A DNA stretch of 64,000 nucleotides, taken from Candidatus Fraserbacteria bacterium (GTDB lineage: Bacteria; Bipolaricaulota; Bipolaricaulia; RBG-16-55-9; JAJCYT01). The DNA is taken from contig JAJCYT010000018.1 in the NCBI GenBank assembly GCA_029262795.1, forward strand, positions 3,762-67,761. Reading direction: 5' to 3'. Below, piece by piece: positions 1 through 64,000 of this stretch (positions within the stretch are counted from its first letter, which is position 1; each line of letters opens with the position of its first letter). The notes beneath the pieces were generated by a model that did not search any database, had not been told where the DNA came from, and worked only from the letters and a program-made list of their open reading frames with translations. Made by a program: the position numbers and the translations under genes.

Positions 1-738
1 GCCTAAAATAATGGGGTCAATGCCTTTACCCCATTTGATTTCACCTAGAGAGCGGCCAATCATGGGAGAATCCGCTCGCACCACAAATTCACGCAGGCGC
101 TGGCGAATGCGAAAACGGTCTAATGGATCAGCTTCAGCACGTTTTCGTGGCAACACGGTATGGCCCAGAAAGCCGACATAAAGTGAACCGAACAACAGTA
201 AAACCACACTGATCAAGGCAAAATCAAACACGCCAAAAGCTATCATCCCTTGAGCACTCATGGCCCAGACCAACAATAAAGCCGCAGGACTGCCCACCAA
301 CCACATGGTGCGCCCCAGCAATGCCCCATAAGCCAGAGGCATCAATAACTTGGAAGGAGGAATGCCATGTTTTCGCCCCGCGCGAATGGTCCCTGGCATC
401 AACGTGCCAATGGCCAGTTCATCCTGCATGATGCTCGCCAATAGGCCACTGCCCCACATACTCCAAAAGCTGATGCTGCCTGCGCTGCTCGCCCGCCATT
501 TAAGAAACGATTCCCAGTAACGGCTCAGTTCAATGCCACGGGCGGAATAACTCAGGATCATAAATGCTGCCATCGTCAACACCGCGGGATTACTAAATCC
601 AGCCAGTGTTTGTTCCAACGACAAAGCACCACTCAGCTGTAAGGCAATGGCTGTGGCAATTACCACAAAATCTGGACGCATCCGCCGAGATGTCAATAGC
701 GCAAAGCCAATGCCAAGAATAAGCCAGGTTGTGTTCAT
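1..738 (-). CDS. DASS/SLC13-type anion permease with internal TrkA-C domain (partial, continues past window start)
   Basis: Minus-strand translation from ATG (CAT at 736-738) gives MNTTWLILGIGFALLTSRRMRPDFVVIATAIALQ... with hydrophobic TM segments, then a soluble stretch RFRIRQRLREFVVRADSPMIGRSLGEIKW typical of TrkA-C. GGAGGGG RBS upstream. Not in the ORF track because it runs off the edge. Confidence 0.6.
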   Translation of the reverse strand, partial: MNTTWLILGIGFALLTSRRMRPDFVVIATAIALQLSGALSLEQTLAGFSNPAVLTMAAFMILSYSARGIELSRYWESFLKWRASSAGSISFWSMWGSGLLASIMQDELAIGTLMPGTIRAGRKHGIPPSKLLMPLAYGALLGRTMWLVGSPAALLLVWAMSAQGMIAFGVFDFALISVVLLLFGSLYVGFLGHTVLPRKRAEADPLDRFRIRQRLREFVVRADSPMIGRSLGEIKWGKGIDPIILG

Positions 739-926
739 ACCCCTCCAAGAAACCTGATAAGGATTATACCCCGAAGCACCCGCTGACGAAAAACGACGCA
801 TTGACTGATTGAAAAGCGCTTAAACAGACAACTTTGATTGAATAAATTTAAAATCTCAATAAAAGGCTTGTTCAAGCCCCATTGGCTCGGTATGCTAAGG
901 CATCTTCCAGATGCAAAGAAAGAAAC

Positions 927-3332
927 ATGATCAAGAAACTAGATGCAAAAAAGCTCTACAGACACTGTGACCCAAAATCTTTAGGCTTCAAAACCACCGA
1001 CGACCTCACTCCCCTGAATGACATCATTGGACAAGAGCGTGCTGTCAGAGCACTGGAGCTAGGCTTGGGCATCCGAGACCGCCGCTATAACATTTATGTC
1101 GCTGGCGATCCAGGCACAGGCAAAACATCCATCGTCAAAACATTCCTGGAGCGCGTGAGTGCCAAAGAGGATCAACCTCCAGATTTATGTTATGTGAGAA
1201 ATTTTAAAGACCCTTATCGTCCGCTTCCGCTACAACTTCCTGCGGGCAAAGGCATACAATTATGTCAGACCATGGACCAGATGATTGATGGCTTGAAGAT
1301 GAGTATCCCTGCCGCCTTCGAAAGCGAAGAATATCGTGATCGACGACGTAAAATTGACGAATTGGCCGTGGCCAATCGTGCCCACATTTTTGAATTGCTC
1401 GAAGCCGAAGCTGAAAAGCGAGGTTTTTCATTACAACGCACCCCCATTGGCATCAATGCCATTCCTGTATTGGACGGCAAACCGTTGACCGAAGAGCAGT
1501 TTCAGCAACTGGAGCCTAAACAACGCCAGAAGTTTGAAAAAGGCCAAACCGAAATTCAGCCCTTGGTGCAGGAAGCCATTCACGAAGTCTCCAGCCTGGA
1601 AGAACAGCGCGTGGAGCAAATGACACAACTCAATCAACAGGTGGCTTCTTATCTCATTCAACCTGCTGTCAGCAAAATCAAAATGCATTTCACAGATCAA
1701 GCAGATGTGCTGGAGTATTTGGAAGATGTGGCACATGATCTGATGAAAAACGTGGATCAGTTTTTCAGCGAAAGCGATGATGATGACAGCGAAGCCAAAG
1801 CACCCTCACCTGCCTTTGGCGAAGAAAACGATCCATTTAACAAATACAAAGTCAACGTATTGGTCGACAACACCCACACCGAAGGTGCGCCTGTGGTCGT
1901 GTTGGACAACGCCACTTACCCCAATCTGTTTGGCAAAGTGGAGTATCGGGCCATGATGGGCACATTGATTTCGGACTTCACCTTGATCAAAGCCGGTTCT
2001 CTTCATCAGGCTAACGGTGGTTATTTGGTATTGAATGCCGATAATCTGATGCGAAACCCTTTGTCCTGGGAAGGGCTGAAAGTCGCATTCAAAGCGGGCG
2101 AAGTCGGCATTGAAGACGCTTCATCTCTAACAGGTCAAACCACCATCGAAGGGTTACGTCCCAGACCCATTCCATTGGATGTCAAAGTCATTATTGTGGG
2201 CAGCCATTATCTGTATCAAATGATTGAATCCTATGATGAAGATTTCAAAAAATTCTTTAATGTGAAATGTGATTTTTCTGACCGTGTGCCCTGGAAAGCC
2301 AACTACGTCAAACAATTTGGCCCCTTGATCAAAAAGCGGTGCGAGGAATACTGCCTACTGCCCTTTGACAACACCGGCGTGGCCCGCGTTGTGGAGTACG
2401 CCGCGCAATTGGTCAGCAGTCAGCAAAAGCTGTCGGCACGTTTCAGCGACATCATGGTGATTGCCCGTGAAGCCGTTTACTGGGCGCAACAGGCTGACAA
2501 AACCAAAGTGTCTGTGGCGCACGTGGAGCAGGCCATCGAAGAAAAACATTATCGCAGCAACTTGGTCGAAGAATATATTCAGGAAATGATCGAAGATGGT
2601 AACATCCTGGTGTCGGTCAAGAAAACCGCTGTGGGCCAGGTCAACGGATTGTCTGTATACGACCTGGGCGATATCTCATTTGGTCGCCCCACCCGCATCA
2701 CGGCCACCGTATTTATGGGCAAAGACGGCATGGTGGACATCGAATCCGAAGCTGACCTGTCTGGCAAAATTCACACCAAGAGCCAGTACATCATTAAAGG
2801 CTGGTTTGGTGAAATGTTTGCCAGCGATCAACCTTTGTCCTTATCTGGCAGCCTGACGTTTGAACAAAGCTACGGCCCTGTGGATGGCGACAGCGCCTCT
2901 TTGGCTGAGTTGATCACCTTACTATCCGCCTTGTCTGGTGTGCCTGTGAAACAGGAACTGGCCATCACTGGCTCGATGAATCAAAAGGGAGAAGCCCAAC
3001 CCATCGGTGGCGTGAATGACAAAGTGGAAGGTTTTTTCCACGTTTGTGCTGCCAAAAAATTGACAGGCAATCAAGGCGTGGTCATTCCCGCACAAAATGA
3101 AAAAGACCTCATGCTCCATCGCGATGTGGTCAATGCGGTTAAGGCAGGGAAATTCCATATATGGTCAGTGAAAAATCTGGACGATGCAGTTGAAGTATTG
3201 ATGGGTGAAAAACCTGGCAAACGAACGCGGGGGAAATTCCCCGAAGGGTCCATTTACGACAAAGTCAACGAACGATTAAAATCCTTTAACAAAGGGTTAG
3301 ACGGCGCGAGTGAGAGTGAAGCAGACGCATAG
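927..3332 (+). CDS. Lon-like ATP-dependent protease (COG1067/LonB-like: AAA+ ATPase + S16 Lon proteolytic domain)
   Basis: Walker A GDPGTGKTS. C-terminal Lon protease domain with SGPVDGDSASLAELITLLSAL...GGVNDKV (Ser-Lys dyad region). ORF track starts at TTG 882; ATG 927 is preferred as the start. Confidence 0.8.
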   Translation: MIKKLDAKKLYRHCDPKSLGFKTTDDLTPLNDIIGQERAVRALELGLGIRDRRYNIYVAGDPGTGKTSIVKTFLERVSAKEDQPPDLCYVRNFKDPYRPLPLQLPAGKGIQLCQTMDQMIDGLKMSIPAAFESEEYRDRRRKIDELAVANRAHIFELLEAEAEKRGFSLQRTPIGINAIPVLDGKPLTEEQFQQLEPKQRQKFEKGQTEIQPLVQEAIHEVSSLEEQRVEQMTQLNQQVASYLIQPAVSKIKMHFTDQADVLEYLEDVAHDLMKNVDQFFSESDDDDSEAKAPSPAFGEENDPFNKYKVNVLVDNTHTEGAPVVVLDNATYPNLFGKVEYRAMMGTLISDFTLIKAGSLHQANGGYLVLNADNLMRNPLSWEGLKVAFKAGEVGIEDASSLTGQTTIEGLRPRPIPLDVKVIIVGSHYLYQMIESYDEDFKKFFNVKCDFSDRVPWKANYVKQFGPLIKKRCEEYCLLPFDNTGVARVVEYAAQLVSSQQKLSARFSDIMVIAREAVYWAQQADKTKVSVAHVEQAIEEKHYRSNLVEEYIQEMIEDGNILVSVKKTAVGQVNGLSVYDLGDISFGRPTRITATVFMGKDGMVDIESEADLSGKIHTKSQYIIKGWFGEMFASDQPLSLSGSLTFEQSYGPVDGDSASLAELITLLSALSGVPVKQELAITGSMNQKGEAQPIGGVNDKVEGFFHVCAAKKLTGNQGVVIPAQNEKDLMLHRDVVNAVKAGKFHIWSVKNLDDAVEVLMGEKPGKRTRGKFPEGSIYDKVNERLKSFNKGLDGASESEADA

Positions 3333-3370
3333 CTCACTCATTTTAGCCAATTTTCAGGAGGGCATCGGCC

Positions 3371-4675
3371 ATGGCAGTCGAGAAGAAAGCGAAACGACCA
3401 CGTAAATCCACCACAGAACTCAGGCGACTGAACGAAATCAGTATGCTGGACACCGCCCGCTACTTCTTCGATGTGGCTGCGGAGCGACTGGAACTGGAAG
3501 ACTGGGTGCGAAAAATGTTGCGCTTTCCCAAGCGCAAGCTGATTGTAAACATCCCTGTACAAATGGATGACGGCACCATTCAGAATTTTGAAGGCTTTCG
3601 TGTGCAATACCATCCCTTGCTCGGCCCCTGCAAAGGCGGCATCCGTTACCATCCCGATGTCACCGTGGAAGAAGTCGAAGCGCTGGCCGTGCTCATGACC
3701 TGGAAATGTTCTGTGATGAATCTGCCATTTGTTGGTGCCAAAGGCGGTATTCGTTGTAATCCCGCCGAAATGTCCAAGGTCGAGATCGAACGCATGACGC
3801 GCCGCTATGCCGCAGAGATCGCCCCTATTATCGGTCCAGATCAGGATATTCCCGCACCAGACGTTTACACCGGAGAGCGGGAAATGGCCTGGATTGTGGA
3901 TACCATCAGCATGCACAATCACAGTTTTATGCCTGGGCTGGTTACGGGAAAACCAAAAGTACTCGGCGGCTCCGAAGGTCGCGAAGGGGCAACCGGACGC
4001 GGCGGATTTTATGTGGCTCAGGAAACCTTAAAACACCTGGGCATGAACTTCCGCGACACCAACATCGTCATTCAGGGGTTTGGCAATGTGGGCTATCATA
4101 TGGCCAAATATTGCTTCGATCAGGGTGCAAAAATTACCGCCGTCAGCGATGTCAACGGCGGCATCCACAACAGCAATGGCCTTGATATTCCCAAACTCAA
4201 ACAACATTTAAAAGACACCGGCAGCGTGGTCGGCTTTGCCGACAGCGAGCGCGTCGAGAACAAAGATTTGTTAGAGTTGGATTGTGATATGCTTGTGCCT
4301 GCCGCATTGGAAAACCAGATCACCGAAGAAAATGCAGATCGCATCAAAGCCAAGATGATTATCGAATTGGCCAATGGCCCCACAACTTTGGAGGCGGATC
4401 GCATTCTCTACGAACGTGGTGTGTTTGTGGCACCCGACATCCTGGCCAACGCTGGTGGCGTAACTGTGTCTTACTTTGAGTGGGTGCAGGACCGCGCCTT
4501 CTACTTCTGGGATGCAGGCACCGTGGACCACATGCTCAAACGCTATATGACTGAAGCATTCCAGCGTGTGCTGGGAATGCACCTTGACCATGGCGTGGAA
4601 ATGAGAACCGCCGCCTACATGGTGTCCGTTAATCGTGTGGCTGAAGCTGCGCGTGTGCGTGGGTTGTATGCTTAA
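3371..4675 (+). CDS. gdh: Glutamate dehydrogenase (Glu/Leu/Phe/Val dehydrogenase family)
   Basis: GDH signature KGGIRYHP...MTWKCSVMNLPFVGAKGGI. NAD(P)-binding GFGNVG. AGGAGG RBS 11 nt upstream of ATG. Confidence 0.9.
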   Translation: MAVEKKAKRPRKSTTELRRLNEISMLDTARYFFDVAAERLELEDWVRKMLRFPKRKLIVNIPVQMDDGTIQNFEGFRVQYHPLLGPCKGGIRYHPDVTVEEVEALAVLMTWKCSVMNLPFVGAKGGIRCNPAEMSKVEIERMTRRYAAEIAPIIGPDQDIPAPDVYTGEREMAWIVDTISMHNHSFMPGLVTGKPKVLGGSEGREGATGRGGFYVAQETLKHLGMNFRDTNIVIQGFGNVGYHMAKYCFDQGAKITAVSDVNGGIHNSNGLDIPKLKQHLKDTGSVVGFADSERVENKDLLELDCDMLVPAALENQITEENADRIKAKMIIELANGPTTLEADRILYERGVFVAPDILANAGGVTVSYFEWVQDRAFYFWDAGTVDHMLKRYMTEAFQRVLGMHLDHGVEMRTAAYMVSVNRVAEAARVRGLYA

Positions 4676-4720
4676 TAAAGGCAGTTTAAAGCAACTTAAA
4701 AATATTTATGTGAAAAGCTT

Positions 4721-4778
4721 CTAACCCCAACCCCTTTTCAAGAAGGGAGTCCCTTCCTCATCGAAAAGGGGCTACGGT
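4721..4778. repeat. G/C-rich palindromic repeat element (CCCCAACCCC + hairpin CCCCTTTTC...GAAAAGGGG with nested mini-hairpin), terminator-like, downstream of gdh
   Basis: 9-bp perfect stem 4731-4739 / 4763-4771. Shares the CCCCCAACCCCCTT-loop-AAGGGGG architecture with copies at 7957, 50834 and 51124. Confidence 0.5.
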
Positions 4779-4838
4779 TTAACTTTGAGGTTAGTTCTTA
4801 ATGATGAATCGGCCTCTTTTTGAGATTAGAAAATATTC

Positions 4839-6773
4839 ATGAATAAATTTGTTTGGGAACCTTCCGAAGAAGTCATCAACCGAAGCAACATCAAAGCTTT
4901 TATGGATCGTCACGGCATCGACGATTATGCCCAACTGATAGAAAAAACCACGGATGATATTGAGTGGTTCTGGGAAACGATGGCTCAGGAATTGGACATT
5001 CAGTGGTTTACTCCCTATGAAAAAATATTGGACACATCGGATGGTATTCCTTGGGCCAAATGGTTCGTGGGTGGCAAACTCAATTTGGCTTATCAATGCG
5101 TGGATTACCACGCGCAAAAAACACCCAATCGAACGGCCCTCATCAATGAACACGAAGACGGAAAAGTTCGTGCCTACACTTATGTCGAACTTTTGAGTGA
5201 GGTCAATCGCCTTTGCAATGCGCTGAAAAATCAGGGCATTGAACCAGGCGATCGCGTTGGCATTTATCTGCCCATGATTCTGGAAAACGTGGTTGCTTTA
5301 CTGGCTGTGGTCAAACTGGGCGCGATCTTTACACCGATTTTTTCCGGCTTTGCCGCTTCAGCAGTCGCTTCCAGAATCAATGACTGCGAAGCTAAAATTC
5401 TCATTACTGCCGATGGTTTTTATCGCAAGGGCAGTGTGATCTCGATGAAAGCCATTGCTGATGAAGCGATTAAAAAATGTCCTTCCATCGAACACATTGT
5501 GGTTTGCAAAAACACAGACACTGAGGTTGATTTCAATCCCGATCGCGACCTCTGGTGGCATGAAGTCACTGAGCAAGTCGATAACCAATTTGAAGCCGAA
5601 CCAATGGATTCGGAGGCCCCTTTTATGATTGCTTACACCTCCGGCACCACAGGCAAACCCAAAGGCGTGGTGCATGTGCATGGTGGTTTCCTGGTCAAAA
5701 TTGCCCAGGAGGTCTACCATCAGACCGACCTGCACCCAGAGGAAGACGTGTTGTTTTGGATCACTGACATGGGTTGGATCATGGGACCCTGGGAAGTGGT
5801 CGGCGGTTTGGCATCGGGTGGCACTGTCTTCTTATACGAAGGCGCACCAGACTATCCAGGTCCAGACCGGCTATGGCAAATGGTGGATCGCCACAACATT
5901 TCCATCCTAGGCGTGTCTCCCACACTGATACGCGCATTGACCAAATTCGGCACGGAGCCATTGAAAAAACATAATCTGTCCAGCATCCGCATCATCGGTT
6001 CGACGGGGGAGCCTTGGAACCCTGAACCCTATCGCTGGTGTCTGGAGCATGTGGGCGGTAATCGTGCGCCGATTATTAACATCTCCGGTGGAACTGAAGT
6101 TGGCGCCTGTTTTTTGTCACCACTCCCCATCACACCATTGAAGCCTTGCGCTTTGGTCGGACCGTCGTTGGGTATGGATATTGATGTGGTGGATTCAGAT
6201 GGCAATTCCGTTCGCGGCGAAGTGGGCGAGCTTATTTGTCGCAAACCCTGGCCAGGGATGACGCGTGGCGTGTGGAAAGATCCGCAACGTTATTTGGACA
6301 CATATTGGCATCGCTGGGATAATATTTGGGTCCACGGTGACTGGGCTTCTATCGACGAAGATGGCCTGTGGTTCCTGCATGGGCGCAGCGATGACACAAT
6401 CAACATTGCTGGAAAACGGGTTGGCCCTGCCGAATTTGAATCGGCATTGGTCGAACACCCCGCCGTGATGGAAGCGGCTGCGGTGGGCGTGCCTCACGAA
6501 CTCAAAGGCGAGACTGTGTGGTGTTATGCGGTGCTGAAACCTGATCAAACAGTCAATGAAGATTTGCGCCAAGCGCTGTTCGACACCGTCACTTCGGTGA
6601 TGGGAAAAGCGTTCAAGCCTGGAAAAATTCAATTTGTCAACGAACTGCCCAAAACCAGAAGCGCCAAAATTGTACGTCGTGCCGTCAGAGCTGCCGCCCT
6701 CAATGAAGACCCAGGCGATTTATCCTCACTCGAAAACCCAAGCGCCTTAAACGCAATTCAGAACGCAACTTAA
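4839..6773 (+). CDS. AMP-forming acyl-CoA synthetase (acetyl-/propionyl-CoA synthetase family)
   Basis: 644 aa. AMP-binding motif YTSGTTGKPKGV. ACS-like N-terminus (WFxGGKLN). C-terminal motifs consistent with the ACS family. Confidence 0.85.
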   Translation: MNKFVWEPSEEVINRSNIKAFMDRHGIDDYAQLIEKTTDDIEWFWETMAQELDIQWFTPYEKILDTSDGIPWAKWFVGGKLNLAYQCVDYHAQKTPNRTALINEHEDGKVRAYTYVELLSEVNRLCNALKNQGIEPGDRVGIYLPMILENVVALLAVVKLGAIFTPIFSGFAASAVASRINDCEAKILITADGFYRKGSVISMKAIADEAIKKCPSIEHIVVCKNTDTEVDFNPDRDLWWHEVTEQVDNQFEAEPMDSEAPFMIAYTSGTTGKPKGVVHVHGGFLVKIAQEVYHQTDLHPEEDVLFWITDMGWIMGPWEVVGGLASGGTVFLYEGAPDYPGPDRLWQMVDRHNISILGVSPTLIRALTKFGTEPLKKHNLSSIRIIGSTGEPWNPEPYRWCLEHVGGNRAPIINISGGTEVGACFLSPLPITPLKPCALVGPSLGMDIDVVDSDGNSVRGEVGELICRKPWPGMTRGVWKDPQRYLDTYWHRWDNIWVHGDWASIDEDGLWFLHGRSDDTINIAGKRVGPAEFESALVEHPAVMEAAAVGVPHELKGETVWCYAVLKPDQTVNEDLRQALFDTVTSVMGKAFKPGKIQFVNELPKTRSAKIVRRAVRAAALNEDPGDLSSLENPSALNAIQNAT

Positions 6774-6863
6774 CTGGCTTCAACAACATCTGTCACACTC
6801 AGCCATTTGGTTGTTAATATGCCTTCATCAGGGTTGAGAAATTTTTTATTTGGAGGACATTTT

Positions 6864-7889
6864 ATGTCCAGGTATGTTTTTATTCTCACCATTCTGATCG
6901 GAGTTTGGATGTCATTTGATCAAAGCCCGCCAGCCTCAGCATTACAGCAAAGCAATTGTAATTTGCCACAAACCCCATTTGCCTTTGAAGGCAATCAGTC
7001 CGAACTTCCTCCGCTAAAACGAGGGAATGATCTTTACACCAACCCTGGGGCAGTCATTTTTCACGATGGCCTATTCCATATGTTCCGTAACAATTTCACC
7101 AACTGGCCTGGACTCATTCGTGTGTTTCATCTCACTTCAACCGATGGCATAACTTGGTCCACCAAAGATGAAACTCCAGTGTTTGCCAGCAGCGAAGTGT
7201 CGTTTGCCAATCCTGGTGCAGATGTGTCTAGTGGTTATGTGGCTGATGATGGCACGTGGGTGTTGTATTTCCACACGGTGAATTTCACTGGTGGTTCTGT
7301 GATTGGCCGCATGACGGCGGATTCTCCACTTGGCCCTTGGGTGGTGGATGAAGAACCTGTGCTGCGTCCTGGCAGTGGGTCTGCCTGGGATCGTCGCAAT
7401 GTGGTTTGGCCAAGTGTGGTGCAAACTGATGAAGGTTTTGTGATGTTCTACGGTGGAGAGCGCAGCAGCCGCCAATCCAACATTGGCCGTGCCACTTCCA
7501 CGGATGGCATTAACTGGATCAAGCACAACGATCCAAATACAGATGGTGCATTTGAAGAAAGTGATCCCATTGCTTTGCCAGAGGAAAGTTGGGAGGGTGG
7601 GATTCGCAACCGTCCTGAAGTTCAATTGACGCCGGATGGTTGGGTGATGGTGTTTCAAGGTGGATCTAAGCTCAACAATCGCGGCTTGGCTGTGAGTCAG
7701 GACGGCATTGTGTGGACGCCTCATTCAAATAACCCTGTATTGCAAGGCGAAGATTTTCCCATCACTGGAACCACTTGGGACACGGCTTTGGCCTTCAATG
7801 GAGAAGATTATTTCTACTTCATGGAAATCGGCAGCTTGGCGTTTACAGATATTTTCGTGGCCAGTCATCGCGGCCTGCTTTGCCGCTAA
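6864..7889 (+). CDS. Beta-propeller glycoside hydrolase (GH43/GH130-like fold) with N-terminal membrane anchor/signal
   Basis: Repeated blades DGTWVLYFHT / DEGFVMFYGG / DGWVMVFQGG. N-terminal hydrophobic segment. GGAGG RBS before ATG 6864 (ORF track starts earlier at 6807). Confidence 0.55.
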   Translation: MSRYVFILTILIGVWMSFDQSPPASALQQSNCNLPQTPFAFEGNQSELPPLKRGNDLYTNPGAVIFHDGLFHMFRNNFTNWPGLIRVFHLTSTDGITWSTKDETPVFASSEVSFANPGADVSSGYVADDGTWVLYFHTVNFTGGSVIGRMTADSPLGPWVVDEEPVLRPGSGSAWDRRNVVWPSVVQTDEGFVMFYGGERSSRQSNIGRATSTDGINWIKHNDPNTDGAFEESDPIALPEESWEGGIRNRPEVQLTPDGWVMVFQGGSKLNNRGLAVSQDGIVWTPHSNNPVLQGEDFPITGTTWDTALAFNGEDYFYFMEIGSLAFTDIFVASHRGLLCR

Positions 7890-7956
7890 TTAAAACAAGA
7901 CCACTGACATAAAGAATAAAGATTCAATTTAAGAACAAACACCCGAATCCCCATCT

Positions 7957-8001
7957 TAGCCCCCTTCAGACGAAGGGGGTTGGGGGTTTGAAGCCTTTTA
8001 C
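7957..8001. repeat. G/C palindromic repeat element / bidirectional terminator between convergent genes
   Basis: tagCCCCCTTcagacgAAGGGGGttgggggtttgaagcc. Near-identical (about 45 nt) to the copy at 51124-51169. Confidence 0.6.
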
Positions 8002-8029
8002 ATTATTAACTTTATGTATTTCTTAGTTT

Positions 8030-8698
8030 TTAATTCTTCGCATCTACAACCTGAATGCCTGCATCCTTCAAATCCTTGACAATTTTGCGAAAGTCGTAGT
8101 CTTCGAGGCGGATGGCAACCACAGTTTTGCCCTGAGCGTCCTCCAATTGTTGGCGACACTCTTCACAGGTAACGAGGCTAAGGACGTTGGTTTCGTGCTG
8201 TTTAATCACATCCAGCACTTCGGCCAGTCTGCCAGGTTGGTCTTCCAGCGCCAGAGTAAGTCGTGACCCACCTTTACGCACGCCCATCACGCTGAGCAGG
8301 ATGGAAAAAATGTCAGATTCGGTAATGATGCCAACCAGATTACCTTCATCATCAACCACAGGTAGGCCACCAACTTTTTTCTCACGCATCAACAAGGCCA
8401 CTTGCTCCACCGAATCTTTGGGAGACACGCTGATCAGATCTTCTTCGGGCGTCATGATGTCGCTGACCTTGGTACGAGCCAGCAGGTAATTAAGCTCCCA
8501 AATACTCAGACTGGTGGCATCGGAAGGTCCGGCCTCTTGAATGTCACCCTGCGTTACAATGCCCACCAATTTGCCATCATGAAGCACAGGCAAGCGGCGC
8601 ACTTTGCTTTGTTTCATCGTATCTCTGGCTTCTAAGATTGGGGTATCAGCATCAATCGTGTTCACATCAGTCGTCATCCACATTTGGACAAACATCAT
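8030..8698 (-). CDS. CBS-domain protein (tandem CBS pairs, AcuB-like)
   Basis: Repeated CBS motifs (VRRLPVLHDGKLVGIVT, GGLPVVDDEGNLVGIITESD). AGGAGG RBS upstream of ATG. Confidence 0.8.
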   Translation of the reverse strand: MMFVQMWMTTDVNTIDADTPILEARDTMKQSKVRRLPVLHDGKLVGIVTQGDIQEAGPSDATSLSIWELNYLLARTKVSDIMTPEEDLISVSPKDSVEQVALLMREKKVGGLPVVDDEGNLVGIITESDIFSILLSVMGVRKGGSRLTLALEDQPGRLAEVLDVIKQHETNVLSLVTCEECRQQLEDAQGKTVVAIRLEDYDFRKIVKDLKDAGIQVVDAKN

Positions 8699-8809
8699 GA
8701 CCCTCCTTCAGTAACTACGCTCAGTTTAGCCAAGCGCCAGCAACTTCTCCATTGTGCAGATTTTTTAGTTAGCTTCGATGATGTGCGTCATTGGATGGGT
8801 TCATGTTCA

Positions 8810-9247
8810 TCAATTTTGCAAGAATGCCAATGCCTGATTGGCTTCGGGCGTGAGCTGCATGGTGCCTTCACCCACCTGGGCGCGAACGCAACGACCCTGA
8901 TTTGGCATACACACGGCCTGCTGACGGCCGGTCAGTTTGCTGACCACTTCGACCACTTTTGGATACAGATGAAACCCCAGCCATTGCAGCAAGCGAGGCA
9001 GGCCCAGCAAGCGGGTGGCTTCACGCGCGGCAGATTGCGCCCAAAACACGTGCTGCTGATCGAACAGATACATGGTAAAACCAGCATCGCTGCCAAACTG
9101 AGCGGTTAAAATATCCTGAGCCTGCGGGGATTGATAGGGCAGCAGTTCGAGCCTGCGACCACGATCCAGCCAGCGAGCCGTTTTTGCAAACCGTCGACAG
9201 TAGCTGCATTCGCCATCATAAATCAGCAATGTTTTTTCAGTTGCCAT
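8810..9247 (-). CDS. Thiol-disulfide oxidoreductase DCC family (DUF393)
   Basis: N-terminal LIYDGECSYCRR (CxxC) motif characteristic of DCC proteins. 145 aa. Confidence 0.75.
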   Translation of the reverse strand: MATEKTLLIYDGECSYCRRFAKTARWLDRGRRLELLPYQSPQAQDILTAQFGSDAGFTMYLFDQQHVFWAQSAAREATRLLGLPRLLQWLGFHLYPKVVEVVSKLTGRQQAVCMPNQGRCVRAQVGEGTMQLTPEANQALAFLQN

Positions 9248-9295
9248 ATCAAGTTTATGGTATCAGAAAGCCAGACTGAATCAACACAATGCCAC

Positions 9296-10786
9296 TTAGA
9301 ATTTAAAGGTCAATTGGGCATTCAGGGAGCTGAGTCCGGTGTTGCTAAAACTCATTGAGCTGTTGATACCAAAGTTTGAAGTGATGTTGCCATTGACCGT
9401 GAAGGTGGTCGAATAGCTGCCAAAGCCACCTTTCGGGCCAGTGCCCGGGCTGCTGAACACCGCATTGGCAAACACAGACAAGCCCGACAGTGTGGTGGTC
9501 TGGAAACGGAAGCTGAGGCTATTAAGACCTGTGCTCGGCAAAAACACCACCGTGCTGGAAATCACCGAGCTGTCCAAACTAACCGACAGGGTAGAGGTGG
9601 TTGAGGTGATGCTAAATGATTCATCCATCGCAATGGACACTGTCAGTGGCGCACTGTTGATAAAAATGCTTGTCGATAAGGGGGCGAGGTTGACCACATC
9701 CTTCATGGTCAGGGTGATGGTGGCATTGACCATGTTGTCAAAAAAGCCGTGGCGCATGGTGATCGTTTCGGAGATCAATAATGGCGTCAACTCAAATTCG
9801 CTGCGGCTGCTGATGGTCAGGCTGCCGATGCGAATGTTGTCAATAAAAAGCTGTTCCACACACAAGGCCAGTGCATCTGCCTGGATGCCAGGGTTGTTGT
9901 TTTCGCACACCGATCCCAAGAACGTGGCTTTTTTGATCAGGCTGGGAATGTCAGGATCTGCCCCCAAACCAGTCACGCTGCGGAAACTGATACCACTGAC
10001 CGTTTGGCCAGAAACCGTGATGATGTTGCCAAAACGAAAATCCTGGAAACTGGTGCCATACGTTTGCACCGCAGACAAAAATGGATGGGTGAATTCGACG
10101 TCTTCAAAAATGGCCAGGTTGGTGATGTTAAAGCCAGCCAGGTTGATGTTGGTGGTAAAGCGTTTTTTCACAAACAGGGTCGGCCCGATAGGGCGCGTGA
10201 TGGGGCTGATGGCAAAGTCTGAGCCAAAAGGCGTGGCATCCAAACCGTTGGCCGTGCCATCGGCATCGATGTCTGGGTCCACTTCGTTGGGCACGCCATC
10301 ACCGTCGATGTCAGGCCGAATGAAGCCTTGGAATGAGCCAAAGGGTGTGGCATCGGCAAGATTGAGTATGCCGTCGCCGTCGATGTCGGTGTCCACAAAG
10401 TTCAGGGTGCCATCTGTGTCAATATCATCTGGGATCCCGTTGCTGAACGGGGTGGCAAACACGGATTCACTCCGCACGTTAAACGCACCTAGCTGGGTTT
10501 CGACGGTAAAAATGGAATGTTCGATGCCAGGCACCCCCAGCGCCAAGCGACTGCCAAAGGTGATGCCGGAGATGGTCCATTTGACATTGCTTAACACTTC
10601 AAAGTCGAGGTTAAACTCCACGGCTTCGGTTTGCGTGGCAATGGGCAGCATGCCCAACTGCAAAGTGACATCGCCTGTAACATCCGCTTGTGCCTGTGTC
10701 TGCCAGGCGGTCACGCACAGCAACACCACCATGAAAATCCCACACCAACGTTTCACCCAAGCCTCCTGTACCTGCATAAAGCGCAT
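9296..10786 (-). CDS. Outer-membrane-type surface protein with thrombospondin type-3 (Ca-binding) repeats; paralogue of 26338..27711
   Basis: Signal peptide ...VTAWQTQAQA/DVTG. Asp-rich repeats DTDGTLNFVDTDIDGDGILNLADATPFG..DIDGDGVPNEVDPDIDADGTANGLDATPFG. Ends in ...LTFKF (C-terminal Phe, beta-barrel-like). Motifs shared with the paralogue (ADVTG, TQTEAV.FN.D, NLAIFEDV.F, TVSGQTVSGI). Confidence 0.6.
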   Translation of the reverse strand: MRFMQVQEAWVKRWCGIFMVVLLCVTAWQTQAQADVTGDVTLQLGMLPIATQTEAVEFNLDFEVLSNVKWTISGITFGSRLALGVPGIEHSIFTVETQLGAFNVRSESVFATPFSNGIPDDIDTDGTLNFVDTDIDGDGILNLADATPFGSFQGFIRPDIDGDGVPNEVDPDIDADGTANGLDATPFGSDFAISPITRPIGPTLFVKKRFTTNINLAGFNITNLAIFEDVEFTHPFLSAVQTYGTSFQDFRFGNIITVSGQTVSGISFRSVTGLGADPDIPSLIKKATFLGSVCENNNPGIQADALALCVEQLFIDNIRIGSLTISSRSEFELTPLLISETITMRHGFFDNMVNATITLTMKDVVNLAPLSTSIFINSAPLTVSIAMDESFSITSTTSTLSVSLDSSVISSTVVFLPSTGLNSLSFRFQTTTLSGLSVFANAVFSSPGTGPKGGFGSYSTTFTVNGNITSNFGINSSMSFSNTGLSSLNAQLTFKF

Positions 10787-11078
10787 CTGTTCAGCGCTAG
10801 AGTACAACCCAGTGTATTGTCGTGGAGATCACAAAGAAGTGATTGAAATCACGCCAGAGGCGTTAAAATTGTCTGGTACATTACACATTGCAAAAGCCGG
10901 ACCCGACACTCAAACAAGCAGGCATTTGCAACAGCTCATAAACTTGCAAGCAATGATGACTTTGGTTAAGATACGCAGGCCTTTCGGGCATTCATCTTAT
11001 AGGTCTGATTTTCTGAGTGTTTTGGTGCAGCAATAGGGCCCTTGCAACACATGGATTTTCAGCCAAATTTGAACGTTT

Positions 11079-11163
11079 GGTGGGATACCGAAGCGGCCAA
11101 CCGGGGCGGACTGTAAATCCGCTGGCTACGCCTACGGGGGTTCGAATCCCTCTCCCACCACCA
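11079..11163 (+). tRNA. tRNA-Tyr (GTA), long variable arm, CCA encoded
   Basis: GGTGGGA acceptor stem. Anticodon loop CTGTAAA. T-loop GGTTCGAATCC. 3' end TCCCACC-A-CCA. Confidence 0.9.
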
Positions 11164-11266
11164 GCGTGGTTTTTGTTTGACAGAGGCCAATGGCTTGAGT
11201 AAACTATCACGCGCCAAATTTAGGGACGGTTTGCTCATTCTTGAAAACGTATACCTGGGGCTTTAC

Positions 11267-11342
11267 GCCCGCGTAGCTCAGTCGGTAGAGCGTTACCTTG
11301 GTAAGGTAAAGGTCAGCGGTTCAAATCCGCTCGCGGGCTCCA
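11267..11342 (+). tRNA. tRNA-Thr (GGT), CCA encoded
   Basis: GCCCGCG acceptor. D-arm GCTCAGTCGGTAGAGC. Anticodon loop TTGGTAA. T-arm GGTTCAAATCC. Confidence 0.9.
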
Positions 11343-11456
11343 AAACCAGGTAAGGGAGTTGCCAAGAATCTGTTCAAGCACCCACACAAATAATTTTAAA
11401 GTGCGGCTGAAATGCCGACAGAGATTTCACTCGAACATTTTTCAGGAGGTCGAGTA

Positions 11457-12662
<1,206 letters not shown>

Positions 12663-12704
12663 GATTTCCTGGAAGCATCATTGAACTGAAAAAGCAAAAG
12701 ATTT

Positions 12705-12739
12705 CAGACTGCGTGGATCATTTTGATTCACGCAGTCTG
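12705..12739 (+). promoter_or_regulatory. Strong stem-loop (about 16 bp stem, 1 mismatch) between tuf and tRNA-Trp; terminator/processing signal lacking a U-tract
   Basis: cagactgcgtggatca-tttt-tgattcacgcagtctg. Confidence 0.4.
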
Positions 12740-12750
12740 AAGTTGCATCT

Positions 12751-12826
12751 AGGTCCGTAGCTCAATTGGCAGAGCACTGGTCTCCAAAACCAGGGGTTGG
12801 GGGTTCAAGTCCTCCCGGGCCTGCCA
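12751..12826 (+). tRNA. tRNA-Trp (CCA), CCA encoded
   Basis: AGGTCCG acceptor. Anticodon loop CTCCAAA. T-arm GGTTCAAGTCC. Conserved tuf-tRNATrp-secE-nusG context. Confidence 0.9.
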
Positions 12827-12855
12827 GATTGATAGGCAGCATAAATAGGAGAATT

Positions 12856-13041
12856 ATGGACACTGTAAAACGTTTTTTGTGGGATGTGTGGGGCGAGATG
12901 AAAAAGGTCAGTTGGCCCAGCCGCGCTGAAACCATCGCCTTGACCATTATGGTGATGTTTTTGCTGGTATTATTGACGCTTTACATCGGTTTTGTGGATT
13001 TTATCTTTCAAACAACGATAGGTATCTTGCTCAATCGTTAA
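12856..13041 (+). CDS. secE: Preprotein translocase subunit SecE
   Basis: 61 aa, single C-terminal TM (IALTIMVMFLLVLLTLYIGFVDF). AGGAG RBS. The ORF track's upstream extension overlaps tRNA-Trp and is rejected. Confidence 0.85.
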   Translation: MDTVKRFLWDVWGEMKKVSWPSRAETIALTIMVMFLLVLLTLYIGFVDFIFQTTIGILLNR

Positions 13042-13057
13042 ACTGTCACCAAAGAGG

Positions 13058-14176
13058 TTGACCTTGAAGAAGTGGTACGCAGTACAAACATATGCTGGTA
13101 GTGAACTCAAAGTGGCTGAGCAACTTGAGGAGCGCGTTTTAGAATACGAGCTGCAAAAATGGGTTGCTGAATTTAAAAACAATGACGAAGGTGCACGCTT
13201 TTTGGTGCCTGTGGAGGAAGTAATCACCTCCAAAAGTCGCCGTGGTCAACCTGGCGATTTGCGTGTACCTTACTATAGTTCCGACCAGCCTGGTTTGGGC
13301 GAAAAGTACGAAGTCAAGGTGGACGGCAACAAGCGTGTTACGCGCGGTGATGTGGTGGCAATCAAGGCCAAACGCTACATGACGTTTGATGCCAAAATTA
13401 CCGAGATCGAATCGTTGCAGCGCGTGGTGATTGAGTTAAATAACCGCAATGAAGAAACATACTTGATTCCTCAGGACAGCCGCATCCGCCGAGATATCCG
13501 TGTGGGCGAGCGTGTGCTTAGCGGCGTGCCTTTAACCGCCGACAGCGACCCGCGCTACATGCTGAAAAATCGCGGCAAAGTGGTGGTGCGTGACCGCGTC
13601 AAACGATTGACGTTTGAACGCGCAGAAGGCGAACCGGTCATAGAAGTGATTCCTGATCGTTTTTTAGTCAAGATCAAAGAAGGCCAACGCCTTAAAGAAG
13701 GCGACCTGCTGGAGCGCGAAGATAAAATTACCAGCCGCGCCACCGGCATGATCAGAATTAAAGAATACAAAGACAAACGTGTGGTCACGGTGCAGCGCAT
13801 TGAAAAGCGCCGCTTGTTCCCAGGCTACTTGTTTGTCCGCATGGACATGAATTCGGAATCGGCCAAGATTGTTGATGGTGACATTAAGTGTCGTTTTGTC
13901 GGCGATCCACCTGTGCCCATTCGCGAAGAAGAGATGAAGGTGGTCAAACGCAAGTTTGGTTTGGCCGAAACCCCCACGGTCAAGCGAGATCGGCCAAAGA
14001 TCGAGGTCGATTTCAACATGGGCGAAGTGGTCGAGATCATCGAAGGCCCATTTGCCGACTTTACGGGCGAAATCACCAAAATTGATAAAGACCATGAAGA
14101 ACTGACTGTGGTCGTGAAAATCTTTGGCCGCGAAACACCGGTAACCCTGGGGTTTGAAGGCGTGGAAAAACTGTAA
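13058..14176 (+). CDS. nusG: Transcription antitermination factor NusG with large (about 200+ aa) insertion in the NGN domain
   Basis: N-terminal KKWYAVQTYAGSELKV. Resumes at RLFPGYLFVRMD. C-terminal KOW domain GEVVEIIEGPFADFTGEITKIDKDHEELTVVVKIFGRETPV. TTG start with AAGAGG RBS. Confidence 0.85.
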   Translation: MTLKKWYAVQTYAGSELKVAEQLEERVLEYELQKWVAEFKNNDEGARFLVPVEEVITSKSRRGQPGDLRVPYYSSDQPGLGEKYEVKVDGNKRVTRGDVVAIKAKRYMTFDAKITEIESLQRVVIELNNRNEETYLIPQDSRIRRDIRVGERVLSGVPLTADSDPRYMLKNRGKVVVRDRVKRLTFERAEGEPVIEVIPDRFLVKIKEGQRLKEGDLLEREDKITSRATGMIRIKEYKDKRVVTVQRIEKRRLFPGYLFVRMDMNSESAKIVDGDIKCRFVGDPPVPIREEEMKVVKRKFGLAETPTVKRDRPKIEVDFNMGEVVEIIEGPFADFTGEITKIDKDHEELTVVVKIFGRETPVTLGFEGVEKL

Positions 14177-14193
14177 GTTGAGCGAGGTAATTT

Positions 14194-14625
14194 ATGGCAG
14201 GAAAACCAGTCGAAGCAATCATTAAACTTCAGATCCCGGCAGGGGGCGCAACGCCCGCACCACCGGTGGGTCCGGTGCTCGGTGAGCACAAGGTCAACAT
14301 CATGGATTTTTGCAAAAAATTCAATGACATGACCAAAGAGCTGGAACAGGGTATGGTCATTCCAGTGGCTATTTCCGTTTATCCAGACAAGAGTTTTGAC
14401 CTGGAACTGAAGCAGCCGCCTGCATCCGCTTTGTTGAAAAAAGCGGCGGGTTTGCAAAAGGGTTCTGGCGAAGCCAACCGACTCAAAGTGGGTCGCATCA
14501 ACCGCGATCAATTGCAAAAAGTGGCCGAAACCAAAATGCCGGATCTCAATGCCAACGATATTGATGCCGCGATGAAAATCATCGAAGGCACGGCGCGCAA
14601 CATGGGCATTGAAGTGGTTGATTAA
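14194..14625 (+). CDS. rplK: 50S ribosomal protein L11
   Basis: [44 protein letters not shown]. Confidence 0.95.
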
Positions 14626-14639
14626 TTCAGGAGTTTTTT

Positions 14640-15344
14640 ATGGTAAATGGAAAAAGACAAGCAGCCCTGCTGGAAAAAGTGGACCGAGACAAATTTTACA
14701 CCACTGAAGAAGCAGTGGCTTTGCTCAGAGAAAGCAAAACAGCAAAGTTTGAAGAATCTGCTGATGTGGTGTTCAAATTGGGCTTAGACCCCAAGCATAA
14801 TGAAAACCGCATCCGCAGTACGGTGGTATTGCCCAACGGGCGCGGCAAAACCGAAATTATTTTGGTGATTGCCCAGGGCGATAAAGCCAAGGAAGCCGAA
14901 GCGGCGGGCGCCGACTTTGTGGGCGCTGAAGACATGATCGAAAAAGTCTCTGGCGGCTGGCTGGATTTTGACCGCATGATTGCCACGCCTGATATGATGG
15001 CTGTCGTCAGTAAACTCGGCCGTGTATTGGGTCCGCGTGGTCTGATGCCCAGCCCAAAAAGTGGCACGGTGACCATGGATATTGGTGACGCCGTCAAGGA
15101 ATTTAAGGCAGGTAAAATTGAATTCCGCTTGGATGAATACGGCAATGTTCATGCACCATTTGGCCTGGCTTCATTTGAAGCAGGCGATCTAAAACAAAAT
15201 TTGTTGGCGCTAACCAGTGCCGTTGTGAGCGCAAAACCTGAAGGCGCCAAAGGAAAATATATTAAAGGGGTCAGCATTTCAGCAACCATGGGGCCAGGCA
15301 TCAAGCTGGACCAGGATGAGTTGTTGTCTCAGGCCTCGGCCTAA
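14640..15344 (+). CDS. rplA: 50S ribosomal protein L1
   Basis: L1 family sequence. 14-nt spacer after rplK. Confidence 0.95.
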   Translation: MVNGKRQAALLEKVDRDKFYTTEEAVALLRESKTAKFEESADVVFKLGLDPKHNENRIRSTVVLPNGRGKTEIILVIAQGDKAKEAEAAGADFVGAEDMIEKVSGGWLDFDRMIATPDMMAVVSKLGRVLGPRGLMPSPKSGTVTMDIGDAVKEFKAGKIEFRLDEYGNVHAPFGLASFEAGDLKQNLLALTSAVVSAKPEGAKGKYIKGVSISATMGPGIKLDQDELLSQASA

Positions 15345-15363
15345 TGCGATCAAGGAGTGCGAA

Positions 15364-15876
15364 ATGCCAACCGCAAAAAAAGAAAATGAAGTTGCGCTGC
15401 TTGAAGAAAAACTAAAAAGCGCCAGCGGCGTGGTCATCACAGACTATATTGGGATGAACGCCCAGGAAATGTGGGAAATGCGAAAGGAACTCCACGAACA
15501 AGGGTTGGAGTTTCGCATCGTGAAAAACCGTTTGGCCCGAATTGCCGCAGAACGGGCTGGTGTCGAAATTGGCAGCTATATTGAAGGGCCAACCGGCATT
15601 TGCTTTGGCTACGACGATCCGGCTGTGCCTTTTAAGGCGACCAGCAAATTGTCGAAAAGGTTTAAGCAGTGCAAGCTCAACGGTGGTGTCTTTGATGGCA
15701 TGGCTATTCCCAAAGAAGAAGTGTCACGCTATGCCAACTTGCCAACCAAGGAAGAAGCCTTGAGCAAATTGGCAGCCGTGTTCCAGGCACCTGCGCAGAA
15801 ATTGGCCGTGGCACTGGCTGGCAATGCACGCAACCTGGCCGTGGTGTTGGGTGAAGTGGCAAAAACGAAAGAATAG
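15364..15876 (+). CDS. rplJ: 50S ribosomal protein L10
   Basis: MPTAKKENEVALLEEKL... AAGGAG RBS. The ORF track's upstream extension is rejected. Confidence 0.9.
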   Translation: MPTAKKENEVALLEEKLKSASGVVITDYIGMNAQEMWEMRKELHEQGLEFRIVKNRLARIAAERAGVEIGSYIEGPTGICFGYDDPAVPFKATSKLSKRFKQCKLNGGVFDGMAIPKEEVSRYANLPTKEEALSKLAAVFQAPAQKLAVALAGNARNLAVVLGEVAKTKE

Positions 15877-15927
15877 ATTCTTTAACAAATAAAGATTTTA
15901 AGAAATTTGCAAGGAGGCTTGTTTATC

Positions 15928-16392
15928 ATGGCTGAAGAAAAAGAAGTTCAGGAAACAGAGGCAACTGAAGCAGCACCAGAGGCTGCAGAATCCAACGGTG
16001 GGGCGAAGCCTCAGTCCGGTAAATTTGAAGACTTGTTGGCAAAAATCGATGAAATGACCGTCCGCGATTTGGTGGACCTGGTTGAAGACATCGAAAACCG
16101 CTACAACGTCAGTGCCAGTGCAGCCGCAGTGGCTGTGGCCGCACCTGCAGCAGGCGGCGATGGTGGCGGCGATGCGGCCAGCAGCACGGTCAGTGTGATC
16201 TTGAAATCTGCAGGCCAGCAGAAAGTTCAGGTCATCAAAAAGGTCAAAGAATTGACTGGTAAAGGTTTGAAAGAAAGCAAAGAGTTGGTGGATGGCGCTC
16301 CCAGTCCCGTTAAAGAAAACGTGGATATGGACGAAGCCAACACCATCAAAGCGCAGCTGGAAGAAGTTGGCGCTGAAGTTGAACTTAAATAA
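15928..16392 (+). CDS. rplL: 50S ribosomal protein L7/L12 (extended Ala/Gly-rich hinge)
   Basis: MAEEKEVQ... C-terminal VIKKVKELTGKGLKESKELVDGAP...EAEVELK. AAGGAGG RBS. Confidence 0.9.
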   Translation: MAEEKEVQETEATEAAPEAAESNGGAKPQSGKFEDLLAKIDEMTVRDLVDLVEDIENRYNVSASAAAVAVAAPAAGGDGGGDAASSTVSVILKSAGQQKVQVIKKVKELTGKGLKESKELVDGAPSPVKENVDMDEANTIKAQLEEVGAEVELK

Positions 16393-16409
16393 AACAATCG
16401 CAGTTGATT

Positions 16410-16530
16410 TTGCCTCCCCACTGGCCGCTTTGGTCGGTGGGGGCGCACTCTTTTAGTTGGAGATAAGAAGCCGAAGATCGGAAACGAAACGTTGTCCGAC
16501 TTTCGGCTTTTGATCTCCTTTTTTGCATTT
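16410..16530 (+). terminator. rplL-rpoB intergenic attenuator/terminator (two hairpins, second followed by a T-tract)
   Basis: Hairpin ccccactggcc...ggtcggtgggg. Hairpin agccgaa...ttcggct followed by tttgatctccttttttg. Confidence 0.45.
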
Positions 16531-16544
16531 GTGAGAGGAGAACC

Positions 16545-19500
16545 ATGCGCCAGCGACACTCTTACGGAAAAGTCGTACCTGCATTGGAGTTGCCTTATTT
16601 GTTGGAAGATCAGCGAAAGTCATTCGACTGGTTTGTAGAGAAGGGGATCGTAGAGTTGCTGGAGGAAGTGTCTCCAGTTCAAAACGACAACCGCCCGGAA
16701 CTCACCCTGGAAATCACAAACCCTCGCTTTGAAGATCCTCACAACACCGAGCAGAGCTGTAAGGACAAAAACCTCACCTTTGCCGCCCCGTTGCGGGTTC
16801 AAGGCAAATTGGTGTTGGAAGGCAAAGTGATCAAGGAAGACGATCTGTTTTTGGTGGACATTCCCAAAATCACCGACCGTGGCACCTTTATCATCAATGG
16901 CTCAGAAAATGCCATTGTCAACCACCTGACACGTTCTCCTGGGGTTTATTTCACCCTGGAGTCCCAAACCCCAAAGGGCAAAGAATATCGCGCCCACATC
17001 CTGCCCGATGACGGCGCTTGGCTGGAAATTATCTTGGATACCGCACGCGGCCAGGTGTATGCCAACTTGGATCGAAAAGGCAAAATTCCCGTCACCGTGC
17101 TGCTTAAGGCATTGGGACTGAAGCACGAAGAAATTTTGGGCCGCTACAGCGTCGAAGTGCCTGTGGATATGCTCGAAGCCAACCTGGGGCGCATGGTGAG
17201 CGAAGATATAAAGGCTGGCAAAAACATCGTGCTCAAAGCCGGTGAACTCCTGGATGACAAAGCCATTGAAGAAATTTCTAAAACAAAAGCCGCGCAAATT
17301 AAACTGGTCAACCCTTTTGTGCAGGACAGCTTCAAAAACGATCCCTGCAAGAGCCGCGAAGACGCCATCATGCTGGTCTATCGCAAACTGCGAAGTGGGG
17401 ATCGCTTTACCCAACAACAGGCAGAAGATTTTTTCAACAAGCTTTATTTTTCTGAAGAAAGCTATAACCTGTCACGCGTTGGACGCTTTATGTTCAACAA
17501 AAAGCTGGGCACCAAAGGCCAGGGCACTGCGCTGCAGGAGCAGGAAATCATCCTTATTATTGATCGCCTGCTGCAGGTGCTGGATGTGCCTGAACTGGTT
17601 GATGACAAAGACCACTTGGCCAACAAGCGCGTCAAGCTCCCAGGTGAAGTGGCCTGGGATTCGCTGCGCTCCGGCTTACAGCGCATGGCAAAAATCACCA
17701 AAGACCGTTTGGGCAAACTAAATCTGGAAGAAGATGAAGTGTCTTTGCGTGCTTTGATTTCCTCAAGGGCTGTGCAAAGTGCCATTAGTAAACTGTTCTA
17801 TGTTGGCCGTTTGAGTCAGTTCCTGGAGCAAATCAATCCATTGGCAGAACTGACGCACAAACGCCGACTCAGCGCGCTGACCAGTGGTTCGGCCAGCAAC
17901 CGTCGCCGCGCCAAAATCGAAGTGCGCGACGTTCACGCATCACATTATGGCCGCATCTGTCCCATTGAAACCCCGGAAGGCCAGAACATTGGCTTGATCA
18001 CTTCGCTGGCAACGTATGCGCGGCTGAATGAGTACGGTTTTTTAGAATCGCCATACCGGCGGGTTAAAAAGGGCAAACTATTGGATGAAGTCGTTTACCT
18101 GATGGCCGATGAAGAAGAACAATATAAACTGGCCAGTATTTTGACCCCTACGGACGAGAAGGGCAACCTTCTGCCCGATCAGGTTGAAATTCGCACAGGC
18201 AAAGAAAACATCCGCTACGTGCCAAAAGACCAGGTGGATTTTGTCGAAGTGGCGCCCACCGAACTTGTGGGCGTGTCAGCCAGTTTGATTCCATTTTTGG
18301 AACACGACGACTCCAACCGGGCCTTGATGGGCACCAACATGCAACGCCAGGCTGTGCCTTTGCTCAAGCCCAAAGCCCCTTACGTGGGCACGGGCATGGA
18401 AGGCCGTGTCGCCAAAGACTCCGGCTTAATGGTATTGGCCAAAGAGGACGGCGAAGTCGTAAAGGTTGACGCTTCGCATGTGGTGATCAAGAGCAAGAAA
18501 AAAGAACATGAATATCAACTGACCACCTTTGAGCGCACCAACCAGAACACCGCCCTGCACCAAAAACCCATCGTTGAATTGGGACAGAAAGTACAAGCTG
18601 GCGACGTGTTGGCCGATGGCCCCGCCACCGATTTTGGCGAACTGGCCCTGGGCACCAATATTATGGTCGGCTTTTTGCCGTTTGAAGGTTACAATTACGA
18701 AGACGCCATCCTCATTTCTGAACGTCTGGTCAAAGAAGATGTGCTCGACTCACTGCACATCCACGAAATTGAGGTGCGCGCCGAAGAAACCAAGCTCGGT
18801 CCCGAAGAAATCACCGCCGATATTCCTGACATCACCAAAGAGGAGCTTCGCAACCTCGATGACAGTGGCGTGATTCGTGTGGGCACCGACATCAAAGTGG
18901 GCGACATTCTCGTGGGCAAAATCACCCCGCGCGGCGAAAGTGAACCCACACCGGAAGAACGCATCTTCCGCTCCATCTTTGGTGAACGCTCTCGAAACGT
19001 GAAAAACACTTCCAAACGCTTGTCTCCTTCTGTAGGTGAGCGCGGCAAAGTGATTCGTGTCAAGAAGTTTTCCAGAAACAACAACGATGAACTGGAAGCC
19101 GGCGTCAATGAGCTTGTAAAGGTCTATATTGCTCAGCGCAAAAAGATCTCTATCGGCGACAAGCTGGCAGGCCGCCACGGCAACAAAGGCGTCATCTCAC
19201 GCATCATGCCTGAAGAAGACATGCCTTTCCTGCCGGATGGCACACCGTTGGACATGGTGCTCAACCCGCTTGGGGTGCCTTCGCGCATGAACCTGGGCCA
19301 GGTGTTTGAACTGCACCTTGGCTGGCTGGCTTCACTCAAAGGGTCCAATGCCGCCACCCCAGTGTTTGATGGCGCCAAGGAGGAAGCGCTCTTTAACGAG
19401 CTGCACGAACTTCGTGAACAGCATGGCCTGGCAGAAGGCGATGGCCAGGACAACACCGAAGGCGTTCCTGATGGCAAGGTGCTGCTGCGCGACGGTCGCA

Positions 19501-19904
19501 CAGGCAAAGCGTTTGAACACCCTGTGACCATCGGCTTTATGTACATGCTCAAACTGGAACATATTGCGGATGAAAAGATTCACGCACGTTCCATTGGTCC
19601 ATACAGTTTAATCACGCAACAGCCGTTGGGTGGTAAAGCGCAACGCGGCGGTCAACGCCTGGGTGAAATGGAAGTGTGGGCGCTTGAGGCTTACGGCGCA
19701 GCTCACATCCTGCAGGAAATGTTAACCGTCAAGAGTGATGACACCCGCGGGCGCGTACAACTTTACAAATCCATCCTGAAGGGCGAGGACTTCCCACGCA
19801 TGGGGCTGCCCGAATCCTTTAAGGTGCTGGTCAAGGAGTTGCGCAGCTTGGGCCTCAGCGTCAAAGCCTACGACGACGACGACCGCGAATTGGACATTGA
19901 ATAA
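16545..19904 (+). CDS. rpoB: DNA-directed RNA polymerase subunit beta
   Basis: 1119 aa. Conserved RpoB blocks (GRYKVNKKLG-like and NMQRQAVPL). GAGAGGAG RBS. Confidence 0.97.
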
Positions 19905-20340
19905 CAACAAAAGCATCATTTCAAAACGGTCTGCGGGCGTGATTGTGTATCATGCCGCAGACCGTTTTTTGATTGAATATCTGTTGCTGAAACACACCCA
20001 TGGCAACCACTGGAGCTTTCCCAAAGGCACGGTGGAAGCTGATGAAAGTGATTGGCAAACTGCAGTTCGCGAACTGCAAGAGGAAACCGGCATCGACACC
20101 TTTGAAAAACAGCCGGATTTTGCCGAGGAACTTTTTTATCAGTTTGAGCGTGATGGTGCCATCATTGATAAATCGGTCATTTATTTTCTGGGCCAAGTGC
20201 CCAATCAAATCGTCACAATTTCTGAGGAACACACCGAATTTGTCTGGCTTCCCTATGCTCAAGCGCGCCCACAATTGACCCATGACAACGGTCGTTTGAT
20301 GTTGGATAAGGCCCACCAGTATTTGACCCAATCCAAGTAA
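19897..20340 (+). CDS. NUDIX hydrolase
   Basis: Nudix box GTVEADESDWQTAVRELQEETGI (GX5EX7REUXEEXGU). TTG start overlaps the rpoB stop by 8 nt. Confidence 0.8.
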   Translation: MNNNKSIISKRSAGVIVYHAADRFLIEYLLLKHTHGNHWSFPKGTVEADESDWQTAVRELQEETGIDTFEKQPDFAEELFYQFERDGAIIDKSVIYFLGQVPNQIVTISEEHTEFVWLPYAQARPQLTHDNGRLMLDKAHQYLTQSK

Positions 20341-20559
20341 AACACTCTATTTGTTTGATTATCAAGAAAAATTGATTGACCGAGGCATTTCTTGTTGATA
20401 TTCACGGCATATTTATGGATTTTTGTCTAAACAAAACGATCTTCTTTTTATCAAGCCTATTACAAATTGATGTTCAAAAACTCCCAAAAAATTCACCATG
20501 AATTCCCAATGAAAGAAAAATACTTCAAACCAGAACCAACATCGATATCCGGCGGTCGC

Positions 20560-20880
20560 CATAAAAAACTCCCCCAACGGACAGGGCGTTGGGGGAGTTT
20601 GAATGCATATTGCATTCTCTCAAAAGGGGTTGAGAGTTAACTGTCCTTTGCTTCACCCGCCTCCGTGATACCCCTTTGGGTGAGCCTGCCGGGACGTGCC
20701 CACACGCCTTCTCAATGCCCATACTTACACACAGGCCAACAATGGAACACCATGCATCAGGGGAAAACCCGTATCGGGAGGTACAACACGGAAAACCTTG
20801 TGCATGGCAAGGCATTGAGAAGACAAGTGAAAAATTTAAGGAGGTTTGACGACACTCTCGGTGTTTTTCCGTAATTCATT
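20560..20880 (-). ncRNA. Candidate structured non-coding RNA of unknown class (or long structured 3' region)
   Basis: The 645-bp gene-free gap between convergent genes is densely packed with helices. ctcccccaacg-gacagggc-gttgggggag is followed by TTTTTTAT on the minus strand (intrinsic terminator). Perfect hairpins gaatgca-tat-tgcattc and ctctcaa-aagggg-ttgagag. A 12-bp long-range helix cttctcaatgcc(20712-20723)/ggcattgagaag(20807-20818) encloses about 85 nt. No protein-like ORF. No tmRNA, RNase P or SRP RNA consensus recognised. Confidence 0.3.
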
Positions 20881-20984
20881 GCCTCTCACATCCACGTAGA
20901 ATTTCAGCTTAACGGGTGAATGTTAAATTGATGTTAAAAATTTTGATGACAGTGCCTTGATGAGCTTGAAGGTCTTTTATTGGC

Positions 20985-21578
20985 TTAAATGGCTTGAACT
21001 GATCGCAAGTCCAGCTCGTTATTCACCACGATGATACAATGGCTGGCAGGATAGACTTTGGGGCCGATACTCAGGCGAAGCGCGCCTTTTAGCAGTGATA
21101 ATTCGGAGTCGGTGAAATCCATGTGATCACTGAGGATAAAGACAGGTTTTTCAGGCAGGGGAGATTCTCTTAAGCCAGGCATGTTTTCGTGCAGCAGCAC
21201 AGGCTCATAATCGTCTTTTTTTAGCGCAGTGAGCAGTTGGGCAAAGGATTGGTGCGCAATATGAATGCCGGGGCTGCTTCTGACAGGATCTGGACCTTCG
21301 TGTGTTTGAATTTTTTGCAGTGCTTTTTTAACCAATGCGCCCGTACTGCGCTCATCCGGATTTAGCCGTTTGACGTATTGGCTGGAAATGCTCACCGTCA
21401 GTTGATCCTGCAGGGATAAAAAAACATCCACATCACGCCGCAGGTCGTGTGATAAAAACAAAGAAGCATTGACGCAACGGCACAACACATCCAAACGCCC
21501 GGCACTGCCTGGCAAATCATTGAGCGTAAACGCCGGGGTTAAAGCCACTTTATGCCCCAAAATCACAAATGCATGCAT
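20985..21578 (-). CDS. SPOUT-class RNA methyltransferase (TrmY/COG1901-like)
   Basis: About 197 aa. Motifs NDLPGSAGRLDVLCRCVNASLFLSHDLRRDV resemble the DUF358/TrmY family. Start chosen at an internal Met. Confidence 0.4.
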   Translation of the reverse strand: MHAFVILGHKVALTPAFTLNDLPGSAGRLDVLCRCVNASLFLSHDLRRDVDVFLSLQDQLTVSISSQYVKRLNPDERSTGALVKKALQKIQTHEGPDPVRSSPGIHIAHQSFAQLLTALKKDDYEPVLLHENMPGLRESPLPEKPVFILSDHMDFTDSELSLLKGALRLSIGPKVYPASHCIIVVNNELDLRSVQAI

Positions 21579-21688
21579 GTGGCATAGACTAAAGAAACAC
21601 ATCGACCCGCGCAACAGCGCCAGGCAGGATTGTCTTTTACGCTAAAATATGTTAGCGTACCTGCGCAACCTGAATTGGTGATGGTTTA

Positions 21689-22471
21689 ATGGATACTCAA
21701 GATCACAAGAAAATTACACAAGAAGAATTCAGCCGCCAAGCGGAGCAAATCGTTACTGCCCCTTCTTTTAATGACTCTGATACGCTTAACAACATCGTCG
21801 AAGCCGTGGGAGCCACATATCAGGACAGGATCCTGGATGTGGCCTGTGGCACAGGTGTGGTCGCCTTTTGTCTGGCCAAAACCGCCAAAGAGGTCATTGG
21901 CCTCGATATCACAGGCGAAATGCTGCAACGGGCGCGCAAGGCGCGCCATAAAAAAGGGATATCCAATGTGCATTTTCAGTTGGGCGATGTGGAAAGACTG
22001 CCGTTTGATGACGAGGCGTTTGATATCACAGTGTGTCGCATGTCGATTCATCATTTCAGCAATCCACAGGCCGCTATCAATGAAATGGTTCGGGTAACGC
22101 GCATTGGCGGCAAAGTGGTGTTTGCTGACATTATTACATCTGATGATGTCGAAGTGGCTGAACTTCACAACGCAATTGAACGATTGCGTGACCCTTCCCA
22201 TGTGCGAATGCTCACTCATGATGAATTGTTGGCCTTGGCTGCAGGCTGCAATTTGCACATTCTTAAAACAGACAACTGGAGCAAACAACGCCATTTTCCA
22301 GAATGGGCTGAGATATTGAATGCACCAGAACGCATTGAACCACTGAAAGTGGTGTTGCAAGCGCTGGCAAAGAATCAGATTCAGGCAGGCATCAACTTAT
22401 GTTTAGACAAAGAAGGGCAGCCAACATTCGAGCACCGTTGGTCCTTGATTCTTTCAGAAAAACTCAAGTGA
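21689..22471 (+). CDS. Class I SAM-dependent methyltransferase (UbiE/COQ5-type, Methyltransf_11)
   Basis: SAM motif I ILDVACGTGVV, motif post-I VIGLDITGEM, LPFDDEAFDITVCRMSIHHF. Confidence 0.8.
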   Translation: MDTQDHKKITQEEFSRQAEQIVTAPSFNDSDTLNNIVEAVGATYQDRILDVACGTGVVAFCLAKTAKEVIGLDITGEMLQRARKARHKKGISNVHFQLGDVERLPFDDEAFDITVCRMSIHHFSNPQAAINEMVRVTRIGGKVVFADIITSDDVEVAELHNAIERLRDPSHVRMLTHDELLALAAGCNLHILKTDNWSKQRHFPEWAEILNAPERIEPLKVVLQALAKNQIQAGINLCLDKEGQPTFEHRWSLILSEKLK

Positions 22472-22584
22472 TCCTCTGCCCGAAGGCAAGCTGCCCTGTT
22501 CACAGTTCCATTATTGAGGCAAAAACACCCCAACACCCTCATAACATCTCACATGACTAATGAAGTAGAAATGCAGGAAGTAAC

Positions 22585-22812
22585 CTAGTGACGGTAGACG
22601 ATGCGTCCTTTTTCGAGGTCGTAAGGAGAGATTTCTACGGTGACAGAATCACCGGGCAGGATGCGAATGCGGAATTTTCTCATTTTGCCTGCGGAGTAAC
22701 ATAACAGCGTGTGGCCGTTTTCCAGCTCGACGCGATATTGCAGGTGGTTGAGTGCCTCAACGACTTTACCCTTCAGGGTAATTAACTCGTTTTTGGTTTG
22801 CTTGTTCACCAC
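22585..22812 (-). CDS. infA: Translation initiation factor IF-1
   Basis: 75 aa, S1-like: [66 protein letters not shown]. Confidence 0.92.
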
Positions 22813-23038
22813 ACCTCCTTTCGTTGTTGAAATGTGGATTCAAATTTTCATTTTTGCCTGTATATCGTGCAAAATAATCCATCAAAATTATATCATAACA
22901 GTAAAAAAGTTTCAATTTCCGTCATGGGTTTGATCATTTTTTCTAATTTGTCCCCTCAACGGACCGCCACGGTAGCAATTTTGAACCTCATCTGTAAAAT
23001 TCAGGGGCGTGTCATTTTAATTTAGAAGGTGATTTATC

Positions 23039-23293
23039 GTGGTTGACTGGATCATTATCGGCTTGTTTGTCATCAGTTTTCCAGTGTCCTGGTATGCCGC
23101 ACGCTGGGGCAAGGCCTGGGTGCCTGCCATCACCATTGTCACCACGCTGCTTTTGGGCTTTCGCGCCTTGTATCAATTCGAGTTTGGCTCAACAGGGATG
23201 GCTTGGGGTCAGGCAGCCCTGTTTGTGTTCGGGTTGCTGGCCATTTGGATAGGCGTGCAAATGGCCAAAAAAGAGCCTTCAAAGGGGGCTTGA
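23039..23293 (+). CDS. Small integral membrane protein (3 TM), immediately upstream of the mutase gene
   Basis: 84 aa, GTG start, hydrophobic helices. Stop abuts the mutase start. Confidence 0.45.
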   Translation: MVDWIIIGLFVISFPVSWYAARWGKAWVPAITIVTTLLLGFRALYQFEFGSTGMAWGQAALFVFGLLAIWIGVQMAKKEPSKGA

Positions 23294-24871
23294 ATGAGTG
23301 AGTCAAAATCATTTTCCACCGATTCCGGTGCTGAACTTAAAAACAGCTACAGCGATCAGGATGTGCAGATCAACCAGGAATTTCCTGGCGAGCATCCCTT
23401 CACCCGTGGCGTGTATCCCACCATGTATCGCGGTCGGTTGTGGACCATGCGCCAATATGCCGGTTTTGGCACAGCTGAAGAAACAAACGAGCGCTATAAA
23501 TACCTGATCAATCAAGGCCAGATGGGGCTGAGTGTGGCTTTCGATTTACCCACCCAACTCGGCTACGACCCCGACCATGCGCTTAGTGAGGGCGAGGTCG
23601 GCAAATCGGGCGTGTCCATTGCCTCCATCGAAGACATGCGAACGCTGTTTGATGGCATTGATCTGTCTAAAATTTCGACATCCATGACCATCAACGCGCC
23701 TGCTTCCATCTTATTGTCGCTCTATATGGCGGTGGCTTACGAACAAGGTGTCAGCGACGATCGCATTGCAGGCACCACCCAGAATGACATTTTGAAAGAA
23801 TACAGTGCGCGCAAAAACTACATCTTCCCGCCCGAATTTTCGATGCGGCTGACCACCGATGTGATCATGTTTTGTGCCGAACGCCTGCCACGTTGGAATC
23901 CCATCAGCATCTCCGGCTATCATATGCGTGAGGCAGGATCCACCGCGGTTCAGGAAATTGCCTTTACGTTATCAGATGCGATTGCTTATGTGGAAGCCGT
24001 GCTCAAACGCGGTGGTCAGGTGGATCAGTTTGCCCCGCAACTGAGCTTTTTCTTCTCCAGCGACAATCATTTTCTGGAAGAAATCGCCAAGTTCCGTGCA
24101 GCCCGTCGACTCTGGGCCAGATTGATGAAAGAACGTTTTGGCGCCACCCATCCCAACGCCATGAAGTTAAGATTCCATACACAAACGGGCGGCTCAACCC
24201 TGACCGCACAGCAGCCGCTAAACAACGTGATTCGAGTCACGCTTCAAGCACTCGCTGCCGTTTTAGGGGGCACACAAAGCCTGCACACCAACTCTTTTGA
24301 CGAAGCGTTGGCCTTGCCCACCGAAGAAGCCGTCACGCTTGCACTGCGCACGCAGCAGATGATTGCTGAAGAATCCGGCGTGACCGATACGATTGATCCG
24401 GTGGCCGGCTCATATGCGGTGGAGTCGTTGACTGATCAGATTGAAGCAGATGTGCTTAAAGAAATTGCAAAAATTGACGACATGGGCGGCATGCTGGTTG
24501 CCATCGAAAATGGCTATGTACAGCGCGAAATCGCCAACAGCGCCTATAAAAAACAACGCGAAATGGAATCCGGCAAGCGTGAATTGGTGGGTGTGAACAC
24601 CTTTGTCGAAGACGAAACACTGGATGTGCATTTGCTCAAAATGGACGATGCGTTGCGGGAAAAACAAATGGCCCAGCTGGAAACACTTCGCAAAGAGCGC
24701 AACCATGAGGCCTGGCACAAGGCGATGGGCAAACTAAATACCGCCTCAAATGGTGATGAAAACCTGATGCCCTACATCCTCAAGGCCGTGCAAGCCAAGG
24801 CCACCGTGGGTGAAATTTGCAAACAATTCAGCGACCAGTTCGGCGCATACCAGGAACCTTCAACTTTTTAA
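23294..24871 (+). CDS. Methylmalonyl-CoA mutase-family catalytic (large, TIM-barrel) subunit; no B12-binding domain
   Basis: FTRGVYPTMYRGRLWTMRQYAGFGTAEETNERYKYLINQGQMGLSVAFDLPTQLGYDPD and GGTQSLHTNSFDEALALPTEEA are MCM signatures. 525 aa, lacks the C-terminal cobalamin domain. Confidence 0.85.
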   Translation: MSESKSFSTDSGAELKNSYSDQDVQINQEFPGEHPFTRGVYPTMYRGRLWTMRQYAGFGTAEETNERYKYLINQGQMGLSVAFDLPTQLGYDPDHALSEGEVGKSGVSIASIEDMRTLFDGIDLSKISTSMTINAPASILLSLYMAVAYEQGVSDDRIAGTTQNDILKEYSARKNYIFPPEFSMRLTTDVIMFCAERLPRWNPISISGYHMREAGSTAVQEIAFTLSDAIAYVEAVLKRGGQVDQFAPQLSFFFSSDNHFLEEIAKFRAARRLWARLMKERFGATHPNAMKLRFHTQTGGSTLTAQQPLNNVIRVTLQALAAVLGGTQSLHTNSFDEALALPTEEAVTLALRTQQMIAEESGVTDTIDPVAGSYAVESLTDQIEADVLKEIAKIDDMGGMLVAIENGYVQREIANSAYKKQREMESGKRELVGVNTFVEDETLDVHLLKMDDALREKQMAQLETLRKERNHEAWHKAMGKLNTASNGDENLMPYILKAVQAKATVGEICKQFSDQFGAYQEPSTF

Positions 24872-24872
24872 T

Positions 24873-25259
24873 ATGAAACTCGATCACATTGGCATTGCCG
24901 TTCACAACATTGATGAAGCACTCAAGCTATATCAAACTTTGGGCTTTACTGTGTTAGAGAGAGGGCAGGTCGAAGCATACAGCGTCGATGTCTGCATGCT
25001 GGACACCGGCAATTCAAAACTGGAACTGATAGCGCCCACTGGCCCTGGAGCCACTCAGAATTTTTTGGATAAAAAAGGCCCAGGATTACACCATATGGCG
25101 TTTGCCGTGGATGACATTAAAACAACTTTAATTCAGTACAAAGCCGACGGCCTGCAATTGATTGATGAGCAGCCACGCGCTGGCTTTGGCGGTCATCTGG
25201 TGGCGTTTGTGCATCCGAAAAGCACCCAAGGCGCCTTGATTGAATTGGTTCAGGCATAA
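24873..25259 (+). CDS. Methylmalonyl-CoA epimerase (VOC/glyoxalase fold)
   Basis: MKLDHIGIAVHNIDEALKLYQ...PGLHHMAFAVDDI...HLVAFVHPKSTQGALIELVQ. ATG 2 nt after the mutase stop. Confidence 0.8.
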   Translation: MKLDHIGIAVHNIDEALKLYQTLGFTVLERGQVEAYSVDVCMLDTGNSKLELIAPTGPGATQNFLDKKGPGLHHMAFAVDDIKTTLIQYKADGLQLIDEQPRAGFGGHLVAFVHPKSTQGALIELVQA

Positions 25260-25262
25260 CCC

Positions 25263-26264
25263 TCAACCAGACTCAAACATCTCGGTTATCCAAGGCAAAG
25301 AGCGATCATAGCGATAAGAAACTCCCATATGGCCGTCTTCAAATTCTTCATGCACATGGTCAATGCCTTTGGTTTTTAATTTTTTCGAGAACATGCGAGC
25401 GCCAGCGTATAGGCGGAATTCATCCTTGATGCCGCAATCAACGAATATTTTCAACTGACGCAATGCTTCCTCATGTGAGTCTGCCATGCGAAGTGGGTCC
25501 CACTTTAACCAGCGCTGCCAGACTTCATCTCGAAGCTGTCCTGTTTTTAGATCAAAAGGCAGATCAAACAAATGGGGTTTATTCTCCTCATTCGGCGAAT
25601 AACAGGCCGCCATGGCAATGGTATTAAGCGTCATGAAATCATCGTGGCCGCGTTTGTTTTTCTGATAAAAGGCGTTGACAAATTCGTGGACTCCACCTGC
25701 TTTTTCAATTTGAATCATGGCTGCCGGAAAGTCGGGCATGTAACCATATTCAAAACACATATCGCCACTTTGGCAGGCCACCACGCCAAACATCTCAGGA
25801 TGACGCATTCCCAACACCAACGCACCGTAGCCGCCACTGGATTTGCCCACCACAGCCCGTTGGCTCGGTTCAGCTTTGGTTCGATAAGTTGCATCGACAA
25901 ACGGAATCAACTCTTGAATCAAGTGGGTTTCGTATTGGCCTGTGGCAGGTGAGTCCAGATACTGACTGCCCCCGTACCAGGTGAAACAATCGGGCATGAC
26001 CACAATAGCAGGCTTCATCTGGCCGGAATGAATCAGACGGTTGAGGCGCTCCACAATGGTTTCATCAAATGCATCCAGATTAAGCAACCTCATGCCCCAA
26101 CCAGTGAAGCCAGTGATCAAATAGATGACTGGGTAACGTTCATCCGTGTCCGCATATCCAGGTGGCACGTAAACGGGAATATCACGTTGATAGGGGTCAC
26201 CTAACGGATTGCCTTTGAGACAATCGCTTTCAAAATGTTCGATGATTGTTTTGCCATTGTTCAT
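25263..26264 (-). CDS. Esterase (alpha/beta-hydrolase, esterase D / enterochelin-esterase-like)
   Basis: GxSxG nucleophile GKSSGGYGAL. Pfam 'putative esterase'-like N-terminus PVIYLITGFTGWG. Confidence 0.7.
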   Translation of the reverse strand: MNNGKTIIEHFESDCLKGNPLGDPYQRDIPVYVPPGYADTDERYPVIYLITGFTGWGMRLLNLDAFDETIVERLNRLIHSGQMKPAIVVMPDCFTWYGGSQYLDSPATGQYETHLIQELIPFVDATYRTKAEPSQRAVVGKSSGGYGALVLGMRHPEMFGVVACQSGDMCFEYGYMPDFPAAMIQIEKAGGVHEFVNAFYQKNKRGHDDFMTLNTIAMAACYSPNEENKPHLFDLPFDLKTGQLRDEVWQRWLKWDPLRMADSHEEALRQLKIFVDCGIKDEFRLYAGARMFSKKLKTKGIDHVHEEFEDGHMGVSYRYDRSLPWITEMFESG

Positions 26265-26278
26265 AGGAAAAATATAAA

Positions 26279-26310
26279 AGGCCCCGGAGAAAATCTCCAG
26301 GGCCTTTTCT
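26279..26310 (-). terminator. Rho-independent terminator of the OMP-like gene 26338..27711
   Basis: ggccccggaga-aaa-tctccagggcc flanked by A-run and T-run (bidirectional). On the minus strand it is followed by TTTTATATTTTT. Confidence 0.55.
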
Positions 26311-26337
26311 AATTCAACTGAATATCAACAAGCAGTG

Positions 26338-27711
26338 TTAGAAAGTCACACCCATGTTGATCACAACTGTGCCGATACCAGATGGGGAGAAACCTGCATT
26401 GGCAGACAAGGCAAAACCGTTGCCATAATCCACGCTCAATGCAAAGCTGGTGCCAGTCCAGTCCAAGTTGCCGGAACCGTCGCCAGCAAAGCCGGTGGTG
26501 GTGTCCAGGCTCAAGATGCCGCGGCTGATACCCAAAGCGAAAGAAGCATCGCTCAAACCACTGGCGTCAGATTCCAAAGTAATGGTCAAATCGGCTGGGT
26601 TCTGATTCGGGTTCAACACCAGGCTCAAGGAAGAGGTCGTACCGTCAAACTGGAAGTTACCATCGGTGTCTTCCAAGGACAGGGTCAGGTTGCCCGAAGT
26701 TACGGACACGCTGAGGCTGTCGAAGGCCAAGTTGGTGATGTTGGTAGACGTCAACGTGGCTGTGATGTCAGCCAGGTCCAACAAGGTGAAAGAAGCGTTC
26801 AACTCAGAAGACAAAGGCTGCAATGGAATGAACGTGGTGCTCAAGTCGAAGCTGATGCCACCCAGTTCCACACCGGAGATGATCAGGTCTTCGCGTTCAA
26901 ACAACAATGGTGTTTTTGCGCCGCCTTCAACAGGGGTGCTGTCATTGCCGAAACCAGCCGTACAAGCCTTGTTTACTTCCCAAGCGAAGCTGCGTTTCTT
27001 AATGTAATTGCGGCCATTTGCACAAAAAGCGGTGCGCCCCGTCACGGTGATACCAGAAACGGTCTGACCACTGACAGTGATGACGTCACCAAAGCCAAAG
27101 GTTGGCGTCTGGTCGTCTACCAAGCTGTTTACTTGGCCCACATAATAGACATCTTGCAAAGCAGAGACGCCATCAAAGTGGTCGTGTTCGTGGCCGCCGC
27201 CGCCCTGAATGTCAGGGAAGTCAACGTCTTCGAAGATTGCCAAGTTGTTCAAGGTGATACCAGCAATGTTCAATTCCAAACCGATGCGTTTTTTCACAAA
27301 ACCCACAGCACGGTCAACCACGCCATCACCATTGCCATCACCGATGGCAAGGACATTTTCGCCAGAGCACTGACCGGAACCTGGGAAGCTGGTACAACCA
27401 AATGGTTCAGCGAACACAAATTGGTCGTTGACCTGAAGCGCACCCAAGCTGGTGTTCAGGTTCAAAATGGCAAATTCGATACCGGTGGTACCAAAGCCAA
27501 TGTCGGCACCCAAAGTCAACCCACTCAAGGTCACGTTGACCTGCAAGTTGGCCTGGATATCGAAATTGAACTGAACCGCTTCGGTCTGTGTCCCCATAGC
27601 GATCATCTGAATATTTAAATCGAAACTACCGGTAACGTCTGCTTTGGAAGTGGCTGCAAAAGTTGCAACCAAGATTAGAGCTAGAAAAGCCGAGAGAATT
27701 CTTCTAGACAC
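26338..27711 (-). CDS. Outer-membrane-type surface protein, paralogue of 9296..10786 (single TSP3-like Asp repeat), C-terminal Phe
   Basis: Signal peptide MSRRILSAFLALILVATFAATSKA/DVTG. Ends ...VINMGVTF. GGAGGG RBS. About 770 bp untranslated upstream region. Confidence 0.6.
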   Translation of the reverse strand: MSRRILSAFLALILVATFAATSKADVTGSFDLNIQMIAMGTQTEAVQFNFDIQANLQVNVTLSGLTLGADIGFGTTGIEFAILNLNTSLGALQVNDQFVFAEPFGCTSFPGSGQCSGENVLAIGDGNGDGVVDRAVGFVKKRIGLELNIAGITLNNLAIFEDVDFPDIQGGGGHEHDHFDGVSALQDVYYVGQVNSLVDDQTPTFGFGDVITVSGQTVSGITVTGRTAFCANGRNYIKKRSFAWEVNKACTAGFGNDSTPVEGGAKTPLLFEREDLIISGVELGGISFDLSTTFIPLQPLSSELNASFTLLDLADITATLTSTNITNLAFDSLSVSVTSGNLTLSLEDTDGNFQFDGTTSSLSLVLNPNQNPADLTITLESDASGLSDASFALGISRGILSLDTTTGFAGDGSGNLDWTGTSFALSVDYGNGFALSANAGFSPSGIGTVVINMGVTF

Positions 27712-28484
27712 TCAAACCCTCCTTAAATGTTTTTTGCTTTTTTTGGGGTTATACAAAAATTAATAACAGCTTTTAAACAAGCATGTTTGTAACTCGAATC
27801 TGGTGCATCACCCCCCTTTTGGGATGTAACAAAAGCCAATTTGTATTGAGCTTTACATAATCGCAATGTCTGTTGCCCAAAATTTATTGACCAGAAACAG
27901 TGCATTCACTCAATGATCGATCCCCTCTGTCTCTATGCACTGAATTTCTGACAATTTCTGACTTTTTTTACGTATAATCGCTCTGATATTGTAGCCGAGT
28001 TATGGATAAAAGTCAACAGGGAAAACCGTCTTCTGTATTACATTCATGGCCTATTGAAGGCCATTTCTTGGAGTGGGTCATGCAAACAAGAGATTCATGG
28101 AGATAATAAGGCTCTAGAAGGCACCTTTTGTAATGTAATAGACAATAAAATCAAGAAATATTTTTGGAGTCTTTTTTCGCCGACGCAGCCACCAATGGGC
28201 GGCAGGCATCCACGAGTGCGTGTAAAGGCGCAGGATTGCCCGCACTGCTGCGCAGACGGCATCCCAACACAATGAACAGGCTGCCTATGCTTGAAACCAC
28301 ATAGCGCCAGATGTGGCGGTAGAAGAGATTTTGTTTGGGTTTCAATTGGCAGTGCTCTCCCATATTTGGTTGTTTTACCTGATGATTTAATGAAGTCATG
28401 TGCTTGCTTTCCTCAAGGTTCAATCGCGGTGAATTGTTTCTGCCAAATTCAATCAATACACATATTAAGGATAAGGGCGTTATA

Positions 28485-31046
28485 TTAATCTTCGCTGTCT
28501 TCTTCGTTTTCCTCTAACGACGCTTCAAGTTCTTCGGCCCAGGCTTCCATGTCGGCTTCAAGCTGTTCACCCCAGGCCTCCATGTCGGCTTCAAACTGTT
28601 CGGCCCAGGCTTCCATGTCAGCTTCGAATTGCTCTTCCCAGGCCTCCATGTCGGCTTCAAACTCTTCTTCCCAAGCCTCCATCTCTGCTTCATGTTGTTT
28701 TTCCCAAGCTTCCATGCCAGCTTCGAAAGCCTCTTCATCCCAACTGTTTGGCCAATTTATTTCATGGCCAAATTCTTTTAAGAAAGCTTTTGCGCCATTG
28801 ATGAGATGTTTCCATTCATCAGCCACGTCATCCATATCAATGTCTATGCTGATGTTCGCAGAAGATGGATTAATGATGATGACTTTATTACCTGCAGCAC
28901 GATCCAGGATCACCAAATTTTCAAACATTTCGCTGAGCATCAGTTGGATTTCAACTTTGACCTCGTCAGTGGCAATCCCAATCAAATCACTCAACGCGCT
29001 GCCTAAAAAGCCCAGTTTTTTGGAAAGAATGATTTCAACATACACATCAATTGAATCCACCAACCCGGTGGCAGCATCCGTCAACGCATTCACGTCATCT
29101 TCCAATGCTGTGTTAAAGCGTTCTTTCAACTCTGATTTAACATCAAAATCAGGATCGATGGCTTCAATGTTGTCTAAAGCCTGCTCCAACTCTGTCATGA
29201 TCTGCTTGTAGGCCACCGAAAAACTCTGAAGCCTAATTTTAGCTTGTTCTCTAGCACCTTCTTGGCCGGAGGCAAACAACTCTGACAACGCATTGAGGTG
29301 CGTGGTGGTGGTTTTTAATAAAATGGCCACTTTGTCAATCAACACAACAATCTGTTCATCCAGAGCATCTTTTGCAGCCACTTCGCCGCCACCAGTGCCT
29401 TCGGTTAAATGTTTCAGTTTGTTGATTTCCTGGGCCACATCCACAAACACATTGACATTCTGTGGGTTGTCAGCAGGCACCGCTGGGATCGCATCCTGTG
29501 GCTGCTCAGGTGGTACTGCTTCAAACCGATCTTCACGAACCATCGGGCGAGCAGGACGTTCTAATGTAGGTTCAAATTCGTCGGGGGCTTCATTGTGATC
29601 TTCTACCGAAGCCAACGCCACATCCTCGTTCGGTCCTGGTGCCCAAGGTTGAATGGCAGCCAATGGCACCATCACCACCACCATGACGATGGCGATAAAG
29701 CCAATCAAGATCGGTGACAAGGCGCGACGGTTCAGGCGTGGATTCAAAATCGCCAGTAGACGACCTTCCAATTGTGAACGGCGTGCCATGGCAATGGTTG
29801 CCAACGAGGCCACTCTGGCTGAACGTAATGAACGGGCAATGTCTAACAAGTGGCCGGCATAATCACTGGCCAGCGTGCCCAACTGCAACACTTGATCATC
29901 ACAGGCATGTTCGCGTTCCACACGCATTTTGTACGCAGCCACCCACACCAACGGATTGAACCAGAACAAGGCGCAGGCAATCTGAGCCATCATTTGGGTC
30001 AGTGTGTCTTTTCGTTTGACATGGGCCAACTCATGCATCAACACCACGCGGCATTTTTCTTCGGGCCAGATACCGGCTTCTTCAGGCAGAAGGACCACCG
30101 GCTTGAACACGCCCCAGGTCATCGGTGTGGCGGCATGTTTGCCCTGCCATAATCGGATAGGGCGATCAATCTCGAAACGCTGACAAATATCGTCACACAA
30201 TTTGGTCCAGTAAGGATAAGTAATGGTTTCCGCTCTTCTGGACACCCAGCGAATCCACAACATGCCCAGCAACAGTCGCCCCATGATGAACATAAAACCA
30301 ATGCCCCAGACCAACACGCCAACTAAAATCCACTGCGTTGATGAAAATGATGCCAAAAAGTCAGAAGGCGTAATTGGGCTTGGTGTCATGACAGGCTGAA
30401 CAGCCACTTCCCTGGAAATAACTTCAGGGGAGAATTGCTCCATATTGTCAGTTTTTAGAGGCGCTCTGGTCACGGGTATCGTTTCGGACAAAGTGGCTTC
30501 GACCCTGACTGTTTCGCTTGCTATCGCGGGTTGATTTGCAATGACAGTTTCAGCAGGCGCTTGAGAGACTGCGGGTGTTTGTGGCTTCTGGCGTACTTGG
30601 GGGTTCTGAGACGTTTGTGGCGTCTGAGGTGTTTGAGCTTGAACAATATTATTGGCAGTTGTTTGTGCTTCAGTCGAAGAACCAATGGCAGGGTTGATAA
30701 AGGCTTGCTTAAAAAAGAGGAAGCTGGAAGGCTGATGACTCACAGCATCTTGCTGGATCGCGTTAGAAGTTGTCACTTCTTCTTGAGATTGGACAACGGG
30801 TTCAACCGCATTAATCTCAGGCAAAAGAGGCAGATTCCAGTTGGGCAACAACATGGACAACACGGGTACCAACAACACACCAAACAGGCCAAAGCTCCAC
30901 ACCCAATGACGTGCAGCCGCAGACGCACGGCGCAATAAGTAGGTGATGCCTGCTGCAATCGTCAGCAACAGAGTGCCTTTTAAGGTGACATCAATGATCC
31001 ATTTCAGCAAATCCTGATTGTTCAGCAACCCTTCCACCCAGGTCAT
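28485..31046 (-). CDS. BlaR1/MecR1-family M56 membrane metalloprotease signal transducer with non-canonical sensor (Q/P/T-rich extracytoplasmic loop; C-terminal acidic 11-mer repeat domain)
   Basis: N-terminal TM helices like BlaR1. Zinc-protease motif VLMHELAHVKRKD (HEXXH). Fourth TM ILIGFIAIVMVVVMVPLAAI. C-terminal about 360 aa ends in 6-8 copies of EADMEAW.EQF. No transpeptidase/PBP-like (SxxK) domain. Confidence 0.7.
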   Translation of the reverse strand: MTWVEGLLNNQDLLKWIIDVTLKGTLLLTIAAGITYLLRRASAAARHWVWSFGLFGVLLVPVLSMLLPNWNLPLLPEINAVEPVVQSQEEVTTSNAIQQDAVSHQPSSFLFFKQAFINPAIGSSTEAQTTANNIVQAQTPQTPQTSQNPQVRQKPQTPAVSQAPAETVIANQPAIASETVRVEATLSETIPVTRAPLKTDNMEQFSPEVISREVAVQPVMTPSPITPSDFLASFSSTQWILVGVLVWGIGFMFIMGRLLLGMLWIRWVSRRAETITYPYWTKLCDDICQRFEIDRPIRLWQGKHAATPMTWGVFKPVVLLPEEAGIWPEEKCRVVLMHELAHVKRKDTLTQMMAQIACALFWFNPLVWVAAYKMRVEREHACDDQVLQLGTLASDYAGHLLDIARSLRSARVASLATIAMARRSQLEGRLLAILNPRLNRRALSPILIGFIAIVMVVVMVPLAAIQPWAPGPNEDVALASVEDHNEAPDEFEPTLERPARPMVREDRFEAVPPEQPQDAIPAVPADNPQNVNVFVDVAQEINKLKHLTEGTGGGEVAAKDALDEQIVVLIDKVAILLKTTTTHLNALSELFASGQEGAREQAKIRLQSFSVAYKQIMTELEQALDNIEAIDPDFDVKSELKERFNTALEDDVNALTDAATGLVDSIDVYVEIILSKKLGFLGSALSDLIGIATDEVKVEIQLMLSEMFENLVILDRAAGNKVIIINPSSANISIDIDMDDVADEWKHLINGAKAFLKEFGHEINWPNSWDEEAFEAGMEAWEKQHEAEMEAWEEEFEADMEAWEEQFEADMEAWAEQFEADMEAWGEQLEADMEAWAEELEASLEENEEDSED
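28527..28736. repeat. 33-bp tandem repeat array (encodes the EADMEAWxEQF 11-mer repeats) inside the BlaR1-like gene
   Basis: Repeating ggcccaggcttccatgtcggcttcaaactgttc units. The antisense ORF 28549..29211 reads SMSASNCS repeats. Confidence 0.7.
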
Positions 31047-31049
31047 GGT

Positions 31050-31439
31050 TTATCTCCCCTCGTGTTTGGCTTGTTCAATCATGGTGGACAAGCGCTCAAG
31101 GTCGTTGTCAGAAAGTTCTTCTTTGGACATATCTAATAATGCGGCCACAGCCTGAGCGGTGGAACCGGCAAAGAACGTTTCCAATAAATTTTCCATTGCG
31201 GAGTGTTTGGCTTTCTCAGGAGTCACCGTCGGCATATAGATGTAGCGCGGCCCATCCTGTTTGTGTTTCAAAAGTTCCTTTTTCTCCAAAACACTTAACA
31301 TGGCGCGTACCGCAGAATAGCTTGGCGGATCGGGCAAATGATCCAGTACTTCGGCTGCCGTGGCCTGATCGAAGCGATAGATGATGTCCATAATCTGTCG
31401 TTCGCGTCGGCTCAATTGGCTCAACGGTTTGTTGTTCAT
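31050..31439 (-). CDS. BlaI/MecI/CopY-family winged-helix transcriptional repressor
   Basis: 129 aa. LSRRERQIMDIIYRFDQATAAEVLDHL...SAVRAMLSVLEKKELLKHKQDGPRYIYMPTV is the penicillinase-repressor family. 3-nt gap to the BlaR1-like gene (operon). Confidence 0.8.
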   Translation of the reverse strand: MNNKPLSQLSRRERQIMDIIYRFDQATAAEVLDHLPDPPSYSAVRAMLSVLEKKELLKHKQDGPRYIYMPTVTPEKAKHSAMENLLETFFAGSTAQAVAALLDMSKEELSDNDLERLSTMIEQAKHEGR

Positions 31440-31474
31440 CCGAATCCTTTCTGTTCATGTCACAAATCTGCCGT

Positions 31475-31512
31475 GTGCTGTTTTTATAGCACATGCTAAA
31501 AATATAGCACAA
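31475..31512. promoter_or_regulatory. Candidate BlaI-type operator: overlapping dyads TGTGCT-n8-AGCACA and TGCTA-n6-TAGCA (direct repeats of TATAGCACA)
   Basis: Located 36-73 bp upstream of the blaI-like start. AT-rich spacer consistent with a -10/-35 overlap. Confidence 0.45.
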
Positions 31513-31680
31513 AGAAAGTTGGATGTCAAGTGACCAGTAAATTCTTCTGACCTATTGCTATTTGTTTTTGATTTACAGCCAAACAATCTTTCATTTTCAG
31601 AACCAATACCATTTTCCTGCGATAGCCATGTAAAGTCCCTTGAAAGGTATGATACGGTTCAGTAAGCTATGAAGCCACTT

Positions 31681-31756
31681 GGGCGGTTAGCTCAGTTGGG
31701 AGAGTGCCAGGATCACAACCTGGAGGTCACAGGTTCAAGCCCTGTACCGCCCACCA
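31681..31756 (+). tRNA. tRNA-Val (CAC), CCA encoded
   Basis: GGGCGGT acceptor. D-arm GCTCAGTTGGGAGAGT. Anticodon stem CCAGG/CCTGG with loop ATCACAA. T-arm GGTTCAAGCCC. Confidence 0.88.
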
Positions 31757-31912
31757 ACTTTTCATTATCATGTGCCCTATCTTTTATAAATTCTTTGACA
31801 TAAAACAGTGAAACATCCATCTCATGACCTCACTTGGCACTAAACTGTAAATCCACTGAATTGACAGTTGGATGATTTATTGTTAGAAACAATTTGAGGA
31901 AACATCATTATT

Positions 31913-32569
31913 ATGGTTGAAAAATCAAAGCAAAATGAACTGATTAGCGGATTGACCCACTTGGCAGGCGCTATCCTGTCTGTCGTCGCATTGGGACTGC
32001 TGCTTCATATGGGCATCACCAACGGCGGGGCAGCACATATTGTAGGATTCTCCATTTTTGGAGCCAGCCTGATTTTGCTGTATGTCGCCAGCACGGTGTA
32101 TCACCTCATTCCGATTCCGTCCAAACTCAAGCAAATTTTTCGCCGTATTGATCATGCCATGATTTTTGTGCTGATTGCAGGCACATACACACCCATCTGT
32201 CTGGTGCCGTTGTGGGGCGCTTGGGGATGGACCCTGCTGGCTGTGATTTGGTCACTGGCCATCACGGGTGTGATTGTTAAAGCGCTCTGGATCAAGATTC
32301 CTGGCTGGTTGTCCGGCTTGATTTATCTGGGCATGGGGTGGCTGGCGGTATTGGCTTTGCCTGTGATGTTTGACCTTATGCCAATCAATGGCGTCTGGTG
32401 GATGTTGGCAGGTGGAATTTTTTACAGTGTGGGTGTGATTTTCTATGCGCTGGAAAAAGTTCTAAAACCCATCAAATGGTTTGGCATGCACGAAATTTTT
32501 CACATCTTTGTATTGGCGGGCAGTTTTAGCCACTTCTGGATGATGTGGAAATACATCGCCGTTCTTTAA
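31913..32569 (+). CDS. Hemolysin III / PAQR-family (YqfA-like) 7-TM protein
   Basis: 218 aa, 7 TM. Conserved HLIP, RIDHAMIFVLIAGTYTP and HEIFH motifs. Confidence 0.8.
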   Translation: MVEKSKQNELISGLTHLAGAILSVVALGLLLHMGITNGGAAHIVGFSIFGASLILLYVASTVYHLIPIPSKLKQIFRRIDHAMIFVLIAGTYTPICLVPLWGAWGWTLLAVIWSLAITGVIVKALWIKIPGWLSGLIYLGMGWLAVLALPVMFDLMPINGVWWMLAGGIFYSVGVIFYALEKVLKPIKWFGMHEIFHIFVLAGSFSHFWMMWKYIAVL

Positions 32570-32838
32570 TTTAGAACGAGATCGAATACAACCAAGCACC
32601 AAACGCGAATACAAAACTAAACATCAACATCAACGCACCTACATTCACCAATTCAGTTCGTAAAGTTTGCATAATGAACTCCTTTATGTGTCCTTTATAA
32701 CAAATCTTCCGTCCAATCTTGATGACTGTTTCGTGGAAATTCCGTCAAATTCAGCTGGAAAAAAGGTCCAAAATTTCCAAAAGCCCTTCAAACATCGTGA
32801 TCAGCTTGATAAACTAGCGATAGAGAGGTGGCATTCCA

Positions 32839-33356
32839 TGAAATTTCTACACTTGAAAATTGTTCTATTATTTCTGGCTTTGTTTGTGTTAGGTGGATGT
32901 GATCTATTCAAACCACCTGCGAATGAGGTTGATGAGTTGCCCGATGAAACACCTGTTTCATCCAATCAAAAGCTGATTGCTGAAAAAGCCATTTATTCCA
33001 ATGGCAGTGGGAGCAATATCCATCTTGCCAATATCGAATTATGGATGGACGGCAGCCCACGTCGCCCACTCATTGTGTTTGAAGCGGTCACCAACCTGGC
33101 CTTTTTCAACATCAACATGACCTTGCCTGTGTGTTATGTGTTCCCTCGACAAAATGGTGAAATCTCCAGTTGGCACAGCGGCCCTTTGGAACCAGGGCAA
33201 ATTGTCAAGATTGAATCTCAATGGGAGCAAATCACCAACAGTTGCCAGGGCGATTACGCCACTGTGTTGTGGGATGTGTCCACACAACGCGAAGGATCGA
33301 AAGACAACATCACCGTGATCTGGGACTGGCCCGAAGAAGATGACTCAGGCTTGTGA
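32839..33356 (+). CDS. Lipoprotein of unknown function
   Basis: Signal peptide with lipobox LFVLGG-C (MKFLHLKIVLLFLALFVLGGCDLF). GAGAGG RBS. The ORF track's longer upstream start is rejected. Confidence 0.55.
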
Positions 33357-33731
33357 TTGGCTTCGACGCTTGCGCCAATCCCACATCATCGGAATAAGGT
33401 TCAATCCAATGGCACCGGCAATCATAGCATACCCAATCCAGCGATAGCCGCTCAGCCCGAGATACATCAGGCTTGTGCCGTGCAATATTGTGAGAATACT
33501 GCCCAAAATGAAAAATGGGCCCCGAACATAACAAAGAAGCCCCTCACACTCGCGTAACCCCACCGAGGCGTGCAGGCCAATCATCAACAATGACACACCC
33601 CAGATGAGGGTGACCAGAAAAGCATCGTGCATATAAAACGGTGTGGCGACCATTGCCGCACCAGGCGGAACCACAAACACCCAAATGTTGTTAAGCAAGC
33701 TTTTTATCGAAAAATTGTTTGCCATCAAAAC
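33345..33731 (-). CDS. Small multi-TM membrane protein, unknown function
   Basis: Four hydrophobic helices. Overlaps the lipoprotein gene end by about 12 nt. Confidence 0.4.
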   Translation of the reverse strand, partial: VLMANNFSIKSLLNNIWVFVVPPGAAMVATPFYMHDAFLVTLIWGVSLLMIGLHASVGLRECEGLLCYVRGPFFILGSILTILHGTSLMYLGLSGYRWIGYAMIAGAIGLNLIPMMWDWRKRRSQSQA

Positions 33732-33875
33732 CATCTCCCTAAAATTCTGTGTTGCTTTCATTGAGCAAGATTCGCTTTAGGGGTTCAATAGAAAAGGGCC
33801 AAAGGCTTTGATGTTGGGGTATTGGTCAACCCTTTGGGATGAATGTCAAATGATTGTGATTCATCCCAGATCAGA

Positions 33876-34772
33876 TCAAGCCAGGGCTTCGATGGCTGCT
33901 TTGACAGATTCAATATAGTTGCGAGACACAGGGATAACTTTCACACCCTGCTTCAACTGAAGCTGCATGCCCTGAGCGTTGCCACTAAGCTTCAGTGCCT
34001 GGGTGAGGTTGACGATGTAAGAGCGATGACAGCGAACCACGGGGATACCTTCAAGTTGAGCTTCGATACCTTTGAGTGAATGTCTTAACAAATCCCGTTG
34101 AAGTTCATCTTGTTGGAGATGATGCACGGCCACATAATTGTCTGCCGATTCCAGATAGAGAAATTCATTTAAAGACAGACTTAACACCGTTTTGTTGTTT
34201 TCATTTTTGAGCGTGAATGTTGTGGTTGATTCTGGTTGTTGCTCAAGCGTTTCGCTGAGCGTCCTAGAGCTTCGACGATACTGCTCATTTTGCCTTGCGC
34301 GCTGATATAACAATAAAAAAGAAACTGGGATGATGGCGATCAATAGCACTTGTCCAGAAAATCTAAGGAAGGAAATCAGACTCACATTTTCAAATCCAGT
34401 GAGTGCACTCAGATAAATAAAATTACTCATTAACAACAAAAACAACGACCAAAGCCGCCACAGGTTTTTGTTAATTCGATCATCCCAATGATTTAAAAAA
34501 ACCTTTTCAACAAATCTTTCAATCACCAAATGATTTAATAATGTGACTACGGAATTCATCACCCCAATACCAAGGACGATAAAAAAACTGGCATCAAACA
34601 AGTTCACCTTGAGGCCAAAAGGTTGAAATAACAACAAAAACAACGACACAAAACCCCCTATAGCAAAAGCCATGCGGAAAATATTCGAGTTAGATTCCCT
34701 TTGAGTTTGCTGTGATCGTTGCATGTTTGATTCACTAGACCTGTTTTCGTTAATGTAGAAATTATGATACAA
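33876..34772 (-). CDS. Membrane-bound LytTR-domain DNA-binding regulator (N-terminal TM domain + C-terminal LytTR)
   Basis: N-terminal 4-5 TM helices. C-terminal LYLESADNYVAVHH...VRCHRSYIVNLTQA...IPVSRNYIESVKAAI is LytTR. Confidence 0.65.
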   Translation of the reverse strand: MYHNFYINENRSSESNMQRSQQTQRESNSNIFRMAFAIGGFVSLFLLLFQPFGLKVNLFDASFFIVLGIGVMNSVVTLLNHLVIERFVEKVFLNHWDDRINKNLWRLWSLFLLLMSNFIYLSALTGFENVSLISFLRFSGQVLLIAIIPVSFLLLYQRARQNEQYRRSSRTLSETLEQQPESTTTFTLKNENNKTVLSLSLNEFLYLESADNYVAVHHLQQDELQRDLLRHSLKGIEAQLEGIPVVRCHRSYIVNLTQALKLSGNAQGMQLQLKQGVKVIPVSRNYIESVKAAIEALA

Positions 34773-35162
34773 GATTTTTTAATCAATGTGGCTGACTGGG
34801 CCAAATCTCATTCAGACATTCTAGGCGTGGCCTTGGTTGGCTCTCATGCCAGAGATGAGGCTCGTGTCGATTCAGATATAGATTTGGTCATCCTTTGTGA
34901 AAAACCAAGCGAATATATCAAGGACACATCTTGGTCAAAATTCTTTGGCAAAGTGACATCAAGCAAGATAAAAGATTGGGGCAATGTCACTTCATTAAAT
35001 GTTTGGTATGAAGATGGTCAAGAAGTTGAATTTGGATTTACGGATGCCTCGTGGGCATCTTTTCCTCTAGATGCAGGAACAGAAAAAGTGGTACTGAATG
35101 GATTCAAAACTGTTTGGGACCGTAAAGGATGTTTCAAAGAACTAGAAAGTTTTCTAAGTTAA
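34764..35162 (+). CDS. Minimal nucleotidyltransferase (Pol-beta superfamily; aminoglycoside/lincosamide-NTase-like) of unknown substrate
   Basis: GVALVGSHARDEARVDSDIDLVIL is the G[SG]x9-13Dx[DE] NTase motif. 132 aa. Confidence 0.5.
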   Translation: MIQDFLINVADWAKSHSDILGVALVGSHARDEARVDSDIDLVILCEKPSEYIKDTSWSKFFGKVTSSKIKDWGNVTSLNVWYEDGQEVEFGFTDASWASFPLDAGTEKVVLNGFKTVWDRKGCFKELESFLS

Positions 35163-35749
35163 TCTTCCAAATTTCTCTCACTTAATTCTTCTGGCTTTCG
35201 ATAGATCACCAAAAAGTAAAGTGCTGCAAAATCATAAACAGCATGAACAATGGTGGGCACCAACAGATTGTCAAAAATTAATAACAGCCAGCCCATGTAG
35301 ATACCCATGAGGGTCGCGTAGATAGCGTAAGTTAGTGAGAGATAGTGGAGTAACCCGAAGATCACTGCGGCAATCAGCACGGCCAAAACTGGGCCGAGGC
35401 TTGGCACCATAGCGCTTTGCAGAAAACCGCGAAACAGGGCTTCTTCGCCCACACCTGCTAACAGAGAGATGAGGGCCAGATCCCAGATGGTGCATTTGGT
35501 GAACAGGGTTCGCACAATTTGATCGACCAGTTGACGTAATGCCACCAAGTGTTTGACTTGAGAACTGTCCAGCCAAAGCAACGCTGCCAGCAAAGGGAGC
35601 GTGCCAAGCACCCCCCACATCCATGCAGACCACCCGAAATTGAATTGATCAAAAATAGGCTGATTAAAGAAAAAACCCAACACCACTGCCAACACCAACA
35701 GGCCGCCTTCCAGCAGTGTGGATTTAATCAGCAGTGATTTTCGATCCAT
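35159..35749 (-). CDS. CPBP-family (CAAX/Abi) intramembrane metalloprotease
   Basis: Motif 1 EEALFRG, motif 2 FGLLH, motif 3 HAVYD, multi-TM. Confidence 0.75.
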   Translation of the reverse strand: MDRKSLLIKSTLLEGGLLVLAVVLGFFFNQPIFDQFNFGWSAWMWGVLGTLPLLAALLWLDSSQVKHLVALRQLVDQIVRTLFTKCTIWDLALISLLAGVGEEALFRGFLQSAMVPSLGPVLAVLIAAVIFGLLHYLSLTYAIYATLMGIYMGWLLLIFDNLLVPTIVHAVYDFAALYFLVIYRKPEELSERNLED

Positions 35750-35765
35750 GTTTTTCAGCTAAGTA

Positions 35766-37526
35766 TTAGCTCGACATGGCGGGCTCTTTAAGGTATTTTC
35801 TCGGATCGGCCACCTTGCCCTCGATAGCTGAAGCCGCCACGGAGGCAGGGGACGCCAGGAACACATTCCCTTTTCCAGCACGCCCTTTGAAGTTGCGGTT
35901 GGAGGCAAAGACGCCCACCTCACCTTCCTTCAATGTACCAGGCCCCATACCGATACAGGCACCGCATCCGGGCTGCACAATCTGTCCTCCCGCTTCGATG
36001 ATGTCGCGCAGATAGCCTTGCCGGCCAGCTTCCTCCATCACGCCGATGGTGGACGGAGCGACAATAAATTTAACGCCTTCAGCCACTTTGTTTCCGCGAA
36101 TCACATCGGCTGCGGCTTGAACATCTTCCAGCTTGCCGCCGGTGCAACTGCCGACCCAGGCCACGTCGATCTCCGCTTTTTCAACCACATCCACACTCAC
36201 GCCTGTGTCGGGTGAAAACGGTGGTGCAACGATGGGAGTGAGTTGATCCAGATCGAAGGTCAGGTTTTGTTTGAACACAGCACCGTCATCGGATCGCAAT
36301 TCACCCACCGCAAAGATGCCACAGGATGCACCACCTTCCACCGTCATGTTGGCGATGGTGGAGCGATCATCAGCAGTGAGGTGTTCCACACCAGGGCCAT
36401 CGAATTCGACCACGCAACTGGTGAAGCCGTTGGCAGTTACTTCGGCCAGAATGTAGAGAATCACATCTTTGGGGAACACACCATGCTGCATTTTTCCAGT
36501 GAGTGTCACACGAATGGTTTCAGGCACATCCACCATCACACGGCCAGCAGCCATGATTTCGGTGAGATCAGTGTTGCCGATCCCGAAGGCGAAACAGCCA
36601 AATGCCCCGTGGGTGCAAGTGTGACTGTCCGTGCCGACCACCAAGGTATCAGGTCGAATCAAGCCTTTTTCTGGGAACAGCACGTGACAAATCCCCTGGC
36701 TCACAAACGGCGCAGGCGGCAGAAACGCATGGGGCAGGTTTTGTTCTTCCACAAATTTTGCTGATTTTTCAACCATGATCTGTGATTTCCAGTTGTCTTG
36801 AATCAACGGAATTTGAATGGTGTGATCCGCCACAAACAAAATTTTCTCTGGATCATGCACTTTAAAATCTTTGCCATAGGCGGCGTAGAGTTGATCGGCT
36901 GCCACGGGCAAGGTGAGTTCATGGGTGATGACGCGATCCACTTCGGCGTACACAATCATCCCAGGTTTGACATGGCTCACGCCTGCTGCTTTGGCCAGAA
37001 TTTTTTCGGCCAACGTCTGTGGTCGCTCTTCAGCAACAGGGTTGGCAGGTGCTTGTCCGCTTTGATTGAACTTGGTCAGGCCGCCTGCTAGCATAATCTG
37101 TTGGTGAATCGGCAGCATGCCTTCCCAAAAACGTTCGTCATCCAGATCAATTTCGAGTTCATCACCGGTTTGAATACCTTCTGGCACCAAGTCCATGTTG
37201 CGTGACAAAGGCAAACCATAGTTGATGGAATTGCGATAATAAATGCGGGCAAAGGTTGGAGACAAAACAATTTTCACGCCAGCTTTGGCCAGTGAAATGG
37301 GCGCCACCTCACGGGAGGAACCACAACCAAAGTTTTCACCGGCAATGATGATGTCGTACTGATTGGCCTCAAAAGGAACCGTATATTTTGATTCGTGCAA
37401 GTCTTCCAGGGCATGTGCGCCCAACGTGTCTAAATCAGGGGTGGTGCAATAACGGGCGGGAATAATTTCGTCGGTGTTGATGTCACTGCCGCACACAAAC
37501 ACCTTGCCTTTGATGATTCGGGACAT
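35766..37526 (-). CDS. Aconitase-family dehydratase with fused LeuD-like (swivel) N-terminal domain and LeuC-like catalytic domain (reversed domain order)
   Basis: N-terminus VFVCGSDINTDEIIPARY...GENFGCGSSRE (LeuD). Then TLAEKILAKAAG...VDRVITHELT, DSHTCTHGAFG and cluster-ligand Cys region CTGGKLED..QPGCGACIGMG (LeuC). Confidence 0.65.
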   Translation of the reverse strand: MSRIIKGKVFVCGSDINTDEIIPARYCTTPDLDTLGAHALEDLHESKYTVPFEANQYDIIIAGENFGCGSSREVAPISLAKAGVKIVLSPTFARIYYRNSINYGLPLSRNMDLVPEGIQTGDELEIDLDDERFWEGMLPIHQQIMLAGGLTKFNQSGQAPANPVAEERPQTLAEKILAKAAGVSHVKPGMIVYAEVDRVITHELTLPVAADQLYAAYGKDFKVHDPEKILFVADHTIQIPLIQDNWKSQIMVEKSAKFVEEQNLPHAFLPPAPFVSQGICHVLFPEKGLIRPDTLVVGTDSHTCTHGAFGCFAFGIGNTDLTEIMAAGRVMVDVPETIRVTLTGKMQHGVFPKDVILYILAEVTANGFTSCVVEFDGPGVEHLTADDRSTIANMTVEGGASCGIFAVGELRSDDGAVFKQNLTFDLDQLTPIVAPPFSPDTGVSVDVVEKAEIDVAWVGSCTGGKLEDVQAAADVIRGNKVAEGVKFIVAPSTIGVMEEAGRQGYLRDIIEAGGQIVQPGCGACIGMGPGTLKEGEVGVFASNRNFKGRAGKGNVFLASPASVAASAIEGKVADPRKYLKEPAMSS

Positions 37527-37623
37527 AATAAAATTCCTTCCTCTCCTTGGTCTGGCTTTCTATTCTAGGTCTGGTGCGCCGAAAATCAATGGAAAGATAA
37601 AGATCGCTCTATGTGCCTGGCAC

Positions 37624-38328
37624 TCACTCACCTTTGGATAATTTATTCTTGCGCGGAATGAGATAAGAAAAATCCTGAAAATTGATAAATTTGATGCCCC
37701 AGATAACGGTAATAATCAAAAACGCCCAGGGATCAAACAGCCAGGCAAATAACGGAAATGCAGAATAAAAACTGCGGCCGCCAAGCGTATAACGATGGGA
37801 GGCGCGATTGATCAGGTTGGAAAAATACTTGACTGGATCACCTTGATGTTCTGCGATCAATTCCGAATCTGCCCCAATGATCAAAACAAAATGCCCCAGG
37901 TGCCTCAATGACGTCATGAAAAAGGAAAAGGCCAGAGCAAAAGCAACAATCAAAAGATAGAGCTTCACCCGCAGGGCATCGGGATGTGTAATCCAGGCGT
38001 CGGGTGAAATAATTTGATTTTCCATTTGGGGAATTTGAATCAAAAAATTGGCCGTCAATCCCATCAAAATCAACGAAGAAGACAACAGCACGGAATTGAC
38101 CATGGTCAAATTTCGTGTTTGCTGCGCGGCAGCCATCACATCACGATTATCCAACAATCTTTTGATCCAGGATTCTCTGAATAAATCAAACCGCGTTCGC
38201 TTTGCCTGATTTTTCAACATCCCCACCAGCCAGGGATAAATTCCATGATAGACGGGAAAAATTAAAACAAACAAAATGAAACCAATAATATCTACGGGTG
38301 ATTGAAAAACGGTCAAGAATTCAGCCAT
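37624..38328 (-). CDS. DUF599-like membrane protein
   Basis: 234 aa, multiple TM helices. AGGGAG RBS. Confidence 0.4.
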   Translation of the reverse strand: MAEFLTVFQSPVDIIGFILFVLIFPVYHGIYPWLVGMLKNQAKRTRFDLFRESWIKRLLDNRDVMAAAQQTRNLTMVNSVLLSSSLILMGLTANFLIQIPQMENQIISPDAWITHPDALRVKLYLLIVAFALAFSFFMTSLRHLGHFVLIIGADSELIAEHQGDPVKYFSNLINRASHRYTLGGRSFYSAFPLFAWLFDPWAFLIITVIWGIKFINFQDFSYLIPRKNKLSKGE

Positions 38329-38456
38329 GTTTAGTCTCCCTGTTCATACAGTCATGAACAACTGTTGTCGTTGAAAAACATTAAGGACAGCCATACCTTA
38401 CGGATATCCATCTTTATTTTGCTTTCTTATCATAAAACTGCGGAACGAAAAACCAT

Positions 38457-39278
38457 TCAACGGTTTCCCAGAAAGGAACCCATCCCGATCCAAACAGCGA
38501 ACACGGTGAATAGGGCCACCTCTATTAAATCCACTTCGGCCAAGGTGGTGACCAGCACAAACAAAATCAGCATCACGGCAATTTTTCCCAACAGCAAAAG
38601 CGCGTCCACAATATGCCCACTTTCCCACGCTTCCTTGTCGGAACGCAGACTGAGGACAAAACTGCCCAGCAAAATGATTCCTCCAATCAGCAACATCATC
38701 CACGGTTGTTGATCTGCTGAAACATTGCTGATCACCCATTTGAATGCGGAAGGGGTGAAGAAAAGGATAATCAACGTCATCGCAGTGTCAATGGCATGCC
38801 AGAATGCGGCAGTCACCGGATCAGCCGATTGTCGGGCAGAGAATCCCCAACGCAGTGGGACATCACTTTGCTGTTGCCATTTGGGATAATCCTGCGGCAC
38901 AGCCAGAAACACCATTGCAGTGGAAAAACGCATCAGTTGGTAAGGAATCAGCACATAGAGAAAGGGGATGATGACCGACAAAAATTTGGCTGCGTCCGAA
39001 ATATGTTCCAGATCGACAAACAAATCATCCAGCAATAACGTGAAGCGAAACAACGACCAGCCCGAAAACCCAAATCCTAGTAACAATGATCCCCAGCCAA
39101 ACAGCACCACCCTTAAATTGAGATATTTTCCAATTTCAGCATCCCTGTCATACAAAGCTGAAAATCGACCCAATAAGGGATAACGCACCAACTGCACCAC
39201 CAATACCGCAACCGTAGACACCACGAACAAGCCGATGGCCAACCCAAACGGCACCCAGGCAAGATGGATGGGCGTCAT
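38457..39278 (-). CDS. Polytopic membrane protein, unknown function
   Basis: 273 aa, about 7 TM helices. Start overlaps the MBL gene stop (operon). Confidence 0.4.
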   Translation of the reverse strand: MTPIHLAWVPFGLAIGLFVVSTVAVLVVQLVRYPLLGRFSALYDRDAEIGKYLNLRVVLFGWGSLLLGFGFSGWSLFRFTLLLDDLFVDLEHISDAAKFLSVIIPFLYVLIPYQLMRFSTAMVFLAVPQDYPKWQQQSDVPLRWGFSARQSADPVTAAFWHAIDTAMTLIILFFTPSAFKWVISNVSADQQPWMMLLIGGIILLGSFVLSLRSDKEAWESGHIVDALLLLGKIAVMLILFVLVTTLAEVDLIEVALFTVFAVWIGMGSFLGNR

Positions 39279-40243
39279 GTCGCCTCGTAATAAATGATGT
39301 TTTCTGAGGTGCGCGTTTGCGCTTTTCCTTGATTCACCAGACAGTCCAAATGGCCCACAGCCTCGCTCATGCCCAAAAACTGTTCGGTGGCAGGCAGGTT
39401 GGGAAATAGTTTTTCCATCAGGCCAAAAGCAGTCAATGCTTCTTCTTTAAGCATGTCCAAAACTTTTTTGCTTCGTTTTTCCTGATGTAAAAAACTCTGG
39501 TCAATCACTCGTTGTGGATCGGTGCAAATGTTTCGATGACCGGAAAACACAACCTTTAAATCCAGACGATTGATTTTTTCCAAAGATTCCAAATACAAAA
39601 CCAAACTTTTCGGGCGCTCTGTTTCAGGCGGTTGTGGCATTTCTAAGAGTGGATTGGGCGTGATGCCATCAATAAAATGATCACCTGCAAATAGCCCTTG
39701 ATAGGTCGGCTCATAAAAACACAAAGAAGCCGGACTGTGTCCTGGTGTTTCCAGCACATCGAACTGAAGTGATCCAATCTGAATTTGGTCGCCTTCCACC
39801 AATGTGTCATCCACATCCACAGGAGGAGCCAACAATGAAAAACTTTTTGGAAACTCTGTGAGCATTTGAACCATCTGTGTTGGCATCCCCATCGACACTA
39901 AGAACTCTCCAAAATAATCCTGCTCGCGAAGGTAAAAGCCCTCAAAATCTTTAAGTTTTTCAACAGCATCTGGATGCGCAATCACTTTGCATTCACTGCG
40001 TCGTTTGACTTCCCCTGCCAAGCCAAAGTGATCCATATGCGGATGGGTAATTAACACCTGTTCAATATCTTCAATTTGATGCCCCAAATCGCTGAGTTGA
40101 GATTCGAGTGAAGCCAGCGCTTTTTCTGTGTACGGCCCCACATCAATCAATGTCAATGGCGGACCATCCAACAGATACGCATTGATGGCTCCCACCTGAA
40201 ACGGCGTTGGAATAGGCAGATGATGCACGCCAGGTATCTTCAT
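39275..40243 (-). CDS. MBL-fold metallo-hydrolase
   Basis: HPHMDH (HxHxDH) motif. ETPGHSPASL. 322 aa. Confidence 0.75.
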   Translation of the reverse strand: MKIPGVHHLPIPTPFQVGAINAYLLDGPPLTLIDVGPYTEKALASLESQLSDLGHQIEDIEQVLITHPHMDHFGLAGEVKRRSECKVIAHPDAVEKLKDFEGFYLREQDYFGEFLVSMGMPTQMVQMLTEFPKSFSLLAPPVDVDDTLVEGDQIQIGSLQFDVLETPGHSPASLCFYEPTYQGLFAGDHFIDGITPNPLLEMPQPPETERPKSLVLYLESLEKINRLDLKVVFSGHRNICTDPQRVIDQSFLHQEKRSKKVLDMLKEEALTAFGLMEKLFPNLPATEQFLGMSEAVGHLDCLVNQGKAQTRTSENIIYYEAT

Positions 40244-41790
40244 GATTTGGCTTGCTCTTGCTCGACCAGCACCCGTTTAAGAATTTTTCCGGATGGATTT
40301 TTAGGAATGGCGTCAATGAACTCCAACGCCCGAATCTGTTTGTAGCTGGCCACTTTTTCAGCCACAAAGTCCATCAGCTCCTGTGCTTCAATATCAGCTT
40401 TTTTGACCACAAAGGCCTTGGGCGCTTCGCCACCTTCTGCATCAGGAATACCGATCACAGCACAGTCGGCCACAGCAGGATGCTCAAATAAAAGGTCTTC
40501 GAGCTCAGCAGGTCCAATTGCAAACCCTTTATATTTGATCATGTTTTTGGCACGGTCCATGATGATGACGTGATTGTTTTCATTGATCTTGGCAATGTCG
40601 CCAGTGTGTAACCAGCCGCCAGCCAGAATTTGTTCATTTTCTTCGGGACGTTTCCAATAGCCTTTCATCACCTGCGGGCCACGGATCAGCAATTCGCCGA
40701 CTTCACCCAATGGAAGATCTTCGCCAGTTTCAGGATCGATAATCTTTTGTTCTGTGTCCGATACAGGTGGTCCAACCGTATCAAGATCAATTTGGGCAGC
40801 ATCTATAGGGTGACAATGTGTCACTGGTGAAGCTTCGGTCATGCCATAGCCTTGCATCACCATCACATTCATTTGTTCCTGAAAACGCAACCCAACTTCT
40901 TTGGGCAACGGCGCAGCACCAGACATGATGTATTTGATGCAAGTCCAGTCAATCTGTTGCGCCTCTGGAAGACTGCTATAGAAAACCAGCACGGGTGGCG
41001 CCACATAAAACAGTGTTGGGCGATATTTATGAATATGTTCCAACGTGCCTTTGGGATCAAAGCGTTCCTGCAAAATCAAGGTGGCACCACACATCAAACC
41101 ACCACCCATCAACATGGCACCATAGATGTGATAAAGCGGGAGAAATAACAATAACTTGTCGTTTTCATCAACTTCGCCCGCACCTGCAAACTGAACCCAA
41201 TTGCTGCTGAGGTTGTAATGTGTGAGCATCACGCCCTTTGGATAACCTGTCGTGCCACTGGTAAAAGGCAGGGAAGCAATGTCTTCTTTCGAATTGATGG
41301 ACACACTGGGGGGGTTGGGTTCGTTTGACTCGATCATGGATTGAAAATGAAGCGTGCCTTCCATGGGGGATTGACTGGAAACGATGGCGTTGATGTTTAC
41401 CTCACTTTTAGCGGCCTCGATCACTGGATAAAAATCCTCACGCGTAATCAGGGCAACAGCATCACTTTCCTTATATTGATAGGCAATCTCCCTTTCTTTA
41501 TAGGAAGGGTTCATGGCGCTGGGGGTTGCACCGATCATGGAGGCACCATAGAAGCTGATCACAAACTCGGGAGAGTTGGGCAACAGCAGGCACACTTTAT
41601 CTCCTTGTTTGATGCCGTTGGCATGCAAGGCTGTGGCGAAACGTTTCACCTTTTCGTGCAACTCGCCGTACGTCATTTGCTGATCGTTATAGATCAGGGC
41701 AATGTTGTCGGGTTGGCCCTCGGCCTTGTCGGTAAAGGTTTGGAACAAAGGGACTTCAGGATAATTCAAAGACGGGCGTGCATAAGGCAT
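40240..41790 (-). CDS. Long-chain-fatty-acid--CoA ligase (AMP-dependent synthetase/ligase)
   Basis: TSGTTGYPKGVMLTH AMP-binding motif. GAGGAGG RBS before ATG giving MPYARPS (the ORF track's longer start is rejected). Confidence 0.8.
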   Translation of the reverse strand: MPYARPSLNYPEVPLFQTFTDKAEGQPDNIALIYNDQQMTYGELHEKVKRFATALHANGIKQGDKVCLLLPNSPEFVISFYGASMIGATPSAMNPSYKEREIAYQYKESDAVALITREDFYPVIEAAKSEVNINAIVSSQSPMEGTLHFQSMIESNEPNPPSVSINSKEDIASLPFTSGTTGYPKGVMLTHYNLSSNWVQFAGAGEVDENDKLLLFLPLYHIYGAMLMGGGLMCGATLILQERFDPKGTLEHIHKYRPTLFYVAPPVLVFYSSLPEAQQIDWTCIKYIMSGAAPLPKEVGLRFQEQMNVMVMQGYGMTEASPVTHCHPIDAAQIDLDTVGPPVSDTEQKIIDPETGEDLPLGEVGELLIRGPQVMKGYWKRPEENEQILAGGWLHTGDIAKINENNHVIIMDRAKNMIKYKGFAIGPAELEDLLFEHPAVADCAVIGIPDAEGGEAPKAFVVKKADIEAQELMDFVAEKVASYKQIRALEFIDAIPKNPSGKILKRVLVEQEQAKS

Positions 41791-42052
41791 GTGCAACCTC
41801 CTCAAAAGTGTGTCTGCACCTACACCATAAAAACAATCCACTCAAATTGTCAATAGAGATGTACAAAACCCTCAAGGGGTAACCTTAATTTCCCCGTGAC
41901 GCGAGTTACATACGTTGGGGACACGCGTCCCTATAATCTCGGACAATACGGCGGCCAGAATTCTGTTTGTGGCCGTGGCTTTGGTCTTGCAGCTACCCAT
42001 AAGCGGCCAGATCAAATAATTGACCAAGCAACATAACCGAAGGAGGTTACTT

Positions 42053-44401
42053 GTGGTGGGAAAAGTAACGTTGAGTTTTCTCGTAGCGATTTTATTGTTT
42101 GCCAGCCCTAGCGTCTGGGCTTCTCAGAACGGGCCGGTTTTCTTTGTGGATGATGACAATCCGCCCAGCGACGACTGTGACGGTGACTTCCACTTTCATT
42201 CAATTGCAGCGGTGTTTGCCACGCTGAATAATCCCAATGCCTTTCCTAAATTGGACGAAAACGACACGGTTGTCGTTGATCCAGGGAATTATTCCACGTC
42301 GGTCACCTATGCTGCCGGCGAGTGTCAGGACATTTCCGCAAGCGCCATTGACATCTCTAAAAAAGGTGTGACGCTGGAAGCGCCTGAAGGCCGTGATTTG
42401 ACCAAGTTTGCAGGTCAGATCATCATCAACGCCAAAGAAGTGAAAGTGATTGGTTTGGACGTGGATGCCACGGGTCAGGCCAGCGCCTTTTTGGTGCTCA
42501 ACGACAACGTGTTGTTGGACGCCAACAAAGCCCACAACGCCAATGAAGCCGGTATTGTGGTCGACGAAGGCAGCGACAACGTCACCGTAACCAACAACGA
42601 AGTGTTTAATAACGGCACCGACGGCGTGTACGTTCGCGGCGACAGCGATAGCACCACCATCAGCGCCAACCAAATCCGTAGCAATGGCGCCATTGGCGTT
42701 CTTGTGTACGGTGCCAGCGATCGTGCGATTATTGAAGACAACCAGATCAGCCTGAACCAGAGCGAAGGTGTGAAGGTGCAGGATTCTGATTTTGCCGAAG
42801 TGTCAAGCAACACAGTGACCAACAATGCATTGGATGGCATTCGCTTTGAAGATGCCAATGACGGCACCATTACAGGCAACGTCATCAGCTCCAGCGGCGG
42901 TTACGGACTGGCCTTGGTGGATTCCGACAGCAACGAAGCCAGTGGCAACAGCACCACCAACAACGACGGTGGCGGCTTGGCCTTGCGCGGTAGCGAACAT
43001 GCATCCAAGCGTAATCTTATTTTACAAAACACCATCACCGACAACATTCGTGCCGGCAGTGAAGGCATCTTGCTTGAAGGCGATGTGACCAGCAACACGA
43101 TTCAAGGCAACGACATCAACAACAACAGCTTTGGGATTCGTTTTAAAACCCCAAGCAGCGGCGGTTCTCCAAGCAACAACACCATCGACAGCAACAACAT
43201 CCTGGGTTCCCCTGAAGATGGCATCGAAGTGTTGGGCAGCGAAGGCCGCAACACGATCAAAGGCAACACCTTGTCCGGCAACAACAAAGCGGGCATCCGT
43301 GTGCTCAATGATTCTGGTAATGATGAATTTAAGAACAACAAAATTTTCAACAACGGTCATCAGGGCATCCTGATCGATGGCAGCCCACGCAACACCGTGG
43401 AAGCCAACGAAATAACCAACAATGGCCGCGAAGGCATCGCGCTGACCAACGGTGCTTCCAACAACAACGTGCTGAGCAACCAGGTCAACGACAACCGCAG
43501 CCAGGGCATCGCCGCAAGTGCGGGTGCCAACGGCAACGACATTGAATCCAATACCGTCAGTGGCAACCGCCAAAACGGCATCCTGCTCGATGGTGTGGAA
43601 AAAGTGGACGTGCGCGGCAACACCGTGGAGCGCAATGTGGCTCGCGGCCTGTCGATTGAAAATGGTAACGGCATTGACGTGGAACACAACACCATCAGCC
43701 GCAACAACACCGGCGGTGTGTGGATTCGTTCCTCTGTTGAATTGGACATTGAACAAAACGACATTTTTGACAACAGCGAATTTGGCTTGGCTGTGGACCA
43801 GGAATGGCCTGCACCTGCCACCATGAGCGACAACTTGAAAGCTGACCGCAACTGGTGGGGCGCTTCCCGTGGCCCTGCAGGTGTGTACGAAGGCAACGGT
43901 AATGCTGTGTTGGGCGTCCATGTGGAACACATTTTCCCTTGGTTGACCGCACCATTCGATTACCTCACCTTGGGCACCACCAGCGGTGAAATCTTTGACG
44001 ACTTTGGCGCAGGCAACCAGTCCGAATTTGTTGCCATGGACAAAGCCGACATTGATGTGAGCTTCTTCAACGTCGACTCCGAAGAAGACGGCATGGTGAT
44101 TGTGTCGAAATTCCAAGATGACAAACCTGAGCATTTGGGTGAGTTGCCTGGCGCCCTTAAAGCCATCAGCTTGCTGGTCAGCGGATTGAACTCCGGTGAC
44201 ACCGTGCTCAGCGTCCAGTTCACTGAAGAAGAACTGAACGGCGCCAACAAAGACACCCTGTCTCTCTACTATTGGGATGGCAACGCTTGGGTGCAGTTGA
44301 GCGGTCGCAGCTTCTCCAACGTGAATCTGGTTGAAGGTGAACTTTCTGTAGAAGCCTTACGTAATGGCGTCACGCTTGCCATTGCGCCAGGTGGTAATTA
44401 A
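42053..44401 (+). CDS. Secreted right-handed parallel beta-helix repeat protein (PbH1/NosD-like), paralogue 1 of 3
   Basis: AGGAGG RBS then GTG. Signal peptide MVGKVTLSFLVAILLFASPSVWA. FFVDDDNPPSDDCDGDFHFHSIAAVF. About 20 Asn/Gly-rich beta-helix coils (N.I.NN...GI). RNWWG..RGPAGVYEGNGNAVLGVHVEHIFPWL. C-terminal LSLYYWDGNAWVQL. Confidence 0.7.
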   Translation: MVGKVTLSFLVAILLFASPSVWASQNGPVFFVDDDNPPSDDCDGDFHFHSIAAVFATLNNPNAFPKLDENDTVVVDPGNYSTSVTYAAGECQDISASAIDISKKGVTLEAPEGRDLTKFAGQIIINAKEVKVIGLDVDATGQASAFLVLNDNVLLDANKAHNANEAGIVVDEGSDNVTVTNNEVFNNGTDGVYVRGDSDSTTISANQIRSNGAIGVLVYGASDRAIIEDNQISLNQSEGVKVQDSDFAEVSSNTVTNNALDGIRFEDANDGTITGNVISSSGGYGLALVDSDSNEASGNSTTNNDGGGLALRGSEHASKRNLILQNTITDNIRAGSEGILLEGDVTSNTIQGNDINNNSFGIRFKTPSSGGSPSNNTIDSNNILGSPEDGIEVLGSEGRNTIKGNTLSGNNKAGIRVLNDSGNDEFKNNKIFNNGHQGILIDGSPRNTVEANEITNNGREGIALTNGASNNNVLSNQVNDNRSQGIAASAGANGNDIESNTVSGNRQNGILLDGVEKVDVRGNTVERNVARGLSIENGNGIDVEHNTISRNNTGGVWIRSSVELDIEQNDIFDNSEFGLAVDQEWPAPATMSDNLKADRNWWGASRGPAGVYEGNGNAVLGVHVEHIFPWLTAPFDYLTLGTTSGEIFDDFGAGNQSEFVAMDKADIDVSFFNVDSEEDGMVIVSKFQDDKPEHLGELPGALKAISLLVSGLNSGDTVLSVQFTEEELNGANKDTLSLYYWDGNAWVQLSGRSFSNVNLVEGELSVEALRNGVTLAIAPGGN

Positions 44402-44539
44402 GACCTGCCTGCAAAACCGATTCAATGCGAACCGGATTTGCAAGGTGGTCACTGGATAAGCAAACGAAACCTTTACGGTTAATGTTGCTCGATTTAGACC
44501 TGAAGCCTAGGTTTAAAACCGATAAATTACAACCACCTT

Positions 44540-44576
44540 CCCCAGAGGGCGTGTGCGCCAGCACCGCCCTCTGGGG
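44540..44576 (+). terminator. Stem-loop (12-bp perfect stem) between beta-helix genes 1 and 2
   Basis: ccccagagggcg-tgtgcgccagcac-cgccctctgggg followed by atcccacccccatagtttt. Confidence 0.4.
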
Positions 44577-44606
44577 ATCCCACCCCCATAGTTTTGGAGG
44601 AGAGGC

Positions 44607-47600
44607 GTGATGAAGGGTTTGGCTTATATCTGGAAGCAACGTTGGGTTTTGGGTTGGGTGCTCATCCTCTTGGGCGCATTCTTAGGGCAGGCCGAAGACG
44701 AAGGCAACACCTTCTTCATCGATCCCAGCTTGTCACAGGAAGAAAACAACGACGGCGATTACCACTTTAGTTCAATTCAGGCAGCGTTTGCAGCAGATCA
44801 GCATCCGCACGTCAACGAAAACGACTCCGTGGTACTCAAGCCGGGAACCTATCAAGAAAATGTTGAGATCAACATTCCAGGTGTGATGGTGCGCGGCGAA
44901 GGCGGCATCTCACAAACCCACATCATCGGCAGTGTGATTTTGTCCGAAGATCAAATCACGCTTCGCGGAATTCATATCGATGCCAGCAACCAGCCCAATG
45001 GTCTGGTAATTCAGGAAGAACTGGCCCGCATCGAAGATGTTTACATCGATCACGCCAGCGACAACGGCATCTTTATCGACGAAGCCTCACGCACACACCT
45101 CAATCGCGTCAAGCTCAACAACCACGGCGCAGCCGGTTTGTTGGCTGTGGAAGCCGATGGACTTCAGGTTGAAAACAGCCAGTTCCAGGCCAATGGCGGC
45201 GCGGGCATCTGGCTGCAATATTCTGAAAACGCATCTATCGAACAAAGCATGTTCAGCCTCAACGGCACGGCTGGTGTTCAGCTCGAAAACAGCAACAACA
45301 GTGTGTTTAGAGACAGCGTGTTTCAGAACAATGGCCAGTATGGCTTAGTGTCGATGGACAGCACACAAAACACATTTAGATTTAATGAATTTAACCACAA
45401 CGGTACCTTTGGTGTGGTGTTTGAAAACAGCGCCCGCTCAACCTTCATCCGCAACGAAGTTCACGACAACGGCGTGGAAGGCACCCCGGCAGGCGGCCTC
45501 ATGCTTGTCGGGCGCAGCGCTGAAAACAAGATTGAAGACAACGACATTCGTGGGCACAGCGCCATTGGTGCAGCAGGCATTTACCTCACAGGCAGTGCCA
45601 ATGCCAATCATTTTGTGGACAACATGATTGTGATCAATCAAGTGGGTGTGATGCTCAGCAACGAAGCAGGCCAGCCAGAGACCAATTTGTTTGAACGCAA
45701 TCATATCGAAGGGTCTCACGGCGCTGGTGTGTTTTCTCAGGGGCGCAACAATGCTTACCGAGAAAACACATTGACACACAACAACGGTCCAGGCTTTTCA
45801 CTCGATCAGGCTGAAGGTGAACTGGTCGAAGCAAACAACATTACAGGCAACAGCGACGCAGGCGTGTATGTAATGCACAGCACACAAGTGAAACTTATTG
45901 CCAACTCGCTCATAGATAATGTCAACGGTTTTGTCGCTGAAGACCTGCAACAGAGCGAACTCCAAGGGAATCAGATTCAGGATAACTTTGGGAAGGGATT
46001 AAAAGTGCTTCGCGGTGGCGCTCTTAAAGTGATTGGCAATCAGATTACTGGCAATCGAGAAGATGGGGTTTGGCTTGAGAACATTGATCAAGCCACCATT
46101 TCTGAAAACATCTTATTCGAAAACCAGGCCGCCGGCGCACAGCTCGAACACAGCAACGGCATTGAGATTTATGAAAACAGCTTTGAAGGCAATCAAGGCG
46201 GTTTGGCCGTTTGGGGTGGCTCTGAAGTCACCGCACAATTCAATAATTTTTTAAACAACACATCTTATGGCTTATGGGCCATGGACGAGGAAAACCTGGA
46301 CGCCCGCTACAACTTCTGGGGCAGCGACCAGGGGCCCAGCGGCGCATCGCCAACCATGTTGTCCTATGACAACGATTTGGTTCGAGAAGTGTCGGTGGAA
46401 AACTTGTTCCCGTGGTTACCTGAGCCAATTTCCTCTATCAACCAGCCTTCGGTCAAGGGGTGGTTTTTCGAACAAACCCCTGCCCAGTCTGTGGTGCACG
46501 CACCCAGGGCAGGGGTTTTGATTGACTTTGAATCAGTCAATTTCAACAAAGGGTGGCTCACGGTGTTTATGCCAATGCAGCGCCCTGACAATGCACCCCC
46601 ATTGGGCACGGAATTTCAACACTTTTCTGTTTCCAGTGGCGGCAAACTCGATGGCACTGTCAAGCTGACCGTGCCATATGATGAAGCAGCATTGGACGAA
46701 ACAATTCCTGTCAGCGACCTGCGCCTGTTCCTCTGGGACGGTGTCGTCTGGGAAGAACTTCCTGGCGAAGTCGACATGCAGGAACACACCTTGTCCGGCG
46801 AAGTCGATGCCAGCCGTTTGCAAAAGGCCACATTAATGTTGGCCTGGGAACAACAGCGTGAATTGAGCAAAGCGGCCTGGGTGTTGACACAGCCCACATG
46901 GATCATGGGTGAAGGATTGAAGGTTCGCCTCAGCGATCCAGACAAGAATTTGAACGAAGATCTTCAGGACCGCTTGATGGGTGCAATTGAAATCATCGAC
47001 CCAGAAGGCCAGTCCATGCTCATGCTCGATGCGTACGAAACGGACAACGCCAGTGGCGTGTTTGAAGTTCAGATTCCAGACAATGCCTTTGAATGGTTGA
47101 TTGAAGACAAAGATTATCAACTGCTCTACGTCGATCCCGAATCACCACAGGATCGCCGTGAAACACAGGTGAAATTGTTGGCACGATCTTCGTTCGTGAT
47201 CGACCCAAACGCTGAAAGTTTGGAAGACATGGACTACGACTTTGAATACAAAACCTTTGACGGCCTGCGCCAAGGCAGTCCATCGCTTAACGCCAATGAA
47301 ACAATTTACTTAAAAGCCGGTCAGCACGAAGGCGATTGGATTATCGAGCAACCTGGCGTGGTGGTGGCCGGTGAGTTGGGTGCCATGTTGAATGGTTCAC
47401 TCACTCTCGCAGGCGACGACATTGTGGTCAAAGGCTTGGCGATTGACAGCCACAGCGACTTGGCCGTGACGGTCAGTGGCAGCAACGTAACGTTTGAAAA
47501 CGTCAGCATCATCAGCCAGGGTGAGGTGGCCTTATCGATCGAGGCACCAAACTTTGTGATGATGTCTTCTCGTATTGAAGGCGAAAATGTTGGCATCAGC

Positions 47601-48257
47601 ACTTATTACGAATTGGAATTTTCTAGCAACATAGTAACGGGTACACCCGCGATCATCAATCATTCTAATGGTGTGCTTAAGGTTGAGCAGAACTGGTGGG
47701 GGTCCTCGGATGGACCCGGAGAAGATGTGCAAGGTCTTACACAGGAGGACATCTTCCCCTGGTTGCTGACCCCCCCAGTCAGCTCGTTTGAAGCGGCACG
47801 CGTGAAGGGCACCAACTGGCAGCATCCCACTGCTGTGGAGCTATTGAGTGACATGGGGCGAGCATTGCTCGAGCTCAATTTCTCCCAATTGTGGACAGGT
47901 ATCTTACAGCTCTTCGGTCAAGGAGGCGGTAGCCTGTTCGTTCTATCTCCAGATTGGTCCCTTCACGTGGGAGCCTCTAATCCAGGCGGTGACATGATTA
48001 TCCAAAGCGATGATCAAGCACCTGAATGGATATCCAAGGACGCCCAGCGTTTCGGCTTGTGGCTCACGCCCCTGCGAAACACAAAATTGGAATTGGTCTA
48101 TAACGGCGATTACATCCCAAGTGCCTGGTGGTATGACAATGGTAAATGGGTGAAGTTAAAACCGACCTTGAAGGGACAAGGAGCCTGGTTTGTGTCGCTC
48201 CCACGTCTCACTGCTGAGACCCCATTGCCCTTGTGGCTGGCCGTGTCTCACCCGTAA
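44607..48257 (+). CDS. Secreted beta-helix repeat protein, paralogue 2 (internally duplicated two-module version, 1216 aa)
   Basis: Signal peptide. FFIDPSLSQEENNDGDYHFSSIQAAF. Two modules, each ending with a WWG..GP.G...PWL motif (aa about 560 and about 1030). LRLFLWDGVVWEEL motif. Confidence 0.7.
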   Translation: MMKGLAYIWKQRWVLGWVLILLGAFLGQAEDEGNTFFIDPSLSQEENNDGDYHFSSIQAAFAADQHPHVNENDSVVLKPGTYQENVEINIPGVMVRGEGGISQTHIIGSVILSEDQITLRGIHIDASNQPNGLVIQEELARIEDVYIDHASDNGIFIDEASRTHLNRVKLNNHGAAGLLAVEADGLQVENSQFQANGGAGIWLQYSENASIEQSMFSLNGTAGVQLENSNNSVFRDSVFQNNGQYGLVSMDSTQNTFRFNEFNHNGTFGVVFENSARSTFIRNEVHDNGVEGTPAGGLMLVGRSAENKIEDNDIRGHSAIGAAGIYLTGSANANHFVDNMIVINQVGVMLSNEAGQPETNLFERNHIEGSHGAGVFSQGRNNAYRENTLTHNNGPGFSLDQAEGELVEANNITGNSDAGVYVMHSTQVKLIANSLIDNVNGFVAEDLQQSELQGNQIQDNFGKGLKVLRGGALKVIGNQITGNREDGVWLENIDQATISENILFENQAAGAQLEHSNGIEIYENSFEGNQGGLAVWGGSEVTAQFNNFLNNTSYGLWAMDEENLDARYNFWGSDQGPSGASPTMLSYDNDLVREVSVENLFPWLPEPISSINQPSVKGWFFEQTPAQSVVHAPRAGVLIDFESVNFNKGWLTVFMPMQRPDNAPPLGTEFQHFSVSSGGKLDGTVKLTVPYDEAALDETIPVSDLRLFLWDGVVWEELPGEVDMQEHTLSGEVDASRLQKATLMLAWEQQRELSKAAWVLTQPTWIMGEGLKVRLSDPDKNLNEDLQDRLMGAIEIIDPEGQSMLMLDAYETDNASGVFEVQIPDNAFEWLIEDKDYQLLYVDPESPQDRRETQVKLLARSSFVIDPNAESLEDMDYDFEYKTFDGLRQGSPSLNANETIYLKAGQHEGDWIIEQPGVVVAGELGAMLNGSLTLAGDDIVVKGLAIDSHSDLAVTVSGSNVTFENVSIISQGEVALSIEAPNFVMMSSRIEGENVGISTYYELEFSSNIVTGTPAIINHSNGVLKVEQNWWGSSDGPGEDVQGLTQEDIFPWLLTPPVSSFEAARVKGTNWQHPTAVELLSDMGRALLELNFSQLWTGILQLFGQGGGSLFVLSPDWSLHVGASNPGGDMIIQSDDQAPEWISKDAQRFGLWLTPLRNTKLELVYNGDYIPSAWWYDNGKWVKLKPTLKGQGAWFVSLPRLTAETPLPLWLAVSHP

Positions 48258-48278
48258 ATTTTTAAAGGACAAATAAAG

Positions 48279-50774
48279 TTGGAAAGGTCTGTGATGACCG
48301 CAAACAGCACTGACCGGCGGAGCGGCAACGCTGCGCTGGTCGCTGGTTTTTTTATCTGCTTTTGTTTGGGTGTGATGTTTGCTCCTGTGATAGGGTGGGC
48401 GTCGCACGACCGTCCCGTGTTTATTGTGGACGTCAACAATTCTCCAGACGATGATTTTGATGGCGATTATCATTTTCATTCTCTTAGCGCCGCACTCAGC
48501 GAATTTCCCAATCCAAAAGAAGATGAAACCATCAAGCTGGCCCCAGGGGTTTACAACGAATCCATCGTCCTCGATGTCGAAGGGCTGACGCTGGAAGCCA
48601 CAGGCGAGTTGGATCAAACCATTATTCAGGGCCAGATCACACTGGCTGCCAAGCGCATTCACGTCACTGGAATCAGCGTGGATGCAACCGCGTTGTCATT
48701 TGGCTTAAATGTGCTTGAAGACAAAACAGTGATTGAAAAGATGAATATTTTTGGTGCCGAAACCGGCATCCTGCTCAACACAGGCATGCCCATTAAAGAT
48801 GTGTCACTGACGGGCAATCGCATTTATCAAAACACAATTGGTATTGATGCTCAGGATCTGCGCTATGCTCAGATTCAAAGCAACGTGTTTGAAGACAACC
48901 GTCAAGTGGGCGGACGATTTGAGGCCGTTTACCAGGTACAGTTTTCGAGCAACATCTGGCGCTCCAATGAACGCGGTCTGATTCTGCGAGACAGTCGTGA
49001 ACTGGAATTGCTTCATGAAATATTTTCCAGTAATCGCCACTACGGGGCGCGTTTAAACGCGGTGGACATCGTGACAATCAATCACGCGGTGGTCGAATCC
49101 AACCGCGCTGTGGGGTTGCGATTGGATGATGTAAAAGACAATCGCATTTTAAATTCTCTCTTTCGCCACAATCACCAAGCGGGTTTGCGATTGGAAAACC
49201 ACAGCCAGCAAAATGTTTTACAGAACAACACGTTTGAAGCCCACACCGAAACGGACACCGCCGGACTGTGGGTGCTTGGGCCTGTGTACGACAATGTGAT
49301 TTTGAACAATCAGTTTGCAGACAATTGGATGGGCATCAAGCTGAGCAAGAAGAACGGCGCACCGGCCAGCAATCGTTTTGAGAACAACACCATTTCCAAC
49401 TCAATCGGTGATGGCCTCTACGTCGAAGCCAGCGAAGGCGACAATATTTTCAGGAAAAATGTTCTCAATCGAAACAATCGCCACGGCATCTATCTGGCAG
49501 GTGGGGATGATCAGGTCATCGATAACCGTATCGAATATTCCGGTGCGGAAGGCATTTGGGCCGATGGTGCAATTGGCCTGATTCTGCGCGGCAACACATC
49601 CATGTCCAATCAGAGCAGTGGTCTGAAATTAAGTGGTGATGGAATTAATTATTTGATTACCGAAAATAGTTTCGAACAGAATTTTCAACATGGATTGGTG
49701 ATTGAGTCAGGCTCAGATTTCCGTATCGAACACAATGAAATCAGCCAAAACCATCAACATGGCGCGATGGTTGGCAAGGTGAACAATCTGGAATTCAATC
49801 ACAACACCATCCAAAACAATGGTGAGTTGGGCATACTCATCGACCAAACTGAAAAACTTGATGCCAAAGGAAACACCATCTCACTCAACCAGGCAGGCGG
49901 CGTGCTTGTCCAATCTGGCATTGATCTGGACTTGGAAGGCAACGCCATTGTGGATAATCTTCATATGGGCCTGCGCCTGGAAGATGGCGAACTGATCGCC
50001 AAACGCAATTGGTGGGGCGATGTGCTTGGTCCTGCCGGTGTGTTTGAAGGGCGCGGCAATGCGGTCCTGGGCACACACCTGGAGCAAATTGTGCCCTGGC
50101 TGCCGGATGAACCGCAACGCATTGTTTTGTCCTCAGCCGATGCTGAAATTCTGGATGCCATTGGCCGCCAGGAAACCATTGAACTCGACCTGTTGGATCG
50201 CGCCGGTGTGCTCCTGGAGTTGTCCGAACTGGGCGTGAATGATGACGGAAAGCGTGTGCCAATTTCATTGGGCGCAATTTTGCTGTCTAAGTATCAGCAG
50301 ATAGAATTAGAAAACATTCCAACCCTGCCAGACACCTTGGCGCTTTACAACGTACAACTCAGTGGATTGAGCAACGGCGTGGCCAATCTGCTGGTCGATG
50401 TGGCTGAGTACAGCAACCACAATTTAAATCAACTCGCTTTGTGGTATTGGGATGGCGAACAATGGCTCGGCCTTCCGGGTCGCTTACGTGAGGCAGCCTT
50501 GCAAATGACAGGTGAAATTCGAGCAAATCTTCTAAAACCTGGATTGATTGCACTGGCCCCTCGCAGCAGCGAAGCACGTGAGTTTATGGCGCCTGTTTCA
50601 TCTACCAGCAATAGTGTTTCTGGTATGAACCTTGGCCGAAGTTCTCAATCAGCGTTTCGTTCAGAAGATTTTTCTTTGTTGTTTTTTGCGCTGATTGCTT
50701 TAGGCATTGGCAGATTGATTCGAAAATACCCTCATATCCGCATCAAACTTCTTGATCTGATTCAATTCAGATAA
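48279..50774 (+). CDS. Secreted beta-helix repeat protein, paralogue 3, with C-terminal hydrophobic helix + basic tail
   Basis: FIVDVNNSPDDDFDGDYHFHSLSAAL. NWWGDVLGPAGVFEGRGNAVLGTHLEQIVPWL. LALWYWDGEQWLGL. C-terminus EDFSLLFFALIALGIGRLIRKYP. Confidence 0.7.
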   Translation: MERSVMTANSTDRRSGNAALVAGFFICFCLGVMFAPVIGWASHDRPVFIVDVNNSPDDDFDGDYHFHSLSAALSEFPNPKEDETIKLAPGVYNESIVLDVEGLTLEATGELDQTIIQGQITLAAKRIHVTGISVDATALSFGLNVLEDKTVIEKMNIFGAETGILLNTGMPIKDVSLTGNRIYQNTIGIDAQDLRYAQIQSNVFEDNRQVGGRFEAVYQVQFSSNIWRSNERGLILRDSRELELLHEIFSSNRHYGARLNAVDIVTINHAVVESNRAVGLRLDDVKDNRILNSLFRHNHQAGLRLENHSQQNVLQNNTFEAHTETDTAGLWVLGPVYDNVILNNQFADNWMGIKLSKKNGAPASNRFENNTISNSIGDGLYVEASEGDNIFRKNVLNRNNRHGIYLAGGDDQVIDNRIEYSGAEGIWADGAIGLILRGNTSMSNQSSGLKLSGDGINYLITENSFEQNFQHGLVIESGSDFRIEHNEISQNHQHGAMVGKVNNLEFNHNTIQNNGELGILIDQTEKLDAKGNTISLNQAGGVLVQSGIDLDLEGNAIVDNLHMGLRLEDGELIAKRNWWGDVLGPAGVFEGRGNAVLGTHLEQIVPWLPDEPQRIVLSSADAEILDAIGRQETIELDLLDRAGVLLELSELGVNDDGKRVPISLGAILLSKYQQIELENIPTLPDTLALYNVQLSGLSNGVANLLVDVAEYSNHNLNQLALWYWDGEQWLGLPGRLREAALQMTGEIRANLLKPGLIALAPRSSEAREFMAPVSSTSNSVSGMNLGRSSQSAFRSEDFSLLFFALIALGIGRLIRKYPHIRIKLLDLIQFR

Positions 50775-50789
50775 TTTTTTAGAGACCTA

Positions 50790-50946
50790 TCTACTTGAGA
50801 AAGCAAATCATTATGATGGATAAAAGCTCTAATCCCCCAACCCCCTTTACATAAAGGGGGCACAATCCGACTGCGATGGTCTGTTCTTTGATAAATATCG
50901 TTATCTCTGAATGAAATATTGGGATTGGGTTGCTTTCTCAAGTAGA
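50790..50946. repeat. MITE-like element: 17-bp perfect terminal inverted repeats (tctacttgagaaagcaa) flanking about 125 bp that contain a CCCCCAACCCCCTTT-acat-AAAGGGGG palindromic repeat
   Basis: IR at 50790-50806 and 50930-50946. A degenerate direct duplicate of the internal segment (about 70% identity) lies just outside at 50951-51000. Confidence 0.45.
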
Positions 50947-51123
50947 CAGTCCTCTTACATAAAGAGCGCACGATGGGGATGCGATGTTTGTTCTTTAGGA
51001 TGTAGCGTCATTCTTTTTGAGGGTTTTAGTGCCCAGTATTTATATCTCAAAAAATATTTACTACTTAATCTTTCGGCTAGAATAACGTTATGAACTGAAG
51101 AGCAACCTCAAAAAATCAAACTG

Positions 51124-51169
51124 TAGCCCCCTTCAGATGAAGGGGGTTGGGGGATTTGAAGCTTTTAAC
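51124..51169. repeat. G/C palindromic repeat element, near-identical copy of 7957-8001
   Basis: tagCCCCCTTcagatgAAGGGGGttgggggatttgaagcttttaac. Confidence 0.6.
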
Positions 51170-51346
51170 CCTTTTAATATATGCCTTTGCTTTTTCAAAT
51201 GAATACATCTTGTTTTTTAACCGAGAGAGAGATGGACATACAGAAGTTTAAAACCTCTGTATGTCCATCGAGAAATGAAGAGTGTAGTGAAGAACGACCG
51301 CTGAAGACGAAAGCCTTACAGCAGTCGCTCTCCCACTCTTTTTCAA

Positions 51347-54300
51347 TTAGCTTACATTGACTGTTACTGTGGCGGTTGACGTCCCACCCTGACCATCGCT
51401 GATGGTGTAAGTAAAGGTGTCTTGACCCGTAAAGCCGCCATCAGGTGTGTATGTGATGGTGTTGTCACCATTGGCAACCACACTCCCGTTGGCCGGATCG
51501 CTTGTGCCTGTGATGGTTAAAATATCACTGGTATCAGGATCGCCATCGTTGACCAGCACGGTGATAGTCACGTCCGTTTCTGAAGCCGTGTCCACACTTG
51601 CTGTGTCGTCCATCGCCGTTGGATCATCGTTGATGCCATCTACGATAATGGTTAAAGAGATCGTGTTGCTGATGCCACCTTTGTCGTCTTGAAGTGTGTA
51701 GGTAAACGAAGTCACATCCGATTCACCAAAGGCCAGATGATCAAAATCGCTGCCAGGATCAAACTGTACCTGATCACCCGCGATGCTCACCGTACCACCG
51801 TTGTCAGTGACACCAATGCTTTCGATGCTGATCACATCAGACAAATCAACATCTTCCGTACCATTGATGACGCTGATTAAAGTGATGGTATCTTCATCCG
51901 CAAAGCCCGTGTTCACAGTTGCAATTGGATCATCGTTGACGCCGTCCACTATAATGGTGACCGTGCCGACGCTTTGTTCACCAAATTCATCTTCCATCGT
52001 GTAATCAAACGATTCGATGCCAGTTTCACCATCCGCCAGGGATTGGAAACTGAAGGATGGCGTGTAACTTAATGTGCCATCCATGTTGTCGATCAGCGTG
52101 CCGCCTTGATCGGGCGCATCTGCACTGACAAACAGGAGGATGGCACCATTATCCACATCGGTGTCGTTGAACAAAAGATCAGATGTTAAGAGATTGAACG
52201 CCACATCGTCTTCGTTGACGCCCAACACATCGTCAGGCATTGCAAGCGGCGCGTCATTCACACCCGTGACCATCATGGTTACTGTGGCGCTGGATGTCCC
52301 CCCGTTGCCATCTTCGATGTCGTAGCTGAAGCTGGTGAAACGGGATTCGCCCTCAGCCAAATCGTCAAAATCCACATCTGGATCAAATTCAATTTGGTTG
52401 CCGCTGAGGTTGGCAACACCGCCATTGTCCGGTGTGCCGACACTCGTAATTGTGAGAGTGTCGCTGGTGTCAGGATCGGTGTCGTTGAAAACCGCATCAA
52501 TCAAGACAATCGTGTTTTCATCTGTGGTTTCGCTTGGATCGTCCATTGCGGTAGGATCATCATTCACACCACTGACGGTCACCGTCACACTGGCAGTCAC
52601 GGTTTCCGTGCTATCGGTGACATCATAGGTAAACGTGGTGGCTCGGAATTCACCCACAGCGAGATCATTAAAATCTGCACCTGGATCAAACTCAACCTGA
52701 TTACCATTGACACTGGCACTGCCGCCGTTGTCCGGCGTGCCCACAGCATCGAGGCTCAAGCTGTCGCTCGTATCGACATCAGTGTCGTTACTCAAAACGC
52801 TGAGCAGGGCAATCGTGTCTTCGTCCGTGGTTTCACTCGGATCGTTTTGAACAACCGGTGTGTCGTTGAGGCCAGTGACTTCTACTGTCACTGTGGCCGT
52901 GTCCGTACCGCCGTTGCCATCTGAAATGTCGTAAGTAAAGCTGGTAGATCTCATCTCGCCATCGTCCAGATCCTGGAAGTCCAGGCCCGGATCAAACAGG
53001 ATTTGATCACCGCTGATGTTGGCGCTGCCACCATTGTCAGGCACGCCCACTGTTGCAATGCTGATCGTGTCCAAGTCGAGATCACTGTCGTTGAACAACA
53101 CGCTGATGAGCAGGTTGTTGTCTTCGTCTGTCGTTTCGTTTGGATCATCCACCGCATCAGGGTCGTCATTGATTGCATTCACCGTGAGGTTCACTGTGCC
53201 CACCACCACGCCGCCGAAGCCATCGCTCACCGTGTAGGTGAAACTGTCTGCGCCGTTGGTGTTGAGTGTTGGCATGTAGGTAAAGCTGCCATCGATGGTC
53301 ACATTTACCGCACCACCTTGAACACTAAGCGCATCAAAGCCGGTAACGGTGAGGCTGTCGCCGTCGTTGTCACTGTCGTTATTCAACAAGCCAGTGGCTG
53401 CATCGACAGTCAGTAACGTGTCCTCATCTGTGGCGTAATCATCCCCAACAACTGTCGGTGGCTGGTTGGTGTCGTTGACTGTGATTTCAAAACCAGCCAC
53501 ATCGGTAAACTCGCCATCGTCACAACTCACCTGATTGCTTGGGAAATTCACAGACAAGTCAGGTCGCTGCACCACCGAGAACGTTGGGGTGTAGGTCAAC
53601 GTGCCTGTGCCGTTGCCATTGGCATTAAAGTTTGCGCCAGGTGGCAAGTTGGCGGCCGTAACTGTGAGATTGGCACTGAGCGTGTCCACATCGGTACAGG
53701 TGGCGACAAAACTCAACAAGTTATTTTCTGCAATGGTCTGATCGGTAATGGCCGTCATGACCGGCGGATCGTTAACCGGCGTGACGGTAATCGTCACACC
53801 GGCGGTTGCCAAACCGCCATGGCCGTCATCGACCTGGAATACAAAGCTGTCACCGCCATTGTAGTTAAGGTCTGGTGTGTAGGTGGCTGTGCAATTTGCA
53901 TTGACCACCAAGACACCATGCGTAGGATCTGTGTCAGACGTACAGGTCAACGGATCGCCATCTGGATCGTTGCCGCTCAGTGTCAACGGAAGCACGTTGT
54001 CTTCGGCCACAAACACCGTCTGACCAAAGGCCACAGGGTTGCGATTGAGAACATCAATCGTAATTTGTGCCGTGTCGCAGGCGCCTGCCAAATCACACAC
54101 GTCGTAGTTGAATACATCCTGACCGACAAAGTCGAAGTCTGGGGTGTAGGTCAACTGGCAACCATTGAACACCAAAGTGCCGTGCTGTTCGCCTGGCGTA
54201 CCTTCGCTACAGGTGAGCGTATCACCTTCACGACTGATGTCCACATCGCTGACAGGCAGGATCAAAATCACATTCGTGTCCTGCAACGTGCTGGCGCTGA

Positions 54301-57300
54301 TGTCGTCTGCATTCGGCGGATCATTGACTGGATCAACCTGAATTGTGATCACAGCCGTGTCAGTTTCGCCATTGCCATCGTCCACCTGGAAGGTAAAGCT
54401 GGTGTTACCGTTGAAATCCTGAACATCCGGCAAGTATTCACAGTCAGGCAAGACCGTACAGGTGAGCGTGCCTTTCAAGCCAGCGGTACTCACAATGCTA
54501 AACGTCAGTGTGTCCAAGTCCACATCGGAGCCAGTCAGCGTAATGGCCAAAGGCGTCAGGCTGTCTTCGTTAATTGGACCAACAGTCTGAGGATCAGCCA
54601 CTGGCGGATCGTTGACTGAAATCACAGTAATGTCAATCGTGCCGGTTGCGCTGCCGCCAAAGCCGTCTGTCACTTCGAAGTCGAAGCTGACTGGACCGTT
54701 GAAATTCAACGGCGGATTGTAAGTACAGTTTGGAATGTTCGTACAGTCCAGGCCGGTAAGTGGTGCACCTGTGAGGGCAAAGCCCAAACTGTCCAAATCA
54801 AAGTCATTCGCACTAAGCACGATAGGAATACCCGTATCTTCGTCCACTTCCAAAGTTTGGTTGTTTGGAATAGGATCACGGTTCAAGTCATTGACTGTTA
54901 CCGTGTGGGTGTTGTTCACCGTGTTTACACCATCACTGCAGGTCAATTCGATACCTGTAAAGTCCGACGTTGTGATTGGGTGTGCCAATGTTGCATATGT
55001 TGGCTGATAGAAGAATGCGCCTGCACCATTGCCAGAATCCACAAACAAACCAAAGCCTGGTGTGTTCGTGCTGTCCAGCAACAACAACGCAGAATCTGTG
55101 TCCACATCGGTACACGTCACTGGCACGGTGAGGTTGTTTTCTTCAACCACGGTTTGATTTGGCACCACGGTCAACACAGGGGCATCGTCCACGGCAATCA
55201 CCACGATGGTGATGGTGGCGGTGTCACACTTCGGATCGACAAAATCGTCGTCGCAGATGGTGTAGGTAAAGCTGTCCACACCATTGAAGTTGAGCATCGG
55301 TGAGTACGTGAGCTTGTTGCCCAGTAACGTCACCGTGCCACCCTGGGCACTGACCGCATCAAAGCTGTCGATGGAAACCCCATCGCCATCAGGATCGCTG
55401 TCATTGCCCAATGGAAAAATATCCAAATCGGTGTCTTCATTCACGTTGTCGCTATCGTTCTTAGCGTTTGGCGCGCTGTTGAACACGGTGATATTCACGG
55501 TGTCCTGCGCACAGAAACTGGCATTGCACACTTCATAGATAAAGCTGTCCACGCCCACAAAATCTGGGTTTGGCGTATAGGTGCAGTCTGGGTTGGCACT
55601 ACAATCCAACGTGCCATTATCCACATCATCAATGATGCTGTAGCTGGTACCGCCAACAGAAGTCAAAGTAAAGAACTTTGCCACATTCTTTGGTGTGGAC
55701 TGATCTGGGGTTAATGGCAACGGTGTGTTACCACCAAGGCTTTCAATTTCGAGCATCACTGTGCCTACGGCTGTACCGCCAAAGCCATCGTCCACCAAGA
55801 AGGTGAAGCTGTCATCTCCATTAAAACCGGGGTCTGGCATGTAGGTGGCAGTACAATCCGAATTCACTGTTGCCACACCGTCACTGGCCTGAGTGTTCAG
55901 GCTACAGGTCAATACATCGCTTTCAGGATCGGAGCCAGTCAACACCAGATTGAGTAAGGTATCGGCTGGGGTAAATGCACTCTGATCATCTGCACTTGGG
56001 TCACGATTGACGTCGGTGACGGTGATATCGAAGCTCTGCATCACCACTTCACCAAACTGATCGTCACAGGTGACGTCCGCTGTAAACACCTCATCAGGTG
56101 CAGGAGCGACTGGCGGATGGGCCACCACGTCAAAATCGGGTGAATACGTCAGTGAGCCACTGCCATTGCCACCATCCACAAAATTGGCGCCAGGAGGCAG
56201 GTTGTTGACTGTGATCACTGGGTTTGGATTTTCCAAATCATCACACGTAATGACCAATGCCAATGTCGTGTTTTCAGGCACGATCTGATTGGCGATTGGA
56301 TCCAACACAGGTGGATCGTTGACGTCGCCCACCAAAATGTTGACCACAGCCTGGTCCGAGCCATTGCCGTCAGTAACGGTATAACCAAATCGGTCAATGC
56401 CAGAATAATTGGCATCTGGCGTATAAGTGACCGTACAGGTACCAGGATCAAACACAGTGGTACCGTGGGCCGGATTGGCCACCACGGGGTTACATGTGAG
56501 TGAATCATTCTCTGGATCAGACACGTCCAGCACAATCACTTTTGAATTATCTTCGGTCACATTGACAAACATATCGTTGGCAACCGGAGGATCGTTCACG
56601 GGGTTCACCGTGATGTTGACTGTGGCTGTGTCTGTGCCGCCATCGCCATCGTCCACCTCAAACACAAAGCTGTCGCTGCCAGTGAAGTTGGTATCCGGCA
56701 AGTACGAACAGTTTGGCATGGACGAACAATCCAGCGTGCCATTGGCAGGTGCGGTGGTGATGGTGTAAGTCACGGGATCACCATTCACATCGAAACTGGA
56801 AAGTTCCATTGGCACACTCAAATCTTCAAGGGTTTCGAGTGTGATGTTGTTGGCAACGGGGGGCGTGTTGGTGACTTCAATCGTCACCGTTCGTGTGAGA
56901 CACACACTGAACTGGTCACACACTTCGTAATCGTAGCTGTCCGTGCCCACAAAGCCCACATCATGGGTGTAGGTGACGGTGTTACAGCCGTTTTGATTCA
57001 GGGAACCATCCGTTGGTCCAGAGACGATGGTGCAGGTCAGCACGTCGCCTTCGTTGCTTAAATCGGCATCTCCCACTGGCAGGTTGGTCACCACTGGGGT
57101 CGGGTTGAAGTGATTCTGTTCCACCGTTTCATTCACGTTGCTGGCCGTTGGCGGATCATTGACGGCAGTGATGTTAAACGTCACTGTCGCTGTATCGAAG
57201 CGCCCCGTGCCATCAGTGATGGTGTAGGTGTAAGAATCCGTACCCGTTTTGTTTGAATTCAAGGTATAAGTACATCCATTTGGATCGCAGTTCACAATCC

Positions 57301-60300
57301 CTTTGCTGGGCTGCGTAAAGCTGTCCACAGTCACCACGTCGCCATCAAACGGCGTATCGGGGTCACTGTCGTTGATCAACACGTCGATCACCAAAGGCGG
57401 GTCATCTTCGGTCACATCAATCACACCGTCGTTGATTGCCACAGGCGGATCGGGTTCGGAGGTGATGTTGATGTCCACCACAGCGGTGGTCTGTTTTCCA
57501 AAGCCGTCGTCCACCTGGAAGGTGAACTGATCGGTGCCGTTGTAATTGGGATCAGGGAAATACGTACAGTTAGGCATCGCAGGACAATTCACCGTGCCGT
57601 TGGCCGGTGGCGTGTCGATGCTGAAGGTCAATGTATCACCATCCAGATCACTGCCACTGAGCGTCAATGGAATCGGAATGTCTTCCAAAGTTGCAAGTGC
57701 CTGTGGATTGGCTGTTGGTGCACGATCTTTGTCATGCACGGTAATGGAAAAGTCTTGGGAATCCTGAACCTGACCATCGCTACAAACCACATTGATGCCA
57801 TTAAACACTTCATCTGGTGCGGGGTTAACCGCATGGTTGATGAGATTAAAGCTTGGCGTGTAGCTAAACGTGCCACTGCCGTTGCCGTTGTCTACAAAGC
57901 TGACGCCGAAAGGCAAGTTGGTCACATCAAAGGAAAGACTGTCGCCATCCACATCCGTACAAAAAGCGGTGAAGCCAAGCGTGTCGCCTTCGTCTTCTTC
58001 CTGGTCAGGGATGAATGCCAACACAGGGGCATCGTTGACTGGATTCACAGTCACGCGCAAATTCGCGGTATCGCACAAGGATGGCGATACATCGAAGCCA
58101 TTGTCCAAAGCGTTGTCGCAGACCTCATAGGTCATATTGACCACGCCAGTGAAATCCTGGGCAGGCGTGAAGGTGATCTTCCCGTCCGCAGGATTGACCG
58201 ACACTGTGCCTTCAGATGGATCAGGTGGGGTCAACACCGTGACGGTGGCAGGGTCTAAATCCCCACCGATGTCTTTATTGTCGTTGTCATTGCCCAGCAC
58301 ATTGACTGTTTTGGGCGTATCTTCCGGCGTATTTGCGCCGTTGTTGTTCTTTGCCGTAGGTGGGTCATTGATCGGGTTGACCGTGACTGTCACCGTGGCA
58401 GTGTCGCACAATTCATTGGCGGCATAGTTGTCGCAAATGGTATAGGTGAAGGTATCCACACCGTTGAAATCAGCATCAGGTGTGTAATCAATCGTGCCAT
58501 CAGGATTGATGCTGACCGTGCCGTTGGCAGGGTCACTTGCATCAGTCACTTCCAAATTGGCCACGTCTTCGGCATCTGGATCACTGTCATCGGGCAGCAC
58601 GGTGATGGTCACAGGGGTGTCTTCATCCGTGCTGTCGCTGTTGTCGGTGGCATTGGGTTGACGGTTCACATCGTTGACCGTGATGTTAAACGCATCCGTG
58701 TCCGACAAACCGCCGATGCCATTGTCCGTACAGGTGACATCCACTCCACTAAACACTTCGTTCGTGCCAGGGTGGATGATTTCCGTGAACAATGGAGTAA
58801 AGGTAATTACGCCCGTGCCATCAGTGTTGTCTACAAAGTTGGCACCTGGAGGCAAGTCCTGAACTGTGATGGCCAGACTGTCACCGACAGTGGCAGTGTC
58901 CACATCCGTACAGGTGAGGTTGACCGTGAGCAGGCTATTTTCATCAATCACTTTATTTGGAATCGGCGTCAGTATCGGATCGTCATTGACGGGATCAATC
59001 GTGATATCAATCACGGCAGTGTCACACAACACGCCAGGAACCGCAGGCGTGCCATTGTCCTCACCATCGTCACAGACCTGATAGGTGAACTGATCCGTGC
59101 CGTGGAAATTGAGGTCTGGGGTATAAACACAACTTGGTGCAGACGTACAATCTAAGGTGCCATTGTCCACATCATCCGTAATTGTGTGAACCAGATCAGT
59201 CACAAATTCGATGTCCAGATCGCTGGTCATCAACACCAAAGGCAGGCTGACATCTTCATCAATCGTGAAGCTGTCGTCCAAGGCCACAGGCGGATCGTTG
59301 ATTGGCGTGACCGTGATGTCCACGATGGCTGTGTCAATTTCGCCATCGGGGTCCGTCACTTTAAACGTGAACTGATCCGTGCCGTTGTAATGGCTGTCTG
59401 GTGTGTAGGTACAATCTGGCAGCACCGTACAGACCAATGTGCCGTTGTCCACATTGTCAATAATTTCGTAAATTAATGGATCGTTATTGGGATCGGAACT
59501 CGTTAAAGTAATATCAATCGGCGTGTCTTCGAGCGTTGTTTTGCTCTGTGGGTCAGCCGTTGGTGGATCGTTACTCACCTGGATGGTGATCGTGTTGGTC
59601 GCACACAAAATGCCTTCTGGTGTGTTCTGTCCAGCATCGGTGCCATCGTCACAGACTTCATAATCGAATGTGTCCGTGCCAATGAAATCCTGAGTCGGCG
59701 TATAGTCAAACGTACAATCACCATTCACTGTGACCGTGCCATTTACAGGCTGTGGACCGTCCAATGAACAGGTCAACGTCGCGCCCGTATCCTGAGGATC
59801 GCTGACAGGCAAAGAAACGCTCGTCAAATCCTGAGGATCGCCAGCCGTATTTTTACGCATAGAATGTAAGTCAGGATCAGCCACAGGGGCATCGTTGGCA
59901 GGGTCCACCGTGATTGTTACGGTCGCGGTATCAAACCCGCCATGCCCGTCAGAAATCGTGTAGGTATAAGTGTCCACGCCATTGAAATGTGGATCAGGCG
60001 TATAAGTACATTGAGTGCCTGTGCAGTTGACGCTGCCATTGCTCGGCTGCGTCCACACCGTGATGGCCAATGAATCACCATCAGGGTCGGTATCATTCGG
60101 GATTACCACAGGGGTGGTCACTGGTGTGTCTTCAGGGGTTATGTCCGAATCATCCTTGGCATCAGGAGCATCGTTGACACCGATGATGGTAATGGTCACT
60201 GTGGCAGTATCAGAACCGCCAAAGCCATCTTCAATTGTATAAGTGAATGTTTCTTGTGCCGTTTCACCCACGGCCAGGTCCTGGAACGCGCTGCCTGGAT

Positions 60301-63106
60301 CGTAAGTAAAATTGCCGCCACCATTGTTGGTTACGCTGCCAAGCACACCTGTGTCGTCAAAACTGACCACGGTGAGAGTGTCGTTGTCTGGATCGCTGTC
60401 CACACCGTTGCCGTTGTCGTTGAATACGTTGAAGGAAACGGGATTGTCTTCGTCAGTAGACTCTTCATCATCAATGGCAACCGGCGGACGGTTGACGTCG
60501 ATGACCGTGATGCGGAACGGATCGTTGTCGTTCAAATTGCCAGCCCCATCGTCCGTACACACCACATTCACGTTGTTGAACAACGCCTGGAAGTTGGGGT
60601 GATCGACCACATCAAAATCCGGCGTGTACACAATTTGACCAGTACCATCGCCATTGTCGGTCAGCACAGCACCGGCAGGGGCATTGAACACTTCCAGAGT
60701 CAGGCTGTCGCCATCCACTGGGGTGTCCACATCGCTACAACTCAAATTCACTGTGAGTGTGTCATCTTCATTGATCGTTTGATCAGGAATCACCGTGAGG
60801 ACAGGCGCATCGTTGACCGGATCAATTGTCACCGTCACTGTGGCTTCGGCACACAAAACACCTGGAGGGGCATCGTTGCCCGCATCTTTGCCATCGTCAC
60901 AGACTTCGTATTTAAAGGTGTCTGTACCGTGAAAGTTTAAGTTTGGTTCGTAGGTGATCTGACCCGTTACGCTGTCGATGTTGGTAATCGTGCCGTTGCT
61001 TGGGCCTTCGCCACTTACAATTTTTACAGAGCTTGGCACAATTAAACCATCAATATCCGTATCGCCATCAAGCACATCGATGGTGATGGGCGTGTCTTCA
61101 TTGGTGGTTTCGTTTTCATCATCCGGCGTCGGTGGGTCATTGATCGCGTTGATACTAATAGTCACTGTGGCCGTATCACACTCATTGTCAGGATCACAAA
61201 GAATGTAAACAAAAGAATCATTGCCATTAAAGTTTGGATCAGGATCGTATGTAATCGTGTTATCTGGGTTGATCGTGACCGTGCCGTGATCGGGCAAATC
61301 CTGAATCCCAGTGATGGTCAGGTCATCGCCATCCACATCAAAATCGTTGCCGATGACGGTCAGATCCACAGGCAAATCTTCATCAGTCAGATTCACTGTG
61401 TCATCTTCAGCAACGGGTGGATCGTTGACAGGATTGATCAAAATATCCACACGGCCAATGTCGGATGCACCAAATGGATCGCTCATGGTAAATTCAAAAA
61501 AGTCCGTGCCGTTGTAATCGGGGTCAGGCGTATACTCGGCGGAACAATCTTCATTCACGATAACCGTGCCGTGTTCTGGTTCTTTATTCAATGCACACGT
61601 CAACGGATCGTCTTCGGGATCAGAGCCCGTCAACGTCAATGGCAGTGACGTATCCTCATCAATCGTGTGGGATTGATCGTTGGCTTCTGGTGGCCCGTTT
61701 TGGATCACAATGGTGACCGTGGCCAAAGACACGTTGCCATCTTGATCCTGTACCTGGTACACAAAAGTATCGGTGCCTGAAAACCCTGGCTCAGGCACAT
61801 AACGGTAGTTGGGACCATTGCCACTGACCGTACCGTTTTTTGGCAGATCTACTATGGTAAACAATAAGGTCGGGTTGTCTTCACTGCTTTCGGTTTCCAC
61901 TTCAATGTCCGTCGGTGTGTTGGACGGAATAAATACGGTTTTATCTTTGGCCTCCAGCTCAGAACTATTGACTGGCTCTGGCCCTGGAGGCGTGTCTGCC
62001 ACAGTGATAATGACAATGCCAAACGCAATGCCACCATGTTCGTCTTCAACTTGGAACACGATGGTTTCGCTGCCGGTAAAACCTGCATCTGGAATGTATG
62101 TTTGGTTAGGGCCTGAACCCACCAAAGACCCGTGCAATGGGCCATTTACAATGCTAAACGTCAACGGATCGTTGTCTGGATCCTGACCGGTCAGCGTCAG
62201 ACTGAGGGTGCTGTCCACACCAATAAGATGATTTTGATTAAAAGCAATTGGCAAGTTGTTTGTGGCCTGCCCCACGCGCTTTAATGGGTCAGGGTCAAAC
62301 TTTGGTAAAATATTAGGACAGTGAGAGATTTTTGATTGGCCCAACAGACACATGAAGTAATCTTCGGTTTCCCCAAACTCGAAGTCGCCTTCGCCCGTCC
62401 AGCCCATGCCGCCGCGGGAGACTGCCAGAAAATTTTCGGTGTCAATCGGTACAGTGGTCACGGTGATGCGCATCCACATTTCACCCTCTTCGGGGCCGGT
62501 CAAAAAGGCTGGCAGGGTGACGGTGCCCTGAAACCCAGGTTTCAGGTTGTATGGCTCTTTGTGCAAAGCAAGGTTTTGAATGGGCCATTCCACCGCTTTT
62601 CGAGTGGTCAGTTGGGTAGCTCCTGGGCAACTGCTTGAACCTTCCCAGGCAGCGTTGTGGTCCCAGTCAAAAAGCAGATTTAAATAAATGGCCACTGGCC
62701 CTTCACTTTCTTCGGGCACGGTGACTTCCACATTAAGCTGTGTCATCGCACAGGGAGAAAAGCTGCTGGGGTGCCAACCATCATCCAGGTCGGAATCCAC
62801 CAAAATGGCGTCGCTTTCTTCGGTCACAGTTTTGCCGAGAAACACCTTTTCCTCAGGCTCGCGGTGGCGAATAAAGAACGTTTCGGTACCAAAGGTTTCA
62901 TCAAAGATGCCAGAAGGAAAACGAGCCTCTGCCTCAGGGTTGGATACTTCGTAGCCAACAGGCTCGTTGTTTTCCGGTGCATCTCCAAAATCGCCTAAAG
63001 GGGGTTTTTCATCTTCGGGTTGTGCGTGCATGGTGGCAGAAACCAACACCATACAAACGGCTAACACATAAAACAGAACGGGGAACTTGCTTTTGACAAA
63101 GCGCAT
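51347..63106 (-). CDS. Giant (3919 aa) secreted adhesin-like protein: N-terminal GEVED-like domain followed by about 30-plus tandem about 95-100-aa cadherin/VCBS/Ig-like repeats
   Basis: Signal peptide MRFVKSKFPVLFYVLAVCMVLVSATMHAQ. N-terminal domain ends FGETEDYFMCL. Repeats recur with ...DTATVTITV.PVNDAPVA/VNDPPVA...EDT... Protein ends within a repeat (…TATVTVNVS), with no LPXTG, PEP-CTERM or T9SS C-terminal domain recognised. GGAGTGG RBS. Confidence 0.85.
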   Translation of the reverse strand: MRFVKSKFPVLFYVLAVCMVLVSATMHAQPEDEKPPLGDFGDAPENNEPVGYEVSNPEAEARFPSGIFDETFGTETFFIRHREPEEKVFLGKTVTEESDAILVDSDLDDGWHPSSFSPCAMTQLNVEVTVPEESEGPVAIYLNLLFDWDHNAAWEGSSSCPGATQLTTRKAVEWPIQNLALHKEPYNLKPGFQGTVTLPAFLTGPEEGEMWMRITVTTVPIDTENFLAVSRGGMGWTGEGDFEFGETEDYFMCLLGQSKISHCPNILPKFDPDPLKRVGQATNNLPIAFNQNHLIGVDSTLSLTLTGQDPDNDPLTFSIVNGPLHGSLVGSGPNQTYIPDAGFTGSETIVFQVEDEHGGIAFGIVIITVADTPPGPEPVNSSELEAKDKTVFIPSNTPTDIEVETESSEDNPTLLFTIVDLPKNGTVSGNGPNYRYVPEPGFSGTDTFVYQVQDQDGNVSLATVTIVIQNGPPEANDQSHTIDEDTSLPLTLTGSDPEDDPLTCALNKEPEHGTVIVNEDCSAEYTPDPDYNGTDFFEFTMSDPFGASDIGRVDILINPVNDPPVAEDDTVNLTDEDLPVDLTVIGNDFDVDGDDLTITGIQDLPDHGTVTINPDNTITYDPDPNFNGNDSFVYILCDPDNECDTATVTISINAINDPPTPDDENETTNEDTPITIDVLDGDTDIDGLIVPSSVKIVSGEGPSNGTITNIDSVTGQITYEPNLNFHGTDTFKYEVCDDGKDAGNDAPPGVLCAEATVTVTIDPVNDAPVLTVIPDQTINEDDTLTVNLSCSDVDTPVDGDSLTLEVFNAPAGAVLTDNGDGTGQIVYTPDFDVVDHPNFQALFNNVNVVCTDDGAGNLNDNDPFRITVIDVNRPPVAIDDEESTDEDNPVSFNVFNDNGNGVDSDPDNDTLTVVSFDDTGVLGSVTNNGGGNFTYDPGSAFQDLAVGETAQETFTYTIEDGFGGSDTATVTITIIGVNDAPDAKDDSDITPEDTPVTTPVVIPNDTDPDGDSLAITVWTQPSNGSVNCTGTQCTYTPDPHFNGVDTYTYTISDGHGGFDTATVTITVDPANDAPVADPDLHSMRKNTAGDPQDLTSVSLPVSDPQDTGATLTCSLDGPQPVNGTVTVNGDCTFDYTPTQDFIGTDTFDYEVCDDGTDAGQNTPEGILCATNTITIQVSNDPPTADPQSKTTLEDTPIDITLTSSDPNNDPLIYEIIDNVDNGTLVCTVLPDCTYTPDSHYNGTDQFTFKVTDPDGEIDTAIVDITVTPINDPPVALDDSFTIDEDVSLPLVLMTSDLDIEFVTDLVHTITDDVDNGTLDCTSAPSCVYTPDLNFHGTDQFTYQVCDDGEDNGTPAVPGVLCDTAVIDITIDPVNDDPILTPIPNKVIDENSLLTVNLTCTDVDTATVGDSLAITVQDLPPGANFVDNTDGTGVITFTPLFTEIIHPGTNEVFSGVDVTCTDNGIGGLSDTDAFNITVNDVNRQPNATDNSDSTDEDTPVTITVLPDDSDPDAEDVANLEVTDASDPANGTVSINPDGTIDYTPDADFNGVDTFTYTICDNYAANELCDTATVTVTVNPINDPPTAKNNNGANTPEDTPKTVNVLGNDNDNKDIGGDLDPATVTVLTPPDPSEGTVSVNPADGKITFTPAQDFTGVVNMTYEVCDNALDNGFDVSPSLCDTANLRVTVNPVNDAPVLAFIPDQEEDEGDTLGFTAFCTDVDGDSLSFDVTNLPFGVSFVDNGNGSGTFSYTPSFNLINHAVNPAPDEVFNGINVVCSDGQVQDSQDFSITVHDKDRAPTANPQALATLEDIPIPLTLSGSDLDGDTLTFSIDTPPANGTVNCPAMPNCTYFPDPNYNGTDQFTFQVDDGFGKQTTAVVDINITSEPDPPVAINDGVIDVTEDDPPLVIDVLINDSDPDTPFDGDVVTVDSFTQPSKGIVNCDPNGCTYTLNSNKTGTDSYTYTITDGTGRFDTATVTFNITAVNDPPTASNVNETVEQNHFNPTPVVTNLPVGDADLSNEGDVLTCTIVSGPTDGSLNQNGCNTVTYTHDVGFVGTDSYDYEVCDQFSVCLTRTVTIEVTNTPPVANNITLETLEDLSVPMELSSFDVNGDPVTYTITTAPANGTLDCSSMPNCSYLPDTNFTGSDSFVFEVDDGDGGTDTATVNITVNPVNDPPVANDMFVNVTEDNSKVIVLDVSDPENDSLTCNPVVANPAHGTTVFDPGTCTVTYTPDANYSGIDRFGYTVTDGNGSDQAVVNILVGDVNDPPVLDPIANQIVPENTTLALVITCDDLENPNPVITVNNLPPGANFVDGGNGSGSLTYSPDFDVVAHPPVAPAPDEVFTADVTCDDQFGEVVMQSFDITVTDVNRDPSADDQSAFTPADTLLNLVLTGSDPESDVLTCSLNTQASDGVATVNSDCTATYMPDPGFNGDDSFTFLVDDGFGGTAVGTVMLEIESLGGNTPLPLTPDQSTPKNVAKFFTLTSVGGTSYSIIDDVDNGTLDCSANPDCTYTPNPDFVGVDSFIYEVCNASFCAQDTVNITVFNSAPNAKNDSDNVNEDTDLDIFPLGNDSDPDGDGVSIDSFDAVSAQGGTVTLLGNKLTYSPMLNFNGVDSFTYTICDDDFVDPKCDTATITIVVIAVDDAPVLTVVPNQTVVEENNLTVPVTCTDVDTDSALLLLDSTNTPGFGLFVDSGNGAGAFFYQPTYATLAHPITTSDFTGIELTCSDGVNTVNNTHTVTVNDLNRDPIPNNQTLEVDEDTGIPIVLSANDFDLDSLGFALTGAPLTGLDCTNIPNCTYNPPLNFNGPVSFDFEVTDGFGGSATGTIDITVISVNDPPVADPQTVGPINEDSLTPLAITLTGSDVDLDTLTFSIVSTAGLKGTLTCTVLPDCEYLPDVQDFNGNTSFTFQVDDGNGETDTAVITIQVDPVNDPPNADDISASTLQDTNVILILPVSDVDISREGDTLTCSEGTPGEQHGTLVFNGCQLTYTPDFDFVGQDVFNYDVCDLAGACDTAQITIDVLNRNPVAFGQTVFVAEDNVLPLTLSGNDPDGDPLTCTSDTDPTHGVLVVNANCTATYTPDLNYNGGDSFVFQVDDGHGGLATAGVTITVTPVNDPPVMTAITDQTIAENNLLSFVATCTDVDTLSANLTVTAANLPPGANFNANGNGTGTLTYTPTFSVVQRPDLSVNFPSNQVSCDDGEFTDVAGFEITVNDTNQPPTVVGDDYATDEDTLLTVDAATGLLNNDSDNDGDSLTVTGFDALSVQGGAVNVTIDGSFTYMPTLNTNGADSFTYTVSDGFGGVVVGTVNLTVNAINDDPDAVDDPNETTDEDNNLLISVLFNDSDLDLDTISIATVGVPDNGGSANISGDQILFDPGLDFQDLDDGEMRSTSFTYDISDGNGGTDTATVTVEVTGLNDTPVVQNDPSETTDEDTIALLSVLSNDTDVDTSDSLSLDAVGTPDNGGSASVNGNQVEFDPGADFNDLAVGEFRATTFTYDVTDSTETVTASVTVTVSGVNDDPTAMDDPSETTDENTIVLIDAVFNDTDPDTSDTLTITSVGTPDNGGVANLSGNQIEFDPDVDFDDLAEGESRFTSFSYDIEDGNGGTSSATVTMMVTGVNDAPLAMPDDVLGVNEDDVAFNLLTSDLLFNDTDVDNGAILLFVSADAPDQGGTLIDNMDGTLSYTPSFSFQSLADGETGIESFDYTMEDEFGEQSVGTVTIIVDGVNDDPIATVNTGFADEDTITLISVINGTEDVDLSDVISIESIGVTDNGGTVSIAGDQVQFDPGSDFDHLAFGESDVTSFTYTLQDDKGGISNTISLTIIVDGINDDPTAMDDTASVDTASETDVTITVLVNDGDPDTSDILTITGTSDPANGSVVANGDNTITYTPDGGFTGQDTFTYTISDGQGGTSTATVTVNVS

Positions 63107-63360
63107 CGATGACCACTCCTCATTTCTCGTGCTTCTAAATCTCTCTCAAAAAATTTAGATCTCGTTAAGGCTCACACCTTAATTACAAACCATAGCGCCA
63201 TATAAACTTTTTTACTGTGCTATACGACCCTAATATATTTGTAAATAATATAAAAAAGTTATGATAATTTTCTACATACAAACAGCGAAATTCCAACATA
63301 AAAACGATGGAAATTTGATGTAAATAGTTGAGTTAGAGCAATGAAAGTGATGTGTATAAC

Positions 63361-63396
63361 AAGAGGCTTTCCAGATGTAACTGGAAAGCCTCTTGC
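63361..63396 (-). terminator. Stem-loop (14-bp stem) downstream of the DUF11 gene, upstream of the giant adhesin promoter region
   Basis: aagaggctttccag-atgtaa-ctggaaagcctctt. AT-rich 250-bp region follows toward the adhesin start. Confidence 0.45.
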
Positions 63397-63408
63397 ATTT
63401 ACTTTGTG

Positions 63409-64000
63409 TTAATTAACAGTTGTGTTTTCCGAATCGCTGTCGTTGCCAGCATTCGGATCGGTGGCCGTGGTGGTCACCAAAGCTGTGTTGGTCAGCACCC
63501 CACTAAAGCCTGGGTTAACCGTCACTGTGAGTGTCACGGTTGCATTGCCTCCACTGCCAATGGCGCCAAGGCTGCACGATATGGACGTGCTGCCACTACA
63601 CGACCCCTGGCTCGGCACAGCAGAGTTCAACGTCACGCCAGAAGGCAGACTGTCGAACACCGTCACGCTGGTGGCTTCAGAAGGGCCACTGTTGCTGATG
63701 GTCACCACATAGATCAACTGTTGACCGGCGTTCACCGGATCAGGATTGTCTGTCATCGTCAAGATCAGGTCAGACACCTTGTTGATGGTGGTGGTTGCCG
63801 CCCCCGTGTTGTTGCCTGGGGTGGGGTCGGTGGTGCTGGTGGTCACTGTGGCAGTATTGGTGATGGATGAACCCGGGAAGTCCGAATCCACAATCACCGA
63901 GAACACCACGGTGGCACTGGCTTGGGCTGCCACTGTACCGATACTGCAAGTAATTGTGGTGCCTTCCACACACGATCCCTGGCTTGGCGTCACAGAGCCG
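63409..64000 (-). CDS. DUF11 (conserved repeat domain) surface protein, C-terminal part (N-terminus beyond window end)
   Basis: Tandem DUF11-type repeats: NTATVTT.TTDP.PGNN....TTV, DLILTMTDNPDPVNAGQQLIYVVTISNSGPSEATSVTVFDSLPSGVTL, GSCS..TSISCSLG. Confidence 0.7.
   Translation of the reverse strand, partial: GSVTPSQGSCVEGTTITCSIGTVAAQASATVVFSVIVDSDFPGSSITNTATVTTSTTDPTPGNNTGAATTTINKVSDLILTMTDNPDPVNAGQQLIYVVTISNSGPSEATSVTVFDSLPSGVTLNSAVPSQGSCSGSTSISCSLGAIGSGGNATVTLTVTVNPGFSGVLTNTALVTTTATDPNAGNDSDSENTTVN

Follow-up and report, generated by a model that had tools for sequence, protein, structure and literature searches.

Two genes on the minus strand of the 64-kb stretch of DNA analyzed here (hereafter, the window) probably encode Omp-beta-like barrels of a toga-like outer membrane (OM) that come from a lineage-restricted, multi-copy protein family, with a calcium-binding-type module in loop L3 of gene A. 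The products of genes A and B are 30% identical over ~430 aa (BLASTP, E 3e-37), and by this comparison the two genes are paralogues. An earlier note on the same DNA had proposed a homologous pair, and both open reading frames are indeed present, together with all three motifs it listed as common to them (TQTEAVxFNxD, NLAIFEDVxF, and ITVSGQTVSGI). A third copy of the family was found in the window neither by tblastn nor with the family HMM.

The start codon of gene A is most likely the GTG at 10756, because the Shine-Dalgarno sequence AGGAGG lies 5 nt upstream of it and all homologues have MKRW or MKRC N-termini; the ATG at 10786, from which the gene had previously been counted, is unsupported. 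This AGGAGG is also kept in the related loci L008 and L045. The AlphaFold2 (AF2) model of gene A begins one residue past the GTG, i.e., model residue n is residue n+1 of the 486-aa protein. A NusG with a T. maritima-type domain II insertion gives a further hint at the lineage to which the window belongs. Feature coordinates are collected in Table 1.

Table 1. Features of genes A and B, with positions in the window.
Feature	Position	Strand	Basis or comment
Gene A	9296..10756 (stop codon included)	(-)	486-aa precursor, predicted 22-stranded outer-membrane beta-barrel
Shine-Dalgarno AGGAGG of gene A	10762..10767	(-)	5 nt upstream of GTG start; read from sequence
Signal peptide of gene A (MKRWCGIFMVVLLCVTAWQTQAQA, followed by DVTG)	10685..10756	(-)	Read from sequence; N-terminal helix in DSSP of the AF2 model
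Loop L3 of gene A (strands 5-6) with inserted calcium-binding-type module	10178..10453	(-)	AF2 strand map
Four DxDxDGxxNxxD repeats (TSP3-like) of gene A	10238..10426 (single motifs 10391..10426, 10352..10387, 10277..10312, 10238..10273)	(-)	Regex and local alignment
C-terminal beta-signal of gene A (SLNAQLTFKF)	9299..9328	(-)	Hydrophobic residues at -1, -3, -5, -7, -9
Gene B	26338..27711	(-)	457-aa paralogue of gene A, predicted 22-stranded barrel
Sigma-70-type promoter TTGACT-17-TACAAT of gene B	27988..28016	(-)	Consensus scan, 10/12 matches; leader ~270 nt
DGNGDGVVD calcium-binding-type motif (single), loop L3 of gene B	27313..27339	(-)	Motif search and AF2 strand map
HEHDH motif, loop L4 of gene B	27178..27192	(-)	23/188 family members, all B type
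Intrinsic terminator of gene B	26276..26308	(-)	15-pair stem, then T-rich tail

Both ends of the two proteins carry signals of export and OM assembly. The signal peptides and ADVTG start described earlier hold for both, with an AxA-type junction directly before DVTG (MKRW...AQA/DVTG in gene A and MSRR...SKA/DVTG in gene B); the junction is conserved, A[DEQ][VIL][TNS]G occurring near the N-terminus in 98/188 family members. A lipoprotein reading was ruled out, as VLLC does not constitute a lipobox. The C-terminal phenylalanine, also among the features first pointed out, is present in both proteins (LNAQLTFKF and VVINMGVTF, respectively), and the beta-signal is kept across the family: among 136 full-length members, the terminal residue is F in 134, and positions -1, -3, -5, -7, and -9 are hydrophobic in 100, 97, 88, 95, and 67%, respectively. 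We infer that A and B are Sec-exported, BAM-type barrel proteins located in the outer membrane. No BamA gene is found within the window.

Structure prediction yielded 22 long strands for gene A (AF2; pLDDT 77.9, pTM 0.67) and 22 strands for gene B (pLDDT 84.8, pTM 0.75), in line with the barrel suggested in the earlier note. Long connections occur only after odd strands in both independent models, which have one 22-strand map in common. Both proteins are predicted to form an even-stranded antiparallel barrel in which the strands are connected by short turns at one end and by long loops at the other. The best 50 Foldseek matches in the PDB listed for the gene A model are all OM barrel proteins, and so are the best 50 listed for gene B except one entry titled artificial metalloprotein; the Foldseek probability of the listed matches, nearly all of them OM barrels, is 1.00. 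The best query-normalized TM-scores are about 0.4 (at most 0.43), to the 22- to 24-stranded barrels PfeA, FimD, and PapC. Tyr constitutes 0.4-0.9% of residues, Tyr and Trp together being unusually scarce for an OM protein, while the Ser/Thr/Asn content is high.

The low TM-scores and this composition, together with the lack of a match to any Pfam family of OM proteins, could also be explained if A and B were secreted or S-layer-type beta-rich proteins residing outside the membrane, the barrel being an AlphaFold artefact of Ser/Thr-rich sequence; a hexagonal S-layer has been reported on the toga of a Bipolaricaulota bacterium (bioRxiv 10.1101/2025.11.21.689855). We consider this quite unlikely, given that two independent models agree on the strand map, that nearly all listed structure matches are OM barrels, and that the canonical C-terminal beta-signal is kept in the full-length members. 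Moreover, long loops and insertions are confined to one face of the predicted barrel, and family genes are linked to an Omp-alpha gene with SLH, coiled-coil, and transmembrane (TM) regions.

In the predicted barrels, periplasmic turns are short, whereas loops L3, L4, and L5 are long and conserved and bear both basic motifs (FVKKR, IKK) and an acidic one (FEDVDF). Most likely, these three loops would cover the lumen or dip into it and so determine how wide and how charged a diffusion channel is; A and B may have channel activity, and they may form a lattice. The HEHDH motif in L4 of gene B might bind metal. Combined with the DxDxDG motifs in surface loops, the 22 strands of both models, and the presence of PfeA and OprC among the better TM-scores, it would fit gated active transporters of the TonB-dependent type with an Asp-rich loop capturing metal. 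However, neither protein has a Plug or TonB_dep_Rec domain or an N-terminal plug region, the mature protein opening directly with strand 1, and no TonB or ExbBD genes are found nearby. We regard such a function as extremely unlikely, and a TonB-dependent receptor was rejected for want of a plug.

The most conspicuous difference between the paralogues is in loop L3, where the segment of gene A, whose model is of low confidence (pLDDT <50), corresponds in the alignment to 35 loop residues of gene B. Four or five repeats had been counted in gene A and one in gene B; the exact numbers are four and one. The repeats of gene A are arranged as two double units of ~38 aa, each closing with DATPFGS, and the spacing inside each repeat pair is 13 residues. 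The duplication is visible at the protein level alone, as Tandem Repeats Finder detected no DNA-level repeat in the insert. Across 13 A-subfamily members, none of the putative ligand positions varies, and many B-subfamily members retain the single motif of gene B in the form GDGDGDGVID. Pfam TSP_3 matches 10/13 A-subfamily members at E <= 0.1 (best E 1.2e-6), gene A itself staying under the Pfam threshold (18.2 bits vs. a cutoff of 25) and having no TSP3_bac match; locally, gene A matches the TSP3 region of NCBIfam MtsC (E 1.3e-7). When the insert alone was compared with PDB sequences, only weak matches to BamM, dockerins, and EF-hand proteins were obtained, which we take as generic DxDxDG similarity rather than homology.

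Across the family, DxDxDG motifs are localized mostly in L3 (29 sequences) and L4 (14 sequences), and none was assigned to turns after even strands. Multi-copy arrays of one member, P0053, placed by hand in L9 and L10, likewise follow odd strands. Because L3 is a long odd-to-even strand connection, the repeat module of gene A should be on the extracellular side, provided that the usual topology of OM proteins holds. The repeats may bind Ca2+ at the cell surface. Of the calcium-binding surface loop proposed earlier, the placement in a long odd-to-even loop is borne out by the models, while for gene A the assignment to TSP_3 falls under the Pfam threshold. Calcium held at the surface could stiffen the loop, and the module could mediate Ca2+-dependent contacts with adjacent barrels or with surface proteins in which such repeats abound. 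In a stronger version, the family itself would build the regular, protein-made surface lattice of Bipolaricaulota-type togas, and the DxDxDG arrays, having entered various surface loops on repeated, independent occasions, would bridge its units through Ca2+, keep the lattice together, and dock giant TSP3-rich surface proteins. This version is conceivable but rather improbable; if true, a single protein would combine the functions of porin, tether partner, and S-layer.

A profile search among 1.84 billion (1.84e9) protein representatives yielded 240 relatives, corresponding to about 240 clusters at 50% identity. Their named hosts are metagenome-assembled genomes (MAGs) of Ca. Bipolaricaulota/Acetothermia and Ca. 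Fraserbacteria and one MAG labelled Thermotogae, so homologues do not appear to be confined to monoderm organisms. For the cultured Bipolaricaulota strain J31, a toga-like outer membrane with a hexagonal 6.25-nm surface lattice has been described (bioRxiv 10.1101/2025.11.21.689855), and an Omp-alpha/Omp-beta tether was reported in Bipolaricaulota and Fraserbacteria (bioRxiv 10.1101/2021.05.31.446380). No Pfam or NCBIfam family matches A or B above threshold, sub-threshold matches being TSP_3, MtsC, BamM, and LiaG, and a profile search of PDB sequences found no relative at E <= 10. In particular, neither protein has a sequence match to the OmpA-like or porin families that had been thought possible. 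On a single 3.2-Mb contig of a related genome, at least 10 paralogues are encoded.

Gene order supports an Omp-beta-like role. Omp-alpha and Omp-beta constitute a bipartite OmpM-like tether in Thermotogae and neighboring candidate phyla (Engel 1992; Petrus 2012, PMC3387000; Witwinowski 2021, bioRxiv 10.1101/2021.05.31.446380; PNAS 2023, PMC10160955). In three loci (L017, L022, and L037), an Omp-alpha-like gene is located directly upstream of a family member; its SLH domain exceeds the Pfam cutoff in two of them, L017 and L022, and the L017 protein reads as SLH, then coiled coil, then a C-terminal TM helix. Gene B is 62-67% identical to the barrels directly downstream of the Omp-alpha-like genes in L022 and L037. 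Based on gene order and sequence, these Omp-alpha-adjacent homologues of gene B occupy the Omp-beta position of a split OmpM-like tether. In a further locus, L046, the Omp-alpha-like P0207 is followed after 139 bp by a gene starting MSRRILSALLALILVAGFAFATKADVTGSFDL. P0207 also occurs on a 282,193-bp contig, equal in length to the one with the window's own EF-Tu, RpoB, and RplA, and apparently such a pair of an Omp-alpha-like gene and a downstream family member occurs in the source organism too. Genes A and B themselves are standalone family members: no SLH-like gene was found in the window, including the vicinity of either gene, by tblastn or by a regular expression with a positive control. 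CsaB was not seen near the Omp-alpha/barrel pair among the scanned ORFs of L022. The proposed role is that the family supplies the separate barrel for a split OmpM-like tether with an SLH/coiled-coil Omp-alpha, its hosts being Bipolaricaulota/Fraserbacteria-type bacteria with a toga-like outer membrane.

Loci of other subfamilies are compatible with a different role, in which the barrels, instead of being general porins or structural components of the toga, would serve specifically to export giant TSP3-rich, beta-helix, or cadherin-like proteins to the surface or to anchor them in the membrane, the calcium-binding-type loops of gene A docking these partners. The gene directly after the barrel gene in L004, L006, L007, and L040 encodes a protein of 1700-1860 aa, which in L004 and L007 contains Big_3_5 and TSP3_bac domains; upstream of the barrel gene, L007 has a BTAD/STAND regulator confirmed by Pfam. 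In L005, the beginning of a comparable gene is visible downstream, and in L014 the 5' end of a family gene is overlapped by a Beta_helix gene. Three beta-helix proteins and one cadherin/Big_9 protein of 3919 aa are encoded in the window, and the ushers FimD and PapC are among the best structure matches of barrel size. Nevertheless, this explanation appears unlikely to us for several reasons. Firstly, A and B stand alone, and the large proteins of the window are encoded >14 kb away, some on the opposite strand. Secondly, close homologues of gene B are paired with Omp-alpha and not with giant proteins. Thirdly, at least 10 paralogues per genome exceed the obvious cargo genes seen. Finally, A and B contain no POTRA, plug, or usher-type domain.

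The expression signals of the two genes differ. Long leaders and strong terminators had been ascribed to both; gene B has a long leader and a strong terminator, along with a strong Shine-Dalgarno sequence and a promoter whose two hexamers are both kept in L010 and L018, whereas for gene A a simple scan found neither a terminator nor a promoter, and a DCC1-like gene lies 48 bp downstream in conserved synteny. The leader of gene B contains no known RNA family. Codon usage of both genes is similar to that of tuf and rpoB, with CAI values relative to tuf/rpl/rpoB of 0.705 (gene A) and 0.688 (gene B), exceeded by only one other gene among those scored outside the reference set. The A and B proteins may be highly abundant. 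The earlier guess of a major OM protein family agrees with this codon usage, with the copy number in the related genome, and with the finding that paralogues directly follow SLH genes of the Omp-alpha-like type.

The current debate on the origin and loss of the second membrane turns on the outer membranes of deep-branching bacteria with a toga, and the barrel proteins of such bacteria are poorly known and unannotated. The A/B family provides a concrete case, with neither a Pfam or NCBIfam model nor a solved relative: it would occupy the Omp-beta position in Bipolaricaulota/Fraserbacteria-type genomes, where it has expanded to about ten copies per genome, and its surface loops repeatedly acquire calcium-binding-type repeats. 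A family model for the A/B relatives would improve envelope prediction in MAGs, and the newly cultured Bipolaricaulota strain makes these proteins testable targets.

Comparison with known systems places the two components of gene A, the repeat module and the barrel, in different contexts. Like bacterial TSP3 regions (Pfam TSP_3 PF02412, TSP3_bac PF18884), e.g., those of OmpA-family proteins with TSP3 linkers, Myxococcus MtsC, and TraB, gene A has contiguous Asp-rich DxDxDG loops with the 13-residue spacing. In contrast to bacterial TSP3, found in a periplasmic linker or soluble stalk, its module is inside a barrel loop on the predicted extracellular face; its repeats have Asn in place of Asp at position 9 and lack the Cys residues of eukaryotic TSP3. 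The barrel resembles general porins (OmpF/OmpC, the Rhodobacter porin) in its predicted antiparallel architecture, short periplasmic turns, and long L3, and the clusters of charged residues could form an eyelet. It differs from them in having 22 predicted strands rather than 16 or 18 and in the absence of family-level sequence similarity, and from TonB-dependent receptors and ushers in lacking plug or usher domains. Such porins and larger barrels are among the Foldseek matches listed for the two models. The usual Tyr/Trp girdle residues of classical porins and larger barrels are replaced by Phe in A and B.

OmpM/SlpA of diderm Terrabacteria, which occur in a related region of bacterial phylogeny, have the same presumed job, that of an OM barrel tied to the cell wall via an SLH/coiled-coil stalk. 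They combine SLH, coiled coil, and barrel in one polypeptide, whereas in the A/B family the barrel is a protein of its own and the majority of paralogues have no tether; among the best 50 Foldseek matches listed for each model, OmpM and SlpA are absent. As for Omp-beta, we know of no description of 22 strands, of the FVKKR, FEDVDFP, and GQTVSG motifs, or of calcium-binding-type loop arrays. Thermotoga barrels are reported to have no homologues outside that phylum, except BamA and one permease (PNAS 2023, PMC10160955). Unlike Omp-alpha/Omp-beta, genes A and B do not adjoin an SLH gene. At the same time, the family shares with Omp-beta a barrel of ~45 kDa, a signal peptide, and an anchoring motif with C-terminal Phe, and the location of some members directly downstream of a gene for SLH, coiled coil, and a C-terminal TM helix repeats the gene order of ompA1-ompB. 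Witwinowski et al. reported the split system from these same host lineages (bioRxiv 10.1101/2021.05.31.446380), and, as with the toga proteins of T. maritima, there are several barrel paralogues per genome.

The window contains two homologous genes, A and B, whose products are 30% identical over ~430 residues (BLASTP, E 3e-37); neither tblastn nor the family HMM found a third family copy within it. The earlier note had started gene A at ATG 10786, a choice that is unsupported: the position of an AGGAGG sequence and the N-termini of the close homologues (MKRW, MKRC or similar in 12 of 12) favor GTG 10756. Both proteins carry a signal peptide that runs from basic to hydrophobic residues and on to AxA, with the cut ahead of DVTG. 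These signal peptides, the DVTG start, the common motifs, and the C-terminal Phe had all been read correctly from the sequence, and the observation as a whole is confirmed. Outer-membrane barrels normally bear girdles of Tyr and Trp. The composition of mature A and B is atypical among such barrels, with Tyr at 0.4–0.9% and Trp at 0.2–0.5%, yet Phe at 7–9%, and with K+R at only ~3–4% versus ~10–11% for D+E.

Coordinates of genes A and B, their associated elements, and related loci
Feature	Sequence	Coordinates	Strand	Remark
Gene A	window	9296..10756	minus	486 aa; GTG start at 10756
Open reading frame holding gene A	window	9296..10807	minus	
Shine-Dalgarno AGGAGG, gene A	window	10762..10767	minus	5 nucleotides ahead of GTG 10756
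Insert of gene A in loop L3	window	10178..10453	minus	between strands 5 and 6; AlphaFold2 model, low confidence there
Gene B	window	26338..27711	minus	GTG start at 27711, AAGGAGG ahead of start
Leader of gene B	window	27712..27987	minus	~270 nt
Barrel-linked giant protein	L004	6947..12139		
Barrel-linked giant protein	L007	7347..12845		
Barrel-linked giant protein	L006	4380..9968		
Barrel-linked giant protein	L040	4500..10004		
Barrel-linked giant protein	L005	from 4875		partial
Family loci L018, L019, L020, L024, L026, L035, L036, L039, L045	Ga0315338_1000001			

Long untranslated leaders and strong terminators, claimed earlier for both genes, hold for gene B, which is followed by a 15-pair terminator and preceded by a promoter (TTGACT-17-TACAAT) kept in two relatives; for gene A, a simple scan detected neither promoter nor terminator. 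The leader of gene B is as conserved as the coding region in the related locus L018 and less so in the syntenic locus L010, with blocks common to both, e.g., TTTGTTACATCCCAAAAGGGGGGTGATG. It matches no Rfam family and may be a regulatory or stabilizing 5' UTR. With tuf, rplA/J/L, and rpoB as the reference set, A has a codon adaptation of 0.705 and B one of 0.688; among the other genes scored outside this set just one is higher, which hints at high expression. A DCC1-like gene lies 48 bp downstream of gene A in conserved synteny. Upstream of gene B, an 853-aa BlaR1-type M56 peptidase sensor is encoded (28485..31046, minus strand), and in L010 a BlaI-type repressor gene precedes this sensor. Elsewhere in the window, a 372-aa NusG with the extra domain NusG_add (13058..14176) has the same insertion in domain II as T. 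maritima NusG, the full-length structure of which is its best PDB match (2XHC, E 2e-48).

A barrel fold is predicted for both proteins. AlphaFold2 models based on alignments of 36 sequences have 22 long strands in gene A (pLDDT 77.9, pTM 0.67) as well as in gene B (pLDDT 84.8, pTM 0.75). Connections after even strands are 2–6 residues long, and long ones occur only after odd strands (loops L1, L3, L4, and L5); the modeled topology is that of classical OMPs, with short turns and both termini periplasmic. Each of the 50 Foldseek PDB matches listed for gene A is a barrel protein of the outer membrane, as are 49 of the 50 listed for gene B, the exception being an entry titled artificial metalloprotein. 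Among the matches listed, top query-normalized TM-scores of ~0.4 were obtained for the 22- to 24-stranded barrels PfeA, FimD, and PapC, and none is a close structural match to A or B. A profile search of PDB sequences found no relatives. All 136 full-length family members end in an aromatic residue, which is Phe in 134 of them. Hydrophobic residues occupy positions -3, -5, and -7 in 97, 88, and 95% of these members, respectively, and positions -2, -4, -6, and -8 in just 12–30%.

Gene A contains exactly four DxDxDGxxNxxD motifs (window 10238..10426) and gene B a single DGNGDGVVD at the homologous position, in line with the previous count of four or five and one. The four motifs form two double units of ~38 aa, both ending in DATPFGS, with no DNA-level repeat in the insert, and none of their putative ligand positions varies among 13 aligned members of the subfamily (53–89% identity). 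Pfam TSP_3 scores 18.2 bits on gene A against a cutoff of 25 and reaches E ≤ 0.1 in 10 of these 13 sequences (best E 1.2e-6); gene A also locally matches the TSP3 region of NCBIfam MtsC (E 1.3e-7). Given the repeat pattern and these HMM results, the accurate label is "TSP3-like DxDxDG loops", and the proposed TSP3-type repeats stand in this sense, short of formal Pfam membership.

Throughout the family, the motifs are placed mainly in loops L3 (29 sequences) and L4 (14 sequences), the latter carrying up to eight copies in the related protein P0057, and arrays were placed by hand in L9 and L10 of P0053; family-wide placement assigned none to turns following even strands. The placeable arrays of different members occupy different loops, all following odd-numbered strands, which suggests repeated, independent insertion on one barrel face. 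Further arrays are borne by members P0130 and P0133, and an N-terminal PKD domain (PF00801/PF18911) precedes the barrel in P0016 and P0017. Loop L4 of gene B contains HEHDH (window 27178..27192, residues 174–178), which is kept in 23 of 188 members, all of the B type, and may be a surface metal-binding site.

A word-indexed search yielded 44 relatives, every one unannotated, and a full profile search with HMMER against 1.84 billion representatives yielded 240. Their hosts, labeled from GTDB contigs with one genome per species, are MAGs of Ca. Bipolaricaulota/Acetothermia, Ca. Fraserbacteria, and one "uncultured Thermotogae"; gene B is 42–45% identical to Bipolaricaulota copies over the full length. 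Taken with the NusG insertion, these facts suggest that the window organism probably belongs to this part of the bacterial tree. The 3.2-Mb contig Ga0315338_1000001 of a close relative, which shares 90% clusters with the EF-Tu and RpoB of the window, encodes at least 10 family paralogues, including a tandem pair at the contig start.

In three loci (L017, L022, and L037), a small co-oriented SLH-type gene lies directly upstream of a family member; the barrels of L022 and L037 are 62 and 67% identical to gene B. Read over its full length, the L017 protein has the architecture of Omp-alpha, with an SLH domain followed by a coiled coil and a TM helix at the C terminus; the L022 and L037 proteins can be aligned to it almost end to end. 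The SLH match passes the Pfam cutoff for L017 and L022. P0207, a homologue of this Omp-alpha-like protein, is found on a 282,193-bp contig; the EF-Tu, RpoB, and RplA of the window lie on a contig of equal length, and from this shared length we infer a single contig. On a Logan contig (L046), P0207 is followed after 139 bp by a gene starting MSRRILSALLALILVAGFAFATKADVTGSFDL, a third paralogue; the sample behind this contig also contains the exact RplA of the window. Based on the SLH-gene adjacency and the neighbor of P0207, the family supplies the barrel in the Omp-beta position, A and B being standalone paralogues. On the L017 contig, which carries an Omp-alpha/barrel pair, positions 14184..17812 encode a bacterial ubiquitin-like tagging system with Pup-ligase homologues, a proteasome subunit, and UBact.

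One distant subfamily has a gene for a 1700–1860-aa protein directly after the barrel gene. The two giant proteins scanned (L004 and L007) contain Big_3_5 and many TSP3_bac repeats with 25–30 DxDxDG motifs, and a BTAD/STAND regulator, Pfam-confirmed in L007, is encoded upstream in these loci. Barrel and giant Ca-binding-type surface protein look like a conserved operon. With DxDxDG arrays in barrel loops and TSP3_bac giants next to barrel genes, predicted Ca-binding-type surface repeats are a recurring theme. The main rival to a porin-like function is that the barrels serve in export or as anchors. In L014, also near a BTAD regulator, a Beta_helix gene (6428..8008, 526 aa) shares 8 nt with the start of the family member P0023 (8001..9323), an overlap that suggests the two are translationally coupled. 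The window itself encodes three consecutive large Beta_helix/NosD-like proteins of 793, 1216, and 831 aa (42020..50774, plus strand), adjoined by a 3919-aa protein with ~30 Big_9/cadherin-like repeats (51347..63106, minus strand), together a cluster of what are probably surface proteins.

The porin-like interpretation with a Ca-binding loop is supported overall, and A and B belong to no curated OMP family. The split Omp-alpha/Omp-beta tether has been reported in Bipolaricaulota and Fraserbacteria (bioRxiv 10.1101/2021.05.31.446380), and the first cultured Bipolaricaulota is reported to have a toga-like outer membrane and a hexagonal surface layer (bioRxiv 10.1101/2025.11.21.689855). The family, undescribed as such, corresponds to the Omp-beta-like barrels previously noted in these lineages by genomic position only; new details are the prediction of 22 strands, the expansion in paralogues, and the Ca-binding-type arrays inserted in loops. 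For the repeats, the likeliest roles are putative Ca2+-dependent stiffening of the loop that bears them and putative Ca2+-dependent contacts with neighbors or TSP3-rich surface proteins. Conservation within the family is highest at the tops of strands 6–7 and in loops L3–L5, which bear basic FVKKR and IKK, acidic FEDVDF, and a Cys pair. In a porin-like barrel, these conserved charged loops would fold over or into the wide 22-strand lumen and would define the diffusion channel, in the manner of porin eyelets.

Follow-up and report, generated by a model that had tools for sequence, protein, structure and literature searches.

A recurrent array of three paralogous beta-helix proteins in Candidatus Fraserbacteria and its possible place in the cell envelope

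Described relatives

The right-handed beta-helix is a fold common to many enzymes. Among solved structures, the AlgG and AlgE4 epimerases and the PL6 lyases are the best fold and sequence matches of the three proteins described here (A, B and C), which are nevertheless merely 10–16% identical to them. With the NosD (PF05048) and CASH-PbH1 (PF13229) proteins, the trio shares a three-faced right-handed helix, coils of 22–24 residues with Asn/Gly ladders and periplasmic export. The profile match to the NosD structure 7O0Y is partial: the NosD chain has 436 aa, whereas the proteins of the trio have 780–1216 aa and ∼ 20 coils, score below the NosD family cut-off, are not part of a nos operon and carry an extra C-terminal beta-sandwich, followed in C by a predicted membrane anchor.

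Two groups of archaeal proteins are also similar. Methanogens encode non-nos 'NosD-like' proteins that are NosD by domain only, have no nos genes nearby and have been suggested to play a role in the envelope (PMC12904285). The trio resembles them in being annotated as NosD by domain alone away from nos genes but comes from a different lineage, and a paralogue operon is not described in that work. The second group comprises surface proteins with the PGF-pre-PGF domain, which, according to Haft's NCBIfam description, reportedly comes from archaeal surface proteins and precedes a C-terminal anchor. A NosD domain-containing protein of Methanolobus (P0033) has the same order of parts as C, namely a beta-helix, a beta-sandwich with the motif L.LY...G..W..L, a linker, a transmembrane helix and a basic tail. 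Unlike the archaeal PGF-pre-PGF surface proteins, the proteins studied here come from a bacterial host and form a conserved array of two to three paralogues; their domains miss the TIGR04213 model directly, and the C tail has neither a PGF motif nor a match to a sorting model.

The gene array and the architecture of its products

In the window (the whole 64,000-nt stretch of DNA analysed here), the first-pass annotation described three consecutive genes on one strand with products of 793, 1216 and 831 aa, all of which were found again in the list of open reading frames (Table 1). The 793 aa of gene A are counted from its earliest TTG (42020..44401). The true start is the GTG at 42053, the coordinate that the annotation had given, which lies 6 nt downstream of AGGAGG and yields a product identical to a called public protein (P0054). 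Genes B and C probably start at ATG 44610, giving 1215 aa, and ATG 48294, respectively. B is 40% identical to P0068 along its full length and the C orthologue P0057 is 70% identical.

Table 1. Coordinates of the genes and sequence features of the array
Feature	Position	Strand	Description
Gene A	42053–44401	+	782 aa; soluble-type exported beta-helix protein without anchor, stops directly after the C-terminal domain
A, putative signal peptide	42053–42121	+	MVGKVTLSFLVAILLFASPSVWA, cleavage before SQ; hydrophobic segment; model pLDDT < 50
A, N-terminal cap and ∼ 20 PbH1 coils	42122–43834	+	DSSP of the model; coil stack and count
A, C-terminal cap	43835–43945	+	LKADRNWWGASRGPAGVYEGNGNAVLGVHVEHIFPWL; motif conservation
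A, C-terminal beta-sandwich	43946–44398	+	151 aa, ..LSLYYWDGNAWVQL..; AF2 pLDDT 91, pTM 0.86
A–B hairpin	44540–44576	+	Perfect, GC-rich; z-score −7.0; in the structured A–B intergenic region 44402–44606
Gene B	44607–48257	+	1216 aa; full module, ∼ 110-aa region and truncated second module
B, first module	cap 46311–46418; C-terminal domain 46419–46856	+	Signal peptide, N-cap and ∼ 20 coils before the cap
B, region between modules	46857–47186	+	∼ 110 aa
B, truncated second module	helix 47187–47690; cap 47691–47765; divergent last domain 47766–48254	+	
Gene C	48279–50774	+	831-aa ORF, membrane-anchored type; cap 50007–50102, C-terminal domain 50103–50564
C, specific tail	50565–50771	+	Ser-rich linker, hydrophobic helix FSLLFFALIALGIG (∼ 50664–50720), basic end RLIRKYPHIRIK..; hydropathy scan

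Signal peptides had been assigned to all three proteins, an assignment upheld on inspection by eye and in a hydropathy scan. The N-terminal segments of A and C are strongly hydrophobic and the putative core in B (WVLGWVLILLGAFLG) did not reach the threshold of the scan. Ala-X-Ala-like putative cleavage sites are present in A (VWA↓SQ), B (GQA↓ED) and C (GWA↓SH), and the WA↓S(H/Q).GP junction is conserved among the A orthologues. All three proteins are presumably exported through the Sec pathway. A Tat signal came into question because Arg-Arg pairs occur in C and, if A is read from its earliest TTG, there too; it was not adopted because the Arg-Arg codons of A are its Shine–Dalgarno sequence and the orthologues do not have the pair. 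In C, the Arg-Arg pairs (TDRRSG) leave the Tat route formally possible.

The N-terminal block of A, GPVFFVD..N..DD.DGD.HFHSI..A, contains a strand and helices, and in the AlphaFold model it supplies the first strand and helix, from which the beta-helix starts; the counterpart of this motif in B is loose (FFIDPSLSQEENNDGDYHFSS). In the AF2 model of A (pLDDT 87.7), the helix runs without interruption up to a junction, beyond which lies a separate beta-sandwich. Some 20 Asn/Gly-rich coils had been estimated, and we counted 20 in A, each of 23–24 residues, regular, uniform and without long loops. Pfam Beta_helix (PF13229) matched A, B and C with E values of 1e-66, 2.5e-75 and 3.7e-51 (224, 252 and 173 bits against a curated cut-off of 25.9), NosD was also matched, and the TIGR03804 repeat scored 63–133 bits (cut-off 19.45). 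The proteins are real and uncharacterised, but otherwise unremarkable among the widespread beta-helix proteins of the NosD/CASH type. Among 14 A-type sequences (34–88% identity), nearly all conserved helix positions are G/N/S/D ladder and turn residues.

The NWWG..GP..PWL block, whose N, W, G, GP, G and PWL residues are invariant in 11 sequences, is placed by the model between the last coil and the separate C-terminal beta-sandwich. The model supports the proposal that this block and the N-terminal one are caps or domain boundaries. As had been noted, the motif blocks are unannotated: none matched Pfam even at E ≤ 10, and we found no Pfam or NCBIfam model for the NWWG block. All three conserved blocks occur in A, B and C as claimed, but B fits loosely, its first cap reading NFWG..GPSG with an insertion and without EG.GNAVLG. 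The motifs had been taken for those of an uncharacterised family, but they are not family-specific: the NWWG cap closes NosD-type helices of many unrelated bacterial and archaeal proteins, and it follows the Beta_helix/NosD regions of the unrelated P0013, P0017, P0040, P0077 and P0085.

The C-terminal domain of ∼ 150 aa with its shared motif is present as described and folds as a beta-sandwich in the model. Neither Pfam nor NCBIfam matched the domain of A, and at E ≤ 1 the TIGR04213 HMM (cut-off 28 bits) did not directly match this domain in the window proteins. A profile of the cap plus the domain found P0093 (E 9e-17) and P0097 (E 1.5e-15), the matched regions of which pass TIGR04213 with 37 bits, and hhalign aligned the domain with PGF-pre-PGF over 117 columns (97.7%, E 1.6e-12). 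On these profile comparisons, the domain is a remote homologue of archaeal PGF-pre-PGF (TIGR04213/IPR026453). A word-indexed homology search with the last 194 aa of A alone returned nothing; the exhaustive profile search succeeded. When the cap-plus-domain profile was run against the PDB sequences, no match had an E value below 0.09. A Foldseek search of PDB with the domain gave nothing significant (best E 3e-3), a match to a GAIN domain (4dlo_B, probability 0.87, TM 0.46) was too weak for use, and the two significant matches in BFVD were both unnamed phage proteins.

Protein B had been described as two complete modules. Its second module (residues ∼ 861–1216) has a clear NWWGSSDGP..FPWL block and a weak Beta_helix match (E 0.0024, ∼ 6 coils), so that its helix is truncated, and hhalign comparisons of the last domain of B with the shared C-terminal domain reached probabilities of 3% and 0.3%. 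We reject the description because homology between these two domains is unsupported. Two NWWG caps are found in the B proteins of the window and of loci L001 and L004; in the B protein of L002, the motif search found just the second.

The predicted C-terminal helix and basic tail are confined to C-type proteins; A-types have none, and a scan of the window for tail-bearing ORFs returned C alone. Most C-types have both parts (L008_2, L009_2, P0057, P0060, P0064, P0065, P0067 and P0069–P0072), and the tails loosely follow the pattern [DE][FLG][SAP]L[LWI]G..L.L.GLGR[LV].R. The tails of L002_C, L004_C and P0066 are short, hydrophobic and devoid of basic residues, an observation that speaks against the reading favoured below. 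As judged by the criteria for exosortase, archaeosortase or sortase substrates, C has the helix and the basic cluster but no match to a signature model, and none of 10 C tails matched an NCBIfam sorting domain at E ≤ 10. The same succession, from the domain through a Gly-rich linker to a transmembrane helix and a basic tail, occurs in the small proteins P0118, P0123 and P0129, which are unrelated. Of the three proteins, C is the one predicted to be membrane-anchored.

Age, recurrence and surroundings of the array

Pairwise alignments of A, B and C extend along the full length of the proteins, beyond the Asn-rich coils and far above chance, with identities of 24–32% (A versus C, 31% over 792 columns, E 4e-102, the best value; A versus B, 26%, E 2e-62). 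The three conserved blocks are kept in eight more homologues, down to 38% identity. The observation of a paralogous beta-helix trio is therefore confirmed, and the interpretation that the first-pass annotation placed on it is partly supported. A recent local expansion of the family is contradicted by the recurrence of the arrays and by the identity levels, as A, B and C differ more among themselves than the A-type orthologues, which form one clade in the tree, do between lineages (39–43% identity). A, B and C represent three paralogous types that are old and have been passed on vertically; for B and C, orthology between lineages rests on gene position and architecture and is not settled by the tree.

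Arrays of the A-B-C, A-C or A-B kind recur in genomes of Fraserbacteria/Bipolaricaulota in which the A protein is merely 35–50% identical. The A-B-C order was found again at loci of 38–41% identity and is kept in L001, L002/3, L004/5 and L015, L008/L009 have A-C arrays and L014 has an A-B array. Spacing is tight, with 15–36 nt between B and C and ≤ ∼ 45 nt between A and C at the two-gene loci. The A–B hairpin is unique within the window, has no canonical U-tract and matched no Rfam family. Its flanks are nearly identical in L001, and hairpins of different sequence occupy the same position in L014, L002 and L004; there are none in the A-C loci.

The close family is small, with ∼ 20 clusters at 50% identity in a search space of 1.84 billion representatives, and none of them has an informative name, which agrees with its description as uncharacterised. 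It is also patchy, since these few clusters compare with at least 120 RpoB relatives listed from the same clade.

The compared loci share no conserved neighbourhood beyond one MBL-fold gene. A functional tie of the trio to the MBL-fold or AMP-ligase genes upstream of it was rejected as unsupported because of their divergent orientation and because a different gene intervenes in different lineages. Downstream of the trio and convergent with it lies the gene for a giant protein of 3919 aa with Big_9/cadherin repeats. The reported adjacency of the array to a giant adhesin is correct for the window, but not as a general feature, since the lineage of the window is the only one in which it was seen.

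The RpoB protein of the host is 66% identical to those of named Bipolaricaulota/Fraserbacteria members, and RpoB together with the NusG insertion domain points to the Thermotogae-sister clade. Outer-membrane attachment systems of the Thermotogae type (Omp-alpha/Omp-beta) have been described in this clade in a preprint. In a cell with an outer membrane, the 'surface' of such proteins may really be the periplasm.

Possible roles and what they would mean

We favour, with a probability of roughly 0.5, the view that the trio are non-catalytic, envelope-associated rods, old paralogues of which C would be anchored and A free, with expression tuned by the hairpin. Each protein would form a rigid periplasmic or surface rod, ∼ 10 nm long if ∼ 20 coils are stacked at 4.8 Å each, that could serve in structure, spacing or ligand binding. 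The linker, transmembrane helix and basic tail suggest that C is tethered to the cytoplasmic membrane with its rod pointing outward. A would be the abundant subunit, free or associated with the others, B would contribute an additional truncated module, and the strong hairpin behind A may hold the expression of B and C below that of A. A fixed three-part complex is unlikely because the composition of the array varies (A-B-C, A-C or A-B).

The first-pass annotation had also proposed a carbohydrate-active role, and secreted polysaccharide lyases, C5-epimerases or glycoside hydrolases with a CASH/pectate-lyase-like fold, diverged in substrate specificity, would account for the best structural matches, which comprise PL6 alginate lyases, the AlgE4, AlgE6 and AlgG mannuronan epimerases, DFA-IIIase, GH87 and tailspike depolymerases. 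These matches are generic, coil on coil with TM ∼ 0.3, and a weak NCBIfam match to AlgG (NF038177) reached 28 and 19 bits against an equivalog cut-off of 700. The DPH[DE] motif, which is catalytic in mannuronan C5-epimerases, is absent from 12 of 12 A, B and C sequences. Across the paralogues, the helix has neither an invariant charged or aromatic residue nor a conserved polar or charged patch. Membership of PL6 or another CAZy beta-helix family would call for a conserved catalytic Lys/Arg and Ca-binding constellation in a substrate groove; the likeness to these families is one of fold, and no residue of that type is invariant in all three paralogues. In beta-helix enzymes the substrate cleft is usually formed by loop insertions, which the uniform coils do not have, and there are no glycan transport or utilisation genes among the annotated neighbours. 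Positive support for a lyase or hydrolase is thus lacking, and we consider an enzymatic role unlikely. The A-types conserve K118, K128, D136 and H161 in their first coils; this cluster is found in A-types only and a small active site is possible there.

A surface-layer role had been suggested as well. Location at the surface or in the envelope fits the trio better than an enzyme does, but anchoring of the SLH S-layer type is absent. In one form of this proposal, the proteins would be building blocks of a lineage-specific ordered layer, S-layer-like or associated with a toga-type outer envelope, anchored by C through a new exosortase/archaeosortase-type signal. The window proteins are acidic (in A, 110 D+E versus 46 K+R), the operon has a hairpin after its first gene, the C tails share their loose pattern, and archaeal PGF-CTERM surface proteins show a parallel order of PGF-pre-PGF-like domain, linker, transmembrane helix and basic end. 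Against this, Pfam and NCBIfam scans detected Beta_helix and NosD families only, with no SLH or known S-layer domain, the sorting-signal models did not match the C tails, no second window protein has a C-type tail, the annotated neighbours include no exosortase gene and the family is patchy, which together make such a layer quite improbable. We are just as doubtful of a hetero-oligomeric array of A, B and C rods held on the inner membrane by C, which would be an undescribed periplasm-spanning or surface structure with a new sorting signal in the loosely conserved C tail ([DE][FL][SP]LLG..L.L.GLGR..R) and a stoichiometry set by the hairpin.

The last alternative casts the trio as periplasmic maturation factors of the NosD type, which assemble a metal centre together with an ABC transporter. 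It is suggested by the matches to PF05048 (E down to 4e-59) and 7O0Y (E 9e-10), but is hardly credible for proteins of twice the size of NosD that score 101, 100 and 80 bits against the TIGR04247 cut-off of 300, given that nosZ, nosF, nosY and nosL are absent from the annotated parts of the window and from L001–L005, L014 and L015 and that PF05048 routinely matches non-nos beta-helix proteins (PMC12904285).

Whatever the function, two facts are of use for annotation. At the C-terminal end of NosD-type beta-helices, the NWWG..GP..PW block recurs as a cap for which neither Pfam nor NCBIfam has a model. Bacteria have relatives of the archaeal 'PGF-pre-PGF' domain, which likewise adjoin a predicted C-terminal membrane anchor. 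The trio also illustrates that matches to the PF05048 'NosD' model should not be counted as evidence of N2O metabolism. If the trio do act as non-catalytic envelope rods, they would be a clade-specific envelope component of the Bipolaricaulota/Fraserbacteria, a little-studied group known solely from metagenomes; beyond that, they are ordinary uncharacterised members of a very large fold family.

Gene starts, paralogy and predicted fold

The three consecutive same-strand genes proposed in the first-pass annotation (A, B and C) were all recovered as open reading frames, and the coordinate it gave for A, GTG 42053, is the true start: AGGAGG lies 6 nt upstream, orthologues start with MVGK, and the resulting 782-aa protein has the same sequence as P0054, which public data already list as a called gene product. 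The starts of B and C are probably ATG 44610 and ATG 48294. In each protein a hydrophobic segment at the N-terminus leads into an Ala-X-Ala-like site (VWA/SQ, GQA/ED and GWA/SH in A, B and C, respectively); these were assigned by eye, and the segment of B falls below the threshold of the hydropathy scan. Arg-Arg pairs are found near the N-termini of C (TDRRSG, region 48279–48420) and of the long TTG form of A (NRRRLL, region 42020–42060). In A, it is these codons that make up the Shine-Dalgarno sequence (AGGAGG) of the GTG start, which makes a Tat signal improbable; the TDRRSG pair of C could be part of one.

A aligns over its full length with both C (31% identity, E = 4e-102) and B (26% identity, E = 2e-62). 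The similarity is thus not restricted to the Asn-rich coils, and the suggested paralogy stands. The only Pfam matches were Beta_helix (E = 1e-66, 2.5e-75 and 3.7e-51 for A, B and C) and NosD, and we found none, even at E ≤ 10, for the N-terminal 160 aa, the junction or the C-terminal regions. The helix of A comprises 20 coils of 23–24 residues with a G-(I/V)-x-(V/L) .. N .. N ladder. The three conserved motif blocks, matched only loosely in B, recur in eight more full-length homologues with identities down to 38%, so neither of the two outcomes named in advance as refuting the first-pass annotation was seen. An acidic loop precedes HFHS (D-D-D-F-D-G in C, 48420–48440, residues about 48–56; S-D-D-C-D-G in A) and, at equivalent positions in A, B and C, resembles a DxDxDG calcium-binding loop; it is not kept in the lineage of loci L002 and L004 from other genomes.

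In the AlphaFold2 model of A (mean pLDDT 87.7), the beta-helix opens, after the signal peptide, with a first strand and two short helices contributed by the conserved N-terminal block, and it runs unbroken to residue ∼ 600. The NWWG..GP..PWL block (the cap) sits in a lower-confidence junction (pLDDT 55–71) before a separate beta-sandwich, which reaches pLDDT 91 and pTM 0.86 when modelled alone. This layout bears out the earlier reading of the blocks as caps or domain boundaries. Neither the cap nor the sandwich domain had a match by sequence among solved structures, or a convincing one by fold.

Features of the array and its surroundings in the window
Feature	Coordinates	Strand	Remarks
tRNA-Tyr, tRNA-Thr, tRNA-Trp	11079–12826		
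EF-Tu	11412–12662		
NusG	13058–14176	+	extra 'NusG_add' insertion domain PF18298
RpoB	16545–19904		1119 aa
CPBP/Rce1-like intramembrane protease	35159–35749	-	PF02517; by correspondence with L001; ∼ 6 kb upstream
MBL-fold (Lactamase_B) gene	39275–40243	-	upstream of A
ORF A	42020–44401	+	793 aa from earliest start codon
A-B gap	44402–44606		205 nt
Hairpin in A-B gap	44540–44576		perfect, 12 bp, GC-rich
ORF B	44607–48257	+	1216 aa from earliest start codon
ORF C	48279–50774	+	831 aa from earliest start codon
Spacer, C to giant gene	50775–51346		570 nt, AT-rich
Giant protein	51347–63106	-	3919 aa; Big_9/Cadherin_4/Cadherin_5-type repeats; N-terminal signal-like segment; convergent with C

Tails, modules and the reach of the cap

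A-type proteins end straight after the beta-sandwich, whereas C-types continue through a linker into a hydrophobic tail. In most C-types (window C, L008_2 and L009_2 from other loci, and the public database proteins P0057, P0060, P0064, P0065, P0067 and P0069–72) the tail is a helix with basic residues after it; L001_C has a matching tail, FSLVFLGMIALGIRRLMQKYP, just under the hydropathy-scan threshold, and the hydrophobic tails of L002_C, L004_C and P0066 are short and lack the basic end. These tails share a loose pattern. They match no NCBIfam sorting-signal model, and C is the only window ORF that carries one.

B had been described as containing two complete modules. Its residues about 861–1216 do include an N-cap-like segment, a weak Beta_helix match (∼ 6 coils, E = 0.0024) and, after this short second helix, a clear second cap (NWWGSSDGP..FPWL). 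Two caps are also present in the middle genes of L001 and L004 and in P0068; in the L002 B the motif search found the second cap only. The last ∼ 160 aa, however, resemble the shared C-terminal domain only in a WWYDNGKWVKL stretch, and profile comparison did not support homology (probability 3% and 0.3%), so that 'complete' was an overstatement. In several distant relatives (the C-terminal ends of P0084, P0082, P0089, P0090 and the L002 and L004 B proteins), the second cap is followed by a shared motif of helical character, LL(R/E)L(D/N)F..(A/S)W..(I/L)..LF. Window B has it too (LELNFSQLWTGILQLF), a possible sign of another unmodelled element restricted to B-like proteins.

Searching a profile of the cap and domain against 1.84 billion representative proteins yielded 490 matches at E ≤ 1e-3, 84 at E ≤ 1e-10 and 17 at E ≤ 1e-30. 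Roughly 20 are true family members; ranking after them are other beta-helix proteins with both cap and domain (P0077, P0078, P0084), cap-only matches, sometimes several per giant protein (P0085, P0114), and domain-only matches, among them multihaem cytochromes and small proteins. The cap-bearing proteins scanned (P0085, P0138, P0142, P0077, P0078, P0084, P0013) all have Beta_helix, usually with NosD or DUF1565, and the distant matches P0013, P0017 and P0040 also contain NWWG..GP...G.G..V...F.PW. The cap is therefore no signature of the A/B/C family: it closes the C-terminal end of NosD-type helices in general and has no model of its own. As for the domain, P0093 and P0097 score above the cut-off of NCBIfam TIGR04213 in their matching regions (PGF-pre-PGF domain; 37 bits, cut-off 28), and these regions align with the window family's domain in hhalign (97.7% probability, E = 1.6e-12, 117 columns); the window domain itself does not match TIGR04213. 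The small proteins P0118, P0123 and P0129 follow the C-type order of domain, Gly-rich linker, transmembrane helix and basic tail.

Age and surroundings of the array

The window RpoB is 66% identical to that of Candidatus Acetothermia, Bipolaricaulota and Fraserbacteria, and its nusG lies in a tRNA/EF-Tu/nusG/rpoB cluster. The PF18298 insertion, known from Thermotoga NusG, fits in this setting a Thermotogae-sister placement of the host.

Close homologues of A are few and come from the same clade as the host. The A-B-C order is found in L001 (A 88–89% identical), L015, L002/L003 (41%) and L004/L005 (38%); L008 and L009 have A-C only and L014 has A-B only. A-type orthologues form one clade in the tree, and paralogues are only 24–32% identical compared with 39–43% among A orthologues across lineages. 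By this comparison the duplications are older than the split of these lineages, and the array, conserved far beyond the window's lineage, is not the recent local expansion once proposed.

A giant repeat protein does adjoin C, as claimed, with comparable genes in L001 and L015, but the Fraserbacteria loci lack one, and no lineage other than the window's own has it next to the array. Short inverted G/C runs in the intervening spacer (e.g. cccccaaccccctttacataaaggggg and cccccttcagatgaaggggg) may be bidirectional terminators. All lineages checked (window, L002, L004 and L015) have the MBL-fold gene upstream, on the other strand; what separates it from A is an AMP-dependent ligase in the window's lineage but an NYN-domain protein in L002 and L004. 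CPBP/Rce1-like proteases are used by some sorting systems; we found no link between the one in the window and the C-type tail.

The A-B gap folds far better than shuffled sequence (z = -7.0). The flanks of its hairpin are nearly identical in L001, where they are more conserved than the flanking genes, and hairpins of different sequence occupy the same position in L014, L002 and L004; A-C loci have none at the corresponding place. The hairpin matches no Rfam family and is not followed by a canonical U-tract.

Rod or enzyme

By score, motif, conservation and neighbourhood, A, B and C are neither NosD nor AlgG and probably belong to no defined CAZy family. Scores stayed below the cut-offs for NosD (TIGR04247; 80–101 bits vs 300) and AlgG (19–28 vs 700), none of 12 A/B/C sequences has the DPH[DE] motif, and no locus examined has nos or glycan-utilisation genes. 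The best solved-structure matches by fold and sequence (PL6 alginate lyases, AlgG/AlgE epimerases, DFA-IIIase and tailspikes; 10–16% identity, TM ∼ 0.3) reflect generic beta-helix similarity. The helix has no charged or aromatic residue that stays the same in all the paralogues. Among 14 A-type sequences, its conserved positions consist almost entirely of Gly/Asn in the ladder and Ser/Asp in turns, apart from a small cluster in the first coils (K118/K128/D136/H161). Together these results favour non-catalytic rods, although a small active site may still be present.

We infer the cell location of these proteins, their association and the role of the hairpin as follows. A, B and C would be exported beta-helical rods, A unanchored, B with an extra short module, and C anchored in the cytoplasmic membrane through its C-terminal helix, the pre-PGF-like domain lying beside that membrane. 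B and C lie close together, as do A and C in two-gene loci, which suggests co-expression; the hairpin could hold the expression of B and C at a lower level than that of A. For Bipolaricaulota and Fraserbacteria, a preprint reports Omp-alpha/Omp-beta outer-membrane attachment systems of the Thermotogae type (10.1101/2021.05.31.446380); were the host to have an outer membrane of this kind, the rods might sit in the periplasm and not at the surface of the cell.

The three proteins belong to the very large parallel beta-helix kind (PbH1/CASH, 'NosD-like'), many of whose members outside nos operons have no known function (e.g. PMC12904285). Their order of parts is closest to that of archaeal surface proteins combining a NosD helix with PGF-pre-PGF; what is specific to A, B and C is a conserved array of two or three paralogues, one of them anchored, in a little-studied bacterial clade.

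Follow-up and report, generated by a model that had tools for sequence, protein, structure and literature searches.

An intact 11.76-kb gene for a giant, probably exported protein of tandem cadherin-like repeats that has a GEVED-like head but lacks any known C-terminal sorting signal

Can an 11.76-kb reading frame built largely of protein repeats be trusted as a gene when it comes from a metagenome assembly and, if so, how would its product be exported and retained? Within the window (the whole stretch of DNA analysed, 64,000 nucleotides long), the frame occupies positions 51347 to 63106 on the reverse strand, stop codon included. The ORF list and translation agree with an earlier note on this DNA that it is a single ORF of 3919 aa (about 410 kDa) with an ATG start, and a good GAGGAG ribosome-binding site precedes it. 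There are no internal stops in the translation, and the probability of 3919 stop-free codons is about 1e-82 under uniform codons. We find that the gene is real, intact and conserved, and that its product is a fibre protein, probably exported, whose repeats belong to a widely known family.

The earlier note had called the DNA highly repetitive and a hotspot of both recombination and mis-assembly, and the data contradict both statements. Tandem Repeats Finder detected no tandem repeats in the gene's DNA, and self-BLASTN found a longest exact repeat of 19 nt within the gene, with the top internal matches reaching 66–75% identity over 100–290 nt. Because the encoded repeats are on average 32% identical in pairwise protein comparison (maximum 56%) and the longest exact DNA repeat is so short, concern over recombination or assembly error is unsupported. 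The Logan assembly of SRR15505519 matches the window with 0 mismatches over 12,874 nt and carries exactly the same protein on one contig (L001), which ends at position 51127, at an intergenic REP-like element outside the giant gene.

An orthologue (P0048, orthologous locus L083) is found in two further assemblies, on a 3.2-Mb JGI contig (3300032138, Ga0315338_1000001) and an 842-kb ENA contig. It has exactly the same length, 3919 aa, and aligns with zero gaps at 86.8% nucleotide and 92% protein identity. The comparison yields a dS of 0.65 and a dN/dS of 0.067, with dN/dS remaining between 0.02 and 0.11 across all 300-codon windows; every part of the gene is under strong purifying selection, and the number of repeats is fixed between diverged strains (nucleotide difference 13%). 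The fastest-diverging part comprises repeats R32–R37 (residues ~3300–3919), where nucleotide identity to the orthologue is 72–83%, as compared with 90–95% in the centre; dN/dS there is 0.07, which is not elevated, and dS is high as well. A split gene with a missing C-terminal piece was rejected, since only 128 bp separate the stop codon from the next gene in the orthologous locus. What speaks for a pseudogene or a mis-assembled repeat array is the prior alone that attaches in general to repeat genes of such length when they come from metagenomes. The lack of internal stops, the identical second assembly, the equal-length orthologue, the low dN/dS and DNA repeats that are all too short for assembly collapse weigh against such a reading, which is extremely improbable and is refuted as far as sequence data allow.

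Most of the protein is a stalk. Our own iterated HMM resolves 37 tandem cadherin-like 'tandem-95' repeats at residues 283–3916 (51359..62260, reverse strand), back to back with linkers of 3–18 aa, which revises an earlier count of roughly thirty while confirming their length of about 95 aa. Their consensus reads ND-P-A ... ED ... D-D-DGD-LT ... TYTPD--F-G-D-F-Y-V-D ... TATVTI. The repeats match a well-characterised domain, an outcome that the earlier note had named as one that would speak against its reading, with scores far above the respective cut-offs: NCBIfam tand_rpt_95 (NF012211; 1332.3 bits versus 90, in 32 stretches) and Pfam Big_9 (PF17963; 1545.6 versus 23.6), Cadherin_4 (PF17803; 1061.3 versus 25.1) and Cadherin_5 (PF17892; 1018.7 versus 26.5), the Pfam models in 31–33 stretches each. 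Annotated tandem-95 proteins with the same ~95-aa consensus come from many phyla, with examples in Bipolaricaulota MAGs. Compared with these relatives, the protein described here has a GEVED-type head, 37 copies that fill the remainder of the chain, and no terminal sorting domain, whereas some of the relatives listed are annotated with LPXTG, RTX (HemolysinCabind) or a retention module. The 37 copies are of long standing and have drifted far apart.

An AlphaFold2 model of the last two repeats, R36–R37 (pLDDT 94.5), has 258 Foldseek matches in the PDB at E <= 1e-3, including cadherin and protocadherin EC tandems, modules of Staphylococcus aureus SraP, and GH107 cadherin-like modules. The predicted fold matches EC–EC tandems with a TM-score of up to 0.55 (probability 1.00), at a sequence identity of only 12–20%. 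A PDB search with the whole protein as a single sequence returned only a weak match to a phage collar sheath; a profile of the repeats did better, matching chain 36gk_A at E 1e-9. Cadherins bind Ca2+ through DxNDN and DxD motifs, which the acidic linkers here recall. Acidic motifs (ND-P-A, D-D-DGD) are conserved in the repeat consensus, and the composition is extremely acidic (13.5% D; 684 D+E versus 66 K+R). By analogy, the fibre is probably stiffened by Ca2+, although Ca2+ binding is putative here. The protein is a bacterial one, and it has neither a transmembrane nor an LPXTG anchor. The stalk contains two classes of repeats. Nearly all of R03–R30 (53477..61699, reverse strand) have two cysteines, and some have one, three or four (69 in the whole protein); mostly paired within a repeat, they probably form disulphides. 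Repeats R31–R37 (51359..53467, reverse strand) are a cysteine-free, VCBS-like subclass, as determined by clustering and cysteine counts.

At the other end, residues 1–24 (63035..63106, reverse strand) look like a Sec-type signal sequence, in line with the signal peptide proposed earlier. Read by eye, it consists of a basic n-region (MRFVKSK), a hydrophobic core (~19 residues without charge; Kyte-Doolittle mean over 19 aa as high as 2.29) and a c-region that is probably cut between VSA and T or between MHA and Q. This typical n/h/c-region pattern is kept in the orthologue. In a scan of the whole protein, the signal is the sole strongly hydrophobic 19-aa window besides one beta-strand. A lipoprotein reading of LAVC (residues 15–18) was rejected: valine at position −1 does not agree with a lipobox, and the hydrophobic stretch runs past the cysteine.

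Between signal and stalk lies a head module of ~255 aa (residues ~30–282; 62261..63019, reverse strand), an extended GEVED-type beta-sandwich according to Pfam, its homologues and AlphaFold2. The Pfam GEVED core (PF20009) covers residues 141–252 (62351–62686, reverse strand) with an E-value of 1.4e-4 and 23.1 bits, just under the gathering cut-off of 24.4, which homologues of the head do pass. At the domain's end, FEFGETEDYF spans residues 242–251, and its GETEDY motif is invariant throughout the head-family alignment; the earlier description of a GEVED-like N-terminal domain ending in FGETEDYF holds at this sub-threshold level. NCBIfam has no model for the head. Among the matches listed, all shorter than 900 aa, there are 46 homologues, the best at 46% identity and several with PF20009. 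A profile search with the head reaches 6670 cluster representatives at E <= 1e-3, large module-bearing proteins among them, and elsewhere the module occurs in 1–18 tandem copies, also at internal or C-terminal sites. The AlphaFold2 head model (pLDDT 83) is all-beta, and its Foldseek PDB matches are generic beta-sandwiches only (complement MG domains, NBR1 Fw, PapD-like domains, CBMs). With the best TM-score at 0.29, no match is informative and we propose no ligand or function for the head.

How does the chain end? The earlier note had it terminating inside a repeat. Instead, the last repeat spans the full model (positions 1–90 of 90) and is followed by three residues, the protein ending in ...TATVTVNVS, and in the AlphaFold2 model of the last two repeats the final strand ends at the penultimate residue. 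The lack of LPXTG, RTX, T9SS-CTD and PEP-CTERM signatures stands: motif and Kyte-Doolittle scans detected no terminal LPXTG or PEP motif and no hydrophobic tail, sorting-signal models, run at a limit as lenient as E <= 10, matched nothing in the C-terminal 70 aa, and no Pfam or NCBIfam match to LPXTG, PEP-CTERM, T9SS CTD, GlyGly-CTERM, SLH, OmpA or similar anchors occurs anywhere in the protein.

A giant stalk of tandem Ig-like or cadherin-like repeats could also belong to a type I-secreted RTX adhesin of the LapA, MpIBP or SiiE type. The repeat profile matches a PDB chain named 'RTX protein' (36gk_A, E 1e-9), and the NCBIfam BapA/Bap/LapF model is matched weakly and in part (126.6 bits versus a cut-off of 180). 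Yet the protein has an N-terminal Sec-type signal and a folded domain as its C-terminus, the expression GG.G.D.[LIVFMY]. for RTX nonapeptides (GGxGxDxUx) has zero matches in the whole protein, and Pfam HemolysinCabind has none either. A dedicated secretion system was also sought in the neighbourhood, and neither the 64-kb window nor the orthologous flanks contain ABC transporter, membrane-fusion or TolC genes. The type I RTX giants (LapA, MpIBP, SiiE, FrhA) are likewise extended fibres; they are acidic, of giant size and built on tandem beta-sandwich stalks, and they depend on Ca2+. The secretion logic here is the opposite: an N-terminal Sec signal, with no RTX motif, C-terminal secretion signal or nearby T1SS genes. 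The RTX reading is refuted on its defining features, and we give it very little credence.

The gene has a second giant as its upstream neighbour, and this bears on how both may be retained. The window edge cuts the neighbour, leaving its 3' end at 63409..64000 (reverse strand, Pfam DUF11); in the orthologous locus (L083, 1601–9700) it encodes a 2699-aa DUF11/CLIPPER protein with PF01345 repeats. Its N-terminus bears the same head module (47% identity, E 2e-74), and no C-terminal anchor was found in it either. The two giants form a conserved pair, and their shared head is a new observation, while GEVED-type modules and DUF11 stalks recur together in other large proteins. The neighbour is itself a CLIPPER adhesin, a class whose stalks are built of isopeptide-type CnaA-like domains rather than the cadherin-like domains found here, and its stalk is probably isopeptide-locked.

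A head that is all two anchor-less neighbours have in common raises the alternative that the fibres are held at their N-termini, by the GEVED-type head or by an uncleaved signal anchor, with the stalk pointing outward and the variable R31–R37 as the distal, interacting end. The long hydrophobic core of the signal can be read as a signal anchor, and divergence peaks in the C-terminal ~600 residues, which belong to the distinct Cys-free subclass. Conversely, AXA-like cleavage sites are present and conserved, the C-terminal dN/dS is not raised where dS is high too, and the module's tandem, internal and C-terminal occurrences elsewhere are unexpected for such a device. A dedicated anchoring role also fits the head poorly, as homologues combine the module with separate anchoring devices (SLH and an N-terminal transmembrane helix in P0004, and FlgD_ig tails). 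We regard N-terminal retention of the fibre as unlikely, if worth keeping in view. Its stronger form, in which the head of both giants, also present in at least one smaller secreted protein that this genome encodes (P0003), is an N-terminal envelope-retention module replacing C-terminal sorting signals in toga-type diderms, appears improbable. If true, both fibres would be planted by their heads with the variable C-terminal repeats exposed, a Sec-dependent counterpart to the N-terminal retention modules of T1SS adhesins.

Export raises a further alternative. By its rpoB protein, whose named relatives (65–66% identity) are all Acetothermia, Bipolaricaulota or Fraserbacteria, the uncultured source bacterium is assigned to the Bipolaricaulota/Acetothermia–Fraserbacteria clade. 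Members of this clade are reported to be atypical diderms whose outer layer resembles a toga and leaves a large polar space. A Sec signal does not by itself account for the crossing of an outer membrane, and the flanking DNA, about 10 kb in each direction from the gene, contains no outer-membrane secretion device. Since the protein has a Sec signal alone and no such device nearby, it could be periplasmic or toga-associated instead of sitting on the outer surface: a structural element that never crosses the outer layer and serves to space or scaffold the gap separating the cell body from the toga or stalk. The absence of T1SS, T5SS and T9SS features agrees with this site. Against it, a surface or extracellular location is described for relatives of the repeat, of GEVED and of CLIPPER, and the toga-like envelope is a clade-level report, not this organism's own. 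We know of no periplasmic giant cadherin-like fibre. A periplasmic or toga-space role is, in our judgement, a doubtful reading of the protein.

The surrounding DNA is that of a surface-protein locus. Three secreted NosD-like parallel beta-helix genes (42020–44401, 44607–48257 and 48279–50774, forward strand), paralogous to one another, converge on the giant gene, which lies downstream of the DUF11 gene, both as noted before. The third NosD-like protein ends in a transmembrane helix and a basic tail, and the synteny and this C-terminal tail are conserved in the orthologous locus; the five genes constitute a conserved surface-protein island of about 29 kb. The statement that repeat elements surround the giant gene applies only to its downstream side, where a ~445-bp intergenic insertion (50780..51224), missing from the orthologous locus by BLASTN, has a REP-like hairpin element of ~40 nt at its two ends, in inverted orientation (three copies aligned). 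Upstream, the sole repeat-like element is a single hairpin with a 15-bp stem (63360–63395) after the upstream gene. It lies in the AT-rich, 302-bp intergenic region (63107..63408, reverse strand), where a consensus scan found 5 promoter-like sites in total versus 1.1 expected, three of them on the coding strand; these are consensus matches only.

Is 'adhesin' the proper name for such a protein? The GEVED domain takes its definition from CshA, a fibrillar adhesin (PMC10952558), and both it and CLIPPER (PMC12617251) are described in fibrillar adhesins. The CshA-type adhesins of Streptococcus gordonii combine an NR2 ligand-binding domain, GEVED, a repeat stalk and LPXTG (PMC10952558). The order of signal, non-repeat head with a GEVED-type element and long repeat stalk is similar here; the differences are the lack of NR2 and LPXTG, a GEVED match below the Pfam cut-off and a tandem-95 stalk (CshA_fibril_rpt scores 23 bits versus a cut-off of 60). 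On the strength of the cadherin-like stalk fold and of GEVED's origin in CshA, 'adhesin' is a reasonable label by architecture only, with the expected anchor part missing. The earlier note's broader description survives: a giant secreted repeat protein whose head is GEVED-like and whose C-terminus bears no sorting signal that can be recognised.

The reading we favour, and consider probable, is a functional, exported, extremely acidic fibre with a Sec-type signal, a GEVED-type head, 37 cadherin-fold domains and no known covalent anchor. Sec would export the giant protein, and its domains would fold outside the cytoplasm, with disulphide pairs forming in R03–R30. Ca2+ would bind, in the manner of cadherins, where linkers and loops carry the acidic motifs ND-P-A and D-D-DGD, and at ~4.5 nm per domain the result would be a stiff rod of roughly 150–170 nm. 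The rod may sit on the cell envelope through non-covalent contacts or be shed into the matrix; it would mediate attachment, aggregation or envelope or matrix structure, and the CLIPPER giant would display the same head on a different stalk.

There is little here that is new in kind, as thousands of tandem-95/cadherin-like giants have been annotated, some of them in Bipolaricaulota MAGs. Against the assumption that a giant repeat gene will be unstable or wrongly assembled, this one stands as a clean counter-example. Two neighbouring giants that share one head on two mechanically different stalks are a natural instance of head/stalk domain shuffling. They raise the question of how giants with a Sec signal but no anchor arrive at, and remain on, the surface of this clade's little-known toga-type envelope, a question that has been tractable only since the first cultured representative of the Bipolaricaulota was reported in 2025.

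The giant's gene at 51347..63106 (minus strand) is a single open reading frame of 3919 codons that starts with ATG and contains no internal stop, an outcome with a probability of ~1e-82 under uniform codon use. The ATG is preceded at 7 nt by a GAGGAG ribosome-binding site, and the coding strand of the AT-rich 302-bp spacer 5′ of the gene carries promoter-like sites. The exact protein is present on a Logan contig (run SRR15505519) that agrees with the window at 12,874 of 12,874 overlapping bases and ends at window 51127, in an intergenic REP-like element outside the gene. A second member of the protein's cluster, an orthologue found on two contigs, one of 3.2 Mb from JGI and one of 842 kb from ENA, is also 3919 aa long and aligns with zero gaps (92% protein and 86.8% DNA identity). 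According to the Nei-Gojobori method, dN is 0.044, dS is 0.65 and dN/dS is 0.067, varying from 0.02 to 0.11 across all 300-codon windows. Because the frame is stop-free, the assemblies agree and the orthologue is so conserved, the sequence data indicate an intact, correctly assembled gene on which purifying selection acts strongly over its full length. A pseudogene or artefact is refuted as far as such data allow. The feature reported in an earlier note, a single 11.76-kb ORF, is real (ATG start, no stop, agreement of several independent assemblies), although some of that note's details were inaccurate.

The protein belongs to a well-known kind, the tandem-95 or bacterial cadherin-like giant proteins. 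Using an HMM iterated on the giant itself, we found 37 repeats (R01 to R37, from N- to C-terminus), not the roughly thirty previously counted, arranged back to back across residues 283-3916 and each 78-106 aa long. Their consensus is ND-P-A ... ED ... D-D-DGD, and they score far over the cut-offs of Big_9, Cadherin_4, Cadherin_5 and NCBIfam tand_rpt_95; their profile also matches 36gk_A, the solved domain of an 'RTX protein' (E 1e-9), as well as the collar sheath protein of a phage. R37 matches the repeat model end to end with only three residues after it, and in an AlphaFold2 model of R36-R37 (pLDDT 94.5) the final strand stops at residue 195/196; therefore, the giant ends at a domain boundary and does not terminate inside a repeat, as had been proposed. 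A structure search showed that this model resembles the EC tandems of cadherin, protocadherin and desmocollin, and the cadherin-like modules of SraP and of a GH107 fucanase. Pairwise identity among the repeats averages 32% and reaches 56%. Repeat subclasses are interspersed; one variant type (R06, R12, R15, R21, R25 and R30) reappears at intervals of 3-6 repeats, a pattern suggestive of block duplications long ago. Most of R03-R30 carry two cysteines per repeat, and the VCBS-like R31-R37 carry zero. The protein has a mass of ~410 kDa, 13.5% Asp, and 684 acidic versus 66 basic residues.

The underlying DNA had been described as highly repetitive, a hotspot for recombination and assembly error. 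This is contradicted by our analysis: Tandem Repeats Finder reported nothing in window 50000-64000, the longest exact repeat inside the gene is 19 nt, and the best BLASTN self-matches have 66-75% identity over 100-290 nt. Together with the zero-indel orthologue, the lack of long DNA repeats speaks against an unstable repeat number and a collapsed assembly. The two strains have diverged unevenly, with 72-83% DNA identity across the last ~600 residues (~3300-3919) versus 90-95% in the centre. In the C-terminal six or seven repeats (window 51359-53170), dS rises to 1.9 and dN climbs along with it, while the repeat number stays the same; the pattern is compatible with, and hints at, faster turnover or allelic exchange at this end. 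The gene's stability and constraint, and the corrections to the number of repeats and to the place where the protein's last domain ends, are useful additions.

At the opposite end, residues 1-24 (MRFVKSK, then FPVLFYVLAVCMVLV, then SA) read as a Sec signal. Small-residue sites, with putative cuts at the slash, are conserved at VSA/T and at MHA/Q (IHA/Q in the orthologue); with its long uncharged run of ~19 residues, the N-terminus may act as an uncleaved signal anchor. The head module follows at residues ~30-282, with a Pfam GEVED match at residues 141-252 that scores 23.1 bits, just short of the 24.4-bit cut-off. GEVED takes its definition from the adhesin CshA, in which it has the ligand-binding domain on one side and the stalk on the other (PMC10952558). 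In an alignment with 46 homologues, several of which carry PF20009, the head's GETEDY motif is invariant, and an AlphaFold2 model built on that alignment is an all-beta sandwich (pLDDT 83) with only weak and generic fold matches in the PDB. When searched against 1.84 billion cluster representatives, the head profile found 6670 proteins at E <= 1e-3; they reach 4094 aa in length, and in them the module has no fixed place and occurs 1-18 times. Therefore, by its sequence distribution, the head belongs to an extracellular domain family that is large and widely shuffled, and is not a lineage-specific invention.

The earlier note's statement that no C-terminal sorting signal is recognisable held up. 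Models for LPXTG, PEP-CTERM, T9SS, GlyGly-CTERM, MYXO-CTERM, SLH and RTX had no match to the whole giant and none at E <= 10 to its last 70 residues; RTX nonapeptides were absent from the giant, and past the signal its only hydrophobic segment is one beta-strand. A T1SS adhesin was rejected, failing the defining tests. In the orthologue, the gap between the stop codon and the next gene is just 128 bp, which rules out a detached C-terminal piece. No secretion or sorting system is recognisable among the other genes of the 64-kb window or in 10-kb orthologous flanks. The rest of the window is housekeeping and metabolic (Lon-like protease, GDH, acyl-CoA synthetases, EF-Tu, NusG, L1/L10/L12, rpoB, methylmalonyl-CoA mutase, aconitase, M56 peptidase).

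NusG (13058-14176, 372 aa), in a conserved tRNA / EF-Tu / NusG / L1 / L10 / L12 / rpoB cluster, carries an inserted 'NusG additional domain' (PF18298); Thermotoga NusG has a similar insertion. The 1119-aa rpoB is not followed by rpoC (16545-19904 and 19905-20984). No part of the window encodes the universal NADFDGD motif, and in four related MAG loci (L002-L005) it is likewise absent within 3 kb of rpoB. Separation of rpoB from rpoC seems to be characteristic of this lineage. The M56/BlaR1-like peptidase ORF (28485-31046, minus) has at its 3′ end a 33-nt tandem repeat (28489-28752; at least 6 overlapping copies, 61-83% identical) encoding an 11-aa acidic repeat. Two pairs of long, mutually antisense ORFs, at 9296-11036 (503/531 aa) and 26335-27711 (427/457 aa), have no Pfam match on either strand.

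The giant lies in a conserved island with an MraY-like glycosyltransferase, a 2699-aa DUF11/CLIPPER protein and three secreted NosD-like beta-helix paralogues that are convergent with it. CLIPPER is the recent new name of DUF11, a domain with isopeptide bonds that builds stalks in fibrillar adhesins (PMC12617251). The CLIPPER giant occupies 1601-9700 of the orthologous locus, and the window covers its last 194 residues (63409-64000). In the orthologous locus, its N-terminus bears a version of the cadherin-like giant's head module (47% identity, E 2e-74); it too starts with a signal sequence, and its C-terminus showed no sorting signal. With a common head and different stalks, the locus thus reads as two giant fibres of a single head type and two stalk types; the same head on the neighbouring protein is new here and a useful addition. 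Elsewhere, GEVED-type modules are joined to DUF11 stalks in large proteins, and head homologues are fused to a single DUF11 domain, SLH or FlgD_ig tails or, in a smaller protein on the same 3.2-Mb contig (P0003), a YpfJ-like zinc peptidase.

The main rival explanation is that both giants are retained by their N-termini, either by the head that they share or by a signal left uncleaved, and that the variable C-terminal repeats lie at the far end. The idea is attractive in that the head is the sole part common to both, and neither has a C-terminal anchor. However, other proteins contain the module internally and in many tandem copies, and next to anchors of a separate kind, and we consider such retention unlikely, though a serious contender.

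The third beta-helix protein (48279-50774, plus), alone of the three, ends in a transmembrane helix and basic tail (FSLLFFALIALGIGRLIRKYPHIRIK..., the C-terminal ~45 codons, about 50640-50774), kept in the orthologue. None of the known sorting-signal models recognises this tail, which may be a plain tail anchor or a sorting signal not yet recognised, and is possibly the membrane tether of the island's products. Between the convergent gene ends, ~445 bp (50780-51224) are missing from the orthologous locus, and the Logan contig breaks exactly there. Inverted copies of a ~40-nt REP-like hairpin (AATCCCCCAACCCCCTT-N6-AAGGGGGC; third copy at 7955-7998) bound this segment at 50822-50865 and 51122-51165; its absence from the orthologous locus and its inverted borders suggest a small mobile or REP-associated insertion.

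The closest rpoB relatives have 82-85% identity; the nearest named ones, at 65-66%, are Candidatus Acetothermia, Bipolaricaulota and Fraserbacteria, as is every named relative among the rpoB matches listed. The head's best named relative comes from a Bipolaricaulia MAG. The literature describes the clade in general as atypical diderms with a toga-like outer layer, an S-layer, an Omp-alpha/Omp-beta SLH tether and no LPS. For a diderm in which no path across the outer membrane is apparent, a periplasmic or toga-space role of the giant is conceivable, but we regard it as improbable.

The giant has a signal of the exported type, a head built as a beta-sandwich and 37 domains of cadherin fold; it is extremely acidic and strongly constrained, with paired cysteines and no known anchor. 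We favour, with some confidence, a Sec-exported, Ca2+-linked, cadherin-like rod that is held non-covalently or released. Cadherins provide the model for Ca2+ at acidic linkers, and by analogy the giant, exported through Sec, would fold its domains outside the cytoplasm with Ca2+ bound at such linkers. At ~4.5 nm per domain, a stiff rod would be roughly 150-170 nm long and, whether non-covalently held or released, would serve attachment, aggregation or envelope/matrix structure.
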